A stretch of DNA of 64,000 nucleotides from Macrostomum hystrix (Eukaryota; Animalia; Platyhelminthes): NCBI GenBank assembly GCA_950097015.1, contig CATNEN010000007.1, forward strand, positions 1,364,001-1,428,000. The letters run 5' to 3'. The notes below the pieces were generated by a model, which was not told the origin of the DNA, did not search any database, and saw only the letters and a program-made list of their open reading frames with translations. Of this stretch, positions 1 to 64,000 are shown piece after piece. The translations under genes were made by a program, and so were the position numbers. Each line of letters starts with the position of its first letter. The first letter of the stretch is position 1.

Positions 1-1073
1 CTGTCTGTCAATCTGTCTGTATGATTCCTGTCTGTCAATCTGTCTGTATGATTCCTGTCTGTCAATCTGTCTGTATGATTCCTGTCTGTCAATCTGTCTG
101 TATGATTCCTGTCTGTCAATCTGTCTGTATGATTTGTCTGTCAATCTGTCTGTATGATTTGTCTGTCAATCTGTCTGTATGATTTGTCTGTCAATCTGTC
201 TGTATGATTCCTGCCTGTCAATCTGCCTGTATGATTCCTGTCTGTCAATCTGCCTGTATGATTCCTGTCTGTCAATCTGTCTGTATGATTCCTGTCTGTC
301 AATCTGTCTGTATGATTCCTGTCTGTCAATCTGTCTGTATGATTCCTGTCTGTCAATCTGTCTGTATGATTCCTGTCTGTCAATCTGTCTGTATGATTCC
401 TGTCTGTCAATCTGCCTGTATGATTTGTCTGTCAATCTGTCTGTATGATTTGTCTGTCAATCTGTCTGTATGATTCCTGTCTGTCAATCTGTCTGTATGA
501 TTCCTGTCTGTCAATCTGTCTGTATGATTCCTGTCTGTCAATCTGTCTGTATGATTCCTGTCTGTCAATCTGTTTTGTATGATTCCTGTCTGTCAATCTG
601 TCTGTATGATTCCTGTCTGTCAATCTGTTTTGTATGATTCCTGTATGTCAATCTGTTTTGTATGATTCCTGTCTGTCAATCTGTTTTGTATGATTCCTGT
701 CTGTCAATCTGTTTTGTATGATTCCTGTCTGTCAATCTGTTTTGTATGATTCCTGTATGTTAATCTGTTTTGTATGATTCCTGTATGTCAATCTGTTTTG
801 TATGATTCCTGTCTGTCAATCTGTTTTGTATGATTCCTGTCTGTCAATCTGTCTGTATGATTCCTGTCTGTCAATCTGTTTTGTATGATTCCTGTATGTT
901 AATCTGTTTTGTATGATTCCTGTCTGTCAATCTGTCTGTATGATTCCTGTCTGTCAATCTGTCTGTATGATTCCTGTCTGTCAATCTGTCTGTATGATTT
1001 GTCTGTCAATCTGTGATCTGTCTGTATGATTTGTCTGTCAATCTGTTTTGTATGATTCCTGTCTGTCAATCTG
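1..1073. repeat. 27 bp tandem minisatellite (CTGTCTGTCAATCTGTCTGTATGATTC, with 25 bp variants) in an intron of the ceramide synthase gene
   Basis: Directly visible periodicity; ORF track gives 9-aa periodic translations; begins about 20 bp beyond the donor site at 1092 and runs off the window edge. Confidence 0.97.
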
Positions 1074-1092
1074 GCTAGCCCACGCAACTCAC

Positions 1093-2569
1093 TTCATGAG
1101 ATAGGAGAACTCCAGAAGGAATATGGTTAAGCCGTGATGAAACAGCATCATGTAGGAGTCCTTACGCCACACATCCATGAACAATGTACCGTAGATTGAG
1201 TGAGCATAGAAGCCCAATTGTAAGACGTACATCCAATAGATGTCACCAGGAATAGGCCTAGTCAGGTAGTTGGCTGCGTTGCGTGGAACGGGTGCAACGC
1301 ATTAGTAAATAATATTTATAATAAGCTCAAAAATCTGTCAAAAGACAATAGATAAGAAGCTGTCTCACCATCAAAGACAATATTCTTGAAGATGTCTAGG
1401 GGTTTTTGAAAGAAGTCGTACCGGCCGCTGTGAATTACCACATAGTAGGAGTAGCCCCAGAGGCCTGTGTACACTATAAACTTCCACACGGATTCCGGCC
1501 ATTTTTCACAATTCTTCTTCCGCAGCTTCAAAGCGCCGGCTAACGGCTGTAAAGATTCGGATATAATGGGGCTTGCAACCATTGCAATTATAGGTATGTG
1601 GGGTATTAGCAGCGACAGGTGAATTTAGGTCGAATATGTTGCAGTCAGATACTGGTGAGATAAAGTCAGATACAGGTGGGATACAGTCAGATACAGGTGG
1701 GATAGAGTCAGATACAGTTGGGATACAGTCGGATACAGTCAGGTACAGGTGGGATACAGTCAGATACAGGTGGGATACAGTCAGATGCAGGTGGGATACA
1801 GTCAGATACAGGTGGGATACAGTCAGATACAGGTGGGATACAGTCAGATGCAGGTGGGATACAGTCAGATACAGGTGGGATACAGTCAGATACAGGTGGG
1901 ATACAGTCAGATGCAGGTGGGATACAGTCAGATACAGGTGGGATACAGTCAGATGCAGGTGGGATACAGTCAGATACAGGTGGGATACAGTCAGATACAG
2001 GTGGGATACAGTCAGATGCAGGTGGGATACAGTCAGATACAGGTGGGATACAGTCAGATACAGGTGGGATACAGTCAGATACAGGTGGGATACAGTCAGA
2101 TACAGGTGGGATACAGTCAGATGCAGGTGGGATACAGTCAGATACAGGTGGGATACAGTCAGATACAGGTGAGATATGGTCATATACAGATGGGGCACAG
2201 TGAATAAATACAATCAGATGGAGTCACAACCAGATAATTTGTTACTAAATTTGTTAAGAAAAGAAGCAGTAACTATGTTTTCTAAAGGCTTCTTAAAAGA
2301 ATAACAATGATTTCGCTCACCGTGGAAACAAAGGCGGTAACAATGCACCGCAGAATTGTGAAGGCAACGCTAAGCAGCAGCACAGTCATTACATCAGTGA
2401 GCTTTACTGAAGTAACCATCCGTGCAGTGAAGTTGAAATCGTGTGGATATTTTGTGCCATTGTAGCCAAATTCACTCCACGATATTAGAATTCGCTCAAA
2501 GAACTGATATAATGTTGGATCTTCATAATACGAGTCAGGAAATGTGCGAGCATTGGTTGGAGAATCCAT
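1093..2569 (-). CDS. CERS1: Ceramide synthase (TLC/Lag1 domain), CERS1-like; 5' three exons only: 2569-2321, 1546-1369, 1273-1093; continues beyond the left edge
   Basis: Spliced translation MDSPTN...FVST / PLAGALKLRKKNCEKWPESVWKFIVYTGLWGY...FD / ANYLTRPIPGDIYWMYVLQLGFYAHSIYGTLFMDVWRKDSYMMLFHHGLTIFLLEFSYLM; Lag1p motif WRKDS..M..HH; all junctions GT-AG with consistent phases (0,1,2). Confidence 0.92.
1642..2180. repeat. 21 bp tandem minisatellite (TACAGTCAGATACAGGTGGGA) filling intron 1 of the ceramide synthase
   Basis: About 25 visible units; 7-aa periodic ORFs in the track are by-products. Confidence 0.97.
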
Positions 2570-2793
2570 ATTTGTGTCTCTCACTGAAATTTGGCACAAT
2601 TTAGTCAAGGTTATTTGTGCAAAATGTAAAAATCATGAATCAAAATACTAGACCAATTTGAGACAATAGGGGTACAACTAAGCACAGAGAATGAGAATAA
2701 GTGAGTGATTTTAAGTGTTGTCATTATATTGCCTTGTATTAATATTAGCACGAAGGCAAAAATATTTTGGTTACTACCAAGCATCAGTTAAAA

Positions 2794-3510
2794 CAGGGGT
2801 CGGCAAACTTATTAGCTAGCGGGCCAAAGAGAGAACCTAAAATATCATAGTGGGCCGCATTGACTGTAGAAATATGAGACGGGAGAGACACGAGACAGGA
2901 AGAGATCAAGCAGGCGAGAGATGAGACATGGGAGAGACAAGACAATCGAGAGAAAAGAAACGGGAGCGATAAGACACGGAAGAGATGAGACAGGGGAGAG
3001 ACGAGACAGGGGAGAGACGAGACAGGGGAGAGATAAGACAGGGAAAGATAAGACAGGGGAGAGACAAGACAGGGGAGAGATAAGACAGGGGATAGATAAA
3101 ACAGGGGAGAGATGAGACAAAGGAGAAATAAGGCAGGGGAGAGATAAGACAGGGGAGAGATGAGACAAGGTAGAAATAAGGCAGGGGATAGATGAAACAA
3201 GGGAGAGATGAGACAGGGGAGAGATAAGACGGGATAGATGAGACAGGGGAGAGATGAGACAATGGAGAGATAAGAAACGGGAGAGATAAGGAACGGGAGA
3301 GATACGACAGGGGAGAGACGAGACAGGGGAGAGATAAGACAGGGGATAGATGAAACCGGGGAGAGATAAGACAGGGGAGAAATGAGACAGGGGAGAGATA
3401 AGACAGGGAGAGATGAGACAGGATACTAGGTGTCGGAAGGGGGCAACGGGCCGGATTTGGGAGCTTCGAGGGCCGCATCTGGCCCGCGGGCTGGAGTTTG
3501 CCGACCCGTG
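2794..3510. mobile_element. Non-autonomous hAT (Charlie-like) element carrying an internal purine-rich GAGATGAGACAGGGGA-type repeat
   Basis: TIRs CAGGGGTCGGCAAAC / GTTTGCCGACCCGTG (1 mismatch); perfect 8 bp TSD AGTTAAAA at 2786-2793 and 3511-3518; GGGCCGC subterminal motifs. Confidence 0.9.
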
Positions 3511-5651
3511 AGTTAAAACAATTTCTTAGTTCTGTCAAACAAAAGTAGCTGAAAGACGAATGCCAGTTGTTTGATTATAATTAGAACTTATATGTAGAAT
3601 TTGTTGCCTAAATTGATTTCTGATTGCACTTAGTCAAATCTGGGGTGAAAACAATATTTAAAACTATTACACAATCACCTAGACTCAAAAATTAATTAAA
3701 AATTAAATTAAAAAATTTAATTAAATAAATATATAGCTTTTTAATGTCTTTTTATGCAAAAATATATGCCAATTAGGTAGTCAATATTTATTTCTAGTAA
3801 CTTCTGTGCTTGCTAAAAACTGCAGCACTAGCCACTATATTACAGAAAAATTCAGCACATGGACCAAGTTGTTTTATTATGTTTTATGTTAGGGTCTTCA
3901 AAAATGAAACTGAGTTTCTTTTTTTACCAACAAATAAGAAAGATTCATATATGAAAAAATAAGTGCTGCTGATGTCTAGTTGATATTCTGAAATCTCAAT
4001 AGTGATTTTTTGCAAACAATGTGTTGCTTATATATGAGAATGCAGATTTTATGCATGATGTTATCTATTCTTAAATAACAAAACTAACAAAAAAGATAAA
4101 ATGGACACTTGAAATTAATCGAATTATAGTTATTATGAAATAGGGCCCTGTTTGAACATTTCTTACAATGTTCAAATGTTTTGTCTTGAAACAGAGTTTG
4201 GAATAAGAAAGCTTGAATATTGAAGTGTTAAAGCTATTTGAAGAGACATTGAGAAAGATAAGTACGAGTAAATAAAGTGAAAGAAGAGCTGTAACCCCAG
4301 ATCCACTGGTAAAGCCCAAAACAGACTGAAGAATAATTGAAGACCAATTGAAGAGTAGTTGAAAAGTGATAAGACTTAAGAAAGATTGAAACAGACTGAT
4401 AAAAATGGATAAAAACTGTTAAATGTTGATAAAGAGTATTTACAGAGATAATAAAGTAAAAATATAAGTGCAAGTAAATAGAAGAGGATAAATATCAGCC
4501 ACATTGAACATATAACGCTACCAGATTTAAATACATAATGCTACCAGATTGGAATTTGAAATAAGAAGCATATGAAGTGAAGAATTAAAGACATTCATAA
4601 GTTTGAGCTATAAGACAATATTTGAATTATTTAGAACAGGCCTATGACAACATTGGTAATAACAGTAGGATTTTAAATATTAGAAGATAGCCCTATAACA
4701 ACTTAGGTGGATTATTAGGATTAGGAGTTTATTAAGAAGTTAGGCCTACAACAATTATATTATATTAAATTAGGCCCCTATATTAATCAATGATCAAATT
4801 ACTAGTGTCTAATAACTTCCATAGACTTTTGCTAGTGTAAAGTCTAAAATACTATTAAAAAAGACAAGAGACTAAAATAATTAAACAGTTTAGCTAGCTA
4901 CTATTAAGGAGTAAGAAATATTTTTTCCCAAAAGTATAAATTTGTTTAACTTTTAAGTTTTTCCAATTTACTTAAATTAAAATGAATAGAAACTAGAAAT
5001 CAACAAAGCTTATCAAAGCCATATTATAAAATATAAAATAAAAAATATGCATATGTGTCGTTTCGTTTGTTAAATTATTTTTCATGACAGATTTAAATTT
5101 GTGGGCACGAAATATGATTTTTGCAGCAATTTAAACTCACTTAACTGACGTGGCAAAACGTGAAAGTGCCACGCAGTATTCTATGGCTCAAATTGATGTG
5201 GGGTACCATAAAATATGATATTTTAATTTAATTCAATTTAATTTTTTAATTCAATAATATAGTAATATAATATAATTCAACATGGCTGGTCATCCTCTGG
5301 CACCAACTTCTATTCTGCCGCCAAACGAATTGCTACACGTAGATGCCTTAATTGGCATGCGAACTGACCTGCAGACGGTACATGTTGCCATGGCAGACAA
5401 CCTGGCTTGTATTCATTGGCTCATGCAACACCATCTTCTGGCCAACATGTGAGTTTGCTGTGGCCTTCCAAGGAAGTTTCAGCGGCGTGCTGGTGTCACT
5501 TTTTTCGACACGACTCATATGCCAAAAATACTTTCTCAGTCCCATTGTGGTCCCATTGTAGTCTTTTTTGGTGTTCTTATGTACCCTAAATATTCTAAAC
5601 AAAATAGCTCTAAAAAATCAACATAAGTTGAAATTTATAACAATACTTATA

Positions 5652-6128
5652 AATGTTCTACTTCCGTTCATTATATTATTTATTCATTTGAATTTGTGCC
5701 ACATGTGCATTCTGAGTTTGAAAAAGCTGTGCTAACGTGGCTTTGCTGTGACTTGACACTTGAATCTATGTCTATGGCAAAATCTGGCAAATATGGGGGA
5801 ACAGGAAACTAAACCACAGAAATTCTAGTTTACTAAGCTGAAGATTTTGCAAAGGCCAAGCTGCATCAAATGCATGGCACAAGTGCTGCTCTATTCGAAA
5901 GCCACCTTGAAGAATTCTTATGGCGCCGTCTATACCCCAAGAATAGCTTCGGTGCCCTCCTCTACTGGATTAGGCACTTACCCAGTTTGAAAGAAGAAAG
6001 ACTTACCAAGACTTTTCAGAACTGTCTGACCAAACTACTGACTTTTTTTACCATTAAATTTGTTTTTTGTCGTTATCTGTCGTTTGCAAACAAACAAATA
6101 ATATAACAAACGGAAGTAGAACATTGCC
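5652..6128 (+). mobile_element. Merlin/IS1595 (ISXO2)-like DNA transposon remnant with C-terminal transposase fragment
   Basis: Imperfect ~39 bp inverted repeats (perfect core AATGTTCTACTTCCGTT at 5652-5668 and 6109-6125; right end reads GGCAATG.. on the minus strand); ORF 5870-6106 MHGTSAALFESHLEEFLWRRLY..FGALLYWI resembles the Merlin C-terminal HGT..L..L.EF.WR motif. No TSD found. Confidence 0.65.
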
Positions 6129-6607
6129 ATCATTATAATGATAGTTTATAATTGAATCCTATAGTTTTGCTTTTGCAAATTTTGTTTTTTTATAAAATAA
6201 AAAAATTTTATTAGTTACTACAAGTAAATAATTAAACTTGAACAAGTTTCTGAATGATCTAGCTCTGAAAGCTCTAACAAAGTAAAATAGCCAGTATTAT
6301 TTTCAACTAAAACTTAAGACAAATATTTTCAATTTAGACATGATACCAAAATAGAAGCATTTATAACTTGAGGTCTTATTATACTTTATAGAACACTAAG
6401 TTTTAGGTTTGCAAGTGCAGGAGAAGGACTAGGACCAAGGCTGCCAAAAAGCTGGGGACTGCCCCACTAGGGTGGGGTGGGGTCAGGGGAGAATGTATGG
6501 ATGCAAATCCAAATCACATATGGATTTGAGCACCATAACTAACTCAAACATCATGTTCTTCTTTTGTTATAATTTGATCTATTACACCTAAAAACAATAT
6601 TTTTTAT

Positions 6608-7292
6608 GAAAGTGCTTATTCCCATGGTCCCGTGCCGATAATTTCACTTTTATCCACACGGATCCGTGCCAATAATTTTCTGCTTATCCCCACAGCAGCT
6701 TGTATGAATAGGTCTACTTTCAAGTCCCTGCCTATTCTTCTCTGAGCATAAGGCTTTTGCTTCAGAGTATAGTGTATAGTGTACACTATCAATGCATAGT
6801 GTAAAAGAAAAACAACGATATATAATTTGTGTGACGAGTTTGGTACTGACTAGAATTTTGCTGGTTGACTTAATTTTTGTATGATTTTCTTTGATAGACT
6901 TTTTACTTTTTAAGTCAATACAATTCGAATGAAAACACGTAACAATGACAAAAGATTTAGTAATTTGATATTACAATAATTAAAAAGGATGACATTAATG
7001 TCGGTTAATGAATGTGTAGGTCGAAATGTAGAACACTGTCGTAACGCACTGTCAACTTTGTCGATCTATTGGCTCGAGGGTTCAACAAAACGTTCAAACC
7101 CGAAAGGTCCTCGTTTCAAAGAAGAGAACCGTGTGGATAAAATTTCAGAAATTAATGGCACGTCATATTTATATAAAGAGTTGTAGACCTATTCATACAA
7201 GCTGCCGTGTGGATAAGCAGAAAATTATCGGCATGGATCCGTGTGGATAAAATTGAAATTATTGGCACGGGACCGTGGGAATAAGCTCTGCC
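6608..7292. mobile_element. MITE with ~110 bp TIRs and 9 bp TSD (Merlin- or MULE-type)
   Basis: Inverted repeats 6608-6717 vs 7183-7292; 9 bp TSD ATTTTTTAT at 6599-6607 and 7293-7301; terminus GGCAG(T/A)GCTTAT shared with 23973-24455. Confidence 0.85.
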
Positions 7293-9553
7293 ATTTTTTA
7301 TTTAACTAGCTATTAATAGTCAGCAAAAATAGACAATAGTTCACTAGGCTATATAATCTGCTCAATGCTTTGCTGCTTCCTTGCTTTTGCTTGTGTTTGT
7401 TGACAGAAAATTTCGCTGGGCATGCACATTTTTTAGGTTAGGCTAACAGCATGCATATACAGCTTACTTGCTTTAGCCTTTAAGACACATGACTGATAAT
7501 AATATACAAGTTTAAAAGCGAGTAAACAAGCACTAATCGTTACTCTATAACTAAAATCAAATGATTATACCTTTTTCCTTTCGTTTCCTAACAGATACAA
7601 TATAAGAGACGACGTCCGCTTGAAAAATCTATTCTTATGTAAAATTCACACGAGGAAATACTTCTAACGACAGAATCACTTCATCGACGACGACGAGCCT
7701 CGAGTGTGACGGCGTAACCTTGAGTCGCTTAATTACTTATTTTTTTATAGTAATTCGCTACATTACAAGTTTTGCTGGCAATACTAATTTTTGTATGCTA
7801 AGCATGTTTACTAATTATTGTTATATTGTATTATTCTAAGAATTATCAATCCTTTTAAAAAAGCAGCGTATGTTTTTCTGCTTTTGTGGCCCGACTCGCG
7901 TTTCACGAGCTATAAACCCACTTTTGCTATAAATCCGCTAGTGAAACGTGAGTCTTGTGGCGAGCGTGTGAGCGTCGAGGTTACGTTGGAGATATATATA
8001 TATATATACTTATTTATGTAAAATTATTTACTTATTTATGTATAATTAGACTATATTACCGCTGCACTAATTTTAGTCATTACATTTATTCGTCACACGA
8101 GCGTCGAGATGTAATTTTTTATTTGAATCGTAGTATTTCCCTTTCGGACACAAAAACAAAATTGCAAACCAAAAATGGACTTCTTGCTTTCAGATAATTA
8201 TGTAATATTAAAAAACAATATAACTTTTTGACCCATGAAGCTGGGGAGTTAATCGTAACACAATATATACAAACTACACAGATCCGCCTCACTGCTATTT
8301 TCACAAACTCTTTTACCACCCCATTCCGATTGAAATTGTAAAGTTCAGTAAGATCCACTAAATCCATTTGATAGAATTATTGTAGCACAAAAAGAAATGT
8401 ATTTACAACTTAAGACGCGCAATTATTTTTTAGTCATGAAAACTTTTATTAAAACTTTTTTGTTCACTTGTTCGATTCTAGTTAATTGACATCCGCCTAA
8501 ATCTGCGATTACAGCTGCGCACCTTACTAGCTATATCTACAATAGAAAGGCAAAGCGCAGAAATCAACAGAAAGCATCAATGGGTGTAGAACTGTATTTT
8601 AGAACCGTCTGAAGATTTTGGAATCGTCTCCGCACCCCTGCTCCATCAGCCTGCATCCTGCTCATTGTCATCATAACTCTGGTTGGCGCTCTACAAGCTC
8701 AGATGTCAGAGGCACGTTGGCTCTATAGCGTATACATTAGGGATAAAGTCTAGCCTATACTTGGCCTCGGATTCGGCGGTGACTTAAAGGGACTTCTAGT
8801 ACACCCTCAGCAAGGACTTCGATCTAGATTCCAACTTTGACTGCTTGTCATTAACAAGGGGCTTCTAGACTCTAGACTCTATAGCAAAGGACTCCTACTT
8901 ACTAATACCTATAGTCATATCTAGAATAATATCATAGAACTGTTTATAATTGCAATGGAACGATGGTGGAAAATGTAACATTGTAGCAGTTTCTGTCCGC
9001 AATAGCATTGCTCAAGCATAGAAATTCTTATAGCTATTATAGCTGCTACTGTACTGATCAGTCTCGACAATTTGCATATTAAAATTAAGTAGCCATATTA
9101 TCTTAGTACACAGTAAGAAATGAACAAGACATTTGATACATTATTCATGCATCCGTAATCCATGACGTGTACACCACAATGGTGTAGAGGGAGAGTGAGA
9201 TATTGGATAGGGTGTGAGAACGGAGCTAGACTTGGGATAGAAGTACAGATGTAAAATGGAGTCCTTTTAGCCAGAAAATTTTTTTGCAATAGACGGGTGA
9301 GGATAGAGAGTCTGGCAACTGTACATTTTTCTCTTAATTAATTGTACAGCTGAATACGTTATTTGTAAAATATAAATATATGCGCTGCATATTGCAGCCA
9401 GACAATCGTTGAATCTGTATCGAACCTGCACAATGTGTAGATAAACGCAACAATTTTGCATTCAAATTTTTAAACAAGAATCGAAAATAAGAAATCATCA
9501 GTAATCAACAGTAATCAACAGTAATCAACAGCAGCACCAGGTAGGATATTATA

Positions 9554-9781
9554 ATGCTATCCGCACCGCACACCATTGTGCTGCTAGAGGGCATTGCAGC
9601 TGGCATCCTGCTCATTGTCTTCGTCGCTCTGCTGCTCTACAAGCACAGCCAGCTCAAGAGACTCATCGACCCCATACCTGAGAGATCTAGGGATGAAAAC
9701 ATAATTGGGCTGTCGGACATTGAGGCACCACAGCCTCCGGACTACAACGATGTCGTGAGGTCGCGATTCAGTTTGCTGTAA
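9554..9781 (+). CDS. Possible small single-pass membrane protein or terminal exon with PPxY motif
   Basis: 75 aa ORF, GC-richer than flanks, hydrophobic stretch GIAAGILLIVFVALLLY followed by basic residues and PQPPDY near the C-terminus; no family recognised. Confidence 0.4.
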   Translation: MLSAPHTIVLLEGIAAGILLIVFVALLLYKHSQLKRLIDPIPERSRDENIIGLSDIEAPQPPDYNDVVRSRFSLL

Positions 9782-11149
9782 ACTAACAGGCCTGGTCAAG
9801 TCAGATTTACTTCTAATTTGCCGTGATTCTAACTATTTCATGTTATTTTTTATCCACACAAAGTTTTACCTCTACATTTTTTAAAAACATGAAAAATGTA
9901 AACCTGTACTATATTCGATAACTTAAACCTTACTAAGTACATGCATATTCACAGCGTTTTTTGAACAAAATCATACTTTATTTTTACGAAATAAAATAAA
10001 TAACTACTGCAGATTCTAACTTGAAGCAAGTCGTCTGTACTCATAGATAGCACATTAGGTAATTGGCACATTACAATTATAGCAATGACTTCGAAATTGG
10101 CTTCTAGACTCTACTAGCCAGGACTTCGTACAGTATAGATAGAAGAAGCATATATCTAGACTTATAGATCAAAAGTTCTAGCTGGACCATGAAAGGGCCA
10201 TTTTTAAAGTCTTCATCCAGTTATTTTCTCTCTCTCTCCCTATTTTTCTGAGCTTAAAACTTAGAACAGAGCTCAATCTTTATCATCAGGAATTTCGTCA
10301 TCATTTCGTTCTGAAGGCATTCTATTTTAAAAGTACTGTTTACGACAAGTCTATTTTAAGAAAAAAATCAAAAGCTGAAAATGCAGACGCCTCCAGCCAT
10401 CTTAATTGCGGATTTGCTCATCTACCACAGAGCTAGACTCCAGTGTTAATTTATTGAATTCCTGGATGTTAAATAGCCCCTAGACAGCCTTTGTATTCAT
10501 CCACTGTACACTGGTAGAAAGTACAAGCTATAAACAAAAACAGGAAATTATTATTATATATAACTGCATAGTAGATAGCAATATGGTCCTATAATTTGCA
10601 TTAATTTTGTCTATTGTCATTCGACACAGCTTTATTTCGAATAAGAATACTGTTAGCAACGAGACACAATCATTTTTTAATTTCGTGTTTCAGCAAACCA
10701 ACTATGAAGCAATGCGTTGAGTATTTTGAATCGATAAAACTATGCAAAAGGTATATTTTAAATGAAAGCATTCAGTAAGCAGAAGAATAGGTACTGATAT
10801 GTTTACAGACCAGATTTACATAACTGCAATTGACAAGCATGGTCATTTAAGTATATTGTTAGTTTTGTTGAAGAATTGGGCTTCATGGAACAGATATCTG
10901 AGCGTTAACAAAAATTCACTTTTGTTAGTATCGAACAATTGCGCTAGCTTCTTAAACAGTTACATTTTCGGTAACATTACAACATTTAAAACTTCAAAAA
11001 GCACACAAAAAAACATATTTTACATTGACGCTGCTAAAACTCGTCATTACTACTATCAGAGCTGCGCTAGTAGACTGTTGCGACTTTTGAAAATGAAAAT
11101 TAGAAAACAGCCTGCATAAAACCAGAGGCGAGTCTATTAAGTACAAAGT

Positions 11150-12505
11150 TCAAATTCGGAAGGTGTCGCCGCGGCCGTCGATGTGCTGCAGGCGCAGATA
11201 GAAGTCCGAGCCGATGCCCTGCATGGTCTCGAATGTGAGCTCGCCGCCCAGGTATCTGGCGTAGGCGCGCGAGGCCGGCAGGCCGAAGCCATAGCCGTGC
11301 ATGGAGCCGGAGGTGCGCGACTCGGAGACGCGGTCAAGGAAGGAGTCCTGCTGCTCGCTGGACTCGGCGGTGGAGAAATTGTAGTCGAAGATCTTGTTTA
11401 CTATATCGTGAGGAATTCCGCCGCCTCTGTCGCTGATTCTGCATTGGTTGGGATTACAGTTGTGTTTTTCTATACATATCGTTTGTGATAAAAAATAAGT
11501 GCACAATAATACTACTAATGAATGTGCTCTTAGTAGTGCAAGTAGCGCATTTTTTCTCCCTAAATCTCACCTGATAATGAAGTCAACATCGTTGTTAGCA
11601 ACGGTAACTCGCACCTCTGGCATCGGTCCGGATCGACCTTTGTGAAATTCGACGGTGGCGCGAAACGCGTTTTTCAACAGTTCCGTGAGTACATACTCAA
11701 CCGGCTGCTGAATGTAGGAGAAGGCAGCCCGGCTGCCATTGCCATCAACTCGAAGCTGCGGCGCCTGGCCGTACTTCATGTCGCACATGCGGGCAACCAG
11801 AGCGGCGCGGCTCTCAACAAGGTCGCCGGGGCAGAACCGGGTGCCAACGATGCCGACAAAGTCAGGCCGCTCCTGCCGCATGGCCAGGTGGTGCTCGCAG
11901 AGCAGCCTGATGCCCAGCCGCGAGGTGAGGGTCTTGTCCAAGAAGGTGCGGACTAGGCCAGGCTCGGCCGTCACGTGCCGGTTGCACTCGCGGAAGCCCT
12001 CGGCCAGCATCGTGACGACATCCTTGTGATCGTCGAGAAGCTGGCGAAGCAGGCCGGAGTACTGGATCTCGTCCTCTGGCTCAGCAAGTTGCGGCGTGTT
12101 GGACAGGATGTGGAAGGCCATGAGGTACAGGTCGTGCACGGCTAGCAGAGTCGGATGGCAGCCAACAACGAATGGCAAGGCTCGGAAGTCGGCCACGCGG
12201 TGGGCGATGCGGACTGGCAGCTCGCGCTGAAGGTACTGGGCGGAGCGGAGCAGCTGATGACTGTCAGCGGATCGGCCGGAGTAGAGCAGGGAGGCTGGAG
12301 TTAATCTGACGGAGTTCTTGGCGGAGGCGGCGTCCACGGCGGCCTGGTTGTAGTAGTGAGAGCAGGCAGCGGAAACCGACGGAGAAGCAGCTGCCATCGC
12401 GGTGGCTACGGCTGCTGTTGTGCCGTCCAAGTGGCCGGGACTGCTCAGGGGCGGTGTGATGCGGGACAAGGCCCGATAGGAAACAAGCTTGCTAGCGCGA
12501 CTCAT
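11150..12505 (-). CDS. BCKDK: Branched-chain alpha-ketoacid dehydrogenase kinase, 407 aa; exons 12505-11571 and 11438-11150
   Basis: [73 protein letters not shown] and C-terminal [10 protein letters not shown] match recalled BCKDK rather than PDK; 132 bp GT-AG intron splits an Arg codon (AG|A). Confidence 0.95.
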
Positions 12506-14127
12506 GCTTGTACTGGGTTCGATACGCGCGAATGTACAAATAAGAATTGACTGCGGCTTCGGATAAATCAGATAATTGAGTGTCAGTTTCTCGTTGCCTT
12601 CTTCTTTATTATATGGCAAACGGGTAGCCCAAATTTGAACACGAGGCTAACGTGTGATGGATAAAAACTATGGCTAAAGCAGCTCACACTGACGCGCCAA
12701 CCCCGAATTTGCAACTGTTCTATTTTTAGCCACATTACAAACGCCCTCTTGCTATGACGACCTTCATTTCGGAGTGTACACTGGTGTACATTGATTGAGG
12801 GGGTGTGCGATTGTCTCCAGAACATTTTTCTCCTTCACGCCCCTGTCGCGTGTCTGGAAGAAATCGCGGTTTTTCAAGGCAGAGGCGAATATAGTAAATG
12901 AAGAGAGTTGGCTGTACATTTGTACACGCCCTCCTATTTGCTTTGTAAGGTCTGAATCATATTTCAGCTACGAAAGGACAGGAAAAAGGTTGACAATAAG
13001 GGCTAATCTATATAGCATATATAAATAGCATACTGTGAATAGAAAATGCAATTGGTTTCCCTTAATTCCTAATCTTATCTCCGAATCGCAGTATAAGCTA
13101 CACTATGCTGTCATAAATACAGAAATACAGAAACCTGTTCCGTGTCTAACAGGCCACTCACCTCTTCTGTGTCTAACAGGTCACCCGTGTCTTTGTTAGT
13201 CGCTCAGATAAGGAAACTTTCTCGTAGAATAAATCACGGAGAATGAGTATCCCTAACGATGAAATTGGTACAAAGATATTTCGAATAAGAATACTGTTAG
13301 CTATGTTTGTTTGTCAGAAAAAAGTACCGAAGTTCCAGACACACTACTTTTAAGTTTTGTTTAAGTAGTTTATGTCGCAAGTGAGGAGACAAGTCAATCA
13401 CACAATTTTGCTTCTTTCTACTCTTTTTCTTCAGAAAGAAGAAAATTTCTGAAATAACCTACCTTTTATGACCTTTTCTTAGTCTAAGCCTATTCATGTA
13501 GCTGATAATGTGTACCCAGATACCGCATAGCGACAGAGCTAGGTCTCAGATTAAATTTCAACAAATTTCGCTCCAAAACTGCAGCCAATATAGACTAAAC
13601 AGCAGCAATAGCTATAGACTTAAGCTTAACTTTACACTTACTAATTACAGCCATTTGAGTTTGGCTTACAAAATTTGTGGCATTCATCTGATTATTGATA
13701 ATCGAGCTTGCAAAATGCGACACTGATTTGACCGATTTATTGTTGTGGGAAATCGACAGAAGCTATTAATGCATGCTAGTGATATGACAACTTGGGGTAC
13801 CGATTATCAAGGTGAATTGCTTTGATCAATTATATAAGAAGCATTATAACAATAATATAATAATTTGACTGGCAAAAGTGGTCTCTAAACCACAGGCTAG
13901 AGCTAACTACAGTATTCATTTAGCCACCTAAATCTCTGAATTGAGCAGGTAAAGCAAGACTTTTGTATAAAATGGAATTTAGAATATTAATTAGCTCTTT
14001 AATATAATATATAGCCAGGTAAAAGGGCTTCATTCGTGTTCAAATGGTGCACGTAGATTAATTAGCATATTGTTTGAAAGCAGACACGTCGACTCCTAGA
14101 ATACTATTCTCGAGAAATATTATTGCT

Positions 14128-15410
14128 CTCAAGAAATCTCAGTCTCTAGAAATCACAGTCTCTAGAAATCTCAGTCTCAAGAAATCTCACAGTCTCAAGA
14201 AATCTCACAGTCTCTAGAAATCTTAGTCTCAAGAAATCTCAGTCTCAAGAAATCTCACAGTCTCAAGAAATCTCAGTCTCAAGAAATCTCACAGTCTCAA
14301 GAAATCTCAGTCTCTAGAAATCTCAGTCTCTAGAAATCACAGTCTCTAGAAATCTCAGTCTCAAGAAATCTCAGTCTCAAGAAATCTCACAGTCTCTAGA
14401 AATCTTAGTCTCAAGAAATCTCAGTCTCAAGAAATCTCACAGTCTCAAGAAATCTCAGTCTCAAGAAATCTCACAGTCTCAAGAAATCTCACAGTCTCTA
14501 GAAATCTTAGTCTCAAGAAATCTCAGTCTCAAGAAATCTCACAGTCTCAAGAAATCTCAGTCTCAAGAAATCTCACAGTCTCAAGAAATCTCAGTCTCTA
14601 GAAATCTCAGTCTCTAGAAATCACAGTCTCTAGAAATCTCAGTCTCAAGAAATCTCAGTCTCAAGAAATCTCACAGTCTCTAGAAATCTTAGTCTCAAGA
14701 AATCTCAGTCTCAAGAAATCTCACAGTCTCAAGAAATCTCAGTCTCTAGAAATCTCAGTCTCTAGAAATCTCAGTCTCAAGAAATCTCACAGTCTCTAGA
14801 AATCTTAGTCTCTAGAAATCTCACAGTCTCTAGAAATCTTAGTCTCTAGAAATCTCAGTCTCAAGAAATCTCAGTCTCTAGAAATCTCAGTCTCAAGAAA
14901 TCTCACAGTCTCAAGAAATCTCAGTCTCTAGAAATCTCAGTCTCTAGAAATCTCAGTCTCTAGAAATCTCAGTCTCTAGAAATCTCAGTCTCAAGAAATC
15001 TCACAGTCTCAAGAAATCTCAGTCTCTAGAAATCTCAGTCTCAAGAAATCTCACAGTCTCAAGAAATCTCACAGTCTCTAGAAATCTTAGTCTCTAGAAA
15101 TCTCACAGTCTCTAGAAATCTTAGTCTCTAGAAATCTCAGTCTCAAGAAATCTCAGTCTCTAGAAATCTCAGTCTCAAGAAATCTTAGTCTCTAGAAATC
15201 TCAGTCTCAAGAAATCTCAGTCTCAAGAAATCTCAGTCTCTAGAAATCTTAGTCTCTAGAAATCTCAGTCTCTAGAAATCTCAGTCTCTAGAAATCTCAG
15301 TCTCAAGAAATCTCAGTCTCTAGAAATCTCAGTCTCTAGAAATCTCAGTCTCTAGAAATCTCAGTCTCTAGAAATCTCAGTCTCTAGAAATCTCAGTCTC
15401 TACTCAGTCT
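14128..15410. repeat. 16/18 bp minisatellite (AGAAATCTC[AC]AGTCTC[T/A])
   Basis: About 1.3 kb of mixed 16 and 18 bp units directly visible. Confidence 0.97.
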
Positions 15411-15904
15411 CAACTGAGATTTGCTTTTTAAGCAACATGAGCTTAAAAACTCGCGGGACGAGAAACTTTCGCGAGGGATAGTGTTTGGAGCTTGCACAGA
15501 GCAAATAATTGAGCACTTTTTGCTCATATTTGGCATTGCTTAATTTGGCTCTCTCTAAAATACATTATGAACGACGCTGTTTAAAACATTCCTTCAATAA
15601 TGCTTTAAGAGCAACGGAGTCCCAGCAACGGCAGCAGGAGCGGAGTTCTGATAACAGGAGAACTGTGGGGTCACAGAAATAACTGCTTTAAGTTCGCCAG
15701 CCTTCTAATTCGCCTTTCGCCATTCTAAAAACATGCCGCAAGCCAGACAGGCACACACAACTGTTGCTTGCGTTAGAGATAATGGGTGGAACAAATGCTT
15801 TATCTGAATTTCACGCGCAGTTGGCCACAGCTCTGACTTTGTGGGGCCAAGTTTGTGAAAAGCGAGCTAGCAGAAGTGCTGCTATAAGCTGACCGCTTTT
15901 CACG

Positions 15905-16270
15905 ACTCTAACAGGTGATTTTTTGTGTCTAACAGGTGATTCTTGGTGTCTAACAGGTGATTCTTGGTGTCTAACAGGTGACTCTTGGTGTCTAACAGGT
16001 GATTCTTGGTGTCAACAGGTGATTCTTGGTGTCTAACAGGTGATTCTTGGTGTCTAACAGGTGATTCTTGGTGTCTAACAGGTGATTCTTGGTGTCTAAC
16101 AGGTGATTCTTGGTGTCTAACAGGTGATTCTTGGTGTCTAACAGGTGATTCTTGGTGTCTAACAGGTGATTCTTGGTGTCTAACAGGAGATTCTTGGTGT
16201 CTAACAGGTGATTCTTGGTGTCTAATACGTGATTCTTGGTGTCTAACAGAAAATCATTTGTGTCTAACAA
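15905..16270. repeat. 21 bp minisatellite (GGTGTCTAACAGGTGATTCTT)
   Basis: About 17 units; periodic ORFs 15992-16339 and 16006-16320 are by-products. Confidence 0.96.
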
Positions 16271-17029
16271 GTTACTCATACTTAGTTTATAAAGTTGTTT
16301 TACAAAAGCGCAACTTGTAATTAAATGAACACAAAACACAGCTATATTTGATCTGTACGCTGGTCAGTACTCAATACGAATTAAAAAAATTGTGAAACAC
16401 AATAATCACCAAAGAGCAACGTAATGTACGATCGTAAGTTTCCATCTCTATGGCGAAAGCAGCGACTGAAAAATAGCTTTAAAGACTACTCATATATGGG
16501 GTTATATGGGGTGATAAAGACAAGATAAACAGGTAGACTTCAAGAGAGCATTTTGTAATTGGCCAGTTCTGACTAAACTAACAATGCAACACTAAATAAA
16601 TAGCGATAGTTTGATTAGAAACCTGAACTTTTAAATGAAACAAGCGTTATAACAAATCGATCAGAATTGACAAAAATTGCATTTTTTCAGGATTTTTCGA
16701 ATCAGTTATTTAAAATAGCAAAAAATTGACACAAAACTATTTGAATGAATATACGTAGATTTTCTAGAATCGCGGATTCTCTAATTACGGATTTCCCTCA
16801 AGGAGTTCCCTAGGATTTTCTAAAACGTCTTTTCTGAAATATGGTTTCCTGAAATCGCCAAAGCATGCTTTGGTCCAAAATGAGGACAATTCTATAAAAT
16901 CACTGCCTTCCATAAAATACTTTCCGGGCTAAGATTCGCCATTGTTGGGATTTTTTGAGTCAGGGATTTAAACAAAGTAAGCGTTTTCCCAAAAAAAATA
17001 AAATATGGATTTCTCTAAAGTCGCTTCCC

Positions 17030-17262
17030 TAAATGGGTTTCCCTAAAGGGGTTTCCCTAAAGGCGTTTCCCTAAAAGCGTTTCCCTAAAAGGGTTTCCCT
17101 AAAGGGGTTTCCCTAAAGGGGTTTCCCTAAAGGGGTTTCCCTAAAGTGGTTTCCCTAAAGGGGTTTCCCTAAAGGGGTTTCCCTAAAGGGGTTTCCCTAA
17201 AGGGGTTTCCCTAAAGGGGTTTCCCTAAAGGGGTTTCCCTAGAGGGGTTTCCCTAAAAGGGT
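17030..17262. repeat. 14 bp minisatellite (AAAGGGGTTTCCCT) within a degenerate GGATTTCCCT-rich region
   Basis: About 16 visible units. Confidence 0.93.
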
Positions 17263-18171
17263 TTCCCTAAAAGGGTTTTCTAAAGCGGGTTTTCCAAAAT
17301 CGGATTTCCCACAACGGGGGTTTCCTTAAGTCAGGATTTGATTTCCCCAGAAGGAAATCCATATTTAAGTAAGATGGACTTCCTTAAAAAAGCGATTTTC
17401 CGGGTTACGATTCGACCTTTATAGGATTTCTTCATTCTGGTAATGCAATTATCTCGTAAAAAAGGATTTTAGGAATAAAGTTTTCTTAAATAAGCACACA
17501 CTTAAATCGATAGATAATAAAAGATCTAAAAAATTATTGTGAGCTAGTAAAAAACTTACAACTGACTATTACGGCACACTATTGCAATTAGTACTGCAGG
17601 TAGAAAGATCAGGCAAGATACAGTTAAATAAAGTGATAAAAAATCAATCAAAGCCTACGAAAGTATGTGAAATATTTATTTTCTGGCAAAATTTCATAGC
17701 ACTAAAATTGTGCAAAATTGCGGTAGCAAATGGAACAGAAGACAGGCCGAAAATGGTTCCTTATATCCAGAAAGTCGTAACTTGTTCAAGCGCGTCTTAA
17801 AGTACATGAAAAAGAAACTATTTGAGCAGAACTCAAGCTATTGGACCGGCAATATTTAGTTTTTGTTTTTCTTACTTTCGACTTTATATAAATTATTAGA
17901 ATCGCATTTTTAATTCGAATTGGCGCAAAAAAGCCATCCCTGACGCGAGTCCGAATTGAAGAATTTTAAGTACGCCCTCGTCACAAAAAAAGTTGGCGTC
18001 GATTTGAATTTCTAATATATAAGTAAAAATGAATTCGTCAATTGAGCAAATTAACGTACCGCCTGGCTGGACGAATTACAAGCCATCGGAGAACGGGGCT
18101 CAGATGGCTTGCAATTAATTATCGTAGGTGACGAACACTTACGAAACATTCGACATTGTAGAGGCCGCCAT

Positions 18172-20438
18172 CTAGATGCCGCCTGTGCCGCCAGTCTCGC
18201 CTAGAAGCGATCGTCGATTGTCCATCAGGGTGGGCTGAGCGCGAATGCCCGGCAGCAGCTCGCGCGGCACTTTGTCGTAATAGAGCTGCAGGATGTCACG
18301 GTCGGCTGGGCAGCTGGTGCGGAATGCGGGGCAGTCCGTGTACATGCCCAGCAGGTAGTCCTGCAGGTGGCGCAGCTCCTCCGGGATCACGAAGCCGCGA
18401 TAGAACTGCCACGGGATGGATTAGGGGCGGTTGGCAGATTAAGGATCGAGGATTAGAGATTAGACATGGAGGATGATGAATTGGTTGGGCGGTTGATGAA
18501 TTGGTTGGGCGGTTGATGGATTTGGTAGGGCGGGTGATGGATTAGGTAGGTCGGGTGATGGATTAGGTAGGGCGGGTGATGGATTAGGTAGGTCGGGTGA
18601 TGAATTAGGTAGGGCAGGTGATGGATTAGGTAGGGCGGGTGATGGATTAGGAAGGGCAGGTCATGGATTAGGTAGGGCGGGTGATGGATTAGGTAGGTCG
18701 GGTGATGGATTAGATAGGGCGGGTGATGGATTAGGTAGGGCGGGTGATGGATTAGGTAGGTCGGGTGATGGACTTGGCAGGCCGGGTGTTGGATTAGGTA
18801 GGGCGGGTGATGGATTAGGTAGGGCGGGTGATGGATTAGGTAGGGCAGGTGATGGACTTGATAGGGCAGGTGATGGACTTGGTAGGGCAGGTGATGGATT
18901 AGGTAGGTTGTGTGTTTATTTATCTTGTCGGGTGTTTATTGAGCAGGGTGGGTGTTTATTAGGTAGGTCGTGTGTTTATTAGTTAGGGCGTGTGTTTATT
19001 AGTTAGGGCGTGTTGTGTTTATTATGTAGGGCGGGTTTTTATTAGGTAGGGCGGGACACTAGTGGCAGGGACTCTAGTGTTTAAGATCTCTTAGAGCAGG
19101 CTAAATTGATTCTCACCTCTCCAGCCAGCCTCACGTGATGCAGCTTGGGCATGAGTTGGCAGTCAGCGTAGGTGATCTCATTCGATAGGAGATAGCGGCA
19201 GGGTCGAAGGCCCAGGAAATTGTCGATCCGACGCAGCGAACTGATCAGCGGGCCGCGGTTATCCGTCTTTAGCATCAGGCTGAAGTCCTTGTACAGATCG
19301 CAGATGGCCTTCTCGGCGCTGGCTTCATCGCGCGAATCCCTCGGCAGGGCCAGGTTGGGGCACCCCCAGAAAGCCATGAGCTGCTCGATCTCGTCGTTGG
19401 TGTCGGCTGCTTCGACGAGCCATTTTTCGCTGATTGGAGCGAAGCCGCGTTTGATCACGCTGGCCACAGGTAGTCGCCGGCTAACATTCAGAGCCAAGTA
19501 GGACTCCGGCGGCACATCCGGGTTGACTGTGGTGACAAACAGCTCGATGTACTTTTTCTCTGCCAGAATGTAGAAGGCCATGAACCATTGCTGGCTGATT
19601 GGGCAGGAGCCCTTCTCTTCCCGGGAGATCTGGGACGCCTGTGGTTATTTTTTGTCCCTCATTTAGCATTTTTTACTAGATATGCAAATAATGTGAGTAA
19701 TAAAAATGTAAAAAATGTATTAAAATGGTTCAGAACATGCAACATATGAATTTTTATTAAGTTTTTATTCTCACAATAGCTACATAAAGCATTTACATAG
19801 TAATTTCCATGCATGATGTGCCAGTACCATAGGAAACTGGAACTCATAATATTTAATAAAATGCCTTCTTTTTTATATCGACAATTGATTTATTTAAATG
19901 TATCTATCTTTAAACAAATGTTATTTTTTTAACTTCAAGTGAAATATTTTATGAACAGTTTATTAAAACTTACAAAAGGTAATAACACGCTTACAATTCA
20001 TATACCCAATTTCTTCTAAATTATTTTATATTTCAAAGTTAAGAGTTGATTCGCAACTAAAAAGTATGTGAAACAGTTAATAATATATTTTAAGAATAAC
20101 TAAATCCAGGATATACAACAAGAACGTCTACAGCTAACTATAATAGCGACACTGGCTATCCATTGCCCAGCACACGAAATAAAAGGACATACATAAAAGA
20201 AAAATACAATATAAAAATCTAACAAACGTTGCATACAATAAAATTCTAACATAATAAATTTTACTTTAATAAATTTTTAATAATGTTAATAAAAATCTAA
20301 CAAACGTTAGAAGGCAACAAAAATGTTAAATATCATGATATATTTGCTTACCTTTATAAATAGCTCAATATGTGGGATTTCATTGCCCTCACTACCATTT
20401 AGATTTGCGGTCGAGATTTCTTCTGTTGTTAATGCCAT
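18172..20438 (-). CDS. CLIC: Chloride intracellular channel (CLIC / GST-fold) family protein, 280 aa; exons 20438-20352, 19638-19117, 18405-18172
   Basis: MALTTEE..PHIELFIK / ASQISREEKGSCPISQQWFM..VTTVN..YLLSNEITYADCQLMPKLHHVRLAGE / FYRGFVIPEEL..AFRTSCPADRDILQLY; CLIC hallmarks IELF.K, CP.SQ, YAD C.L.PKLH, CP.D..I; all junctions GT-AG, phase 0. Confidence 0.93.
18420..19050. repeat. G-rich ~21 bp minisatellite (GGTGATGGATTAGGTAGGGCG) in CLIC intron 2
   Basis: Visible tandem units grading into a GTGTTTATT variant towards 19050. Confidence 0.92.
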
Positions 20439-20821
20439 GCTTCTTACGAATTTGCTTCGTTTGCTAAGAGCGTACGTGTTTCTAAAAAACGATGCCTCCT
20501 TTAAACTTAGTTTATCTATTTTCGAATATAAAAAACTTATTTGAGAATCAAAACCTGGAATGAGAAACCCATTCACAATTTAAAGTCGCGGCTAATTTCA
20601 AGTTTACATTGGTATTGTCGTTATAACAAATTAGAAAGAGTGACATTATTAGTTATCATTACTAAGATATTAACTTCAGTATTCAAAAGCTTTATTATGT
20701 AAATAAACTATTTTACATGCTCTACAGCTAATAAAATCTCAAAGCTTTATGTCAACGGTTTTGCGGAAATATAATGACTGCAAGCACATATTCCCTCAGA
20801 TCCTCAGGCTGAGCACATATT

Positions 20822-20965
20822 CAGTGGCGTAGCGAGGGGGGTATCGGCCGACACCCCAAAATTTGATGTCTCTTCGAAAGAAATGAATTAATTGTTTTTT
20901 TATTCTGGATACGCTGGATAGAACCAAAACCGATGTCCCCAAAAGAAATCCTGGCTACGCCGCTG
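20822..20965. mobile_element. 144 bp hAT-type MITE
   Basis: TIRs CAGTGGCGTAGC / GCTACGCCGCTG (1 mismatch); perfect 8 bp TSD CACATATT at 20814-20821 and 20966-20973. Confidence 0.88.
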
Positions 20966-21264
20966 CACATATTTAAGCATAATTAATATAAACTTAAAAT
21001 AGACTACTTCTGCTTATTTGTATTATATATTTTCTATATATATTTAATATGTATATTGTATATACAGAATATTATATTTAAAACAGTTAAGCCAGATTTG
21101 CAGCCGATGGCGCAGCCAAAGCTATTGCGCGGGGGCTCCAAAATGCGAAGCTTATATTTAATTAGTCCCATTGACTGAGGGGGCCCCTCTGACAGCCACA
21201 TATCTAACCAAATTTCTAAACCAGCAGATTTTTTACTACACATTTTGCAACTGGTTGAACTGAA

Positions 21265-21340
21265 GCATTGGGGATTGAGCGTCTCGCTCAAGGACAACTT
21301 TTTGCTCTGGACTGAGATTCGAACTGCCGGCCTGTTAGCT
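21265..21340 (-). mobile_element. Possible tRNA-derived SINE fragment
   Basis: Minus strand has a B-box-like GTTCGAATC next to a CCTTGAGCGAGACGCT segment reminiscent of SINE bodies; short and degenerate. Confidence 0.3.
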
Positions 21341-23972
21341 AAAAAAAAAGTCCGAAGCTCGAATTGCTCCCATTGAAGCCAAAGCTTTCAGACAAATTAG
21401 AGACGTAGACAAGTTCACGATATTCTTTTGTCACTTTTCCTTTAATTACTTTCTTCTTCATTTAATTTCAAAGAGAATTGCTATTGAATTGACGGCTCAG
21501 TTGCTGGTTAAACAAAAAGTTGGCAGAAAGTTAAACGGATAGAACATATAGAAAACAGATAGAACAGAGAAGTTAAACAGAGGGCTCTCTTGACTGGTTA
21601 GCAAGTTCTTTTCATTTAGATTTAATTTTTTTCGTGAAAATACATGTGCAAAAATACGTCTGCAGCAGACAAAACGAAGAGAAAAATGTCTAACTAATCA
21701 GTAACAAAATAATTATCGACAAGAAGCCTTCAAGTACAGTTGCCTTTCGCGAGGCGCCAGCTCGCGGCCGCCGGCTAGCCGACACTTCCACTAGTCAAAA
21801 AATACTCGGCTAGCCGGGTGAATCCATGTGGACCCACGGGGGGGTAGGGGGTAGGGGGTAGACTTCCGATAAATTTTACATGGATCATGCTACTCGTCTA
21901 CTGCAAGTAGAAAGTATGAAATATGAAGTATGTAACTGGCTATCTAAATATTTTTCCTTTGCACTGATAATCATTTATTTCCAAACATATAGGCAAGCAA
22001 ACCACAGTTCATACTAATTAATACAATACAACTAAAGCTGAATGAGTTTAGATGGGACTTACTGATTAAGTGGATTTTACGTGTAATAGATATATGACGC
22101 TTTTCTATCGTGCTAAGTAAGAACCAAGAAGTGATCACCCCGTCTCAAACAAATGATACTTCCACCTTAACAGCGAGGGCTTAATGGCTTATCAGAAGCC
22201 AGAACTAAAATTACAACACATCCACTGTATAAAATGGCTATAAAACGAAATAATTAGTAAATATTTAGCATCACAATAAAATATCGGATCAAAAAAACTC
22301 ATTAGTAAAAATAATACGGAAAAAATTCGAACCCCCCTCGTAACACTCAAACAGAGCGCTCTCTCTATCAACACGCCACACAGGTTGAGTTATACATGCA
22401 TAGAAAGACATATTTATACTAGTTATAAGACAAAAACAAAATCAAATTATATTTATTTTAATTTTAAATTACTCATATTTATATAACTTGGTTGCTAGAT
22501 TATATTGGCTTTATTTTTGACGGCGGGCAGTTAATTAAAAAATTAAATTAAAGCTGTTTTACCCAGCTCTCCAACCCGTAAAATAGGCTTTTCATTCTAC
22601 CCAGAAATCAGAATCAGTCATTCATTCTACCCAGAATTCCAGAACCAGAATCAGTTCTAAAATTCCAGAAAGTATAGCGGTATAACTCTACAGTGCCTTA
22701 AAAGAAACGAAACAGAAACAAGTAAGACTGATTATGTACTCGTAATTATTTATGACAATGATCCGAATAAGGTATTAGCAAAAAATAGCTCGCTGTGGGT
22801 CTAGTGTCACTAAATGATGTGCCATTGCCCGCAGTCCTTCTGCAATCATTCTCAATATAATTGTATTCATTTGTCTATAGAATTCGTCACTTTTTTAGTG
22901 TTACATGGAAAGAAAGAATTGTATTTTTATAAATACTCTTTTTACATGTCAAAAACGAGTCTGAATAGTCCGGATTTTACGTCAATTTCATAACTTTACG
23001 TGCGTATGGTATAACAAATAATTATACAGAACTAAGTATGCGCATTAAAAAAGTGTATTAGTACTTCTCAAAAAAAGATTTTCTTAGTTACGTTGTAGTA
23101 TAATTTTTTATTTAAGTTTTTATTCAATAGTTTAGAATTGTTTAAATAAAAAACGCGCCCTAATGCGCTGCGCCACCAAACTAGTTTAGTTGGTATTTTA
23201 CACTTAGGATATCATTACATCCATAACAGATTGTACTTTACTGTGTCTAGAGAAGGTATTTTTTAAAGTTACTTTGTCAATTTAAGTATTGAAATTTTCT
23301 ATTAATTTTTTTATAACAAAGGTTATAACAAATGTTTTTTCGTTTTAAATTTAGTTACTAGTACTACTTATGCCAGCAAATCGAAATCCCAATCCAATTG
23401 TTTTGATTTTCAACATTTATTAACTGACACAATGAAAATGTTACATGTAAAGTTAATAATAGATGTTAGTTAAAACCTAAGACTAAACTACTAAGAGTGT
23501 TACTAATGCAACTTATATCCAAATTATCAGTCAGTGGTCTGGCTGACTAGCTAAATTTTTTAAACCAAAATGATAATTGCTATAAAGTATAGACTTCAAG
23601 TTTTTAATACATTTTAACTTTGCTTGCTTTTTGGGCTTCTTGAACTTTGACTTACTAGACTTAGCTGCAGGGTGGTCCATGGACCCAGCGGGGAGGCGAG
23701 GGTCTCTTGAACTTTAGGTCTATATAAAATAGTTCTTGTTTTGATAGGATGATAAATCTGTGGCTACTAAGGCTTTTTGATGTGCTGATTTCATTTTTAA
23801 TCAGATTTGTTATAGCTTTAACCCCCTACCATGCCATAGTCAGAAAAGTGGTAGAGTGCATGTCAAAACAATTTTTTGCTCCTCCCAAAATTGTACAACG
23901 TTACTACCTGCCTTGCAACAATAATAATTAATATACCTGGCATAAATAATGTGGTGTGGAATTTTTCATAAT

Positions 23973-24455
23973 GGCAGTGCTTATCCCCATGGTACTGTAG
24001 AAATAATTTTTGTCTTTTTCCTACGGTACCGTGGGAATAATTTCCTGCTTATCCGCACGGCACACTGATAAGATAGCTGTCCTAATCATCTATCTTTTTA
24101 TCGTGACTGCAATTTTTTTTTCTTCCGGTTTTTAAAAGCAAGTAAACAAATAAAAGTTTTCTGCTTTTTTGCAATTAGTTAACCAATACGGTGGCTTTTT
24201 AAGTATATAAAATATATATTGCTATTATTTATATATTTAAAAGAATACAACTGAAGTGTGTATTTTTATAATCTTATAGCTCAAGCCTTCTAAGCCTATA
24301 ATCCAGTCTATTTCTTTACGCATCTCTGGAGCTATGTTGAAGATAGGACAGCTATCTCATCAGTGTGCCGTGCAGATAAGCAGGAAATTATTCCCACTGT
24401 ACCGTAGGAATAAGACAAAAATTATTTCTACGGTACCGTGGGGATAAGCACTGCC
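23973..24455. mobile_element. 483 bp MITE, ~120 bp TIRs, 9 bp TSD; absent from the paralogous site
   Basis: GGCAGTGCTTATCCCCA..TGGGGATAAGCACTGCC; TSD TTTCATAAT at 23964-23972 and 24456-24464; single TTTCATAAT (empty site) at about 48534-48542. Confidence 0.93.
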
Positions 24456-24950
24456 TTTCATAATTGTCTTTGGCCATAACCAGCTCGGCAGCATCCAAAG
24501 AGCAGAAAGAATCGCAGCTACATTTCTAACCTTTATTAGTGACTTCAATCAGGCAATATTTCCAAGCTTCCAACTTCCAAGCATTCTGTAGCATTTTTTA
24601 CTGGATTTGTCACTACTACCCTGTGGCTATATAACAGCCAAGTAAACTAAACTAACCTGAACTGAACTGAATTGAACTGAATTGTTACGAATACTATAAA
24701 CTGAATTGTTTCTGCACTGCACTTTTTGTTTCATTTAGCGCAATTTTAAATTTATTCATAAAAATAATTTTGCAAACAAAAGTAAATTTATGCCATGCGC
24801 TTGTACACCTTTTTATAGAACAGCAACCCTTTTGTGACATAATATTCTCACTAGGCCCTACCCCTATAATATTTTTATATTATTATGGTACAGGCATACA
24901 TAATACAAGAGTTACAAGATGAAATAAGATTATTATGGTCAGTACTGATT

Positions 24951-25376
24951 ATATTATAAGAAATTGAGATTATCAAACCAAAAAAAGAAACAAAGGAAAT
25001 TTAAATTTAAATTAACTCAAATTTTAAAGCATAAAGTAGGCACTAAAGCTTCGTATTTCAGTTTGAGTCTTAAATTAAAGTGCATAAGAAATAGTGCAAT
25101 AAAATGGTTTTATTTTGTAATTCTAATTTTTTTCTTACACACAGATGGTTCTAACTGGTGCCAATATTATAAGAAATTGAGATTATCAAACCAAAAAAAG
25201 AAACAAAGGAAATTTAAATTTAAATTAACTCAAATTTTAAAGCATAAAGTAGGCACTAAAGCTTCGTATTTCAGTTTGAGTCTTAAATTAAAGTGCATAA
25301 GAAATAGTGCAATAAAATGGTTTTATTTTGTAATTCTAATTTTTTTCTTACACACAGATGGTTCTAACTGGTGCCA
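24951..25376 (+). repeat. 213 bp tandem duplication specific to copy 1
   Basis: 24951-25163 repeated at 25164-25376; single in copy 2 (about 49030-49240). Confidence 0.92.
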
Positions 25377-26611
25377 ATGTGTTTTTGCAAAACAAAGGAA
25401 AGGCAGGTAAGTTTTCTTATGGTCAGTATTACTTAAAAATATACTACAGGGATATATAGTAAGACTAGAACTCAAGAAATAGTAATGTATGAGTAGGCAG
25501 CATTATTTTTAATACAAAACATTTTAGTCCATTTATGCAGCATAACATTGTTTTTTTCTAAAAGTCTTGAATATTGTTGTATTTTCTAGGCTACATCATA
25601 TGTTATATTCTCTGTGGGGTGCATCTATTAATTTACATAAAAGCTAGAAATAAATAAATATAATAATTAGTCACTATGTTTTGGTAAAATTTAAAAATTC
25701 AAATCTTCCTTTAATTCTAGTGTGGACCGCCGAACTGCGTCGCGAGTATATGAGTCTGCCAATCGAAGAAAAGCGACGTCTTCAAGAAGAAGCTAAAAAT
25801 CAGCAGAAGAAAATAAGAAAAGTGGTAAATGATTTAAAACGTACAGGTGAGACATACGTACTTATTATATTAACCCGACGTGGAACCGATTTTACCACGT
25901 CCAATGACATATCGCCTAATGTTAGAAGCGCTATGGAGCCCCATATAAATAAAATAGCAGAACTAATGGATGACGCGAAAAAAGCAGAACAACAAAATAT
26001 GGCAAATGAGCGCAGTGATGTTCAGCTTGCTGAAACTAGTCAGCCACGAAACCTAGCTTCTGTTTATAGCGATGTGAAAAAAATGCGACAAGAAATTTTT
26101 TTTAAGGGCTAAAATTGCACATAAAACAGCGACAGGTTTCGACGGCAAGATTCCATGGAGCCTTGTCGGAAGAAGTTGCAAATTCATTCCAGAATTGAAG
26201 GACCCCCATCACTTATCCAGAGAAAAATGTGTAGCCATTTTAAAGGAACTCGAAAATACAGAACTGACATTTTGTAATTCAGTTTCCATTGATGTATCAC
26301 CTGATCATGATACACCAATAAGTGCCTCTCATCTGCATCAACAACAGGCTCAAGTGATGGAAGAAGGGCTACAAGTCGATGACTACCATAATATCACCAC
26401 AAGTGACTTGGAGAGTGAAGGAGATACGGCACTGACTTCTGTAACCGCGAAATATCGGCAACACTTTCACGAAAGTGAAAGTTCAACAAATTTTAATCCT
26501 TTCAATACTCCATTTGTAAATGACGCAAATAGACTTGCTCAGTCATCTTTATATGGGGCGAGCTCTGCACCCAACATTACGCTTAGACTAGATACTAGAC
26601 AAACGGAATGA
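25358..26611 (+). pseudogene. HMG-box-like gene, copy 1; exons 25358-25406 and 25721-26611; +1 frameshift in a T run at about 26096-26103
   Basis: Paralogue of 49222-50435; T8 here versus T7 in copy 2 splits the ORF; also has an in-frame 39 bp segment (ISASHLHQQQAQV) missing from copy 2. The frameshift may be a sequencing error. Confidence 0.6.
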
Positions 26612-26784
26612 AATTTTAATATGAAACAATTATTAGAGGCCCACACGACGCCAATAGCTTAATATTAGATAGTATATTTAAGATGCAATATGCTATGGTT
26701 TTCAATGTTTTCAGCCGAAAATAGTCACTGTGCAGAGAGCTGCTATCTTTACAGGGACTAGAGTCTATATTCTGTCAAATATTG

Positions 26785-27008
26785 CTGGGATTGTCAATGT
26801 GCATTTATTGCTTTGACATTTTTCCTCTGCATAAAACTAATGCTGGGATTGTCACTGTGCATTCATTGCTTTGACATTTTTCCTCTGCATAAAACTAATG
26901 CTGGGATTGTCACTGTGCATTCATTGCTTTGACATTTTTCCCTCTGCATAAAACTAATGCTGGGATTGTCAATGTGCATTCATTGCTTTGACATTTTCCC
27001 TCTGCATT
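26785..27008. repeat. 59 bp subterminal repeat array, about 4 units
   Basis: Same monomer as 50605-51185 and (inverted) 37013-37834. Confidence 0.93.
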
Positions 27009-27106
27009 TGTCAGATAAATTTTTCTTTCACGAACGTGACGCGCCTCATCGTGGCGTGAAAGTGAACAGTGCGCGTTTCAATCTTTTGCACTTGCCAAGA
27101 CGTCAC

Positions 27107-27624
27107 ATAGAATTGATAATATGATGCTGCTGACTTATAGAATTGATAATATGATGCTGCTGACTCATAGAATTGATAATATGATGCTGCTGACTTATAG
27201 AATTGATAATATGATGCTGCTGTCACATAGAATTGATAATATCATGCTGCTGACTTATAGAATTGATAATATGATGCTGCTGTCACATAGAATTGATAAT
27301 ATGATGCTGCTGACACATAGAATTGATAATATGATGCTGCTGACTTACAGAATTGATAATATGATGCTGCTGTCACAGAATTAATAATATGATGCTGCTG
27401 ACTTATAGAATTGATAATATGATGATGCTGACACATAGAATTGATAATATGATGCTGCTGTCACATAGAATTGATAATATGATGCTGCTGACACATAGAA
27501 TTGATAATATGATGCTGCTGTCACATAGAATTGATAATATGATGCTGCTGACTTATAGAATTGATAATATGATGTTGCTAACTTATAGAATTGATAATAT
27601 GATGCTGCTGTCACATAGAATTGA
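27107..27624. repeat. 30 bp minisatellite (ATAGAATTGATAATATGATGCTGCTGAC[T/A][T/C]), about 17 units
   Basis: Visible periodicity; 10-aa periodic ORFs; related to the 28 bp array at 55778-58925. Confidence 0.95.
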
Positions 27625-27725
27625 TGAGGTGATGTTGCTGATGGTGTGATCCAGTTGAGCCTCTGCGCCTTAAGTATCGACCGAAGCCGCGCAGTCCGAA
27701 CCACATGTACAAATTGTCGCTAAGT

Positions 27726-28502
27726 TGTCGCTACCTGCTCTCAGATGAGCTAACCTACGCGGATTGCCAACTCATGCCTAAACTGCATCATCTGAAAATG
27801 GCCGCTAAGGTAGAATTCCCTGTTTGTCTGCCAGGGTTCGAATGCTTTTTTAATCTCAGAGTCTATTTAGCTCCAGCGGGCTAAAGATAGATTCTAAAAT
27901 GAATGCGGGTCGGTATTGACTGTGAAATCAGATAGGAAAGAGATGAGACAGGATAAAGATGAGACAGGCGAGAGATGTGACATGGAAGATGTAAGACACG
28001 GCACAGTTTTATACAGAGGAGAGATAAGACGGGAGATAAAACAGGGAAGATATGAGACAGTGAAGACATGAATCAGGGCCAAGATGCATGTGACAGTGTT
28101 CAGATTAGACAGAGGAGAGATGAGACAGGGGTGAGGTGAGATCGGAGAGACGAGACAGGGGTGAGGTGAGATCGGAGAGATGAGACGTCTTGGGTGAGAT
28201 CAGAGAGATGAGACAGGCGTGATTCAATTGTTCGCATCGTCGATACATTTCAGTTCTATCGCGACTTCGATGTGCCATCAGAGCTGCAGCATCTGCAAGC
28301 CTATTATTCGGCCATGTACGAATGCGAGGCCTTCCGTTGTAGCTGTCCGGCCGACCGTGACGTCTATCAGTTGTACCACGACAAGCTGCCTCGCGCATTG
28401 GTTGCTAAGAGACCGCAGCCCAGCCTGATGGACGACTCGCGGCTGTTGCTAGGCGAGAGCGGCACCGGTGGCATTGGCAACAATGGTGCCGGCGTACATT
28501 GA
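27726..28502 (+). pseudogene. 5'-truncated CLIC paralogue (end of exon 2: 27726-27809; last exon 28254-28502), copy 1
   Basis: CRYLLSDELTYADCQLMPKLHHLKMAAK|GT..AG|FYRDFDVPSELQHLQAY..AFRCSCPADRDVYQLY; same intron position as the intact gene but clearly diverged; no CLIC N-terminal exons recognisable upstream. Confidence 0.8.
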
Positions 28503-28800
28503 TGGGCTAACATTTATTTAGGTAGAAAATTAGGCAAGTTTTGTTCGTTTTTCTCTAGCGAAAATGCGACAGCTGCTTTTTAATTTTTTTAGTTTTTTTA
28601 TGGTAAAAATGACTTTAAACGATTAATAATTTTAGTTTTTACTACTACTAATTCGGGTGTATCTCCGTACTCAGTAAGATAAAAACTGCGATTTTTGTCG
28701 CCGCTTGCTTGTCTGTAAACTACAATGCCTATAAGTACTTATACATTCATCCTTTGCGTGTGTTTTTCTGAACTAAAAGCATTCGATTTTTTATAAATAT

Positions 28801-28850
28801 TACGAGGGGTGTCCCAAAAGTTCCCGGAATGTCCAACGTTGCTCTTCAAC
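28801..28850 (+). mobile_element. Solo Tc1/mariner-like terminal inverted repeat
   Basis: TA-CGAGGGGTGTCCCAAAAGT resembles mariner-type ends; no partner end found; duplicated at 60206. Confidence 0.45.
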
Positions 28851-29656
28851 GGAGCCATGAAATTTCACGCCCATGGTGTCAAATGAAAGGAAATTTTGTC
28901 AGAAAGAAAACAAAATTAAAATCATGTTCATATCTTTTTCTATTCAGGAGCTGCAGCAAGAAACGTGCGCGAAGGTCAGGGGTAGTGTTACACAAGCTCA
29001 AAAATCTATGAAAATGATTTTAAACAATAAAACACAGAACAGTTCGTTCACACTTTCCATAGACACTGCCACGTCTTTCTGACACGTCAGTAGCAGTGCC
29101 AGTATCAGTATCAGTATCAGTAGCACTAATTCAAAATGAAAATATCCAAAAATGGAGATGAAAAATGATTGCCATAAATTTTGGAGCTTGTGTTAGTGCT
29201 CCGAAAGTTATTTTACTAAGCTCCACGAATGTAATTAAGTATGAGCATATATGTTTACAATGTCTCGCTAATTAAATTCTATGCCAAATTAAATTCCCGT
29301 TCTTTTTTTTAACGTGCAAAGCTTTCTACAAAAATATAGTTAGCTAGTACAAACCTTTATTAATTAATATAAAATTGTTATTCAGATATAGTGCACTGTT
29401 ATTTTAATACTTTCTTATAGATATTGCAGTAGTAAAATACAAAAAACGTACCGTTCTTGTATTGTGTTAATGTTAGTTAGCTCTACTAATGCTCTGTTTT
29501 GTTATTTACTTATCGCTGCTCATCATATGCTCATTTTATTCCATTCAAATAAAGCAACAATTAGAAAAAAATTGTTGTTTGCTTCAATCATTTTGTGTAG
29601 TAAACAGCTGAGATAAGCTACAAAATTCCTACTCAGTGAGCTTGTAACATTGGTTA

Positions 29657-29860
29657 GGGCCGGGTGAGTGGCAGATCGGTCTAACGCGTTGGCCTCTCGC
29701 ACCGAGGTCCCTGAGCTCGATTCCGCGGCGAGGCCACATTCATTTTGAACGCAGCCGCGGAGAGAAGACTTAGGGGCACAGCGATAGTGTACACTGCCAG
29801 ACGATGAGAAAGTCGGGCCCTATAAGCCCTATCTTATTACTGACGAATTTCCATAATTAT
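29657..29860 (+). mobile_element. tRNA-derived SINE or tRNA pseudogene
   Basis: A-box-like TGGCAGATCGG and degenerate B-box GAGCTCGATTCC at tRNA-like spacing, GGCC..GGCC acceptor-like ends, non-tRNA tail; duplicated at 61061. Confidence 0.55.
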
Positions 29861-30570
29861 TTCGATATCGACTGCCTCTCTAAAAACATATTTGTTGAAA
29901 TTAGTAAAATATTCTACTTTTGTTTTCCAGCCCGCCAGCCAGTTCGGCGATGTGGACCTCGGAGGGAAAGTACGTAGTGTCAACGAGCATCCAGTCTGGT
30001 AGATCAGTCACTGACTGGCTGACTGCTGACTGACTGCTGCTGCAGCATCATAGAAGCAACTATGATGCTTCTCTAGAAATCATCATAGTTGCTTTGTTTC
30101 ACGTGTTAAGACTTGGCAGCCGAATATTCGTCATCGACAATGACATCGAGCCGGTGCGCCAGCGGGAGTGCTTTAGTAAAATTGTTTGAAACCCGTTAAA
30201 CATTATCAATTCTATGAGTAAGCAGCATCACCTTATCAATTCTATTAGTAAGCAGCATCACCTTATCAATTCTATTAGTAAGCAGCCTCGCTTATCCTCT
30301 GTGTTTTTTTAAGCAATATGACTTCTTAATTAATTATTATATAATTAAGCCGGGTTAATCTCAATGTGTTTGATGTGTTTGTCTCCTATTTTCATTATTT
30401 TGCCTTTTCATACTCAGATAGAAATTCATGGCATAGACTCAGATCTCATTGGCCTAGATAGGATAGACTCAGGTGCTATAGAGACTCAGATTCCATAGCC
30501 TGTGCTCACAAAATATATTTTAAAAACATTTTTGTTGAAATTAGTAAAATATTCTACTTTTGTTTTCCAG

Positions 30571-31350
30571 TCAGTCAGGCGACAAAGGAAACTTAGGGTT
30601 CTACCAATCTAGTGAATTTAGGGCCGCATACACAGTGTGCGAGCTCCCGAAGAAGCGGTTGTCCATTCGCCAGCTGATTCAAGCTGAGCTCTATGACGCC
30701 ATCATGGGCTCAAACACCAGCAGCACCAGCTATGAGGTCCTGTCACTCGGCTGCGGCCCAGGCAGCGACCTTCTTGCCGCCATGGACGTGTCCCAGCTGG
30801 TGGCCAAGTCAGAGGGTCTGGGACCACTTCAGATGGGCGTCACCGGTGTCGACATGTTTGATTGGCTGCTCTGGCCATTCCATGAGGCAGCCGCAGCGTT
30901 AGCTCTGCAGGGGCTAATCAGCAGCTTCCCGGAGCAGTTTCACCTGGGCCACAGCCAGGGACAACTAAAACCCAAAGAAAAGTCTATAAGTCATGTCAGG
31001 TGCGCATCCGTTAACTTAATTTAATCTTGGTTTGTAGTTTGTATTTTATATATTATTGAAACGTTCGTTATAAATATGTTTGTTATAAATAAGTATATAA
31101 GGAATTGGCCCACGATGGAATGTCCCTGATTTTACTTCTTTGCTCTATTTATTTATTATTTATTAATTTTAGTTATTTTATAAAAAAACTTGAATATATT
31201 TTTCATAATTTTCAATTTTTTATTACTAACTAGCAGACTACGGAGACTACGTGGGACTACGGATGTTGCTACGACCTTATCCTGCTGAGCTATGCCGAGG
31301 TGCGGCTCTAAGACAAGTTTCGTCACCGACTGGCTGCCGCAGCTGCTAAA
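30571..31350 (+). CDS. Putative class I SAM-dependent methyltransferase-like gene fragment (exon ~30571-30999; second exon from 31237 with in-frame TAA at 31309)
   Basis: Motif I-like VLSLGCGPGSDLLA, acidic post-strand-2-like VTGVDMFDW, and YDLILLSY in the next exon; exon phases do not join cleanly, so possibly non-functional. Confidence 0.55.
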
Positions 31351-32081
31351 AGTGCAATAATTTGTGTTGTCATTTTTGCTATTAACGCTGTTGTTGATTA
31401 TCTGCTGCTGGTGCTAGACGCAGATCTTAGGAAAATTGTTTGAAACCCTTATCAATTTTATGAGTAAGCAGCATCACCTTATCAATTCTATTAGTAAGCA
31501 GCCTCGCTTATCCTCTGTGTTTATTTGTTTATTAGGCTCTAACCTGTTTATTAAGTTCATTGAGTCGTTTATTCCTTCGTGTGAATCATCCCTTGTGTGG
31601 TTTGAGTCTGCGTTATTAGTAAACCAGCTATTACTTGCATGAGCGAAAACCCAGAGTCACTTGAGTTCAAATCTGAGGCGAGCAAAAGACATTACGCTCA
31701 CCAATTTTAATACTTTTGGCCTTTCTATTATCAGCGTTCTTTATTTTATTCGGCATTCTGCCTGAGCTCAGTGGGCAAGCTTCTACCCTCAACTTCATCT
31801 ATCCCGTAACTTTCATCCGCTATGAGCTTCTAACGGAAGCAAGTGTAAAACATAATGACCCCGGTGATAGCCAAATAGGGCCTTAGCTTTAAAATCTCTT
31901 AATTTTTGTTATGCGTTTTAGAAAATTAGCACTTTTATTCATCAAAAGCTAAAAGTTAGTTTTTTGAAGTGCGAATATCGTTATTTTTTTAAGTTTCGGA
32001 TGCTGAATTTTTGACGGCACATCAGGGGCTATCCAATAACGGCATGCGCGATTCCAGATGTGCACCTGTTCTACAAACTTA

Positions 32082-35000
32082 GGGGGTACATTTACGGATT
32101 CATCAGTGGTTACGCTGAGTTGAATATATACGGCTTATAGTTGACTATCTGAACTGTTGAAGTGAGGGTACATTTACGGATTCATCAGTGGTTACACTGA
32201 GTTGAATATATACGGCTTATAGTTGACTATCTGAACTGTTGAAGTGGGGGTACATTTACGGATTCATCAGTGGTTACACTGAGTTGAATATATACGGCTT
32301 ATAGTTGACTATCTGAACTGTTGAAGTGGGGGTACATTTACGGATTCATCAGTGGTTACACTGAGTTGAATATATACGGCTTATAGTTGACTATCTGAAC
32401 TGTTGAAGTGGGGGTACATTTACGGATTCATCAGTGGTTACACTGAGTTGAATATATACGGCTTATAGTTGACTATCTGAACTGTTGAAGTGAGGGTACA
32501 TTTACGGATTCATCAGTGGTTACACTGAGTTGAATATGTACTGCTTATAGTTGACTATCTGAACTGTTGAAGTGAGGGTACATTTACGGATTCATCAGTG
32601 GTTACACTGAGTTGAATATATACGGCTTATAGTTGACTATCTGAACTGTTGAAGTGAGGGTACATTTACGGATTCATCAGTGGTTACACTGAGTTGAATA
32701 TATACTGCTTATAGTTGACTATCTGAACTGTTGAAGTGGGGGTACATTTACGGATTCATCAGTGGTTACACTGAGTTGAATATATACGGCTTATAGTTGA
32801 CTATCTGAACTGTTGAAGTGGGGGTACATTTACGGATTCATCAGTGGTTACACTGAGTTGAATATATACGGCTTATAGTTGACTATCTGAACTGTTGAAG
32901 TGGGGGTACATTTACGGATTCATCAGTGGTTACACTGAGTTGAATATATACGGCTTATAGTTGACTATCTGAACTGTTGAAGTGAGGGTACATTTACGGA
33001 TTCATCAGTGGTTACACTGAGTTGAATATATACGGCTTATAGTTGACTATCTGAACTGTTGAAGTGGGGGTACATTTACGGATTCATCAGTGGTTACACT
33101 GAGTTGAATATATACTGCTTATAGTTGACTATCTGAACTGTTGAAGTGGGGGTACATTTACGGATTCATCAGTGGTTACACTGAGTTGAATATATACTGC
33201 TTATAGTTGACTATCTGAACTGTTGAAGTGGGGGTACATTTACGGATTCATCAGTGGTTACACTGAGTTGAATATATACGGCTTATAGTTGACTATCTGA
33301 ACTGTTGAAGTGGGGGTACATTTACGGATTCATCAGTGGTTACACTGAGTTGAATATATACGGCTTATAGTTGACTATCTGAACTGTTGAAGTGAGGGTA
33401 CATTTACGGATTCATCAGTGGTTACACTGAGTTGAATATACGGCTTATAGTTGACTATCTGAACTGTTGAAGTGGGGGTACATTTACGGATTCATCAGTG
33501 GTTACACTGAGTTGAATATATACTGCTTATAGTTGACTATCTGAACTGTTGAAGTGAGGGTACATTTACGGATTCATCAGTGGTTACACTGAGTTGAATA
33601 TATACGGCTTATAGTTGACTATCTGAACTGTTGAAGTGAGGGTACATTTACGGATTCATCAGTGGTTACACTGAGTTGAATATATACTGCTTATAGTTGA
33701 CTATCTGAACTGTTGAAGTGGGGGTACATTTACGGATTCATCAGTGGTTACACTGAGTTGAATATATACGGCTTATAGTTGACTATCTGAACTGTTGAAG
33801 TGGGGGTATATTTACGGATTCATCAGTGGTTACACTGAGTTGAATATATACGGCTTATAGTTGACTATCTGAACTGTTGAAGTGAGGGTACATTTACGGA
33901 TTCATCAGTGGTTACACTGAGTTGAATATATACGGCTTATAGTTGACTATCTGAACTGTTGAAGTGGGGGTACATTTACGGATTCATCAGTGGTTACACT
34001 GAGTTGAATATATACGGCTTATAGTTGACTATCTGAACTGTTGAAGTGGGGGTACATTTACGGATTCATCAGTGGTTACACTGAGTTGAATATATACGGC
34101 TTATAGTTGACTATCTGAACTGTTGAAGTGAGGGTACATTTACGGATTCATCAGTGGTTACACTGAGTTGAATATATACGGCTTATAGTTGACTATCTGA
34201 ACTGTCGAAGTGGGGGTACATTTACGGATTCATCAGTGGTTACACTGAGTTGAATATATACTGCTTATAGTTGACTATCTGAACTGTTGAAGTGAGGGTA
34301 CATTTACGGATTCATCAGTGGTTACACTGAGTTGAATATATACGGCTTATAGTTGACTATCTGAACTGTTGAAGTGGCCGGGTACATTTACGGATTCATC
34401 AGTGGTTACACTGAGTTGAATATATACGGCTTATAGTTGACTATCTGAACTGTCGAAGTGGGGGTACATTTACGGATTCATCAGTGGTTACACTGAGTTG
34501 AATATATACTGCTTATAGTTGACTATCTGAACTGTTGAAGTGAGGGTACATTTACGGATTCATCAGTGGTTACACTGAGTTGAATATATACGGCTTATAG
34601 TTGACTATCTGAACTGTTGAAGTGGCCGGGTACATTTACGGATTCATCAGTGGTTACACTGAGTTGAATATATACGGCTTATAGTTGACTATCTGAACTG
34701 TTGAAGTGGGGGTACATTTACGGATTCATCAGTGGTTACACTGAGTTGAATATATACGGCTTATAGTTGACTATCTGAACTGTTGAAGTGGGGGTACATT
34801 TACGGATTCATCAGTGGTTACACTGAGTTGAATATATACGGCTTATAGTTGACTATCTGAACTGTTGAAGTGGGGGTACATTTACGGATTCATCAGTGGT
34901 TACACTGAGTTGAATATATACGGCTTATAGTTGACTATCTGAACTGTTGAAGTGGGGGTACATTTACGGATTCATCAGTGGTTACACTGAGTTGAATATA

Positions 35001-35500
35001 TACGGCTTATAGTTGACTATCTGAACTGTTGAAGTGAGGGTACATTTACGGATTCATCAGTGGTTACACTGAGTTGAATATATACGGCTTATAGTTGACT
35101 ATCTGAACTGTCGAAGTGGGGGTACATTTACGGATTCATCAGTGGTTACACTGAGTTGAATATATACTGCTTATAGTTGACTATCTGAACTGTTGAAGTG
35201 AGGGTACATTTACGGATTCATCAGTGGTTACACTGAGTTGAATATATACTGCTTATAGTTGACTATCTGAACTGTTGAAGTGGGGGTACATTTACGGATT
35301 CATCAGTGGTTACACTGAGTTGAATATATACGGCTTATAGTTGACTATCTGAACTGTTGAAGTGGGGGTACATTTACGGATTCATCAGTGGTTACACTGA
35401 GTTGAATATATACGGCTTATAGTTGACTATCTGAACTGTTGAAGTGAGGGTACATTTACGGATTCATCAGTGGTTACACTGAGTTGAATACATACTGCTT
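32082..35500. repeat. 82 bp satellite, about 42 highly homogeneous units
   Basis: Unit GGGTACATTTACGGATTCATCAGTGGTTACACTGAGTTGAATATATACGGCTTATAGTTGACTATCTGAACTGTTGAAGTGG; period 82 measured between 32084 and 32166. Confidence 0.98.
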
Positions 35501-37012
35501 AAATTCGACTATCATGACAATTAATTTACACTTGCACTTCAGGAAACAGAGTTCTGGGGCTTTTGGCGTTAAATTCGTATCAGATTAAGATGAGAAATCC
35601 ACTTCTATACTGACATCCAATTAATCTAATTTTTGCTGAGATTGAGGTACATGTAGAGCTACTTGTTACGATTGTACTCGATACGTACAGTACATTACCA
35701 GCAATCGACCTCAATGCCGTTACTGTTAAAATCTTAAACACGAAACACTTTCTTGTTTTTTCAAAAGTACAGTCGGCTGAACTTGGGTACTTAAGGCATC
35801 GGTTTGCTTGCTGTACATATCGAAAATTGATTAATTTTTTATTAAGTAACAAATTGTACACAAAATTATTTTAATGCTGGAATGGCGATATGTTAAGCAT
35901 ATAATTTCCAAAGAATAACACGTCGTTATATACTATCAACCACTTTCATAGTAGGCTTCTCACAGTAGGTGTAACAAAATATGCGCCATTTAAGACTGGC
36001 TTTATACGGGATGGTATCGGGCGCATTTCGTAAGCTACTTATTTATTAGCAAGCAGTAAGACGAAGTACAATTTGTATATTTACTAGCTACTCGTAAATA
36101 AGAAAAATGTGCATATTGCAATAACTGCTCAACAGGGGGTAAGTACAGAGTACACGGACTTGAGAATGCGCAAAATAATATCAAATTAAGGTGAGAAGCA
36201 TGTATCTTTGCAGTTAGCAACCAGTACTCAGTATTCCAGCGCTGCATTGGTGGGATGGCAGGCCCGCTAGTCGGCTAGATGGGTAGATGCAGACAGTGCA
36301 TAATATGCAATTATCTTCCGTCGTACATTGAGAAACCGCGCATCGCGAAGGTGGCCGACACTGACGGCCGGCTACGGTTTCTGCTCGTGACAGACAGGCT
36401 TCGCCACTGTTTTTGAAAGGCTGCCTCCGAATAATCTAAACTGTCGAGTCCAGTTCGCATTTCCTGGCAGGGTGGGAATTGAACTTGAATATAAAATTCA
36501 ATAAATAAGTCACAAATTTAAGTAATTAAAAGCATCTTTTACCTGTATTTAAGCCTAAAAGTGCCACTACATCTTTTGGTGCCGAGTGCGATTGTTCTCC
36601 AGTCCAGCAGTTGTGCACCACGGAACATAGGGAAAAAATGAATGAAAGCAGGAAATTATATTGAGAACACGCAGATTGAGAGCTGAATCGCAAATGATAC
36701 TAAATCTTAAACTAAAAGTAGCGTTCATTGCTTTGATTTCTTGATTGACGTACCGGAAACAAGACAAAATAGGTCAACTTTGTGAGAGGGAGTCTACTAT
36801 AACAGCAAATTTCTGGGTATAAAGAATGTGAATAGATAGAATAAAATATATGAAGTGATTGGTTCGTGGATATTCAGTACAGAAGGTTGTAAAACACCTA
36901 GACTAACTAGTAGTGACGTCTTGGCCAGTGCAAAAGATTGAAACGCGCACTGTTCACTTTCACGCCACGATGAGGCGCGTCACGTTCGTGAAAGAAAAAT
37001 TTATCTGACAAA

Positions 37013-37834
37013 TGCAGAGGGAAAATGTCAAAGCAATGAATGCACATTGACAATCCCAGCATTAGTTTTATGCAGAGGGAAAAATGTCAAAGCAATGAAT
37101 GCACATTGACAATCCCAGCATTAGTTTTATGCAGAGGGAAAATGTCAAAGCAATGAATGCACATTGACAATCCCAGCATTAGTTTTATGCAGAGGGAAAA
37201 ATGTCAAAGCAATGAATGCACATTGACAATCCCAGCATTAGTTTTATGCAGAGGGAAAAATGTCAAAGCAATGAATGCCCATTGACAATCCCAGCATTAG
37301 TTTTATGCAGAGGGAAAAATGTCAAAGCAATGAATGCACATTGACAATCCCAGCATTAGTTTTATGCAGAGGGAAAAATGTCAAAGCAATGAATGCCCAT
37401 TGACAATCCCAGCATTAGTTTTATGCAGAGGGAAAAATGTCAAAGCAATGAATGCCCATTGACAATCCCAGCATTAGTTTTATGCAGAGGGAAAAATGTC
37501 AAAGCAATGAATGCCCATTGACAATCCCAGCATTAGTTTTTTGCAGAGGGAAAAATGTCAAAGCAATGAATGCCCATTGACAATCCCAGCATTAGTTTTT
37601 TGCAGAGGGAAAAATGTCAAAGCAATGAATGCCCATTGACAATCCCAGCATTAGTTTTTTGCAGAGGGAAAAATGTCAAAGCAATGAATGCCCATTGACA
37701 ATCCCAGCATTAGTTTTTTGCAGAGGGAAAAATGTCAAAGCAATGAATGCCCATTGACAATCCCAGCATTAGTTTTTTGCAGAGGGAAAAATGTCAAAGC
37801 AATGAATGCACATTGACAGTCCCAGCATTTTTTT
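37013..37834. repeat. 59 bp subterminal repeat array, about 14 units
   Basis: Unit GCAGAGGGAAAAATGTCAAAGCAATGAATGC[A/C]CATTGACAATCCCAGCATTAGTTTTAT. Confidence 0.96.
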
Positions 37835-37929
37835 GTGTCAGATAGCAGATACTTAATAGTAAAGTGTTGCATTTTGACTTAAATATTATGAGACTTTTTG
37901 GTTTGATGCACTTAGCTGCTAATATATAT

Positions 37930-40610
37930 TTAACACGCGGTCTCGTCATCATCAGAATCATCTGATGCTGAATTGAATGAGTTATCTAGATCGTCCAGTC
38001 GTTCGTTAGAATCATTTTTGTCTAAACTGTCAACCGTGGGAGTTAAACTTTGGATTGAGTCTTGGTTGACTGAGAGCATTGCTATAGGGACACTTTCAAT
38101 TTGCCGGTAAATAATCTGAAACAGTCGGTGAAAGTGTGCCGGTAGACCTGGTTGACCTTCTAAAGTTATACAATGCTCTTGAATACGCTTCTGAATATCA
38201 CGCCATTCATCAAAAAGAAAGTTTTTTTCCTCATCAAGCCTCTCTTTTTTATGACTTACGTCAATGGCGCGTCTACGAAAGCTTCCTGTAAAATCGTTTT
38301 TAGCAATTCCGGAATAGAAGCTATGCTTAGGGTTTTGAAGTTCTGTAAAAGTTGGTCTATAGTTTTGTGGCAATTTGGAATAGAGTTTCTGCATTTCCGA
38401 AGTTAGACTAAAAACTCTACGAGCACAACTTTTTGTTCGACTTTGACCTGTGGAAGTACCAAGTTCTCTAAGCCAATATATTCTTTGAGTGGCAACTGAC
38501 CTTAAAGAGCCCAGCGTATCTTCTTCAAGAGAGGCGTGACCCGAAATTGATTCCATATGCCATTGCTGGCCTAAGACCAGAATCTGCTCATCCGATACGT
38601 CAAAGCGAGTGTCAATACAACCAGAATTTTTTAAGACAGCCATTTCATGCATTAGAGCTTGAATTTCGTTTTTTATTGCTGTAGAGGTAGTTGTAATCAA
38701 TTTCAACCTTTGCGCAAACCACACATGTGCATTTAAAAGTTGTTGAGCATTGAAATTGTGTAAAATATGGGATATGGACATTGTCCTCCGATCATTCCGC
38801 ATGTACTTAAAAAACTTTCCATACGGTCTTAAGGCAGCCCAGGCTCGTTCAGAATGCTCACCGTCACACAAGCCAGCTCCCGGAGTAACGCGTACGGATA
38901 AATTCAGCTGACAGCTAGTTTTATGTCCAAGGACGTGAAACGCATTAACAGCACACATGCTGCTATGGACATCAGCCCCGGACTGTGCAACGATAGACTT
39001 GACCCGATTGGAGACACGACAACCTGAAATTGAAACGATTTCGAGTATATTCGAGCAAGAAAACTTTTTATGCCACTTTCAATATTTTTTGGAAAACTGT
39101 TAAAAATATTTTGCACGAAGTATGAATTATAATGATATGATTTAAACTGTACGCATGTTAAATCGGATTACTCACCAACGTCATAAATAAACAGTAGATG
39201 CTTTGACACTGGCGTCGTTTTTAAATAATGAAGCAGGCATTCCTCTGGATAGCAAAGACGCTCTCCTGGAGTATTTATATTACACCCTGTCACAAGCCTA
39301 TTGTGTCTGCAGAACAGACCAAAGAATCCATAGACGTTGTTCCGTGAGGCACCTCTCGAGGTCTCTTTAGTTGTACTACCAGCTCTCCAGTTAGGACAAC
39401 TGTCAGGCTCAGGATGATGGACAGTAGAACCTTGTTGAGAATTTCCATCTACGTAAATAAGAGGTTCAGGCAAAATACGACCATCACCTGGTAAATCCTT
39501 CTGCTTTCCACCCGACGCTGCAAATTGCTGCCAACCGAAGAGACCATCACCACATAGAACAGTCTTGCGTTTAGAGTTTTTTTTCTGGGCAACTTAGGCA
39601 TGTTTTTGGCCAACATGAATTATGGTTTTGCAACTCGCGAAAGCGCAAAAGTACACCGTACCGCTGAATACGTTGGTAGACACTCTTCGCTAAGTCTGGA
39701 CTCCAGCAACCTTGTCCCACGACTGTGCCCTTAAAGAATGAGTGAATTGCTCTATGCATAGGCAACTGTCCATCCATGCACATTGAATCAAGAAGTGAAA
39801 GGAAACTAAAGGAAAAAAAAAGTTAAACATTCGCCATCTGATGAAGCCGTTGCAGGGAAGTAGCCCTGAGACAGCAAAGCACAACAGGTGTCGCATGCTG
39901 CACATGTAAAAACTTTTGCCTGGACGCTTCCGGTTATGTTAATTAACTGCACGTTGCTCGCTGCATTAAATACTTTGCCTCTCGCACAGTCATTACAGCA
40001 GTAAAGTTTTGGAAAAGATATGGCTGCCCCGGAAGTTTCCTCACTAAACATCAGTAGATCGATCTGCGGGAGGAAGTTACATTTTAGTTTACATTTTTGA
40101 TTGGCATAGATTGCTAAAATTGCTGTTGAGATCTTTTTTTCTTGTTTCGTTTAAAAAAGTGCACTTATGAGCTAAAGATCACTAAATATATGTAGGTTTG
40201 CTTACATTCCAGAGTAGAAATTTATGAGCAACGAAATCTCCATGAGTTACTTCCTTGCAGTCAGCACATAGATCCACGTTACAGGTTATACAGCGAAAAA
40301 TACCTTGGTTTTCTCGGCAGCGTATGCACTGGCTCAAAATAAATGACTTCCGATAACTCGGTGAACAATTTTCAACAAATGAATCATAATTTTCCCACTC
40401 GATAAAGCAATCGGACGAACTTTCAAAGTCGAAATCTGCTTCTTGAAAAACAGAACTGGACGTGCCAGAAGTGTTTTGAACTGCAGATTTAGCACTATGT
40501 TGATTCCAACAGTCTTTACCGGCAGAGTATTTTGTTGATCTTGGTCGTCCACGCAGGCCAGAAACGTAAGTTACCTTGCGTGTTTTCTTCAGGGTTTTAA
40601 AACGGTACAT
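37930..40610 (-). CDS. KDZ (Kyakuja-Dileera-Zisupton) transposase with N-terminal B-box-like Zn finger and CxC domain; exons 40610-40206, 40063-39176, 39023-37930; about 790 aa if two homopolymer frameshifts are corrected
   Basis: C-x2-C..C-x2-C..C-x2-C..H..H finger; CAACDTCCALLSQGYFPAT (CxC-type); FSFLSLLD; CLSCP; VLCGDGLF; GFFGLFCRH..GERLCY; YDVGC formed across the 39175/39023 splice; AFHVLGHKTSCQ..GAGLCDGEHSERAW. Frame breaks only at an A9 run (39813-39821) and a T8 run (39577-39584) on the plus strand. Confidence 0.85.
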
Positions 40611-40879
40611 CTGAAATAAGTAAAATGTACTTACTTTAATTTGATTTAATGAAGTTTAATAATGCAACAAATATCATGTTTGACCAGGACTATTTGAATC
40701 CTTATTATTTGTATCCACTACTTTAGGGCACCGCAAAATATATAATAATATAATCATAACGACTAAGAGTTAAATAATCTACCGGAAAATGCCTTTAAAG
40801 GTGAAAGCTCTTGGCTCGTCTGATTGATAGGTAGATCTGGAATTTATTACTTTTCGTTTTCATTTATTTTTAAGTAGTT

Positions 40880-41190
40880 TCTGTTCAATATGTTGTAGCG
40901 GTTGAAATCATTGTGCCATGTTTCAACAGCTTGCAGCAACTGAGACCAATAAGTACTTTAAACAACTTAGAGGTGAAGTCTGCAGTTCAAAGTGTTCCCA
41001 ATATTGAATCAGATATTAAAAGTTCGCAGCCAATTAACGGCTGTGCTTCTATGTTTACTAATCTTGACTAATCAAAAGGGAAACTAACGTTAGTATTTAA
41101 GTTGGCGATATTATACTTCTGGCGATTTGAGTATAATATCCCTACCAATTTCAGCTCAAATGAATGCGGCAGAAGGTAGCCTGTTGGGCG
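40880..41190 (-). pseudogene. Possible degraded Mutator-like transposase fragment
   Basis: Broken frames include STYWSQLLQAVETWHNDFNR, reminiscent of the animal MULE motif TNNAVEGWHN.FN; multiple stops and frameshifts. Confidence 0.3.
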
Positions 41191-41370
41191 ATTGAACTGC
41201 CAGGTTAGTGTTTTTTTACTAATGGAGCCGAGATATATATTTATGTACATCAGGAATTTAGGCAGCTATCATATGCTAAACTGTAATTGTTTTTGCTTGT
41301 TGTAGCCTAGTTCGGTAATTTACAGAATTTACAGAACTTCAAAAAAATTCGCTTAAAATACGAGCGAATA

Positions 41371-41980
41371 CCAGATACACCCTATCTGGTGACCGGCAAT
41401 GAAACCTGGATACCGCACTTTGACCCTGAGACCAAGCAGAAAGCAAGGTGTGGGCGTTGAAGGGTTCAGATCCACCTGTGAAAGCGAAGCGAGACCAGCA
41501 CTGCAAGAAGATCATGCTGACCCTTTTCTTCGATCAAGAAGGTTGACCTGACCCTTCTGGGTCTAACCCTGACCATCGACTTCCTTGGGCCTAACAGCAC
41601 GGTTAACTCGGACCGGTACACGGAGACGCTGACTAAGATGAAATCAGACATCCGCAACAAGCGCAGGGCTGCGATGAAGCCTCACCTCCTGTTGCACGAC
41701 AACGCTCGACCTCACACGGCCAAGAAAACGCTTGATCGTATCAACGAACTCAATTTTGATCTGCTTGCGCACCCACCCTACTCACCAGACTTAGCTCCTT
41801 GCGACTACGCAATTTTCCCTCAGTTAAAGAAGCACCTGCGGGGGCGCATCTTTGACCATCGCGACAACTTGGAAGGTGAATTCAGGCGGGTTCTGCTGCA
41901 CGAAATTCCGCGTCGAGCTTATGCAGATGCCATCAATGCGCTTCTCACGCGATGGACTAAGTGCTGCGAGCTAAGGGGGA
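41371..41980 (+). pseudogene. Mariner (DD34D) transposase catalytic-domain remnant
   Basis: VTGNETW (first D changed to N), LLHDNARPH, YSPDLAPCD with 34 residues between the second and third D; frameshift and stop between 41445 and 41570. Confidence 0.92.
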
Positions 41981-42324
41981 CTTCGTCGAAAAGTCGTCAG
42001 TCGACGGCGATGGCGATGCTGCCAGGGGTTAGCGATATGGGCGGCACCGGCCGCCTCCTCGCTGCGTCTGTCATGGAGGCTCCCTGCCGCTAAGTCAAAG
42101 AAGTAGGTCAGCAATGGCGATGCTGCGTGACCGATTCCGCTGGCCTTGACTTGGTGTAACTCTACCCCTTACCCCTTGTTCTAATTTTAGCTAAAACTTT
42201 TTAATGAGTTGACATATTTACTTGATTTAAAAAGCATTAGAACTGCTGAATGTTTATATATCAGTGACGTAAGTTTCAATAAACTATGTTGCACCAGTTT
42301 GCCTGTGCATCGATTTTTCCCGCT

Positions 42325-42344
42325 ATTTCTGGGACACCCTACGT
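42325..42344 (-). mobile_element. Solo Tc1-like terminal inverted repeat
   Basis: Minus strand TACGTAGGGTGTCCCAGAAA, typical Tc1-type end; no partner found. Confidence 0.4.
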
Positions 42345-42587
42345 ATAAAAACAAATATTTCAGAAACGACTTTGAAAATTTTCATCTTTACTTCCATGGA
42401 TTTCCTTCCAATTTCAATGAGGTGAATATAATTTAACACATATTTTGTTAGCATGTTGCAGTAAATTTTTAGACTACATGATAAAATTCTGTAAATTTCA
42501 TTGCATTTTCTTATTTTAGAACAATGTCAAATGTCTGTTAGAGCAATTGGAATCCCATCGGATGTTCGCATAATCAGGCCGCTAACA

Positions 42588-42735
42588 GCAGCGACCTTCT
42601 TGCCGCCATGGACGTGTTCCAGCTGGTGGCCAAGTCAGAGGGTCTGGGACCACTTCAGATGGGCGTCACCGGTGTCGACATGTTTGATTTGCTGCTCCAA
42701 CCATTCCATGAGGCAGCCGCAGCAATAGCTCTGCA
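42588..42735 (+). pseudogene. Isolated ~148 bp copy of the methyltransferase-like exon
   Basis: Matches 30762-30909 and 62108-62255 with few substitutions, unrelated flanks. Confidence 0.88.
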
Positions 42736-43301
42736 AGGAGTTTTCTGATGTTGGTTACTCAAATGCCAATATCTGTAAAGTGACTGGTCACAGGCAGGTG
42801 AAAACAGTCAAGCAGTACCTGCAATTTGGAAGTCAATGCACATTCAAGATGTAGGCCACGTGCAGCGCACTGCATACATTGCTACATAGAGCTAACTCAT
42901 CCATAGGCAACACAAATCAAGTGGAGACAAATGTTAATTTTTGTTTCTCTATTTATACTGTTAATATACAATAGATTTAAAAAAAAGTTGAATATGTTTT
43001 TTGCTGCATGCATAAATGCATTGGCAACATTGCCATGCCAGTGTAATTATGTAGTGTGCATTATGCAGGCCACTGACCAATTTGTACACCACTGCATGCC
43101 ACTTCTGAAAATACACACAGGAAAATTCTTGTCTGCACTACATGATCCACACTATGGATAGATATGGCATAGGCGTTATCTGCATGCTTAAGTGTTGTAC
43201 AAGAAAAGTTTGTTTGAGACACTACAACCAACTATAGTCATCAAAACTATTATGTCTTGAATGTTTTTGTACATATGATTGTTGGATTATGTTTATTCCA
43301 G

Positions 43302-43670
43302 TCTGGTGAGCTGGAAAGTCTAGGCAATCCTAGATTTATTGCATTGTGCTCCAACACTAAAACTTTTGTTGCTGATTCTTCAGGCCAGCTAGTGAGAGAG
43401 AATTGTGCAGGTGATATCACTGTGAGGCTCCCTTTTTGTTCCGTTTTACATGGAGACTAAAGTTATGAGATTCTTGCCTTTTCAATTGATGGGTCTGTCT
43501 GTCTCAAAGCCCAGAGGGATTTTGATTTGCCAAAGGAAATCACAGGTCTTAGCTGTGACAGCAAGTGCCAGGCTCTCTACATTGCTCAGTGGAATTCATT
43601 TTCTGTGGCAGGTTTAATTGGCTGCAGTTTGAGGGTGATCGATATAGGCAGCCAGCCAGTCTGTTTTTAG
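43302..43670 (+). pseudogene. Possible NHL/beta-propeller gene fragment with one internal stop
   Basis: After a TTCCAG acceptor: SGELESLGNPRFIALCSNTKTFVADSSGQ..LHGD*SYEILAFSIDGS..ITGLSCDSKCQALYIAQW; blade-like P.FIA/FVAD/LYIA motifs. Confidence 0.35.
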
Positions 43671-43689
43671 GACTGATTGCAAAACAAAA

Positions 43690-43795
43690 CACCAGCAGAT
43701 AAGCATAAATTTTGAGCATGGATTCATATGGATAAAATTGAAATTATAAGCATAGGACCACGTGGATAAAATTGAAATTATCAGCATAGGACCAC
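43690..43795. mobile_element. Right TIR fragment of the 9 bp-TSD MITE family, with tandemly reiterated subunits
   Basis: GATAAAATTGAAATTATCAGCATAGGACCACGTG x3 ending ATAAGCACTTCC; similar to 7225-7292. Confidence 0.6.
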
Positions 43796-45233
43796 GTGGA
43801 TAAAATTGAAATTATCAGCATAGGACCATGTGAATAAGCACTTCCTATGGGACACAGCTAGGCCCTGGAAGCATGGTTAATAAAAAATTATTAATTATAT
43901 TAGTTGTCTATACAACTACGGGCAACATATTTAAGGAAAATAGGGGCCTATGAGTGAATAGAAAGCACTGACAGTCATACTTACCTTAACAAATAGCTAA
44001 TTTGACGATTTAATCTAAATTAATTAGAAACTTTATATTTACTATTTTGCAATAAAAATGCGCTGCGACAAAAAAATCGCAATGCTTTTGACTGAGACTT
44101 CAAAATAAATTAAAGATTTAAGAATCGATCTATTATCTAGTAGTAGTATCAGTAGATAATTAACACAAGTAACCTAATCGGTTTAGGATAGCATAGTGTA
44201 GTGCGGCTGGAAATGTTCTTTTAAAATTGCGCTAAATATTTAATTGTTGCTATACAGTAACTATAGCGATTGCAAAAAACATTATTATGTTATTAATTTT
44301 TACTTTTATGACCCTTGAAAATAATGCAAATATAAATTATAAATTATTTTAATCGTTGTCTAATTAAAATATAATCGCACCAGTTTGAAAAGCGCGCTGC
44401 AATCGATTGTAAGTGTAAGGCGCGGCGCGGCGTGTAAACTGAAGACGTTAAATTGCTGTAGTAAAACTGTTTAAATTCGCGGCCTTCAAACCCAGTTATA
44501 CTACAATAGAATAGGATAGAATATTGGATAGGAATAAAACAACCGCAAAAACTGTAATTTAAAATTTAAATTTCAAGTCAATAAAGCGCTTGTCTGTAAC
44601 TAAAAACTGTTAAAGCAATTTTAATTTTTGTGCAATAAAATGAGATTTTTTACTAATTCTACGTTTTGTTTTTAGCGTTTGTTTTGTTTTAACGTGTTTA
44701 CGTAACATTTTATCGTCCGGGAGTTTAGTTTGCGTGAAGGAATTGGGACGTACCAAAATAAACACATATGAACACAAAATGAAGCAACGTTTAATAAAAA
44801 CAGAATGTATATGAATAAATTTCGAATTTAGATTGCAGAAAACAAAAAATATCAAATAATTCACAATTGGTTATGATCGATCGTGTAACCTTTCAATGGT
44901 CCCTAGCAATCGAAATTCATTACTAATTCATTTGTTGGCCGGAACTCGGGAGGGAGATAAGATACCAAACTATTACCTTATTAATGTACGAAACACAGTC
45001 CCTCTTCCTCTATTTAGAATCTCAATCTTGTGCATCGGAACGCGCCAAATTTTTAAATTATGCATACTTACATACCTAGCTTCTACTTATTCATTCCTAT
45101 ATTTATAATTGTATACTTATTCTCTCTTGTATCTTCTAAATTACAGATTTTAGGTTCAACTGTTACGGTATAGAATAAATAAGAATGAAAGAACGATTAA
45201 GAACGATAAAGAACTTTTAAGTTGGGCTTTCTA

Positions 45234-46167
45234 CCAGCCAGTATAATAACATTTTTTCCCTTCACTTCTATCAAGTCCGTGTAGATTGTTGAGTAGCGCT
45301 GAATCCTCGCATGCGGAAGGTCCCTAGCTCGATTACCAATTACATTTGATTTTTGTAATTGACGAAATAAAACTTATCACTTTTTGTCATTTATTCTTTT
45401 CATTCCTCCTTTCTATTGATCTGTCATCTATTTCATTTCTAAAATGCATATAATATGCCTGTGTTGTATTATAGTTCTTGCCGTTCTAGCCAAAAAGATA
45501 TAATTCATTATGCAAGAGTTTTCCATATACGAAATTCGTTCGCCACTGCTTCGAGTTCTTTCGAGTTCTAGGGACAAGTTTGGTTTCTTTTGAAAAATGG
45601 CTTTGTCATGTATGTATCTCATGTATCTCATTGAGCTACTTAGTCGAAGTTATTCTACACTACGCCGTAAAAATGGCTTCCCTATATGTTTGGAAATGTC
45701 TAGAAATGGCTAGTGTTATGGCCAGCCAGTATAATAATATTTTTTCCCTTCACTTGTATTAAGTCTGTGTAGATTGTTGAGTAGCGCTGAATCCTCGCAT
45801 GCGGAAGGTCCCTAGCTCGATTACCAACCACTACTGATTTTTGTAATTGACGAAATAAAACTTTTTCACTTTTTGTCATTTTTTCTTTTCATTCCTCCTT
45901 TCTATTAATCTGTCATCTATTTCATTTCTAAAATGCATATATGCCTGTGTTGTATATAGTTCTTGCCGTTCTAGCCAAAAAGCTATAATTCATTATGCAA
46001 GAGTTTTCCATATCGAGTTCTTTGAGTTCTAGGGACAAGGATTCTAGTTTGGTTTCTTTTGAAAAATGGCCTTGTCATGTATGTATCTCATGTATCTCAT
46101 TGAGCTACTTAGTCGAAGTTATTCTACACTACGCCGTAAAAATGGCTTCCCTATATGTTTGGAAATA
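45234..46167 (+). repeat. Tandem duplication of a ~460-490 bp block, each copy with a degenerate tRNA-like segment
   Basis: 45234-45697 repeated at 45722-46167; GTGTAGATTGTTGAGTAGCGCTG..GAAGGTCCCTAGCTCGATTACC near 45279 and 45767. Confidence 0.85.
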
Positions 46168-46245
46168 AGTTATTTATATAGTTTCTTACTACATGCACGT
46201 GGGTTAGGAATGCAATTCCCCCAAGGCCACCGCCAGTAAGGCTAG

Positions 46246-46416
46246 CCCCCCGTGGGTCCACGTGGAATCACCCGGCTAGCCGAGTATTTTTTGACTAGTG
46301 GAAGTGTCGGCTAGCCGGCGGCCGTTAGATCAGCTCGCGGCCGCCGGCTAGCCGACACTTCCACTAGTCAAAAAATACTCGGCTAGCCGGGTGAATCCAT
46401 GTGGACCCACGGGGGG
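46246..46416. repeat. GC-rich palindrome, 79 bp arms, 13 bp spacer
   Basis: 46246-46324 is the reverse complement of 46338-46416 with about 2 mismatches; spacer TTAGATCAGCTCG. Confidence 0.95.
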
Positions 46417-49221
46417 TAGGGGGTAGGGGGTAGACTTCCGATAAATTTTACATGAATCATGCTACTCGTCTACTGCAAGTAGAAAGTATGAAATATGAAG
46501 TATGTAACTGGCTATCTAAATATTTTTCCTTTGCACTGATAATCATTTATTTCCAAACATATAGGCAAGCAAACCACAGTTCATACTAATTAATACAATA
46601 CAACTAAAGCTGAATGAGTTTAGATGGGACTTACTGATTAAGTGGATTTTACGTGTAATAGATATATGACGCTTTTCTATCGTGCTAAGTAAGAACCAAG
46701 AAGTGATCACCCCGTCTCAAACAAATGATACTTCCACCTTAACAGCGAGAGCTTAATGGCTTATCAGAAGCCAGAACTAAAATTACAACACATCCACTGT
46801 ATAAAATGGCTATAAAACGAAATAATTAGTAAATATTTAGCATCACAATAAAATATCGGATCAAAAAAATTCATTAGTAAAAATAATACGGAAAAAAATT
46901 CGAACCCCCCTCGTAACACTCAAACAGAGCGTTCTCTCTATCAACACGCCACACAGGTTGAGTTATACATGCATAAAAAGACATATTTATACTAGTTATA
47001 AGACAAAAACAAAATCAAATCATATTTATTTTAATTTTAAATTACTCATATTTATATAACTTGGTTGCTAGATTATATTGGCTTTATTTTTGACGGCAGT
47101 TAATTGAAATATTAAACTAAAGCTGTTTTACCCAGCTCTCCAACCCGTAAAATAGGCTTTTCATTCTACCCAGAAATCAGAATCAGTCATTCATTCTACC
47201 CAGAATTCCAGAACCAGAATCAGTTCTAAAATTCCAGAAAGTATAGCGGTATAACTCTACAGTGCCTTAAAAGAAACGAAACAGAAACAAGTAAGACTGA
47301 TTATGTACTCGTAATTATTTATGACAATGATCCGAATAAGGTATTAGCAAAAAATAGCTCGCTGTGGGTCTAGTGTCACTAAATGATGTGCCATTGCCCG
47401 CAGTCCTTCTGCAATCATTCTCAATATAATTGTATTCATTTGTCTATAGAATTCGTCACTTTTTTAGTGTTACGTGGAAAGAAAGAATTGTATTTTTATA
47501 AATACTCTTTTTACATGTCAAAAACGAGTCTGAATAGTCCGGATTTTACGTCAATTTCATAACTTTACGTGCGTATGGTATAACAAATAATTATACAGAA
47601 CTAAGTATGCGCATTAAAAAAAGTGTATTAGTACTTCTCAAAAAAAGTTTTTCTTAGTTACGTTGTGGTATATTTTTTTATTTAAGTTTTTATTTAATAG
47701 TTTAGAATTGTTTAAATAAAAAACGCGCCCTAATGCGCTGCGCCACCAAACTAGTTTAGTTGGCATTTTACACTTAGGATATCATTACATCCATAACAGA
47801 TTGTACTTTACTGTGTCTAGAGAAGGTATTTTTTAAAGTTACTTTGTCAATTTAAGTATTGAAATTTTCTATTAATTTTTTTAAAACAAAGGTGAGCAAT
47901 GTTTTTTCGTTTTAAATTTAGTTACTAGTACTACTTATGCCAGCAAATCGAAATCCCAATCCAATAGTTTTGATTTTCAACATTTATTAACTGACACAAT
48001 GAAAATGTTACATGTAAAGTTAATAATAGATGTTAGTTAAAACCTAAGACTAAACTACTAAGAGTGTTACTAATGCAACTTATATCCAAATTATCAGTCA
48101 GTGGTCTGGCTGACTAGCTAAATTTTTTAAACCAAAATGGTAATTGCTATAAAGTATAGACTTCAAGTTTTTAATAAATTTTAACTTTGCTTGCTTTTTG
48201 GGCTTCTTGAACTTTGACTTACTAGACTTAGCTGCAGGGTGGTCCATGGACCCTGCAGGGAGGCGAGGGTCTCTTGAACTTTAGGTCTATATAATAAAAT
48301 AGTTCTTGTTTTGATAGGATGATAAATCTGTGGCTACTAAGGCTTTTTGATGTGCTGATTTCATTTTTAATCAGATTTGTTATAGCTTTAGCCCCCTACC
48401 ATGCCATAGTCAGAAAAGTGGTAGAGTGCGTGTCAAAACAATTTTTTGCTCCTCCCAAAATTGTGCAACGTTACTACCTGCCTTGCAACAATAATAATTA
48501 ATATACCTGGCATAAATAATGTGGTGTGGAATTTTTCATAATTGTCTTTGGCCATAACCAGCTCGGAAGCATCCAAAGAGCAGAAAAAATCGCAGCTACA
48601 TTTCTAACCTTTATTAGTGACTTCAATCAGGCAATATTTCCAAGCTTCCAACTTCCAAGCATTCTGTAGCATTTTTTACTGGATTTGTCACTACTACCCT
48701 GTGGCTATATAACAGCTAAGTAAACTAAACTAAACTGAACTGAACTGAATTGAACTGAATTGTTACGAATACTATAAACTGAATTGTTTCTGCACTGCAC
48801 TTTTTTGCTGCATTTAGCACAATTTTAAATTTATTCATAAAAATAATTTTGCAAACAAAAGTAAATTTATGCCATGCGCTCGTATACCTTTTTATAAAAC
48901 AGCAACCCTTTTGTGACATAATATTCTCACTAGGCCCTACCCCTATAATATTTTTATATTATTATGGTACAGGCATACATATTACAAGAGTTACAAGATG
49001 AAATAAGATTATTATGGTCAGTACTGATTATATTATAAGAAATTGAGATTATCAAACCGAAAAAAGAAAAAGGAAATTTAAATTTAAATTTACTCTAATT
49101 TTAAAGCATAAAGTAGGCACTAAAGCTTCGTATTTCAGTTTGAGTCTTAAATTAAAGTGCATAGGAAATAGTGCAATAAAATGGTTTTATTTTGTAATTC
49201 TAATTTTTTTCTTACACACAG

Positions 49222-50435
49222 ATGGTTCTAACTGGTGCCAATGTGTTTTTGCAAAACAAAGGAAAGGCAGGTAAGTTTTCTTATGGTCAGTATTACTTAT
49301 AAATATACTACAGGGATATATAGTAAGACTAGAGCTCCAGAAATAGTAATGTATGAGTAGGCAGCATTATTTTTAATACAAAACATTTTAGTCCATTTAT
49401 GCAGCATAACATTGTTTTTTTCTGAAAGTCTTGAATATTGTTATATTTTCTAGGCTACATCATATGTTATATTCTCTGTGGGGTGCATCTATTAATTTAC
49501 GTAAAAGCTAGAAATAAATAAATATAATAATTAGTCACTATGTTTTAGTAAAATTTAAAAATTCAAATCTTACTTTAATTCTAGTGTGGACCGCCGAACT
49601 GCGTCGGGAGTATATGAGTCTGCCAATCGAAGAAAAGCGACGTCTTCAAGAAGAAGCTAAAAATCAGCAGAAGAAAATAAGAAAAGTGGTAAATGATTTA
49701 AAAGGTACAGGTGAGACATACGTACTTATTAAATTAACCCGACGTGGAGCCGATTTTACCACGTCCAATGACATATCGCCTAATGTTAGAAGCACTATGG
49801 AGCCCCATATAAATAAAATAGCAGAACTAATGGAGGACGCGAAAAAAACAGAACAACAAAATATGGCAAATGAGCGCAGTGATGTTCAGCTTGCTGAAAC
49901 TAGTCAGCCACGAAACCTAGCTTCTGTTTATAGCGATGTGAAAAAAATGCGACAAGAAATTTTTTTAAGGGCTAAAATTGCACATAAAACAGCGACAGGT
50001 TTCGACGGCAAGATTCCATGGAGCCTTGTCGGAAAAAGTTGCAAATTCATTCCAGAATTGAAGGACCCCCATCACTTATCCAGAGAAAAATGTGTAGCCA
50101 TTTTAAGGGAACTCGAAAATACAGAACTGACATTTTGTAATTCAGTTTCCATTGATGTATCACCTGATCATGATACACCAATGGAAGAAGGGCTACAAGT
50201 CGTTGACTACCATAATATCACCACAAGTGACTTGGAGAGTGAAGGAGATACGGCACTGACTTCCGTAACCGCGAAATATCGGCAACACTTTCACGAAAGT
50301 GAAGGTTCAACAAATTTTAATCCTTTCAATACTCCATTTGTAGATGACGCAAATAGACTTGCTCAGTCATCTTTATATGGGGCGAGCTCTGCACCCAACA
50401 TTACGCTTAGACTAGATACTAGACAAACGGAATGA
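49222..50435 (+). CDS. HMG-box-like protein, 299 aa; exons 49222-49270 and 49585-50435
   Basis: Phase-1 GT-AG join gives MVLTGANVFLQNKGKAVWTAELRREYMSLPIEEKRRLQEEAKNQQKK, resembling a compact HMG box (N.F helix 1; W/Y..L..EEK..L...A helix 3); 900 nt uninterrupted. Domain call is from motif recall only. Confidence 0.6.
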
Positions 50436-50604
50436 AATTTTAATATGAAACAATTATTAGAGGCCCACACGACGCCAATAGCTTAATATTAAATAGTATA
50501 TAAGATGCAATATGCTATGGTTTTCAATGTTTTCAGCCGAAAATAGTCACTGTGCAGAGAGCTGCTATCTTTACAGAGACTAGAGTCTATATTCTGTCAA
50601 ATAT

Positions 50605-51185
50605 TGCTGGGATTGTCAATGTGCATTTATTGCTTTGACATTTTCCCTCTGCATAAAACTAATGCTGGGATTGTCAATGTGCATTCATTACTTCATGACA
50701 TTTTTCCCTCTGCATAAAACTAATGCTGGGATTGTCAATGTGCATTCATTACTTCATGACATTTTTCCCTCTGCATAAAACTAATGCTGGGATTGTCAAT
50801 GTGCATTCATTGCTTTGACATTTTCCCTCTGCATAAAACTAATGCTGGGATTGTCAATGGGCATTCATTGCTTTGACATTTTCCCTCTGCATAAAACTAA
50901 TGCTGGGATTGTCAATGTGCATTCATTGCTTTGACATTTTCCCTCTGCATAAAACTAATGCTGGGATTGTCAATGTGCATTCATTGCTTTGACATTTTTC
51001 CCTCTGCATAAAACTAATGCTGGGATTGTCAATGGGCATTCATTGCTTTGACATTTTTCCCTCTGCATAAAACTAATGCTGGGATTGTCAATGTGCATTC
51101 ATTGCTTTGACATTTTCCCTCTGCATAAAACTAATGCTGGGATTGTCAATGGGCATTCATTGCTTTGACATTTTCCCTCTGCATT
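50605..51185. repeat. 59 bp subterminal repeat array, about 10 units
   Basis: Reverse complement of the 37013-37834 monomer. Confidence 0.96.
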
Positions 51186-52244
51186 TGTCAGATAAATTTT
51201 TCTTTCACGAACGTGACGCGCCTCATCGTGGCGTGAAAGTGAACAGTGCGCGTTTCAATCTTTTGCACTGGCCAAGACGTCACTACTAGTTAGTCTAGGT
51301 GTTTTACAACCTTCTGTACTGAATATCCACGAACCAATCACTTCATATATTTTATTCTATCTATTCACATTCTTTATACCCAGAAATTTGCTGTTATAGT
51401 AGACTCCCTCTCACAAAGTTGACCTAATTTGTCTTGTTTCCGGTACGTCAATCAAGAAATCAAAGCAATGAACGCTACTTTTAGTTTAAGATTTAGTATC
51501 ATTTGCGATTCAGCTCTCAATCTGCGTGTTCTCAATATAATTTCCTGCTTTCATTCATTTTTTCCCTATGTTCCGTGGTGCACAACTGCTGGACTGGAGA
51601 ACAATCGCACTCGGCACCAAAAGATGTAGTGGCACTTTTAGGCTTAAATACAGGTAAAAGATGCTTTTAATTACTTAAATTTGTGACTTATTTATCGAAT
51701 TTTATATTGAAGTTCAATTCCCACCCTGCCAGGAAATGCGAACTGGACTCGACAGTTTAGCTTATTCGGAGGCAGCCTTGCAAAAACAGTGGCGAAGCCT
51801 GTCTGTCACGAGCAGAAACCGTAGCCGGCCGTCAGTGTCGGCCACCTTCGCGATGCGCGGTTTCTCAATGTACGACGGAAGATAATTGCATATTATGCAC
51901 TGTCTGCAGCTACCCATCTAGCCGACTAGCGGGCCTGCCATCCCACCAATGCAGCGCTGGAATACTGAGTACTGGTTGCTAACTGCAATGATACATGCTT
52001 CTCACCTTAATTTGATATTATTTTGCGCATTCTCAAGTCCGTGTACTCTGTACTTACCCCCTGTTGAGCAGTTATTGCAATATGCACATTTTTCTTATTT
52101 ACGAGTAGCTAGTAAATATACAAATTGTACTTCGTCTTGCTGCTTGCTAATAAATAAGTAGCTTACGAAATGCGCCCGATACCATCCCGTATAAAGCCAG
52201 TCTTAAATGGCGCCCAATTTCATCATTTCTAATATTTCTAATAA

Positions 52245-53280
52245 ATTTTATCTTGTATCTTGAATCATGTATCTTTTATATTATATCTTGTATCAGTTTC
52301 TTTAATCTTGTATCATGTATCTTCTATATTGTATCTTGTATCTTTCATCTTCTATCTTGTATCTTTTATCTTCTATCTTGTATCAGTTTCTTTAATCTTG
52401 TATCATGTATCTTCTATAATGTATCTTGTATCTTTCATCTTCTATCTTGTATCTTTTATCTTCTATCTTGTATCAGTTTCTTTAATCTTGTATCATGTAT
52501 CTTCTATATTGTATCTTGTATCTTTCATCTTCTATCTTGTATCTTTTATCTTCTATCTTGTATCTTTTATCTTCTATCTTGTATCAGTTTCTTTAATCTT
52601 GTATCATGTATCTTCTATATTGTATCTTGTATCTTTTATCTTCTATCTTGTATCTTTTATCTTCTATCTTGTATCTTTTATATTATATCTTGTATCAGTT
52701 TCTTTAATCTTGTATCATGTATCTTCTATATTGTATCTTGTATCTTTCATCTTCTATCTTGTATCTTGTATCTTTCATCTTCTATCTTGTATCTTTCATC
52801 TTCTATCTTGTATCTTTTATCTTCTATATTGTATCTTGTATCTTTTATCTTCTATATTGTATCTTGTATCTTTTATCTTCTATATTGTATCTTGTATCTT
52901 TTATCTTCTATCTTGTATCAGTTTCTTTAATCTTGTATCATGTATCTTCTATATTGTATCTTGTATCTTTCATCTTCTATCTTGTATCTTTTATCTTCTA
53001 TCTTGTATCAGTTTCTTTAATCTTGTATCATGTATCTTCTATATTGTATCTTGTATCTTTCATCTTCTATCTTGTATCTTTCATCTTCTATCTTGTATCT
53101 TTCATCTTCTATATTGTATCTTGTATCTTTCATCTTCTATCTTGTATCTTTCATCTTCTGTCTTGTATCTTTCATCTTCTATCTTGTATCTTTTATCTTC
53201 TATCTTGTATCTTGTATCTTTCATCTTCTATCTTGTATCTTTTATCTTCTATCTTGTATCAGTTTCTTTAATCTTGTCTC
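52245..53280. repeat. TATCTT(G/C/T)-based 7-mer satellite with higher-order blocks
   Basis: TATCTTG/TATCTTC/TATCTTT units punctuated by recurring TATCAGTTTCTTTAATCTTGTATCATG blocks; begins ~30 bp after the element end. Confidence 0.95.
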
Positions 53281-53606
53281 TTAATTTAGAGTATTTTGCG
53301 TCACTGTATAGCTCACCTTACTATATCATTGTTTCTGATTTCAAAGCATCAATTTTTTAGTGCCATGTTTTTACATTAAAATTTGTTTGCAACGATTGCA
53401 TGTGTTTCAATAAGTAAATCTTATAATTCGTAGGCTTCTTGAATAAAACACTATTTTCTCCTTGTTGCTTTCTGAATTTAAATTTGCCTAATAGCAACTT
53501 TGTTGAGTTACATTTTCATTTCCCTGGTGTAAATTAGAAATCTCTAAAATTCTAAAATCAGCTGTCTGTTATTGCTACAATATTTTATCTGTTGCAGCGA
53601 CATCTC

Positions 53607-53760
53607 GCAGACTAATTTCTATTTGGCATTTCTTCGGCATTTGGCAGACTAATTTCTATTTGGCATTTCTTCGGCATTTGGCAGACTAATTTATTTCTAT
53701 TTGGCATTTCTTCGGCATTTGGCAGACTAATTTCTATTTGGCATTTCTTCGGCATTTGGC
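53607..53760. repeat. 37 bp tandem repeat, 4 units
   Basis: GCAGACTAATTTCTATTTGGCATTTCTTCGGCATTTG at period 37 (53607, 53644..). Confidence 0.92.
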
Positions 53761-53783
53761 ATTGGCTTTCTTTTCATTTAAAA

Positions 53784-54239
53784 ATGGTTAAAAGGCGACC
53801 AATGGGCCCTCCTCCTCCTTCGCCAAAAAAGAAGAGAGTTAGTTGGAACTCTCTAGTTTTGGCGGAGGAGGAGGAGGAGCGGCAGCAGCGGCAGCCGCAG
53901 ACGCCGCAGACGCGGCAGCAGCAGCGGCAACAGCAGCAGCAGCAACAGCAGCAACAGCAGCAGCAGCAACAGCAGCAGCAGCCACAACAGCAGCAGCAGC
54001 AACAGCGGCAGCAGCAGACGCCGCAGACGCGGCAGCAGCAGCGGCAACAGCAACAGCAGCCGCAACAGCAACAGCAGCCGCAACAGCAGCCGCAACAGCA
54101 ACAGCAGCAGCGGCAACAGCAACAGCAGCCGCAACAGCAACAGCAGCCGCAACAGCAGCAGCGGCAACAGCAACAGCAGCGGCAACAGCAACAGCAGCCG
54201 CAACAGCAACACCAGCCGCAGCCGCAACAGCAACAGCGG

Positions 54240-54273
<34 letters not shown>

Positions 54274-54587
54274 GGCAACAGCAACAGCAGCCGCAACAGC
54301 AACAGCCGCAACAGCAACAGCAGCCGCAGCCGCAACAGCAACAGCAGCAGCGGCAACAGCAACAGCAGCCGCAACAGCAACAGCAGCAGCCGCAACAGCA
54401 ACAGCAGCAGCCGCAACAGCAACAGCAGCCGCAGCCGCAACAGCAACAGCAGCAGCGGCAACAGCAGCAGCAGCCGCAACAGCAGCGAACATATGCGCAA
54501 GTTGTGGTCAGTAAAGTGAATAGTGCGCGCGAAATGTTTGCCGATTTAAAAACTTCGCCAAAAGCGAAATTCATTAATTATGCTTGA
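53784..54587 (+). CDS. Candidate 267 aa polyglutamine protein with N-terminal PKKKRVSW motif
   Basis: ATG-initiated ORF with non-repetitive N-terminus (33 aa) and C-terminus (33 aa) around ~200 codons of CAG/CAA/CGG/CCG repeat; trinucleotide repeats are open by nature, so coding status is uncertain. Confidence 0.35.
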
Positions 54588-55212
54588 ATCGGCTAATAAT
54601 AAGGCCAGGGCGCGAATTTCAGCCTAGTGACTTTCAGCAGAAACTTTTTCACTTTAAATCTCATTGTTTTAAATTTCAGAAATGCTGTGTGAGGATATGA
54701 AATAGCGTGTGAGGATCTGATTTTAAAAAGCCTAATTAAATTTAATATTATTGCACTATTTAACATCAATAACGTCATCATGCACGTAAAATGATTGGTT
54801 TTCCAGAAATTATAACTAACGCACACTGGAACTTAAAATCGCTAGTTCTGATTTCGCTCATGCGAAAGCCACTTCACAAGCACAGCACGGAAGTAACATT
54901 AACAGCAACAGCACAAAACAAGCAACCATCACCACTCACTTTATGCACTTACTCTCGTGAATGATACAATTATGCACCAATGTGTATTTGTGTACTTCAC
55001 ACTTTTGTAGCCGAGGCCACAGAAGCCACTGATCGCGTCACTGCATGAAATATCACGAACTAATCGTATTATTTAACATTATTTAACGATTTAATGTGAT
55101 TAAAACACTATTTCATTTCATTTCATTTTTTAAAAATAACAATTCACAATTCCATAACTATACTCCATTCCACAAAAAACAGAGCCAAAGGCCACCTTGG
55201 CCACCCAGGCCA

Positions 55213-55368
55213 TGGGAGCAGCAGTGGCAGCAGCGGCAGCAGCAGCAGTGGCGGCAGCGGCAGCAGCAGCAGTGGCGGCAGCGGCAGCAGCAGTGGCGGC
55301 AGCAGCAGCAGTTGCAGCAGCAGCAGTGGCAACAGCAACGGCAGCAGCGGCAGCGGCAACAGCAGCGC
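55213..55368. repeat. CAG/CGG/TGG trinucleotide repeat
   Basis: Directly visible; ~50 codon-length units. Confidence 0.9.
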
Positions 55369-55718
55369 CGAGGTGGCCGCAAATGGCGCGCTAAGCGTAG
55401 CCAGCTGGTGAGGTTTATGATATTAAACCGTTTTTTACTATTGGACCATAGAAATACTGTCCCTAAAATATACCTATAGACTACCCCAATCACAAGATGA
55501 TTATGTCAGTTAGTGGCTAAAATTTAGACTTTAGACTTTAGTCCGTGACTTTAGATACGTGCACATATTGCAGTCCAAAAGGTTTTTAGTAGCTATTTAC
55601 ACTTCTATATATTGTTGTCTACTTTGAGCGTCTTAGTCTTCATAATTGAAATAAAAGGTAAAAAATGTTTTTATCTCCTTTCATTCAGGATGCCTTCTTC
55701 GAGTTGCAGCGCGTGCAA

Positions 55719-55777
55719 CTCGACTTCATCAAAAACCTAAAGAATGAATGATTCTTTAGGTTTTTGATGAAGTCGAG
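55719..55777. repeat. Perfect 27 bp inverted repeat with 5 nt loop at the start of the 28 bp satellite
   Basis: CTCGACTTCATCAAAAACCTAAAGAAT-GAATG-ATTCTTTAGGTTTTTGATGAAGTCGAG. Confidence 0.95.
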
Positions 55778-58700
55778 ATGATGCTGCTGACTCAGAATTG
55801 ATAATGTGATGCTGCTGACTCAGAATTGATAAGGTGATGCTGCTGACTCAGAATTGATAAGGTGATGCTGCTGACTCAGAATTGATAAGGTGATGCTGCT
55901 GACTCAGAATTGATAAGGTGATGCTGCTGACTCAGAATTGATAAGGTGATGCTGCTGACTCAGATTTGATAAGGTGATGCTGCTGACTCAGATTTGATAA
56001 GGTGATGCTGCTGACTCAGAATTGATAAGATGATGCTGCTGACTCAGATTTGATAAGGTGATGCTGCTGACTCAGATTTGATAAGATGATGCTGCTGACT
56101 CAGATTTGATAAGGTGATGCTGCTGACTCAGAATTGATAAGGTGATGCTGCTGACTCAGAATTGATAAGGTGATGCTGCTGACTCAGAATTGATAATGTG
56201 ATGCTGCTGACTCAGAATTGATAAGGTGATGCTGCTGACTCAGAATTGATAAGATGATGCTGCTGACTCAGAATTGATAAGGTGATGCTGCTGACTCAGA
56301 TTTGATAAGGTGATGCTGCTGACTCAGAATTGATAATGTGATGCTGCTGACTCAGAATTGATAATGTGATGCTGCTGACTCAGAATTGATAAGATGATGC
56401 TGCTGACTCAGAATTGATAATGTGATGCTGCTGACTCAGATTTGATAAGATGATGCTGCTGACTCAGAATTGATAAGGTGATGCTGCTGACTCAGATTTG
56501 ATAAGGTGATGCTGCTGACTCAGATTTGATAAGGTGATGCTGCTGACTCAGATTTGATAATGTGATGCTGCTGACTCAGAATTGATAAGATGATGCTGCT
56601 GACTCAGAATTGATAAGGTGATGCTGCTGACTCAGAATTGATAAGGTGATGCTGCTGACTCAGAATTGATAAGGTGATGCTGCTGACTCAGAATTGATAA
56701 GGTGATGCTGCTGACTCAGAATTGATAAGGTGATGCTGCTGACTCAGATTTGATAAGGTGATGCTGCTGACTCAGATTTGATAAGGTGATGCTGCTGACT
56801 CAGAATTGATAAGATGATGCTGCTGACTCAGATTTGATAAGGTGATGCTGCTGACTCAGAATTGATAAGGTGATGCTGCTGACTCAGAATTGATAAGGTG
56901 ATGCTGCTGACTCAGATTTGATAAGATGATGCTGCTGACTCAGAATTGATAAGGTGATGCTGCTGACTCAGAATTGATAAGATGATGCTGCTGACTCAGA
57001 ATTGATAAGGTGATGCTGCTGACTCAGATTTGATAAGATGATGCTGCTGACTCAGATTTGATAAGGTGATGCTGCTGACTCAGATTTGATAAGGTGATGC
57101 TGCTGACTCAGAATTGATAAGGTGATGCTGCTGACTCAGAATTGATAAGGTGATGCTGCTGACTCAGATTTGATAAGGTGATGCTGCTGACTCAGAATTG
57201 ATAATGTGATGCTGCTGACTCAGAATTGATAAGGTGATGCTGCTGACTCAGAATTGATAAGGTGATGCTGCTGACTCAGAATTGATAAGATGATGCTGCT
57301 GACTCAGATTTGATAAGGTGATGCTGCTGACTCAGAATTGATAAGGTGATGCTGCTGACTCAGAATTGATAAGATGATGCTGCTGACTCAGAATTGATAA
57401 TGTGATGCTGCTGACTCAGAATTGATAAGGTGATGCTGCTGACTCAGAATTGATAATGTGATGCTGCTGACTCAGAATTGATAAGGTGATGCTGCTGACT
57501 CAGAATTGATAATGTGATGCTGCTGACTCAGATTTGATAAGGTGATGCTGCTGACTCAGAATTGATAAGGTGATGCTGCTGACTCAGAATTGATAAGGTG
57601 ATGCTGCTGACTCAGAATTGATAAGGTGATGCTGCTGACTCAGATTTGATAAGGTGATGCTGCTGACTCAGAATTGATAATGTGATGCTGCTGACTCAGA
57701 ATTGATAAGGTGATGCTGCTGACTCAGAATTGATAAGGTGATGCTGCTGACTCAGAATTGATAAGATGATGCTGCTGACTCAGAATTGATAAGATGATGC
57801 TGCTGACTCAGAATTGATAAGGTGATGCTGCTGACTCAGAATTGATAAGATGATGCTGCTGACTCAGATTTGATAAGGTGATGCTGCTGACTCAGAATTG
57901 ATAAGGTGATGCTGCTGACTCAGAATTGATAAGATGATGCTGCTGACTCAGAATTGATAAGGTGATGCTGCTGACTCAGAATTGATAAGGTGATGCTGCT
58001 GACTCAGAATTGATAAGGTGATGCTGCTGACTCAGATTTGATAAGGTGATGCTGCTGACTCAGAATTGATAATGTGATGCTGCTGACTCAGAATTGATAA
58101 TGTGATGCTGCTGACTCAGAATTGATAAGATGATGCTGCTGACTCAGAATTGATAATGTGATGCTGCTGACTCAGAATTGATAAGGTGATGCTGCTGACT
58201 CAGAATTGATAAGGTGATGCTGCTGACTCAGAATTGATAATGTGATGCTGCTGACTCAGATTTGATAAGGTGATGCTGCTGACTCAGAATTGATAAGGTG
58301 ATGCTGCTGACTCAGAATTGATAAGATGATGCTGCTGACTCAGATTTGATAAGGTGATGCTGCTGACTCAGATTTGATAAGGTGATGCTGCTGACTCAGA
58401 ATTGATAAGATGATGCTGCTGACTCAGATTTGATAAGGTGATGCTGCTGACTCAGAATTGATAAGGTGATGCTGCTGACTCAGAATTGATAAGGTGATGC
58501 TGCTGACTCAGAATTGATAATGTGATGCTGCTGACTCAGATTTGATAAGGTGATGCTGCTGACTCAGAATTGATAAGGTGATGCTGCTGACTCAGAATTG
58601 ATAAGATGATGCTGCTGACTCAGATTTGATAAGGTGATGCTGCTGACTCAGATTTGATAAGGTGATGCTGCTGACTCAGAATTGATAAGATGATGCTGCT

Positions 58701-58925
58701 GACTCAGAATTGATAAGGTGATGCTGCTGACTCAGAATTGATAAGGTGATGCTGCTGACTCAGAATTGATAAGGTGATGCTGCTGACTCAGAATTGATAA
58801 GGTGATGCTGCTGACTCAGATTTGATAAGGTGATGCTGCTGACTCAGATTTGATAAGGTGATGCTGCTGACTCAGAATTGATAAGATGATGCTGCTGACT
58901 CAGAATTGATAATGTGATGCTGCTG
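55778..58925. repeat. 28 bp satellite (ATGCTGCTGACTCAGA[A/T]TTGATAA[GG/GA/TG]TG), about 112 units
   Basis: Homogeneous array with only two variable sites. Confidence 0.98.
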
Positions 58926-59043
58926 ACTCAGAATTGATAAGGTGAGGTGATGTTGCTGATGGTGTGATCCAGTTGAGCCTCTGCGCCTTAAGTATCGACC
59001 GAAGCCGCGCAGTCCGAACCACATGTACAAATTGTCGCTAAGT

Positions 59044-59908
59044 TGTCGCTACCTGCTCTCAGATGAGCTAACCTACGCGGATTGCCAACTCATGCCTAAA
59101 CTGCATCATCTGAAAATGGCCGCTAAGGTAGAATTCCCTGTTTGTCTGCCAGGGTTCGAATGCTTTTTTAATCTCAGAGTCTATTTAGCTCCAGCGGGCT
59201 AAAGATAGATTCTAAAATGAATGCGGGTCGGTATTGACTGTGGAATCAGATAGGAAAGAGATGAGACAGGATAAAGATAAGACAGGCGAGAGATGTGACA
59301 TGGAAGATGTAAGACACGGCACAGTTTTATACAGAGGAGAGATAAGACGGGAGATAAAACAGGGAAGATATGAGACAGTGAAGACATGAATCAGGGCCAA
59401 GATGCATGTGACAGTGGAGAGATTAGACAGAGGAGAGATGAGACGGGTGAGTTGAGATCGGAGAGATGAGACAGGGGTGAGGTGAGATCGGAGAGACGAG
59501 ACAGGGGTGAGTTGAGATCGGAGAGATGAGACAGGGGTGAGGTGAGATCGGAGAGACGAGACAGGGGTGAGTTGAGATCGGAGAGATGAGACGTCTTGGG
59601 TGAGATCAGAGAGATGAGACAGGCGTGATTCAATTGTTCGCATCGTCGATACATTTCAGTTCTATTGCGACTTCGATGTGCCATCAGAGCTGCAGCATCT
59701 GCAAGCCTATTATTCGGCCATGTACGAATGCGAGGCCTTCCGTTGTAGCTGTCTGGCCGACCGTGACGTCTATCAGTTGTACCACGACAAGCTGCCTCGC
59801 GCATTGGTTGCTAAGAGACCGCAGCCCAGCCTGATGGACGACTCGCGGCTGTTGCTAGGCGAGAGCGGCACCGGTGGCATTGGCAACAATGGTGCCGGCG
59901 TACATTGA
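59044..59908 (+). pseudogene. 5'-truncated CLIC paralogue, copy 2 (59044-59127, 59660-59908)
   Basis: Near-identical to 27726-28502; CPAD changed to CLAD, R to C near exon start; intron repeat expanded. Confidence 0.8.
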
Positions 59909-61060
59909 TGGGCTAACATTTATTTAGGTAGAAAATTGGGCAAGTTTTGTTTGTTTCTCTCTAGCGAAAATGCGACAGCTGCTTTTTTATTTTTTTAGTT
60001 TTTTATGGTAAAAATGACTTTAAACGATTAATAGTTTTAGTTTTTACTTCTACTAATTCGAGTGTATCTCCGTACTCAGTAAGATAAAAACTGCGATTTT
60101 TGTCGCCGCTTGCTTGTCTGTAAACTACAATGCCTATAAGTACTTATACATTCATCCTTTGCGTGTGTTTTTCTGAACTAAAAGCATTCGATTTTTTATA
60201 AATATTACGAGGGGTGTCCCAACAGTTCCCGGAATGTCCAACGTTGCTCTTCAACGGAGCCATGAAATTTCACGCCCATGGTGTTAAATGAAAGGAAATT
60301 TTGTCAGAAAGAAAACAAAATTAAAATCATGTTCATATATTTTTCTATTCAGGAGCTGCAGCAAGAAACGTGTGCGAAGGTCAGGGGTAGTGTTACACAA
60401 GCTCAAAAATCTATGAAAATGATTTTAAACAATAAAACACAGAACAGTTCGTTCACACTTTCCATAGACACTGACACGTCTTTCTGACACGTCAGTAGCA
60501 GTGCCAGTATCAGTATCAGTATCAGTAGCACTAATTCAAAATGAAAATATCCAAAAATGGAGATGAAAAATGATTGCCATAAATTTTGGAGCTTGTGTTA
60601 GTGCTCCGAAAGTTATTTTACTAAGCTCCACGAATGTAATTAAGTATGAGCATATATGTTTACAATGTCTCGCTAATTAAATTCTATGCCAAATTAAATT
60701 CCCGTTCTGTTTTTTAACGTGCAAAGCTTTCTACAAAAATATAGTTAGCTAATACAAACCTTTATTAATTAATATAAAATTGTTATTCAGATATAGTGCA
60801 CTGTTATTTTAATACTTTCTTATAGATATTGCAGTAGTAAAATACAAAAAAACGTACCGTTCTTGTATTGTGTTAATGTTAGTTAGCTCTACTAATGCTC
60901 TGTTTTGTTATTTACTTATCGCTGCTCATCATATGCTCATTTTATTCCATTCAAATAAAGCAACAATTAAAAAAAATTTTGTTTGCTTCAATCATTTTGT
61001 GTAGTAAACAGCTGAGATAAGCTACAAAATTCCTACTCAATGAGCTTGTAACATTGGTTA

Positions 61061-61270
61061 GGGCCGGGTGAGTGGCAGATCGGTCTAACGCGTTGGCCTC
61101 TCGCACCGAGGTCCCTGAGCTCGATTCCGCGGCGAGGCCATATTCATTTTGAACGCAGCCGCGGAGAGAAGACTTAGGGTAGGGGCACAGCGATAGTGTA
61201 CACTGCCAGACGATGAGAAAGTCGGGCGCTATAAGCCCTATCTTATTACTGACGAATTTCCATAATTATT
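61061..61270 (+). mobile_element. tRNA-derived SINE or tRNA pseudogene, copy 2
   Basis: Duplicate of 29657-29860. Confidence 0.55.
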
Positions 61271-61918
61271 TCGATATCGACTGCCTCTCTAAAAACATAT
61301 TTGTTGAAATTAGTAAAATATTCTACTTTTGTTTTCCAGCCCGCCAGCCAGTTCGGCGATGTGGACCTCGGAGGGAAAGTACGTAGTGTCAACGAGCATC
61401 CAGTCTGGTAGATCAGTCACTGACTGGCTGACTGCTGACTGACTGCTGCTGCAGCATCATAGAAGCAACTATGATGCTTCTCTAGAAATCATCATAGTTG
61501 CTTTGTTTCACGTGTTAACACTTGGCAGCCGAATATTCGTCATCGACAATGACATCGAGCCGGTGCGCCAGCGGGAGTGCTTTAGTAAAATTGTTTGAAA
61601 CCCGTTAAACATTATCAATTCTATGAGTAAGCAGCATCACCTTATCAATTCTATGAGAAAGCAGCATAATTATATATAATTATATTATATAATTAAGCCG
61701 GGTTAATCTCAATGTGTTTGATGTGTTTGTCTCCTATTTTCATTATTTTGCCTTTTCATACTCAGATAGAAATTCATGGCATAGACTCAGATCTCATTGG
61801 CCTAGATAGGATAGACTCAGGTGCTATAGAGACTCAGATTCCATAGCCTGTGCTCACAAAATATATTTTAAAAACATATTTGTTGAAATTAGTAAAATAT
61901 TCTACTTTTGTTTTCCAG

Positions 61919-62700
61919 TCAGTCAGGCGACAAAGGAAACTTAGGGTTGTACCAATCTAGTGAATTTAGGGCCGCATACAGTGTGCGAGCTCCCGAAGAA
62001 GCGGTTGTCCATTCGCCAGCTGATTCAAGCTGAGCTCTATGACGCCATCATGGGCTCAAACACCAGCAGCACCAGCTATGAGGTCCTGTCACTCGGCTGC
62101 GGCCCAGGCAGCGACCTTCTTGCCGCCATGGACGTGTTCCAGCTGGTGGCCAAGTCAGAGGGTCTGGGACCACTTCAGATGGGCGTCACCGGTGTCGACA
62201 TGTTTGATTGGCTGCTCTAGCCATTCCATGAGGCAGCCGCAGCGTTAGCTCTGCAGGGGCTAATCAGCAGCTTCCCGGAGCAGTTTCACCTGGGCCACAG
62301 TCAGGGACAACTAAAACCCAAAGAAAAGTCTATAAGTCATGTCAGGTGCGCATCCGTTAACTTAATTTAATCTTGGTTTGTAGTTTGTATTTTATATACT
62401 ATTGAAACGTTCGTTATAAATATGTTTGTTATAAATAAGTATATAAGGAATTGGCCAACGATGGAATGTCCCTGATTTTACTTCTCTGCTCTATTTATTT
62501 ATTATTTATTAATTTTAGTTATTTTAAAAATACTTAAATATATTTTTCATAATTTTCAATTTTTTATTACTAACTAGCAGACTACGGAGACTACGTGGGA
62601 CTACGGATGTTGCTACGACCTTATCCTGGTGAGCTATGCCGAGGTGCGGCTCTAAGACAAGTTTCGTCACCGACTGGCTGCCGCAGCTGCTAAAAGTGCA
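61919..62700 (+). pseudogene. Methyltransferase-like gene fragment, copy 2, disabled
   Basis: 2 bp deletion near 61977 (CATACAGTG vs CATACACAGTG) and TGG to TAG at 62218-62220 relative to copy 1. Confidence 0.7.
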
Positions 62701-62878
62701 ATAATTTGTGTTGTCATTTTTGCTATTAACGCTGTTGTTGATTATCTGCTGCTGGTGCTAGACGCAGATCTTAGGAAAATTGTTTGAAACCCTTATCAAT
62801 TTTATGAGTAAGCAGCATCACCTTATCAATTCTGTTAGTAAGCAGCCTCGCTTATCCTCTGTTTATTTGTTTATTAGG

Positions 62879-63030
62879 CTCTAACCTGTTTATTAAGCTC
62901 TAACCTGTTTATTAAGCTCTAACCTGTTTATTAAGCTCTAACCTGTTTATTAAGCTCTAACCTGTTTATTAAGCTCTAACCTGTTTATTAAGCTCTAACC
63001 TGTTTATTAAGCTCTAACCTGTTTATTAAG
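62879..63030. repeat. 19 bp minisatellite CTCTAACCTGTTTATTAAG x8
   Basis: Eight perfect units; single unit at the paralogous site 31537-31555. Confidence 0.97.
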
Positions 63031-63532
63031 TTCATTGAGTCGTTTATTCCTTCGTGTGAATCATCCCTTGTGTGGTTTGAGTCTGCGTTATTAGTAAACC
63101 AGCTATTACTTGCATGAGCGAAAACCCAGAGTCACTTGAGTTCAAATCTGAGGCGAGCAAAAGACATTACGCTCACCAATTTTAATCCTTTTGGCCTTTC
63201 TATTATCAGCGTTCTTTATTTTATTCGGCATTCTGCCTGAGCTCAGTGGGCAAGCTTCTACCCTCAACTTCATCTATCCCGTAACTTTCATCCGCTATGA
63301 GCTTCTAACGGAAACAAGTGTAAAACATACCGACCCCGGTGATAGCCAAATAGGGCCTTAGCTTTAAAATCTCTTAATTTTTGTTATGCGTTTTAGAAAA
63401 TTAGCACTTTTATTCATCAAAAGCTAAAAGTTAGTTTTTTGAAGTGCGAATATCGTTATTTTTTTAAGTTTCGGATGCTGAATTTTTGACGGCACATCAG
63501 GGGCTATCCAATAACGGCATGCGCGATTCCGG

Positions 63533-64000
63533 ATATATACTGCTTATAGTTGACTATCTGAACTGTTGAAGTGGGGGTACATTTACGGATTCATCAGTGG
63601 TTACACTGAGTTGAATATGTACTGCTTATAGTTGACTATCTGAACTGTTGAAGTGGGGGTACATTTACGGATTCATCAGTGGTTACACTGAGTTGAATAT
63701 GTACTGCTTATAGTTGACTATCTGAACTGTTGAAGTGGGGGTACATTTACAGATTCATCAGTGGTTACACTGAGTTGAATATATACTGCTTATAGTTGAC
63801 TATCTGAACTGTTGAAGTGGGGGTACATTTACAGATTCATCAGTGGTTACACTGAGTTGAATATGTACTGCTTATAGTCGACTATCTGAACTGTTGAAGT
63901 GGGGGAACATTTACGGATTCATCAGTGGTTACACTGAGTTGAATATATAGTGCTTATAGTTGACTATCTGAACTGTTGAAGTGGGGGTACATTTACGGAT
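63533..64000. repeat. 82 bp satellite, second array, runs off the right edge
   Basis: Same monomer as 32082-35500. Confidence 0.97.

Follow-up and report, generated by a model that had tools for sequence, protein, structure and literature searches.

Nested copies of a giant KDZ transposon very probably account for an inverted junction in Macrostomum hystrix

Genes and features of the locus

The window (the whole stretch analysed, 64,000 nucleotides of Macrostomum hystrix DNA) carries a KDZ transposase gene on the minus strand and, on the plus strand, two copies of an accessory gene, one frameshift-split and one with an open main exon (Table 1). Large direct repeats are present (21758–27106 versus 46331–51283; 27109–35517 versus 55776–64000). 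A preliminary description had read the segment 35983–52214 as a head-to-head pair of modules with both ends in common, and the sequence components on which it drew are present. GC-rich ends of about 79 bp are inverted and abutting (46246–46324 and 46337–46415) and form part of 86-bp terminal inverted repeats. The shared outer end is found as 35983–37598 inverted against 52213–50599, 98% identical, with a 59-bp array and a unique block of about 1 kb (self-BLAST, repeat finder). The interiors are unrelated as claimed, no further similarity of at least 250 bp being present between the two (self-comparison). The bases quoted at 21753, 52208–52214 and 35982–35988 are as written.

Table 1. Features of the window, with positions on the forward strand
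Feature	Position	Strand	Basis or remark
C7a, left target-site duplication GAGGCGC	21751–21757		Right partner past the window, beyond C7b; far flank TTAGATG/GTTAGAT/G/GAGGCGC
C7a, giant KDZ element, 24.6 kb	21758–46330	+	Final G displaced past C7b; termini and duplications
C7a, 86-bp terminal inverted repeat, accessory side, begins CAGCTCG, two CGGCTAGCCG	21758–21843	+	End alignment
C7a, accessory-gene main exon, frameshift-split	25681–26611	+	Copy comparison
C7a, 59-bp array and first 99 bp of 1-kb block, accessory side	26783–27106	+	Remainder of block deleted in typical copies
C7a, central filler	27106–35517		Satellites and gene fragments
30-bp satellite	27106–27641		Within C7a filler
GST/CLIC-like fragment, weak	27642–27881		Within C7a filler
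Methyltransferase-like fragment, weak	30548–31021		Within C7a filler
82-bp satellite	32082–35517		Within C7a filler
Internal 1-kb block (35983–37011) and 59-bp array (37012–37842), the 'right end' of the preliminary description	35983–37842	-	Adjoins KDZ gene
KDZ transposase gene, three predicted exons	37930–40610	-	E1 40610–40206, E2 40063–39173, E3 39024–37933, stop 37932–37930
KDZ gene, two predicted introns	40205–40064, 39172–39025	-	GT...AG borders, exon phases fit
A8 run in KDZ exon 2	39577–39584	-	Seven A in C1, C34 and C2; extra base in C7a only among copies compared
T9 run in KDZ exon 2	39813–39821	-	Open frame needs eight T
Mariner-type transposase fragment (DDE_3), old, nested upstream of KDZ gene	41521–42090	+	100% identical in six typical copies
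C7a, KDZ-side terminal inverted repeat ...CGGCCGTTAGAT, without last G	46246–46330	-	End alignment
GTTAGAT, first copy of the 7-bp duplication of the C7b insertion, in C7a tip	46324–46330		Second copy after far end of C7b
C7b, giant KDZ element, 32.0 kb	46331–64000	+	Extends to window-equivalent 78378, some 14.4 kb further than the window
C7b, accessory main exon, open, 283 aa	49584–50435	+	ORF, copy comparison
C7b, 59-bp array and full 1-kb block, accessory side	50599–52214	+	Inverted relative to KDZ-side copies

One interior encodes a KDZ transposase, in agreement with the earlier reading. Pfam PF18758 (KDZ) is matched by exon 3 with 54 bits (E 2.4e-14) and by exon 2 with 29.7 bits (E 6.5e-07; cut-off 26.6 bits), the two exons together covering profile positions 4–125 and 149–217. 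Closest Atlas clusters are KDZ (score 0.95). CxC1 is matched weakly (17.8 bits, E 0.004, under the 26.9-bit cut-off) and CxC2 at E 0.15; a B-box-like zinc finger is present in exon E1. No matches were returned by a word-based homology search with the last exon. The three-exon structure is predicted from copy comparison and two canonical introns, brute-force enumeration of GT-AG pairs being uninformative. Splicing of the predicted introns restores the YDVGC motif, and the predicted product has a length of about 796 aa, provided that the frames are open. A fully open transposase frame was not found among the copies examined, as assembled. The T run of exon 2 has nine bases in C7a, C1 and C34 and seven in C2 (only these four were read); a 326-aa open frame is present at this run in C39 and C38:26.3M, and eight T would yield such a frame.

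The other interior had been described as encoding a spliced HMG-like protein; the open reading frame of 283 aa stands, but an HMG box was not found. The 283-aa exon has no match in Pfam up to E 10, and the candidate upstream exon has none up to E 1. A second KDZ family of the same genome has an accessory paralog, 30% identical, located 10–28 kb from the KDZ gene and convergent with it at 10 of 16 loci; the accessory genes of both families are overlapped by none of the 46 genomic HMG_box matches. No HMG protein was found by a profile search of solved structures with the accessory protein. An HMG-box identity, unmatched in the Pfam, genome-wide and structure-profile searches, is not confirmed. 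HMGXB3 is a domesticated HMG+KDZ gene. A divergent HMG domain in KDZ elements was reportedly described by Iyer et al. in 2014.

The fold signal of the modelled accessory protein is weak and suggests a repeat like that of TFII-I (GTF2I). In Foldseek, GTF2I domains take the first five places (weak, E 0.3–1.1); six GTF2I rows of VIA-align have Z 3.8–5.2 over residues 102–195; with a model of the domain by itself, TM-scores are highest for GTF2I domains (0.43–0.51), but at E of about 9. Pfam PF02946 (GTF2I repeat) found nothing in the genome. With the accessory ORF as query, a word-based homology search gave no matches, every score of an Atlas feature search was below 0.9, and an exhaustive search gave a single match, P0001 (475 aa, 31% identical, E 7e-6). 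The assembly of P0001 is GCA_002269645.1, taken here to be Macrostomum lignano. No KDZ gene is present within 10 kb of P0001; a spacing of 20 kb would fall outside the locus examined. The accessory protein is considered a putative DNA-binding helper.

Element family, termini and target sites

For a genome-wide census, the left end served as one query and the right block as another, and each accessory-side end was paired with an inverted KDZ-side end. Such pairs, 22–32 kb apart, were found at 13 loci, corresponding to 13 full-length copies (22–32 kb) that are spread over ten contigs and unrelated in their flanks; the suggestion that a KDZ family is dispersed in this invertebrate genome, as against a duplication confined to one place, is borne out by these 13 loci. 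All good copies of the accessory gene in the genome (13/13) are located within the 13 giant elements, so that its proposed association with the KDZ transposase holds. Statements on copies C38, C39, C32 and C29 and on all second-family loci are from coordinate tables, not from sequence letters.

Accessory-side termini start with CAGCTCG in all copies and KDZ-side termini with CATCTAA in all (end comparison across loci); on one strand the element reads 5'-CAGCTCG... and ...TTAGATG-3', i.e. CA...TG. Terminal inverted repeats are 86 bp in length and imperfect, 81 of 86 positions agreeing between the two ends. Each contains two CGGCTAGCCG palindromes, at positions 15–24 and 50–59; all four occurrences in the C1 element, the one examined, fall within the terminal repeats. 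A 7-bp terminal repeat, GGCGCCA/TGGCGCC, had been suggested instead. It is not sustained, the 12 other copies beginning at CAGCTCG, five bases further in; the GGCGC at 21753–21757 consists of flank and the C7a target-site duplication (GAGGCGC).

Target-site duplications of 7 bp, for which the chance expectation of a perfect match is 6e-5 per locus, are perfect at 11 of 11 independent loci, where they flank whole units of 22–32 kb. The nested pair adds two (13/13 of 7 bp). At paralogous empty sites of three insertions, removal of the element and one copy of the duplication restores an uninterrupted repeat. Defined ends, duplications and three empty sites together agree with the cut-and-paste structure of the KDZ superfamily. 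Rfam search of the target repeat gave no match. A Helitron stretch of about 160 bp may be a landing hot spot for flatworm KDZ elements.

Six typical copies are colinear over about 23 kb at 97–99.9%: C7a and those on contigs C34 (23,584 bp in length), C1, C11, C33 and C2. The family appears to have been active recently. For the 5-kb relative (contig C8) a clear duplication was not seen. In the general layout a copy has the accessory gene 3–5 kb from one end and the KDZ gene, convergent with it, at the opposite end; the middle, between the two genes, is occupied by satellites, fragments of genes and the remains of an old mariner. GST/CLIC-like and methyltransferase-like fragments are present in all copies compared. 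The KDZ-side block and array occur once, in the same orientation, per full-length copy.

The nested junction

The junction sequence is ...CGGCCGTTAGAT/CAGCTCG, and the far end of C7b is ...TTAGATG/GTTAGAT/G/GAGGCGC. C7a would have inserted first, at GAGGCGC. C7b would have inserted later, in the same orientation as C7a, into positions -8 to -2 of the KDZ-side end of C7a, with duplication of GTTAGAT. The sequence from 21758 to 64000 and beyond is very probably composed of two copies, one nested in the other, of a single family of giant (22–32 kb) cut-and-paste KDZ DNA transposons. On the basis of the assembly and the logic of the duplications, the 'head-to-head pair' is the nested junction with the adjoining halves of C7a and C7b. 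The shared end of about 1.6 kb, taken for an element terminus in the preliminary description, is internal sequence of giant elements, and the 16.2-kb segment, read as bipartite or fold-back, straddles the border between C7a (KDZ gene) and C7b (accessory gene).

C7b is rearranged. It lacks reference positions 15337–20046, which hold the KDZ gene; the transposase is lost and a SET-domain gene is gained, and C7b would have had to move with the transposase of another copy. A full block on the accessory side is found only in C7b and in one degenerate fragment (contig C7, 3.94 Mb). That of C7b is 99.8% identical to its two other copies in C7b and 99.1–99.3% identical to the blocks of other elements.

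A composite origin in the distant past, in which two simpler KDZ-type units were joined tail to tail, with inner ends persisting as array and block and outer ends in use, is improbable. It accords with the full accessory-side block, which appears ancestral, its first 99 bp being retained in all typical copies, and with the degenerate fragment of contig C7, which is old and in which the array and some 925 bp of block come after the accessory gene. However, neither a CA/TG terminus nor any likeness to the terminal repeats is seen at the outer border of the block, and the three block copies of C7b, 99.8% alike, could also have arisen by internal duplication or conversion. The second family, whose accessory protein is only 30% identical, shows the same convergent arrangement of the two genes, and the two-gene unit is therefore old.

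A bipartite family, in which an autonomous KDZ element and an accessory element would have both ends in common but would each transpose alone, is very unlikely. The same end of about 86 bp starts both modules, and in C7b the same array and block close both, but the block never terminates an insertion: of its 17 genome matches, 16 fall within giant elements and one, on contig C1, is a fragment of 67 bp. The full accessory-side block is limited to the two occurrences given above. Neither module is flanked by a duplication, and none is inserted as a separate unit; a single 7-bp duplication encloses each accessory-side end together with its KDZ-side partner.

Segmental duplication or assembly artefact, instead of transposition, would agree with the large direct repeats of the window and is equally hard to credit, given that the 13 loci are spread over ten contigs, with flanks that are unrelated and a 7-bp duplication particular to each locus, that paralogous empty sites exist, and that the nested GTTAGAT / G / GAGGCGC signature is not producible by assembler error. 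Least credible of all is a single 16.2-kb fold-back element (35983–52214) with kilobase terminal inverted repeats and two divergent genes: a 1.6-kb inverted repeat is indeed present at both outer borders, but comparison of the flanks at 35982 and 52215 revealed no target-site duplication around 35983/52214, the arrangement is found once in the genome, its centre consists of two abutted termini with the GTTAGAT partner 32 kb away, and at 12 further loci this KDZ half is present with filler and accessory half attached on its other side. The 22–32-kb KDZ family is a known sort of transposon, and the two-part or fold-back design is not upheld.

Proposed transposition and significance

For the nested giant elements, the transposase would bind the CGGCTAGCCG palindromes and cut at CA/TG. 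More broadly, and with considerable doubt, flatworm KDZ elements may represent an ancient lineage of two-gene transposons of very large size, in which a DNA-binding partner (GTF2I-like or divergent HMG), encoded opposite the transposase, would be needed to join ends 20–30 kb apart, the Helitron stretch of about 160 bp would be preferred, and SET-domain chromatin-writer genes would be passed between families. In two families whose accessory proteins are only 30% identical, this gene lies at the end away from the transposase, and a testable case is thereby available for a second protein in KDZ transposition. Further leads come from the Helitron hot spot, which bears on target choice, and from the SET-domain cargo, which bears on transposons that carry chromatin enzymes. 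A puzzling inverted junction is resolved, and for a very large animal KDZ transposon the ends and duplications are given exactly, together with a case of nesting; the locus contributes the nested insertion, the rearranged SET-carrying C7b, a census of the whole genome and the Helitron hot spot.

Comparison with known KDZ systems

Zisupton, Dileera and the active Cryptococcus elements KDZ1–3 have 8-bp duplications (KDZ2 and KDZ3, 4–8 bp) and are 9–11 kb in length (bioRxiv 10.1101/2025.05.19.654958). Likeness to these is in the KDZ transposase, terminal inverted repeats (139–241 bp) and cut-and-paste transposition with duplications; the CxC-type zinc cluster of their transposase is matched only below the cut-off in the flatworm family. 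The flatworm family differs in duplications of 7 bp in 13/13 and in being two to three times longer. Assignment to Zisupton or Dileera by an 8-bp duplication is not supported, all duplications of the flatworm family being 7 bp.

Kyakuja of fungi (e.g. Kyakuja-1_LB) has 7-bp duplications and 5'-CA...TG-3' termini (Kojima 2025, PMC12730594). Common to Kyakuja and the flatworm family are a KDZ-type transposase, 7-bp duplications, CA...TG termini and extra genes beside the transposase. Kyakuja is described without terminal inverted repeats, whereas those of the flatworm family are 86 bp (81/86); the Kyakuja host is a basidiomycete, not a flatworm, and the flatworm elements are 22–32 kb and without a TET/JBP gene. 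To our knowledge, the Kyakuja-type 7-bp duplication with CA...TG termini has so far been characterised in fungi only, and these hallmarks are now seen in an animal. The flatworm family is likened to Kyakuja by duplication length and termini.

Mobile unit

The mobile unit is the entire element, 22–32 kb in length, as given by paired ends, 7-bp duplications, empty sites and colinear copies. The 220-Mb assembly, in which the window occupies 1,364,001–1,428,000 of contig C7, was searched, as proposed in the preliminary description, with the left end and the final 300 bp of the right block (~1 kb of unique sequence adjoining a 59-bp tandem array). Left end with ~39 genomic occurrences. At 13 dispersed loci the end on the accessory-gene side is paired with an inverted end on the KDZ side, spaced 22–32 kb apart, and one right block in KDZ orientation lies inside each pair. 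Accessory-side ends all start with CAGCTCG, KDZ-side ends with CATCTAA; the flanks differ locus by locus and are unrelated (end alignment). The terminal inverted repeat is 86 bp, with 81 of 86 positions matching between the two ends, and holds two copies of the palindrome CGGCTAGCCG; in the contig C1 element examined, all four copies of this motif lie within terminal repeats. The check for duplications at independent insertions, likewise proposed earlier, gave 7 bp around whole units, the two outer flanks being identical at 11 of 11 loci: CAGTCTC (C34), GCGTACA (C38, 26.3 Mb), AGACTGT (C38, 10.3 Mb), GTGGGCT (C38, 0.9 Mb), GCTGGTG (C32), TTTGCAG (C29), ATAGTGG (C39), GGCCGAG (C2), GTCTACT (C33), AAAATTT (C11) and AATAAAC (C1). 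Three of the 11 insertions occupy one high-copy repeat, each at another position, and taking out the element together with one copy of the duplication gives back the intact repeat in all three (paralogous empty-site test). Six copies compared are colinear over ~23 kb at 97–99.9% identity.

Window geometry and internal inverted repeat

The geometry described earlier was reproduced by repeat finder and window self-BLAST. Positions 35983–37598 are inverted relative to 52213–50599 at 98% identity (59-bp array and ~1-kb block); GC-rich ends of ~79 bp each face one another at 46324/46331 across a six-base gap; the interiors of the two modules have no other common sequence by self-BLAST of the window. 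Direct repeats are 21758–27106 with 46331–51283, and 27109–35517 with 55776–64000 (window self-BLAST); the 16.2-kb segment, formerly considered as a possible unit, is thus part of a larger repeated unit, and a target-site duplication looked for in the flanks at 35983/52214 was not found. Tandem-repeat content of the region is very high, with numerous unrelated minisatellite arrays both in and outside the elements.

Array and block are internal and adjoin the KDZ gene in every copy (genome search). The supposed shared right end is the same sequence in both halves, as stated, and is internal, not an element end; separately mobile modules are unsupported today, the mobile unit being the whole element. 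Among element copies, the full block stands on the accessory side too only in C7b (second window copy, starting at 46331 and ending past the window), where it differs by two bases from the other two blocks of C7b and by 7–9 bases from those of other elements. On the accessory side the block's initial 99 bp persist in all typical copies, and a degenerate fragment (contig C7, 3.94 Mb) carries the accessory gene, then the array, then the greater part of the block. Because of these remnants, a long internal inverted repeat was probably ancestral and deleted in the amplified lineage. Such an apparent ancestral repeat leaves room for the giant element being an ancient composite, for which there is a small chance.

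Nested junction

The first window copy, C7a, is preceded by GAGGCGC; its KDZ-side end, 46324–46330, reads GTTAGAT, the final G absent, and is directly abutted by CAGCTCG of C7b. The far end of C7b, 32.0 kb on and outside the window, reads ...TTAGATG, then GTTAGAT, then G, then GAGGCGC. C7a would have sat first within the GAGGCGC duplication; C7b would then have entered positions −8 to −2 of C7a, duplicating 7 bp. The junction sequence is the exact product that would be expected of C7b inserting into the tip of C7a. The reverse order is incompatible with the junction sequences. GGCGCCA, previously read as a terminal repeat, consists of the last five bases of the GAGGCGC duplication and the first two of the element.

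Transposase gene

The KDZ transposase gene reported in the minus-strand module bears a Pfam KDZ match in two exons, both over cut-off; it also shows a B-box-like zinc finger and matches CxC1 weakly. The exon model is predicted; splicing out the 39172–39025 intron rebuilds the YDVGC motif across the junction. The open frame of exon 2 requires eight T at 39813–39821 and seven A at 39577–39584. C7a has nine T and eight A; the C1 and C34 copies have nine T and seven A. Four further copies share the 217-aa open frame of C1 and C34 at this site, and two have a 326-aa frame, yet a shorter last exon. No copy examined, as assembled, has a fully open transposase frame; homopolymer errors of the assembly may alternatively be the source of the breaks.

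Accessory gene

Present inside 13 of 13 elements, 3.7–4.6 kb from the end, inward-pointing. Open in seven copies, broken in six (frameshift in five, stop codon in one). The HMG-like identity given earlier is unconfirmed: no Pfam match on the ORF, and no HMG_box or GTF2I profile match at the gene in genome scans. One distant homolog was found among 1.8 billion representatives, presumably from a Macrostomum assembly. AlphaFold gives low-confidence models (pLDDT 53 and 67), whose best structural matches are GTF2I (TFII-I) repeat domains (Foldseek E 0.3–1.1; Z 3.8–5.2, within residues 102–195), a weak lead to a GTF2I-like fold.

Cargo and passengers

C7b lacks almost the entire KDZ gene and so must have been moved by the transposase of another copy. 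Between two direct block copies it carries an open zinc-finger and SET-domain ORF of 396 aa (Pfam SET, E 3e-15), single-copy genome-wide at its own identity level, with many paralogs of 30–38% identity, chiefly on contig C1. Mariner-type, weak GST/CLIC-like and weak methyltransferase-like fragments also lie inside the element; they occur in the copies compared, and were thus acquired before family amplification.

Features of the window copies, landing sites and relatives (window positions unless a contig or locus is named)
Feature	Position	Strand	Remarks
C7a	21758–46330		giant KDZ element copy
KDZ gene	37930–40610	minus	
KDZ intron	40205–40064	minus	GTAAGC...CAG, canonical borders, phase correct
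KDZ intron	39172–39025	minus	GTGAGT...CAG, canonical borders, phase correct
Accessory ORF, C7b	49584–50435	plus	open
ZnF-SET ORF, C7b	L048:4683–5873	minus	window-equivalent 68683–69873, past window
Mariner-type fragment	41521–42090	plus	DDE_3
GST/CLIC-like fragment	27642–27881	plus	weak
Two related fragments	30548–31021; 42542–42745	plus	weak SAM-methyltransferase-like motif
Minisatellites	1–1073; 14127–15402; 18474–19055; 52249–53282; 53882–54486		periods 27, 16/50, 21, 7, plus GCA-rich units
Loci bearing on target repeat	L002, L005, L011, L012, L014, L020, L023, L027, L028, L030		flanks; contigs C34, C38, C33, C11, C3, C1
Lone terminal repeat	L014:1494–1604		contig C3, ~13,389,076
Short relative	L065; contig C8, 3,599,267–3,604,246		
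Short relative	contig C38, 27,980,649–27,984,714		coordinates only
Second KDZ family, examples	C1:3463538–3485319; C7:10981330–11005170; C25:9643159–9666722; C26:1254886–1278162		contig coordinates

Landing sites and short relatives

Six independent insertions lie in a stretch of ~160 bp inside one high-copy repeat, the 7-bp duplication different each time; this clustering suggests that the repeat is a landing hot spot of the family. Candidate copies of the repeat number at least 342, many of them 100% identical; it codes for a PIF1-like helicase (E 2.8e-20) and resembles a Helitron. Within it, a 97-bp remnant made up of a lone terminal repeat sits between 7-bp direct repeats, CAGTGCT, and may be what excision or deletion of a family member left behind. 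The contig C8 relative has both ends 80–85% like the accessory-side end, neither gene and no clear duplication; that on contig C38 is represented by a pair of inverted end matches spaced 4.1 kb from each other. Both 4–5 kb relatives are probably older non-autonomous derivatives.

Second KDZ family

By contig coordinates, the transposase is open in a single frame of 827 aa, a ZnF-SET gene lies 2–4 kb downstream on the same strand, and 10 of 16 loci have a 30%-identical accessory paralog 10–28 kb from KDZ, on the other strand and convergent. From these coordinates the family looks like a further giant two-gene element, with a chromatin enzyme gene as cargo. As its accessory paralog is convergent and 30% identical, the transposase-plus-partner layout is conserved and old.

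Comparison with known KDZ elements

Zisupton and Dileera produce 8-bp duplications; fungal Kyakuja has 7-bp duplications and CA..TG termini, without terminal inverted repeats (Kojima 2025, PMC12730594). Active Cryptococcus KDZ1–3 are 9–11 kb, with terminal repeats of 139–241 bp and mostly 8-bp duplications (bioRxiv 10.1101/2025.05.19.654958). The literature searched contained no account of flatworm KDZ elements. The giant flatworm family is likened to Kyakuja by two hallmarks, 7-bp duplication and CA..TG termini. It differs from Kyakuja in its 86-bp terminal repeats and its animal, not fungal, host, and is two to three times larger than Cryptococcus KDZ1–3.
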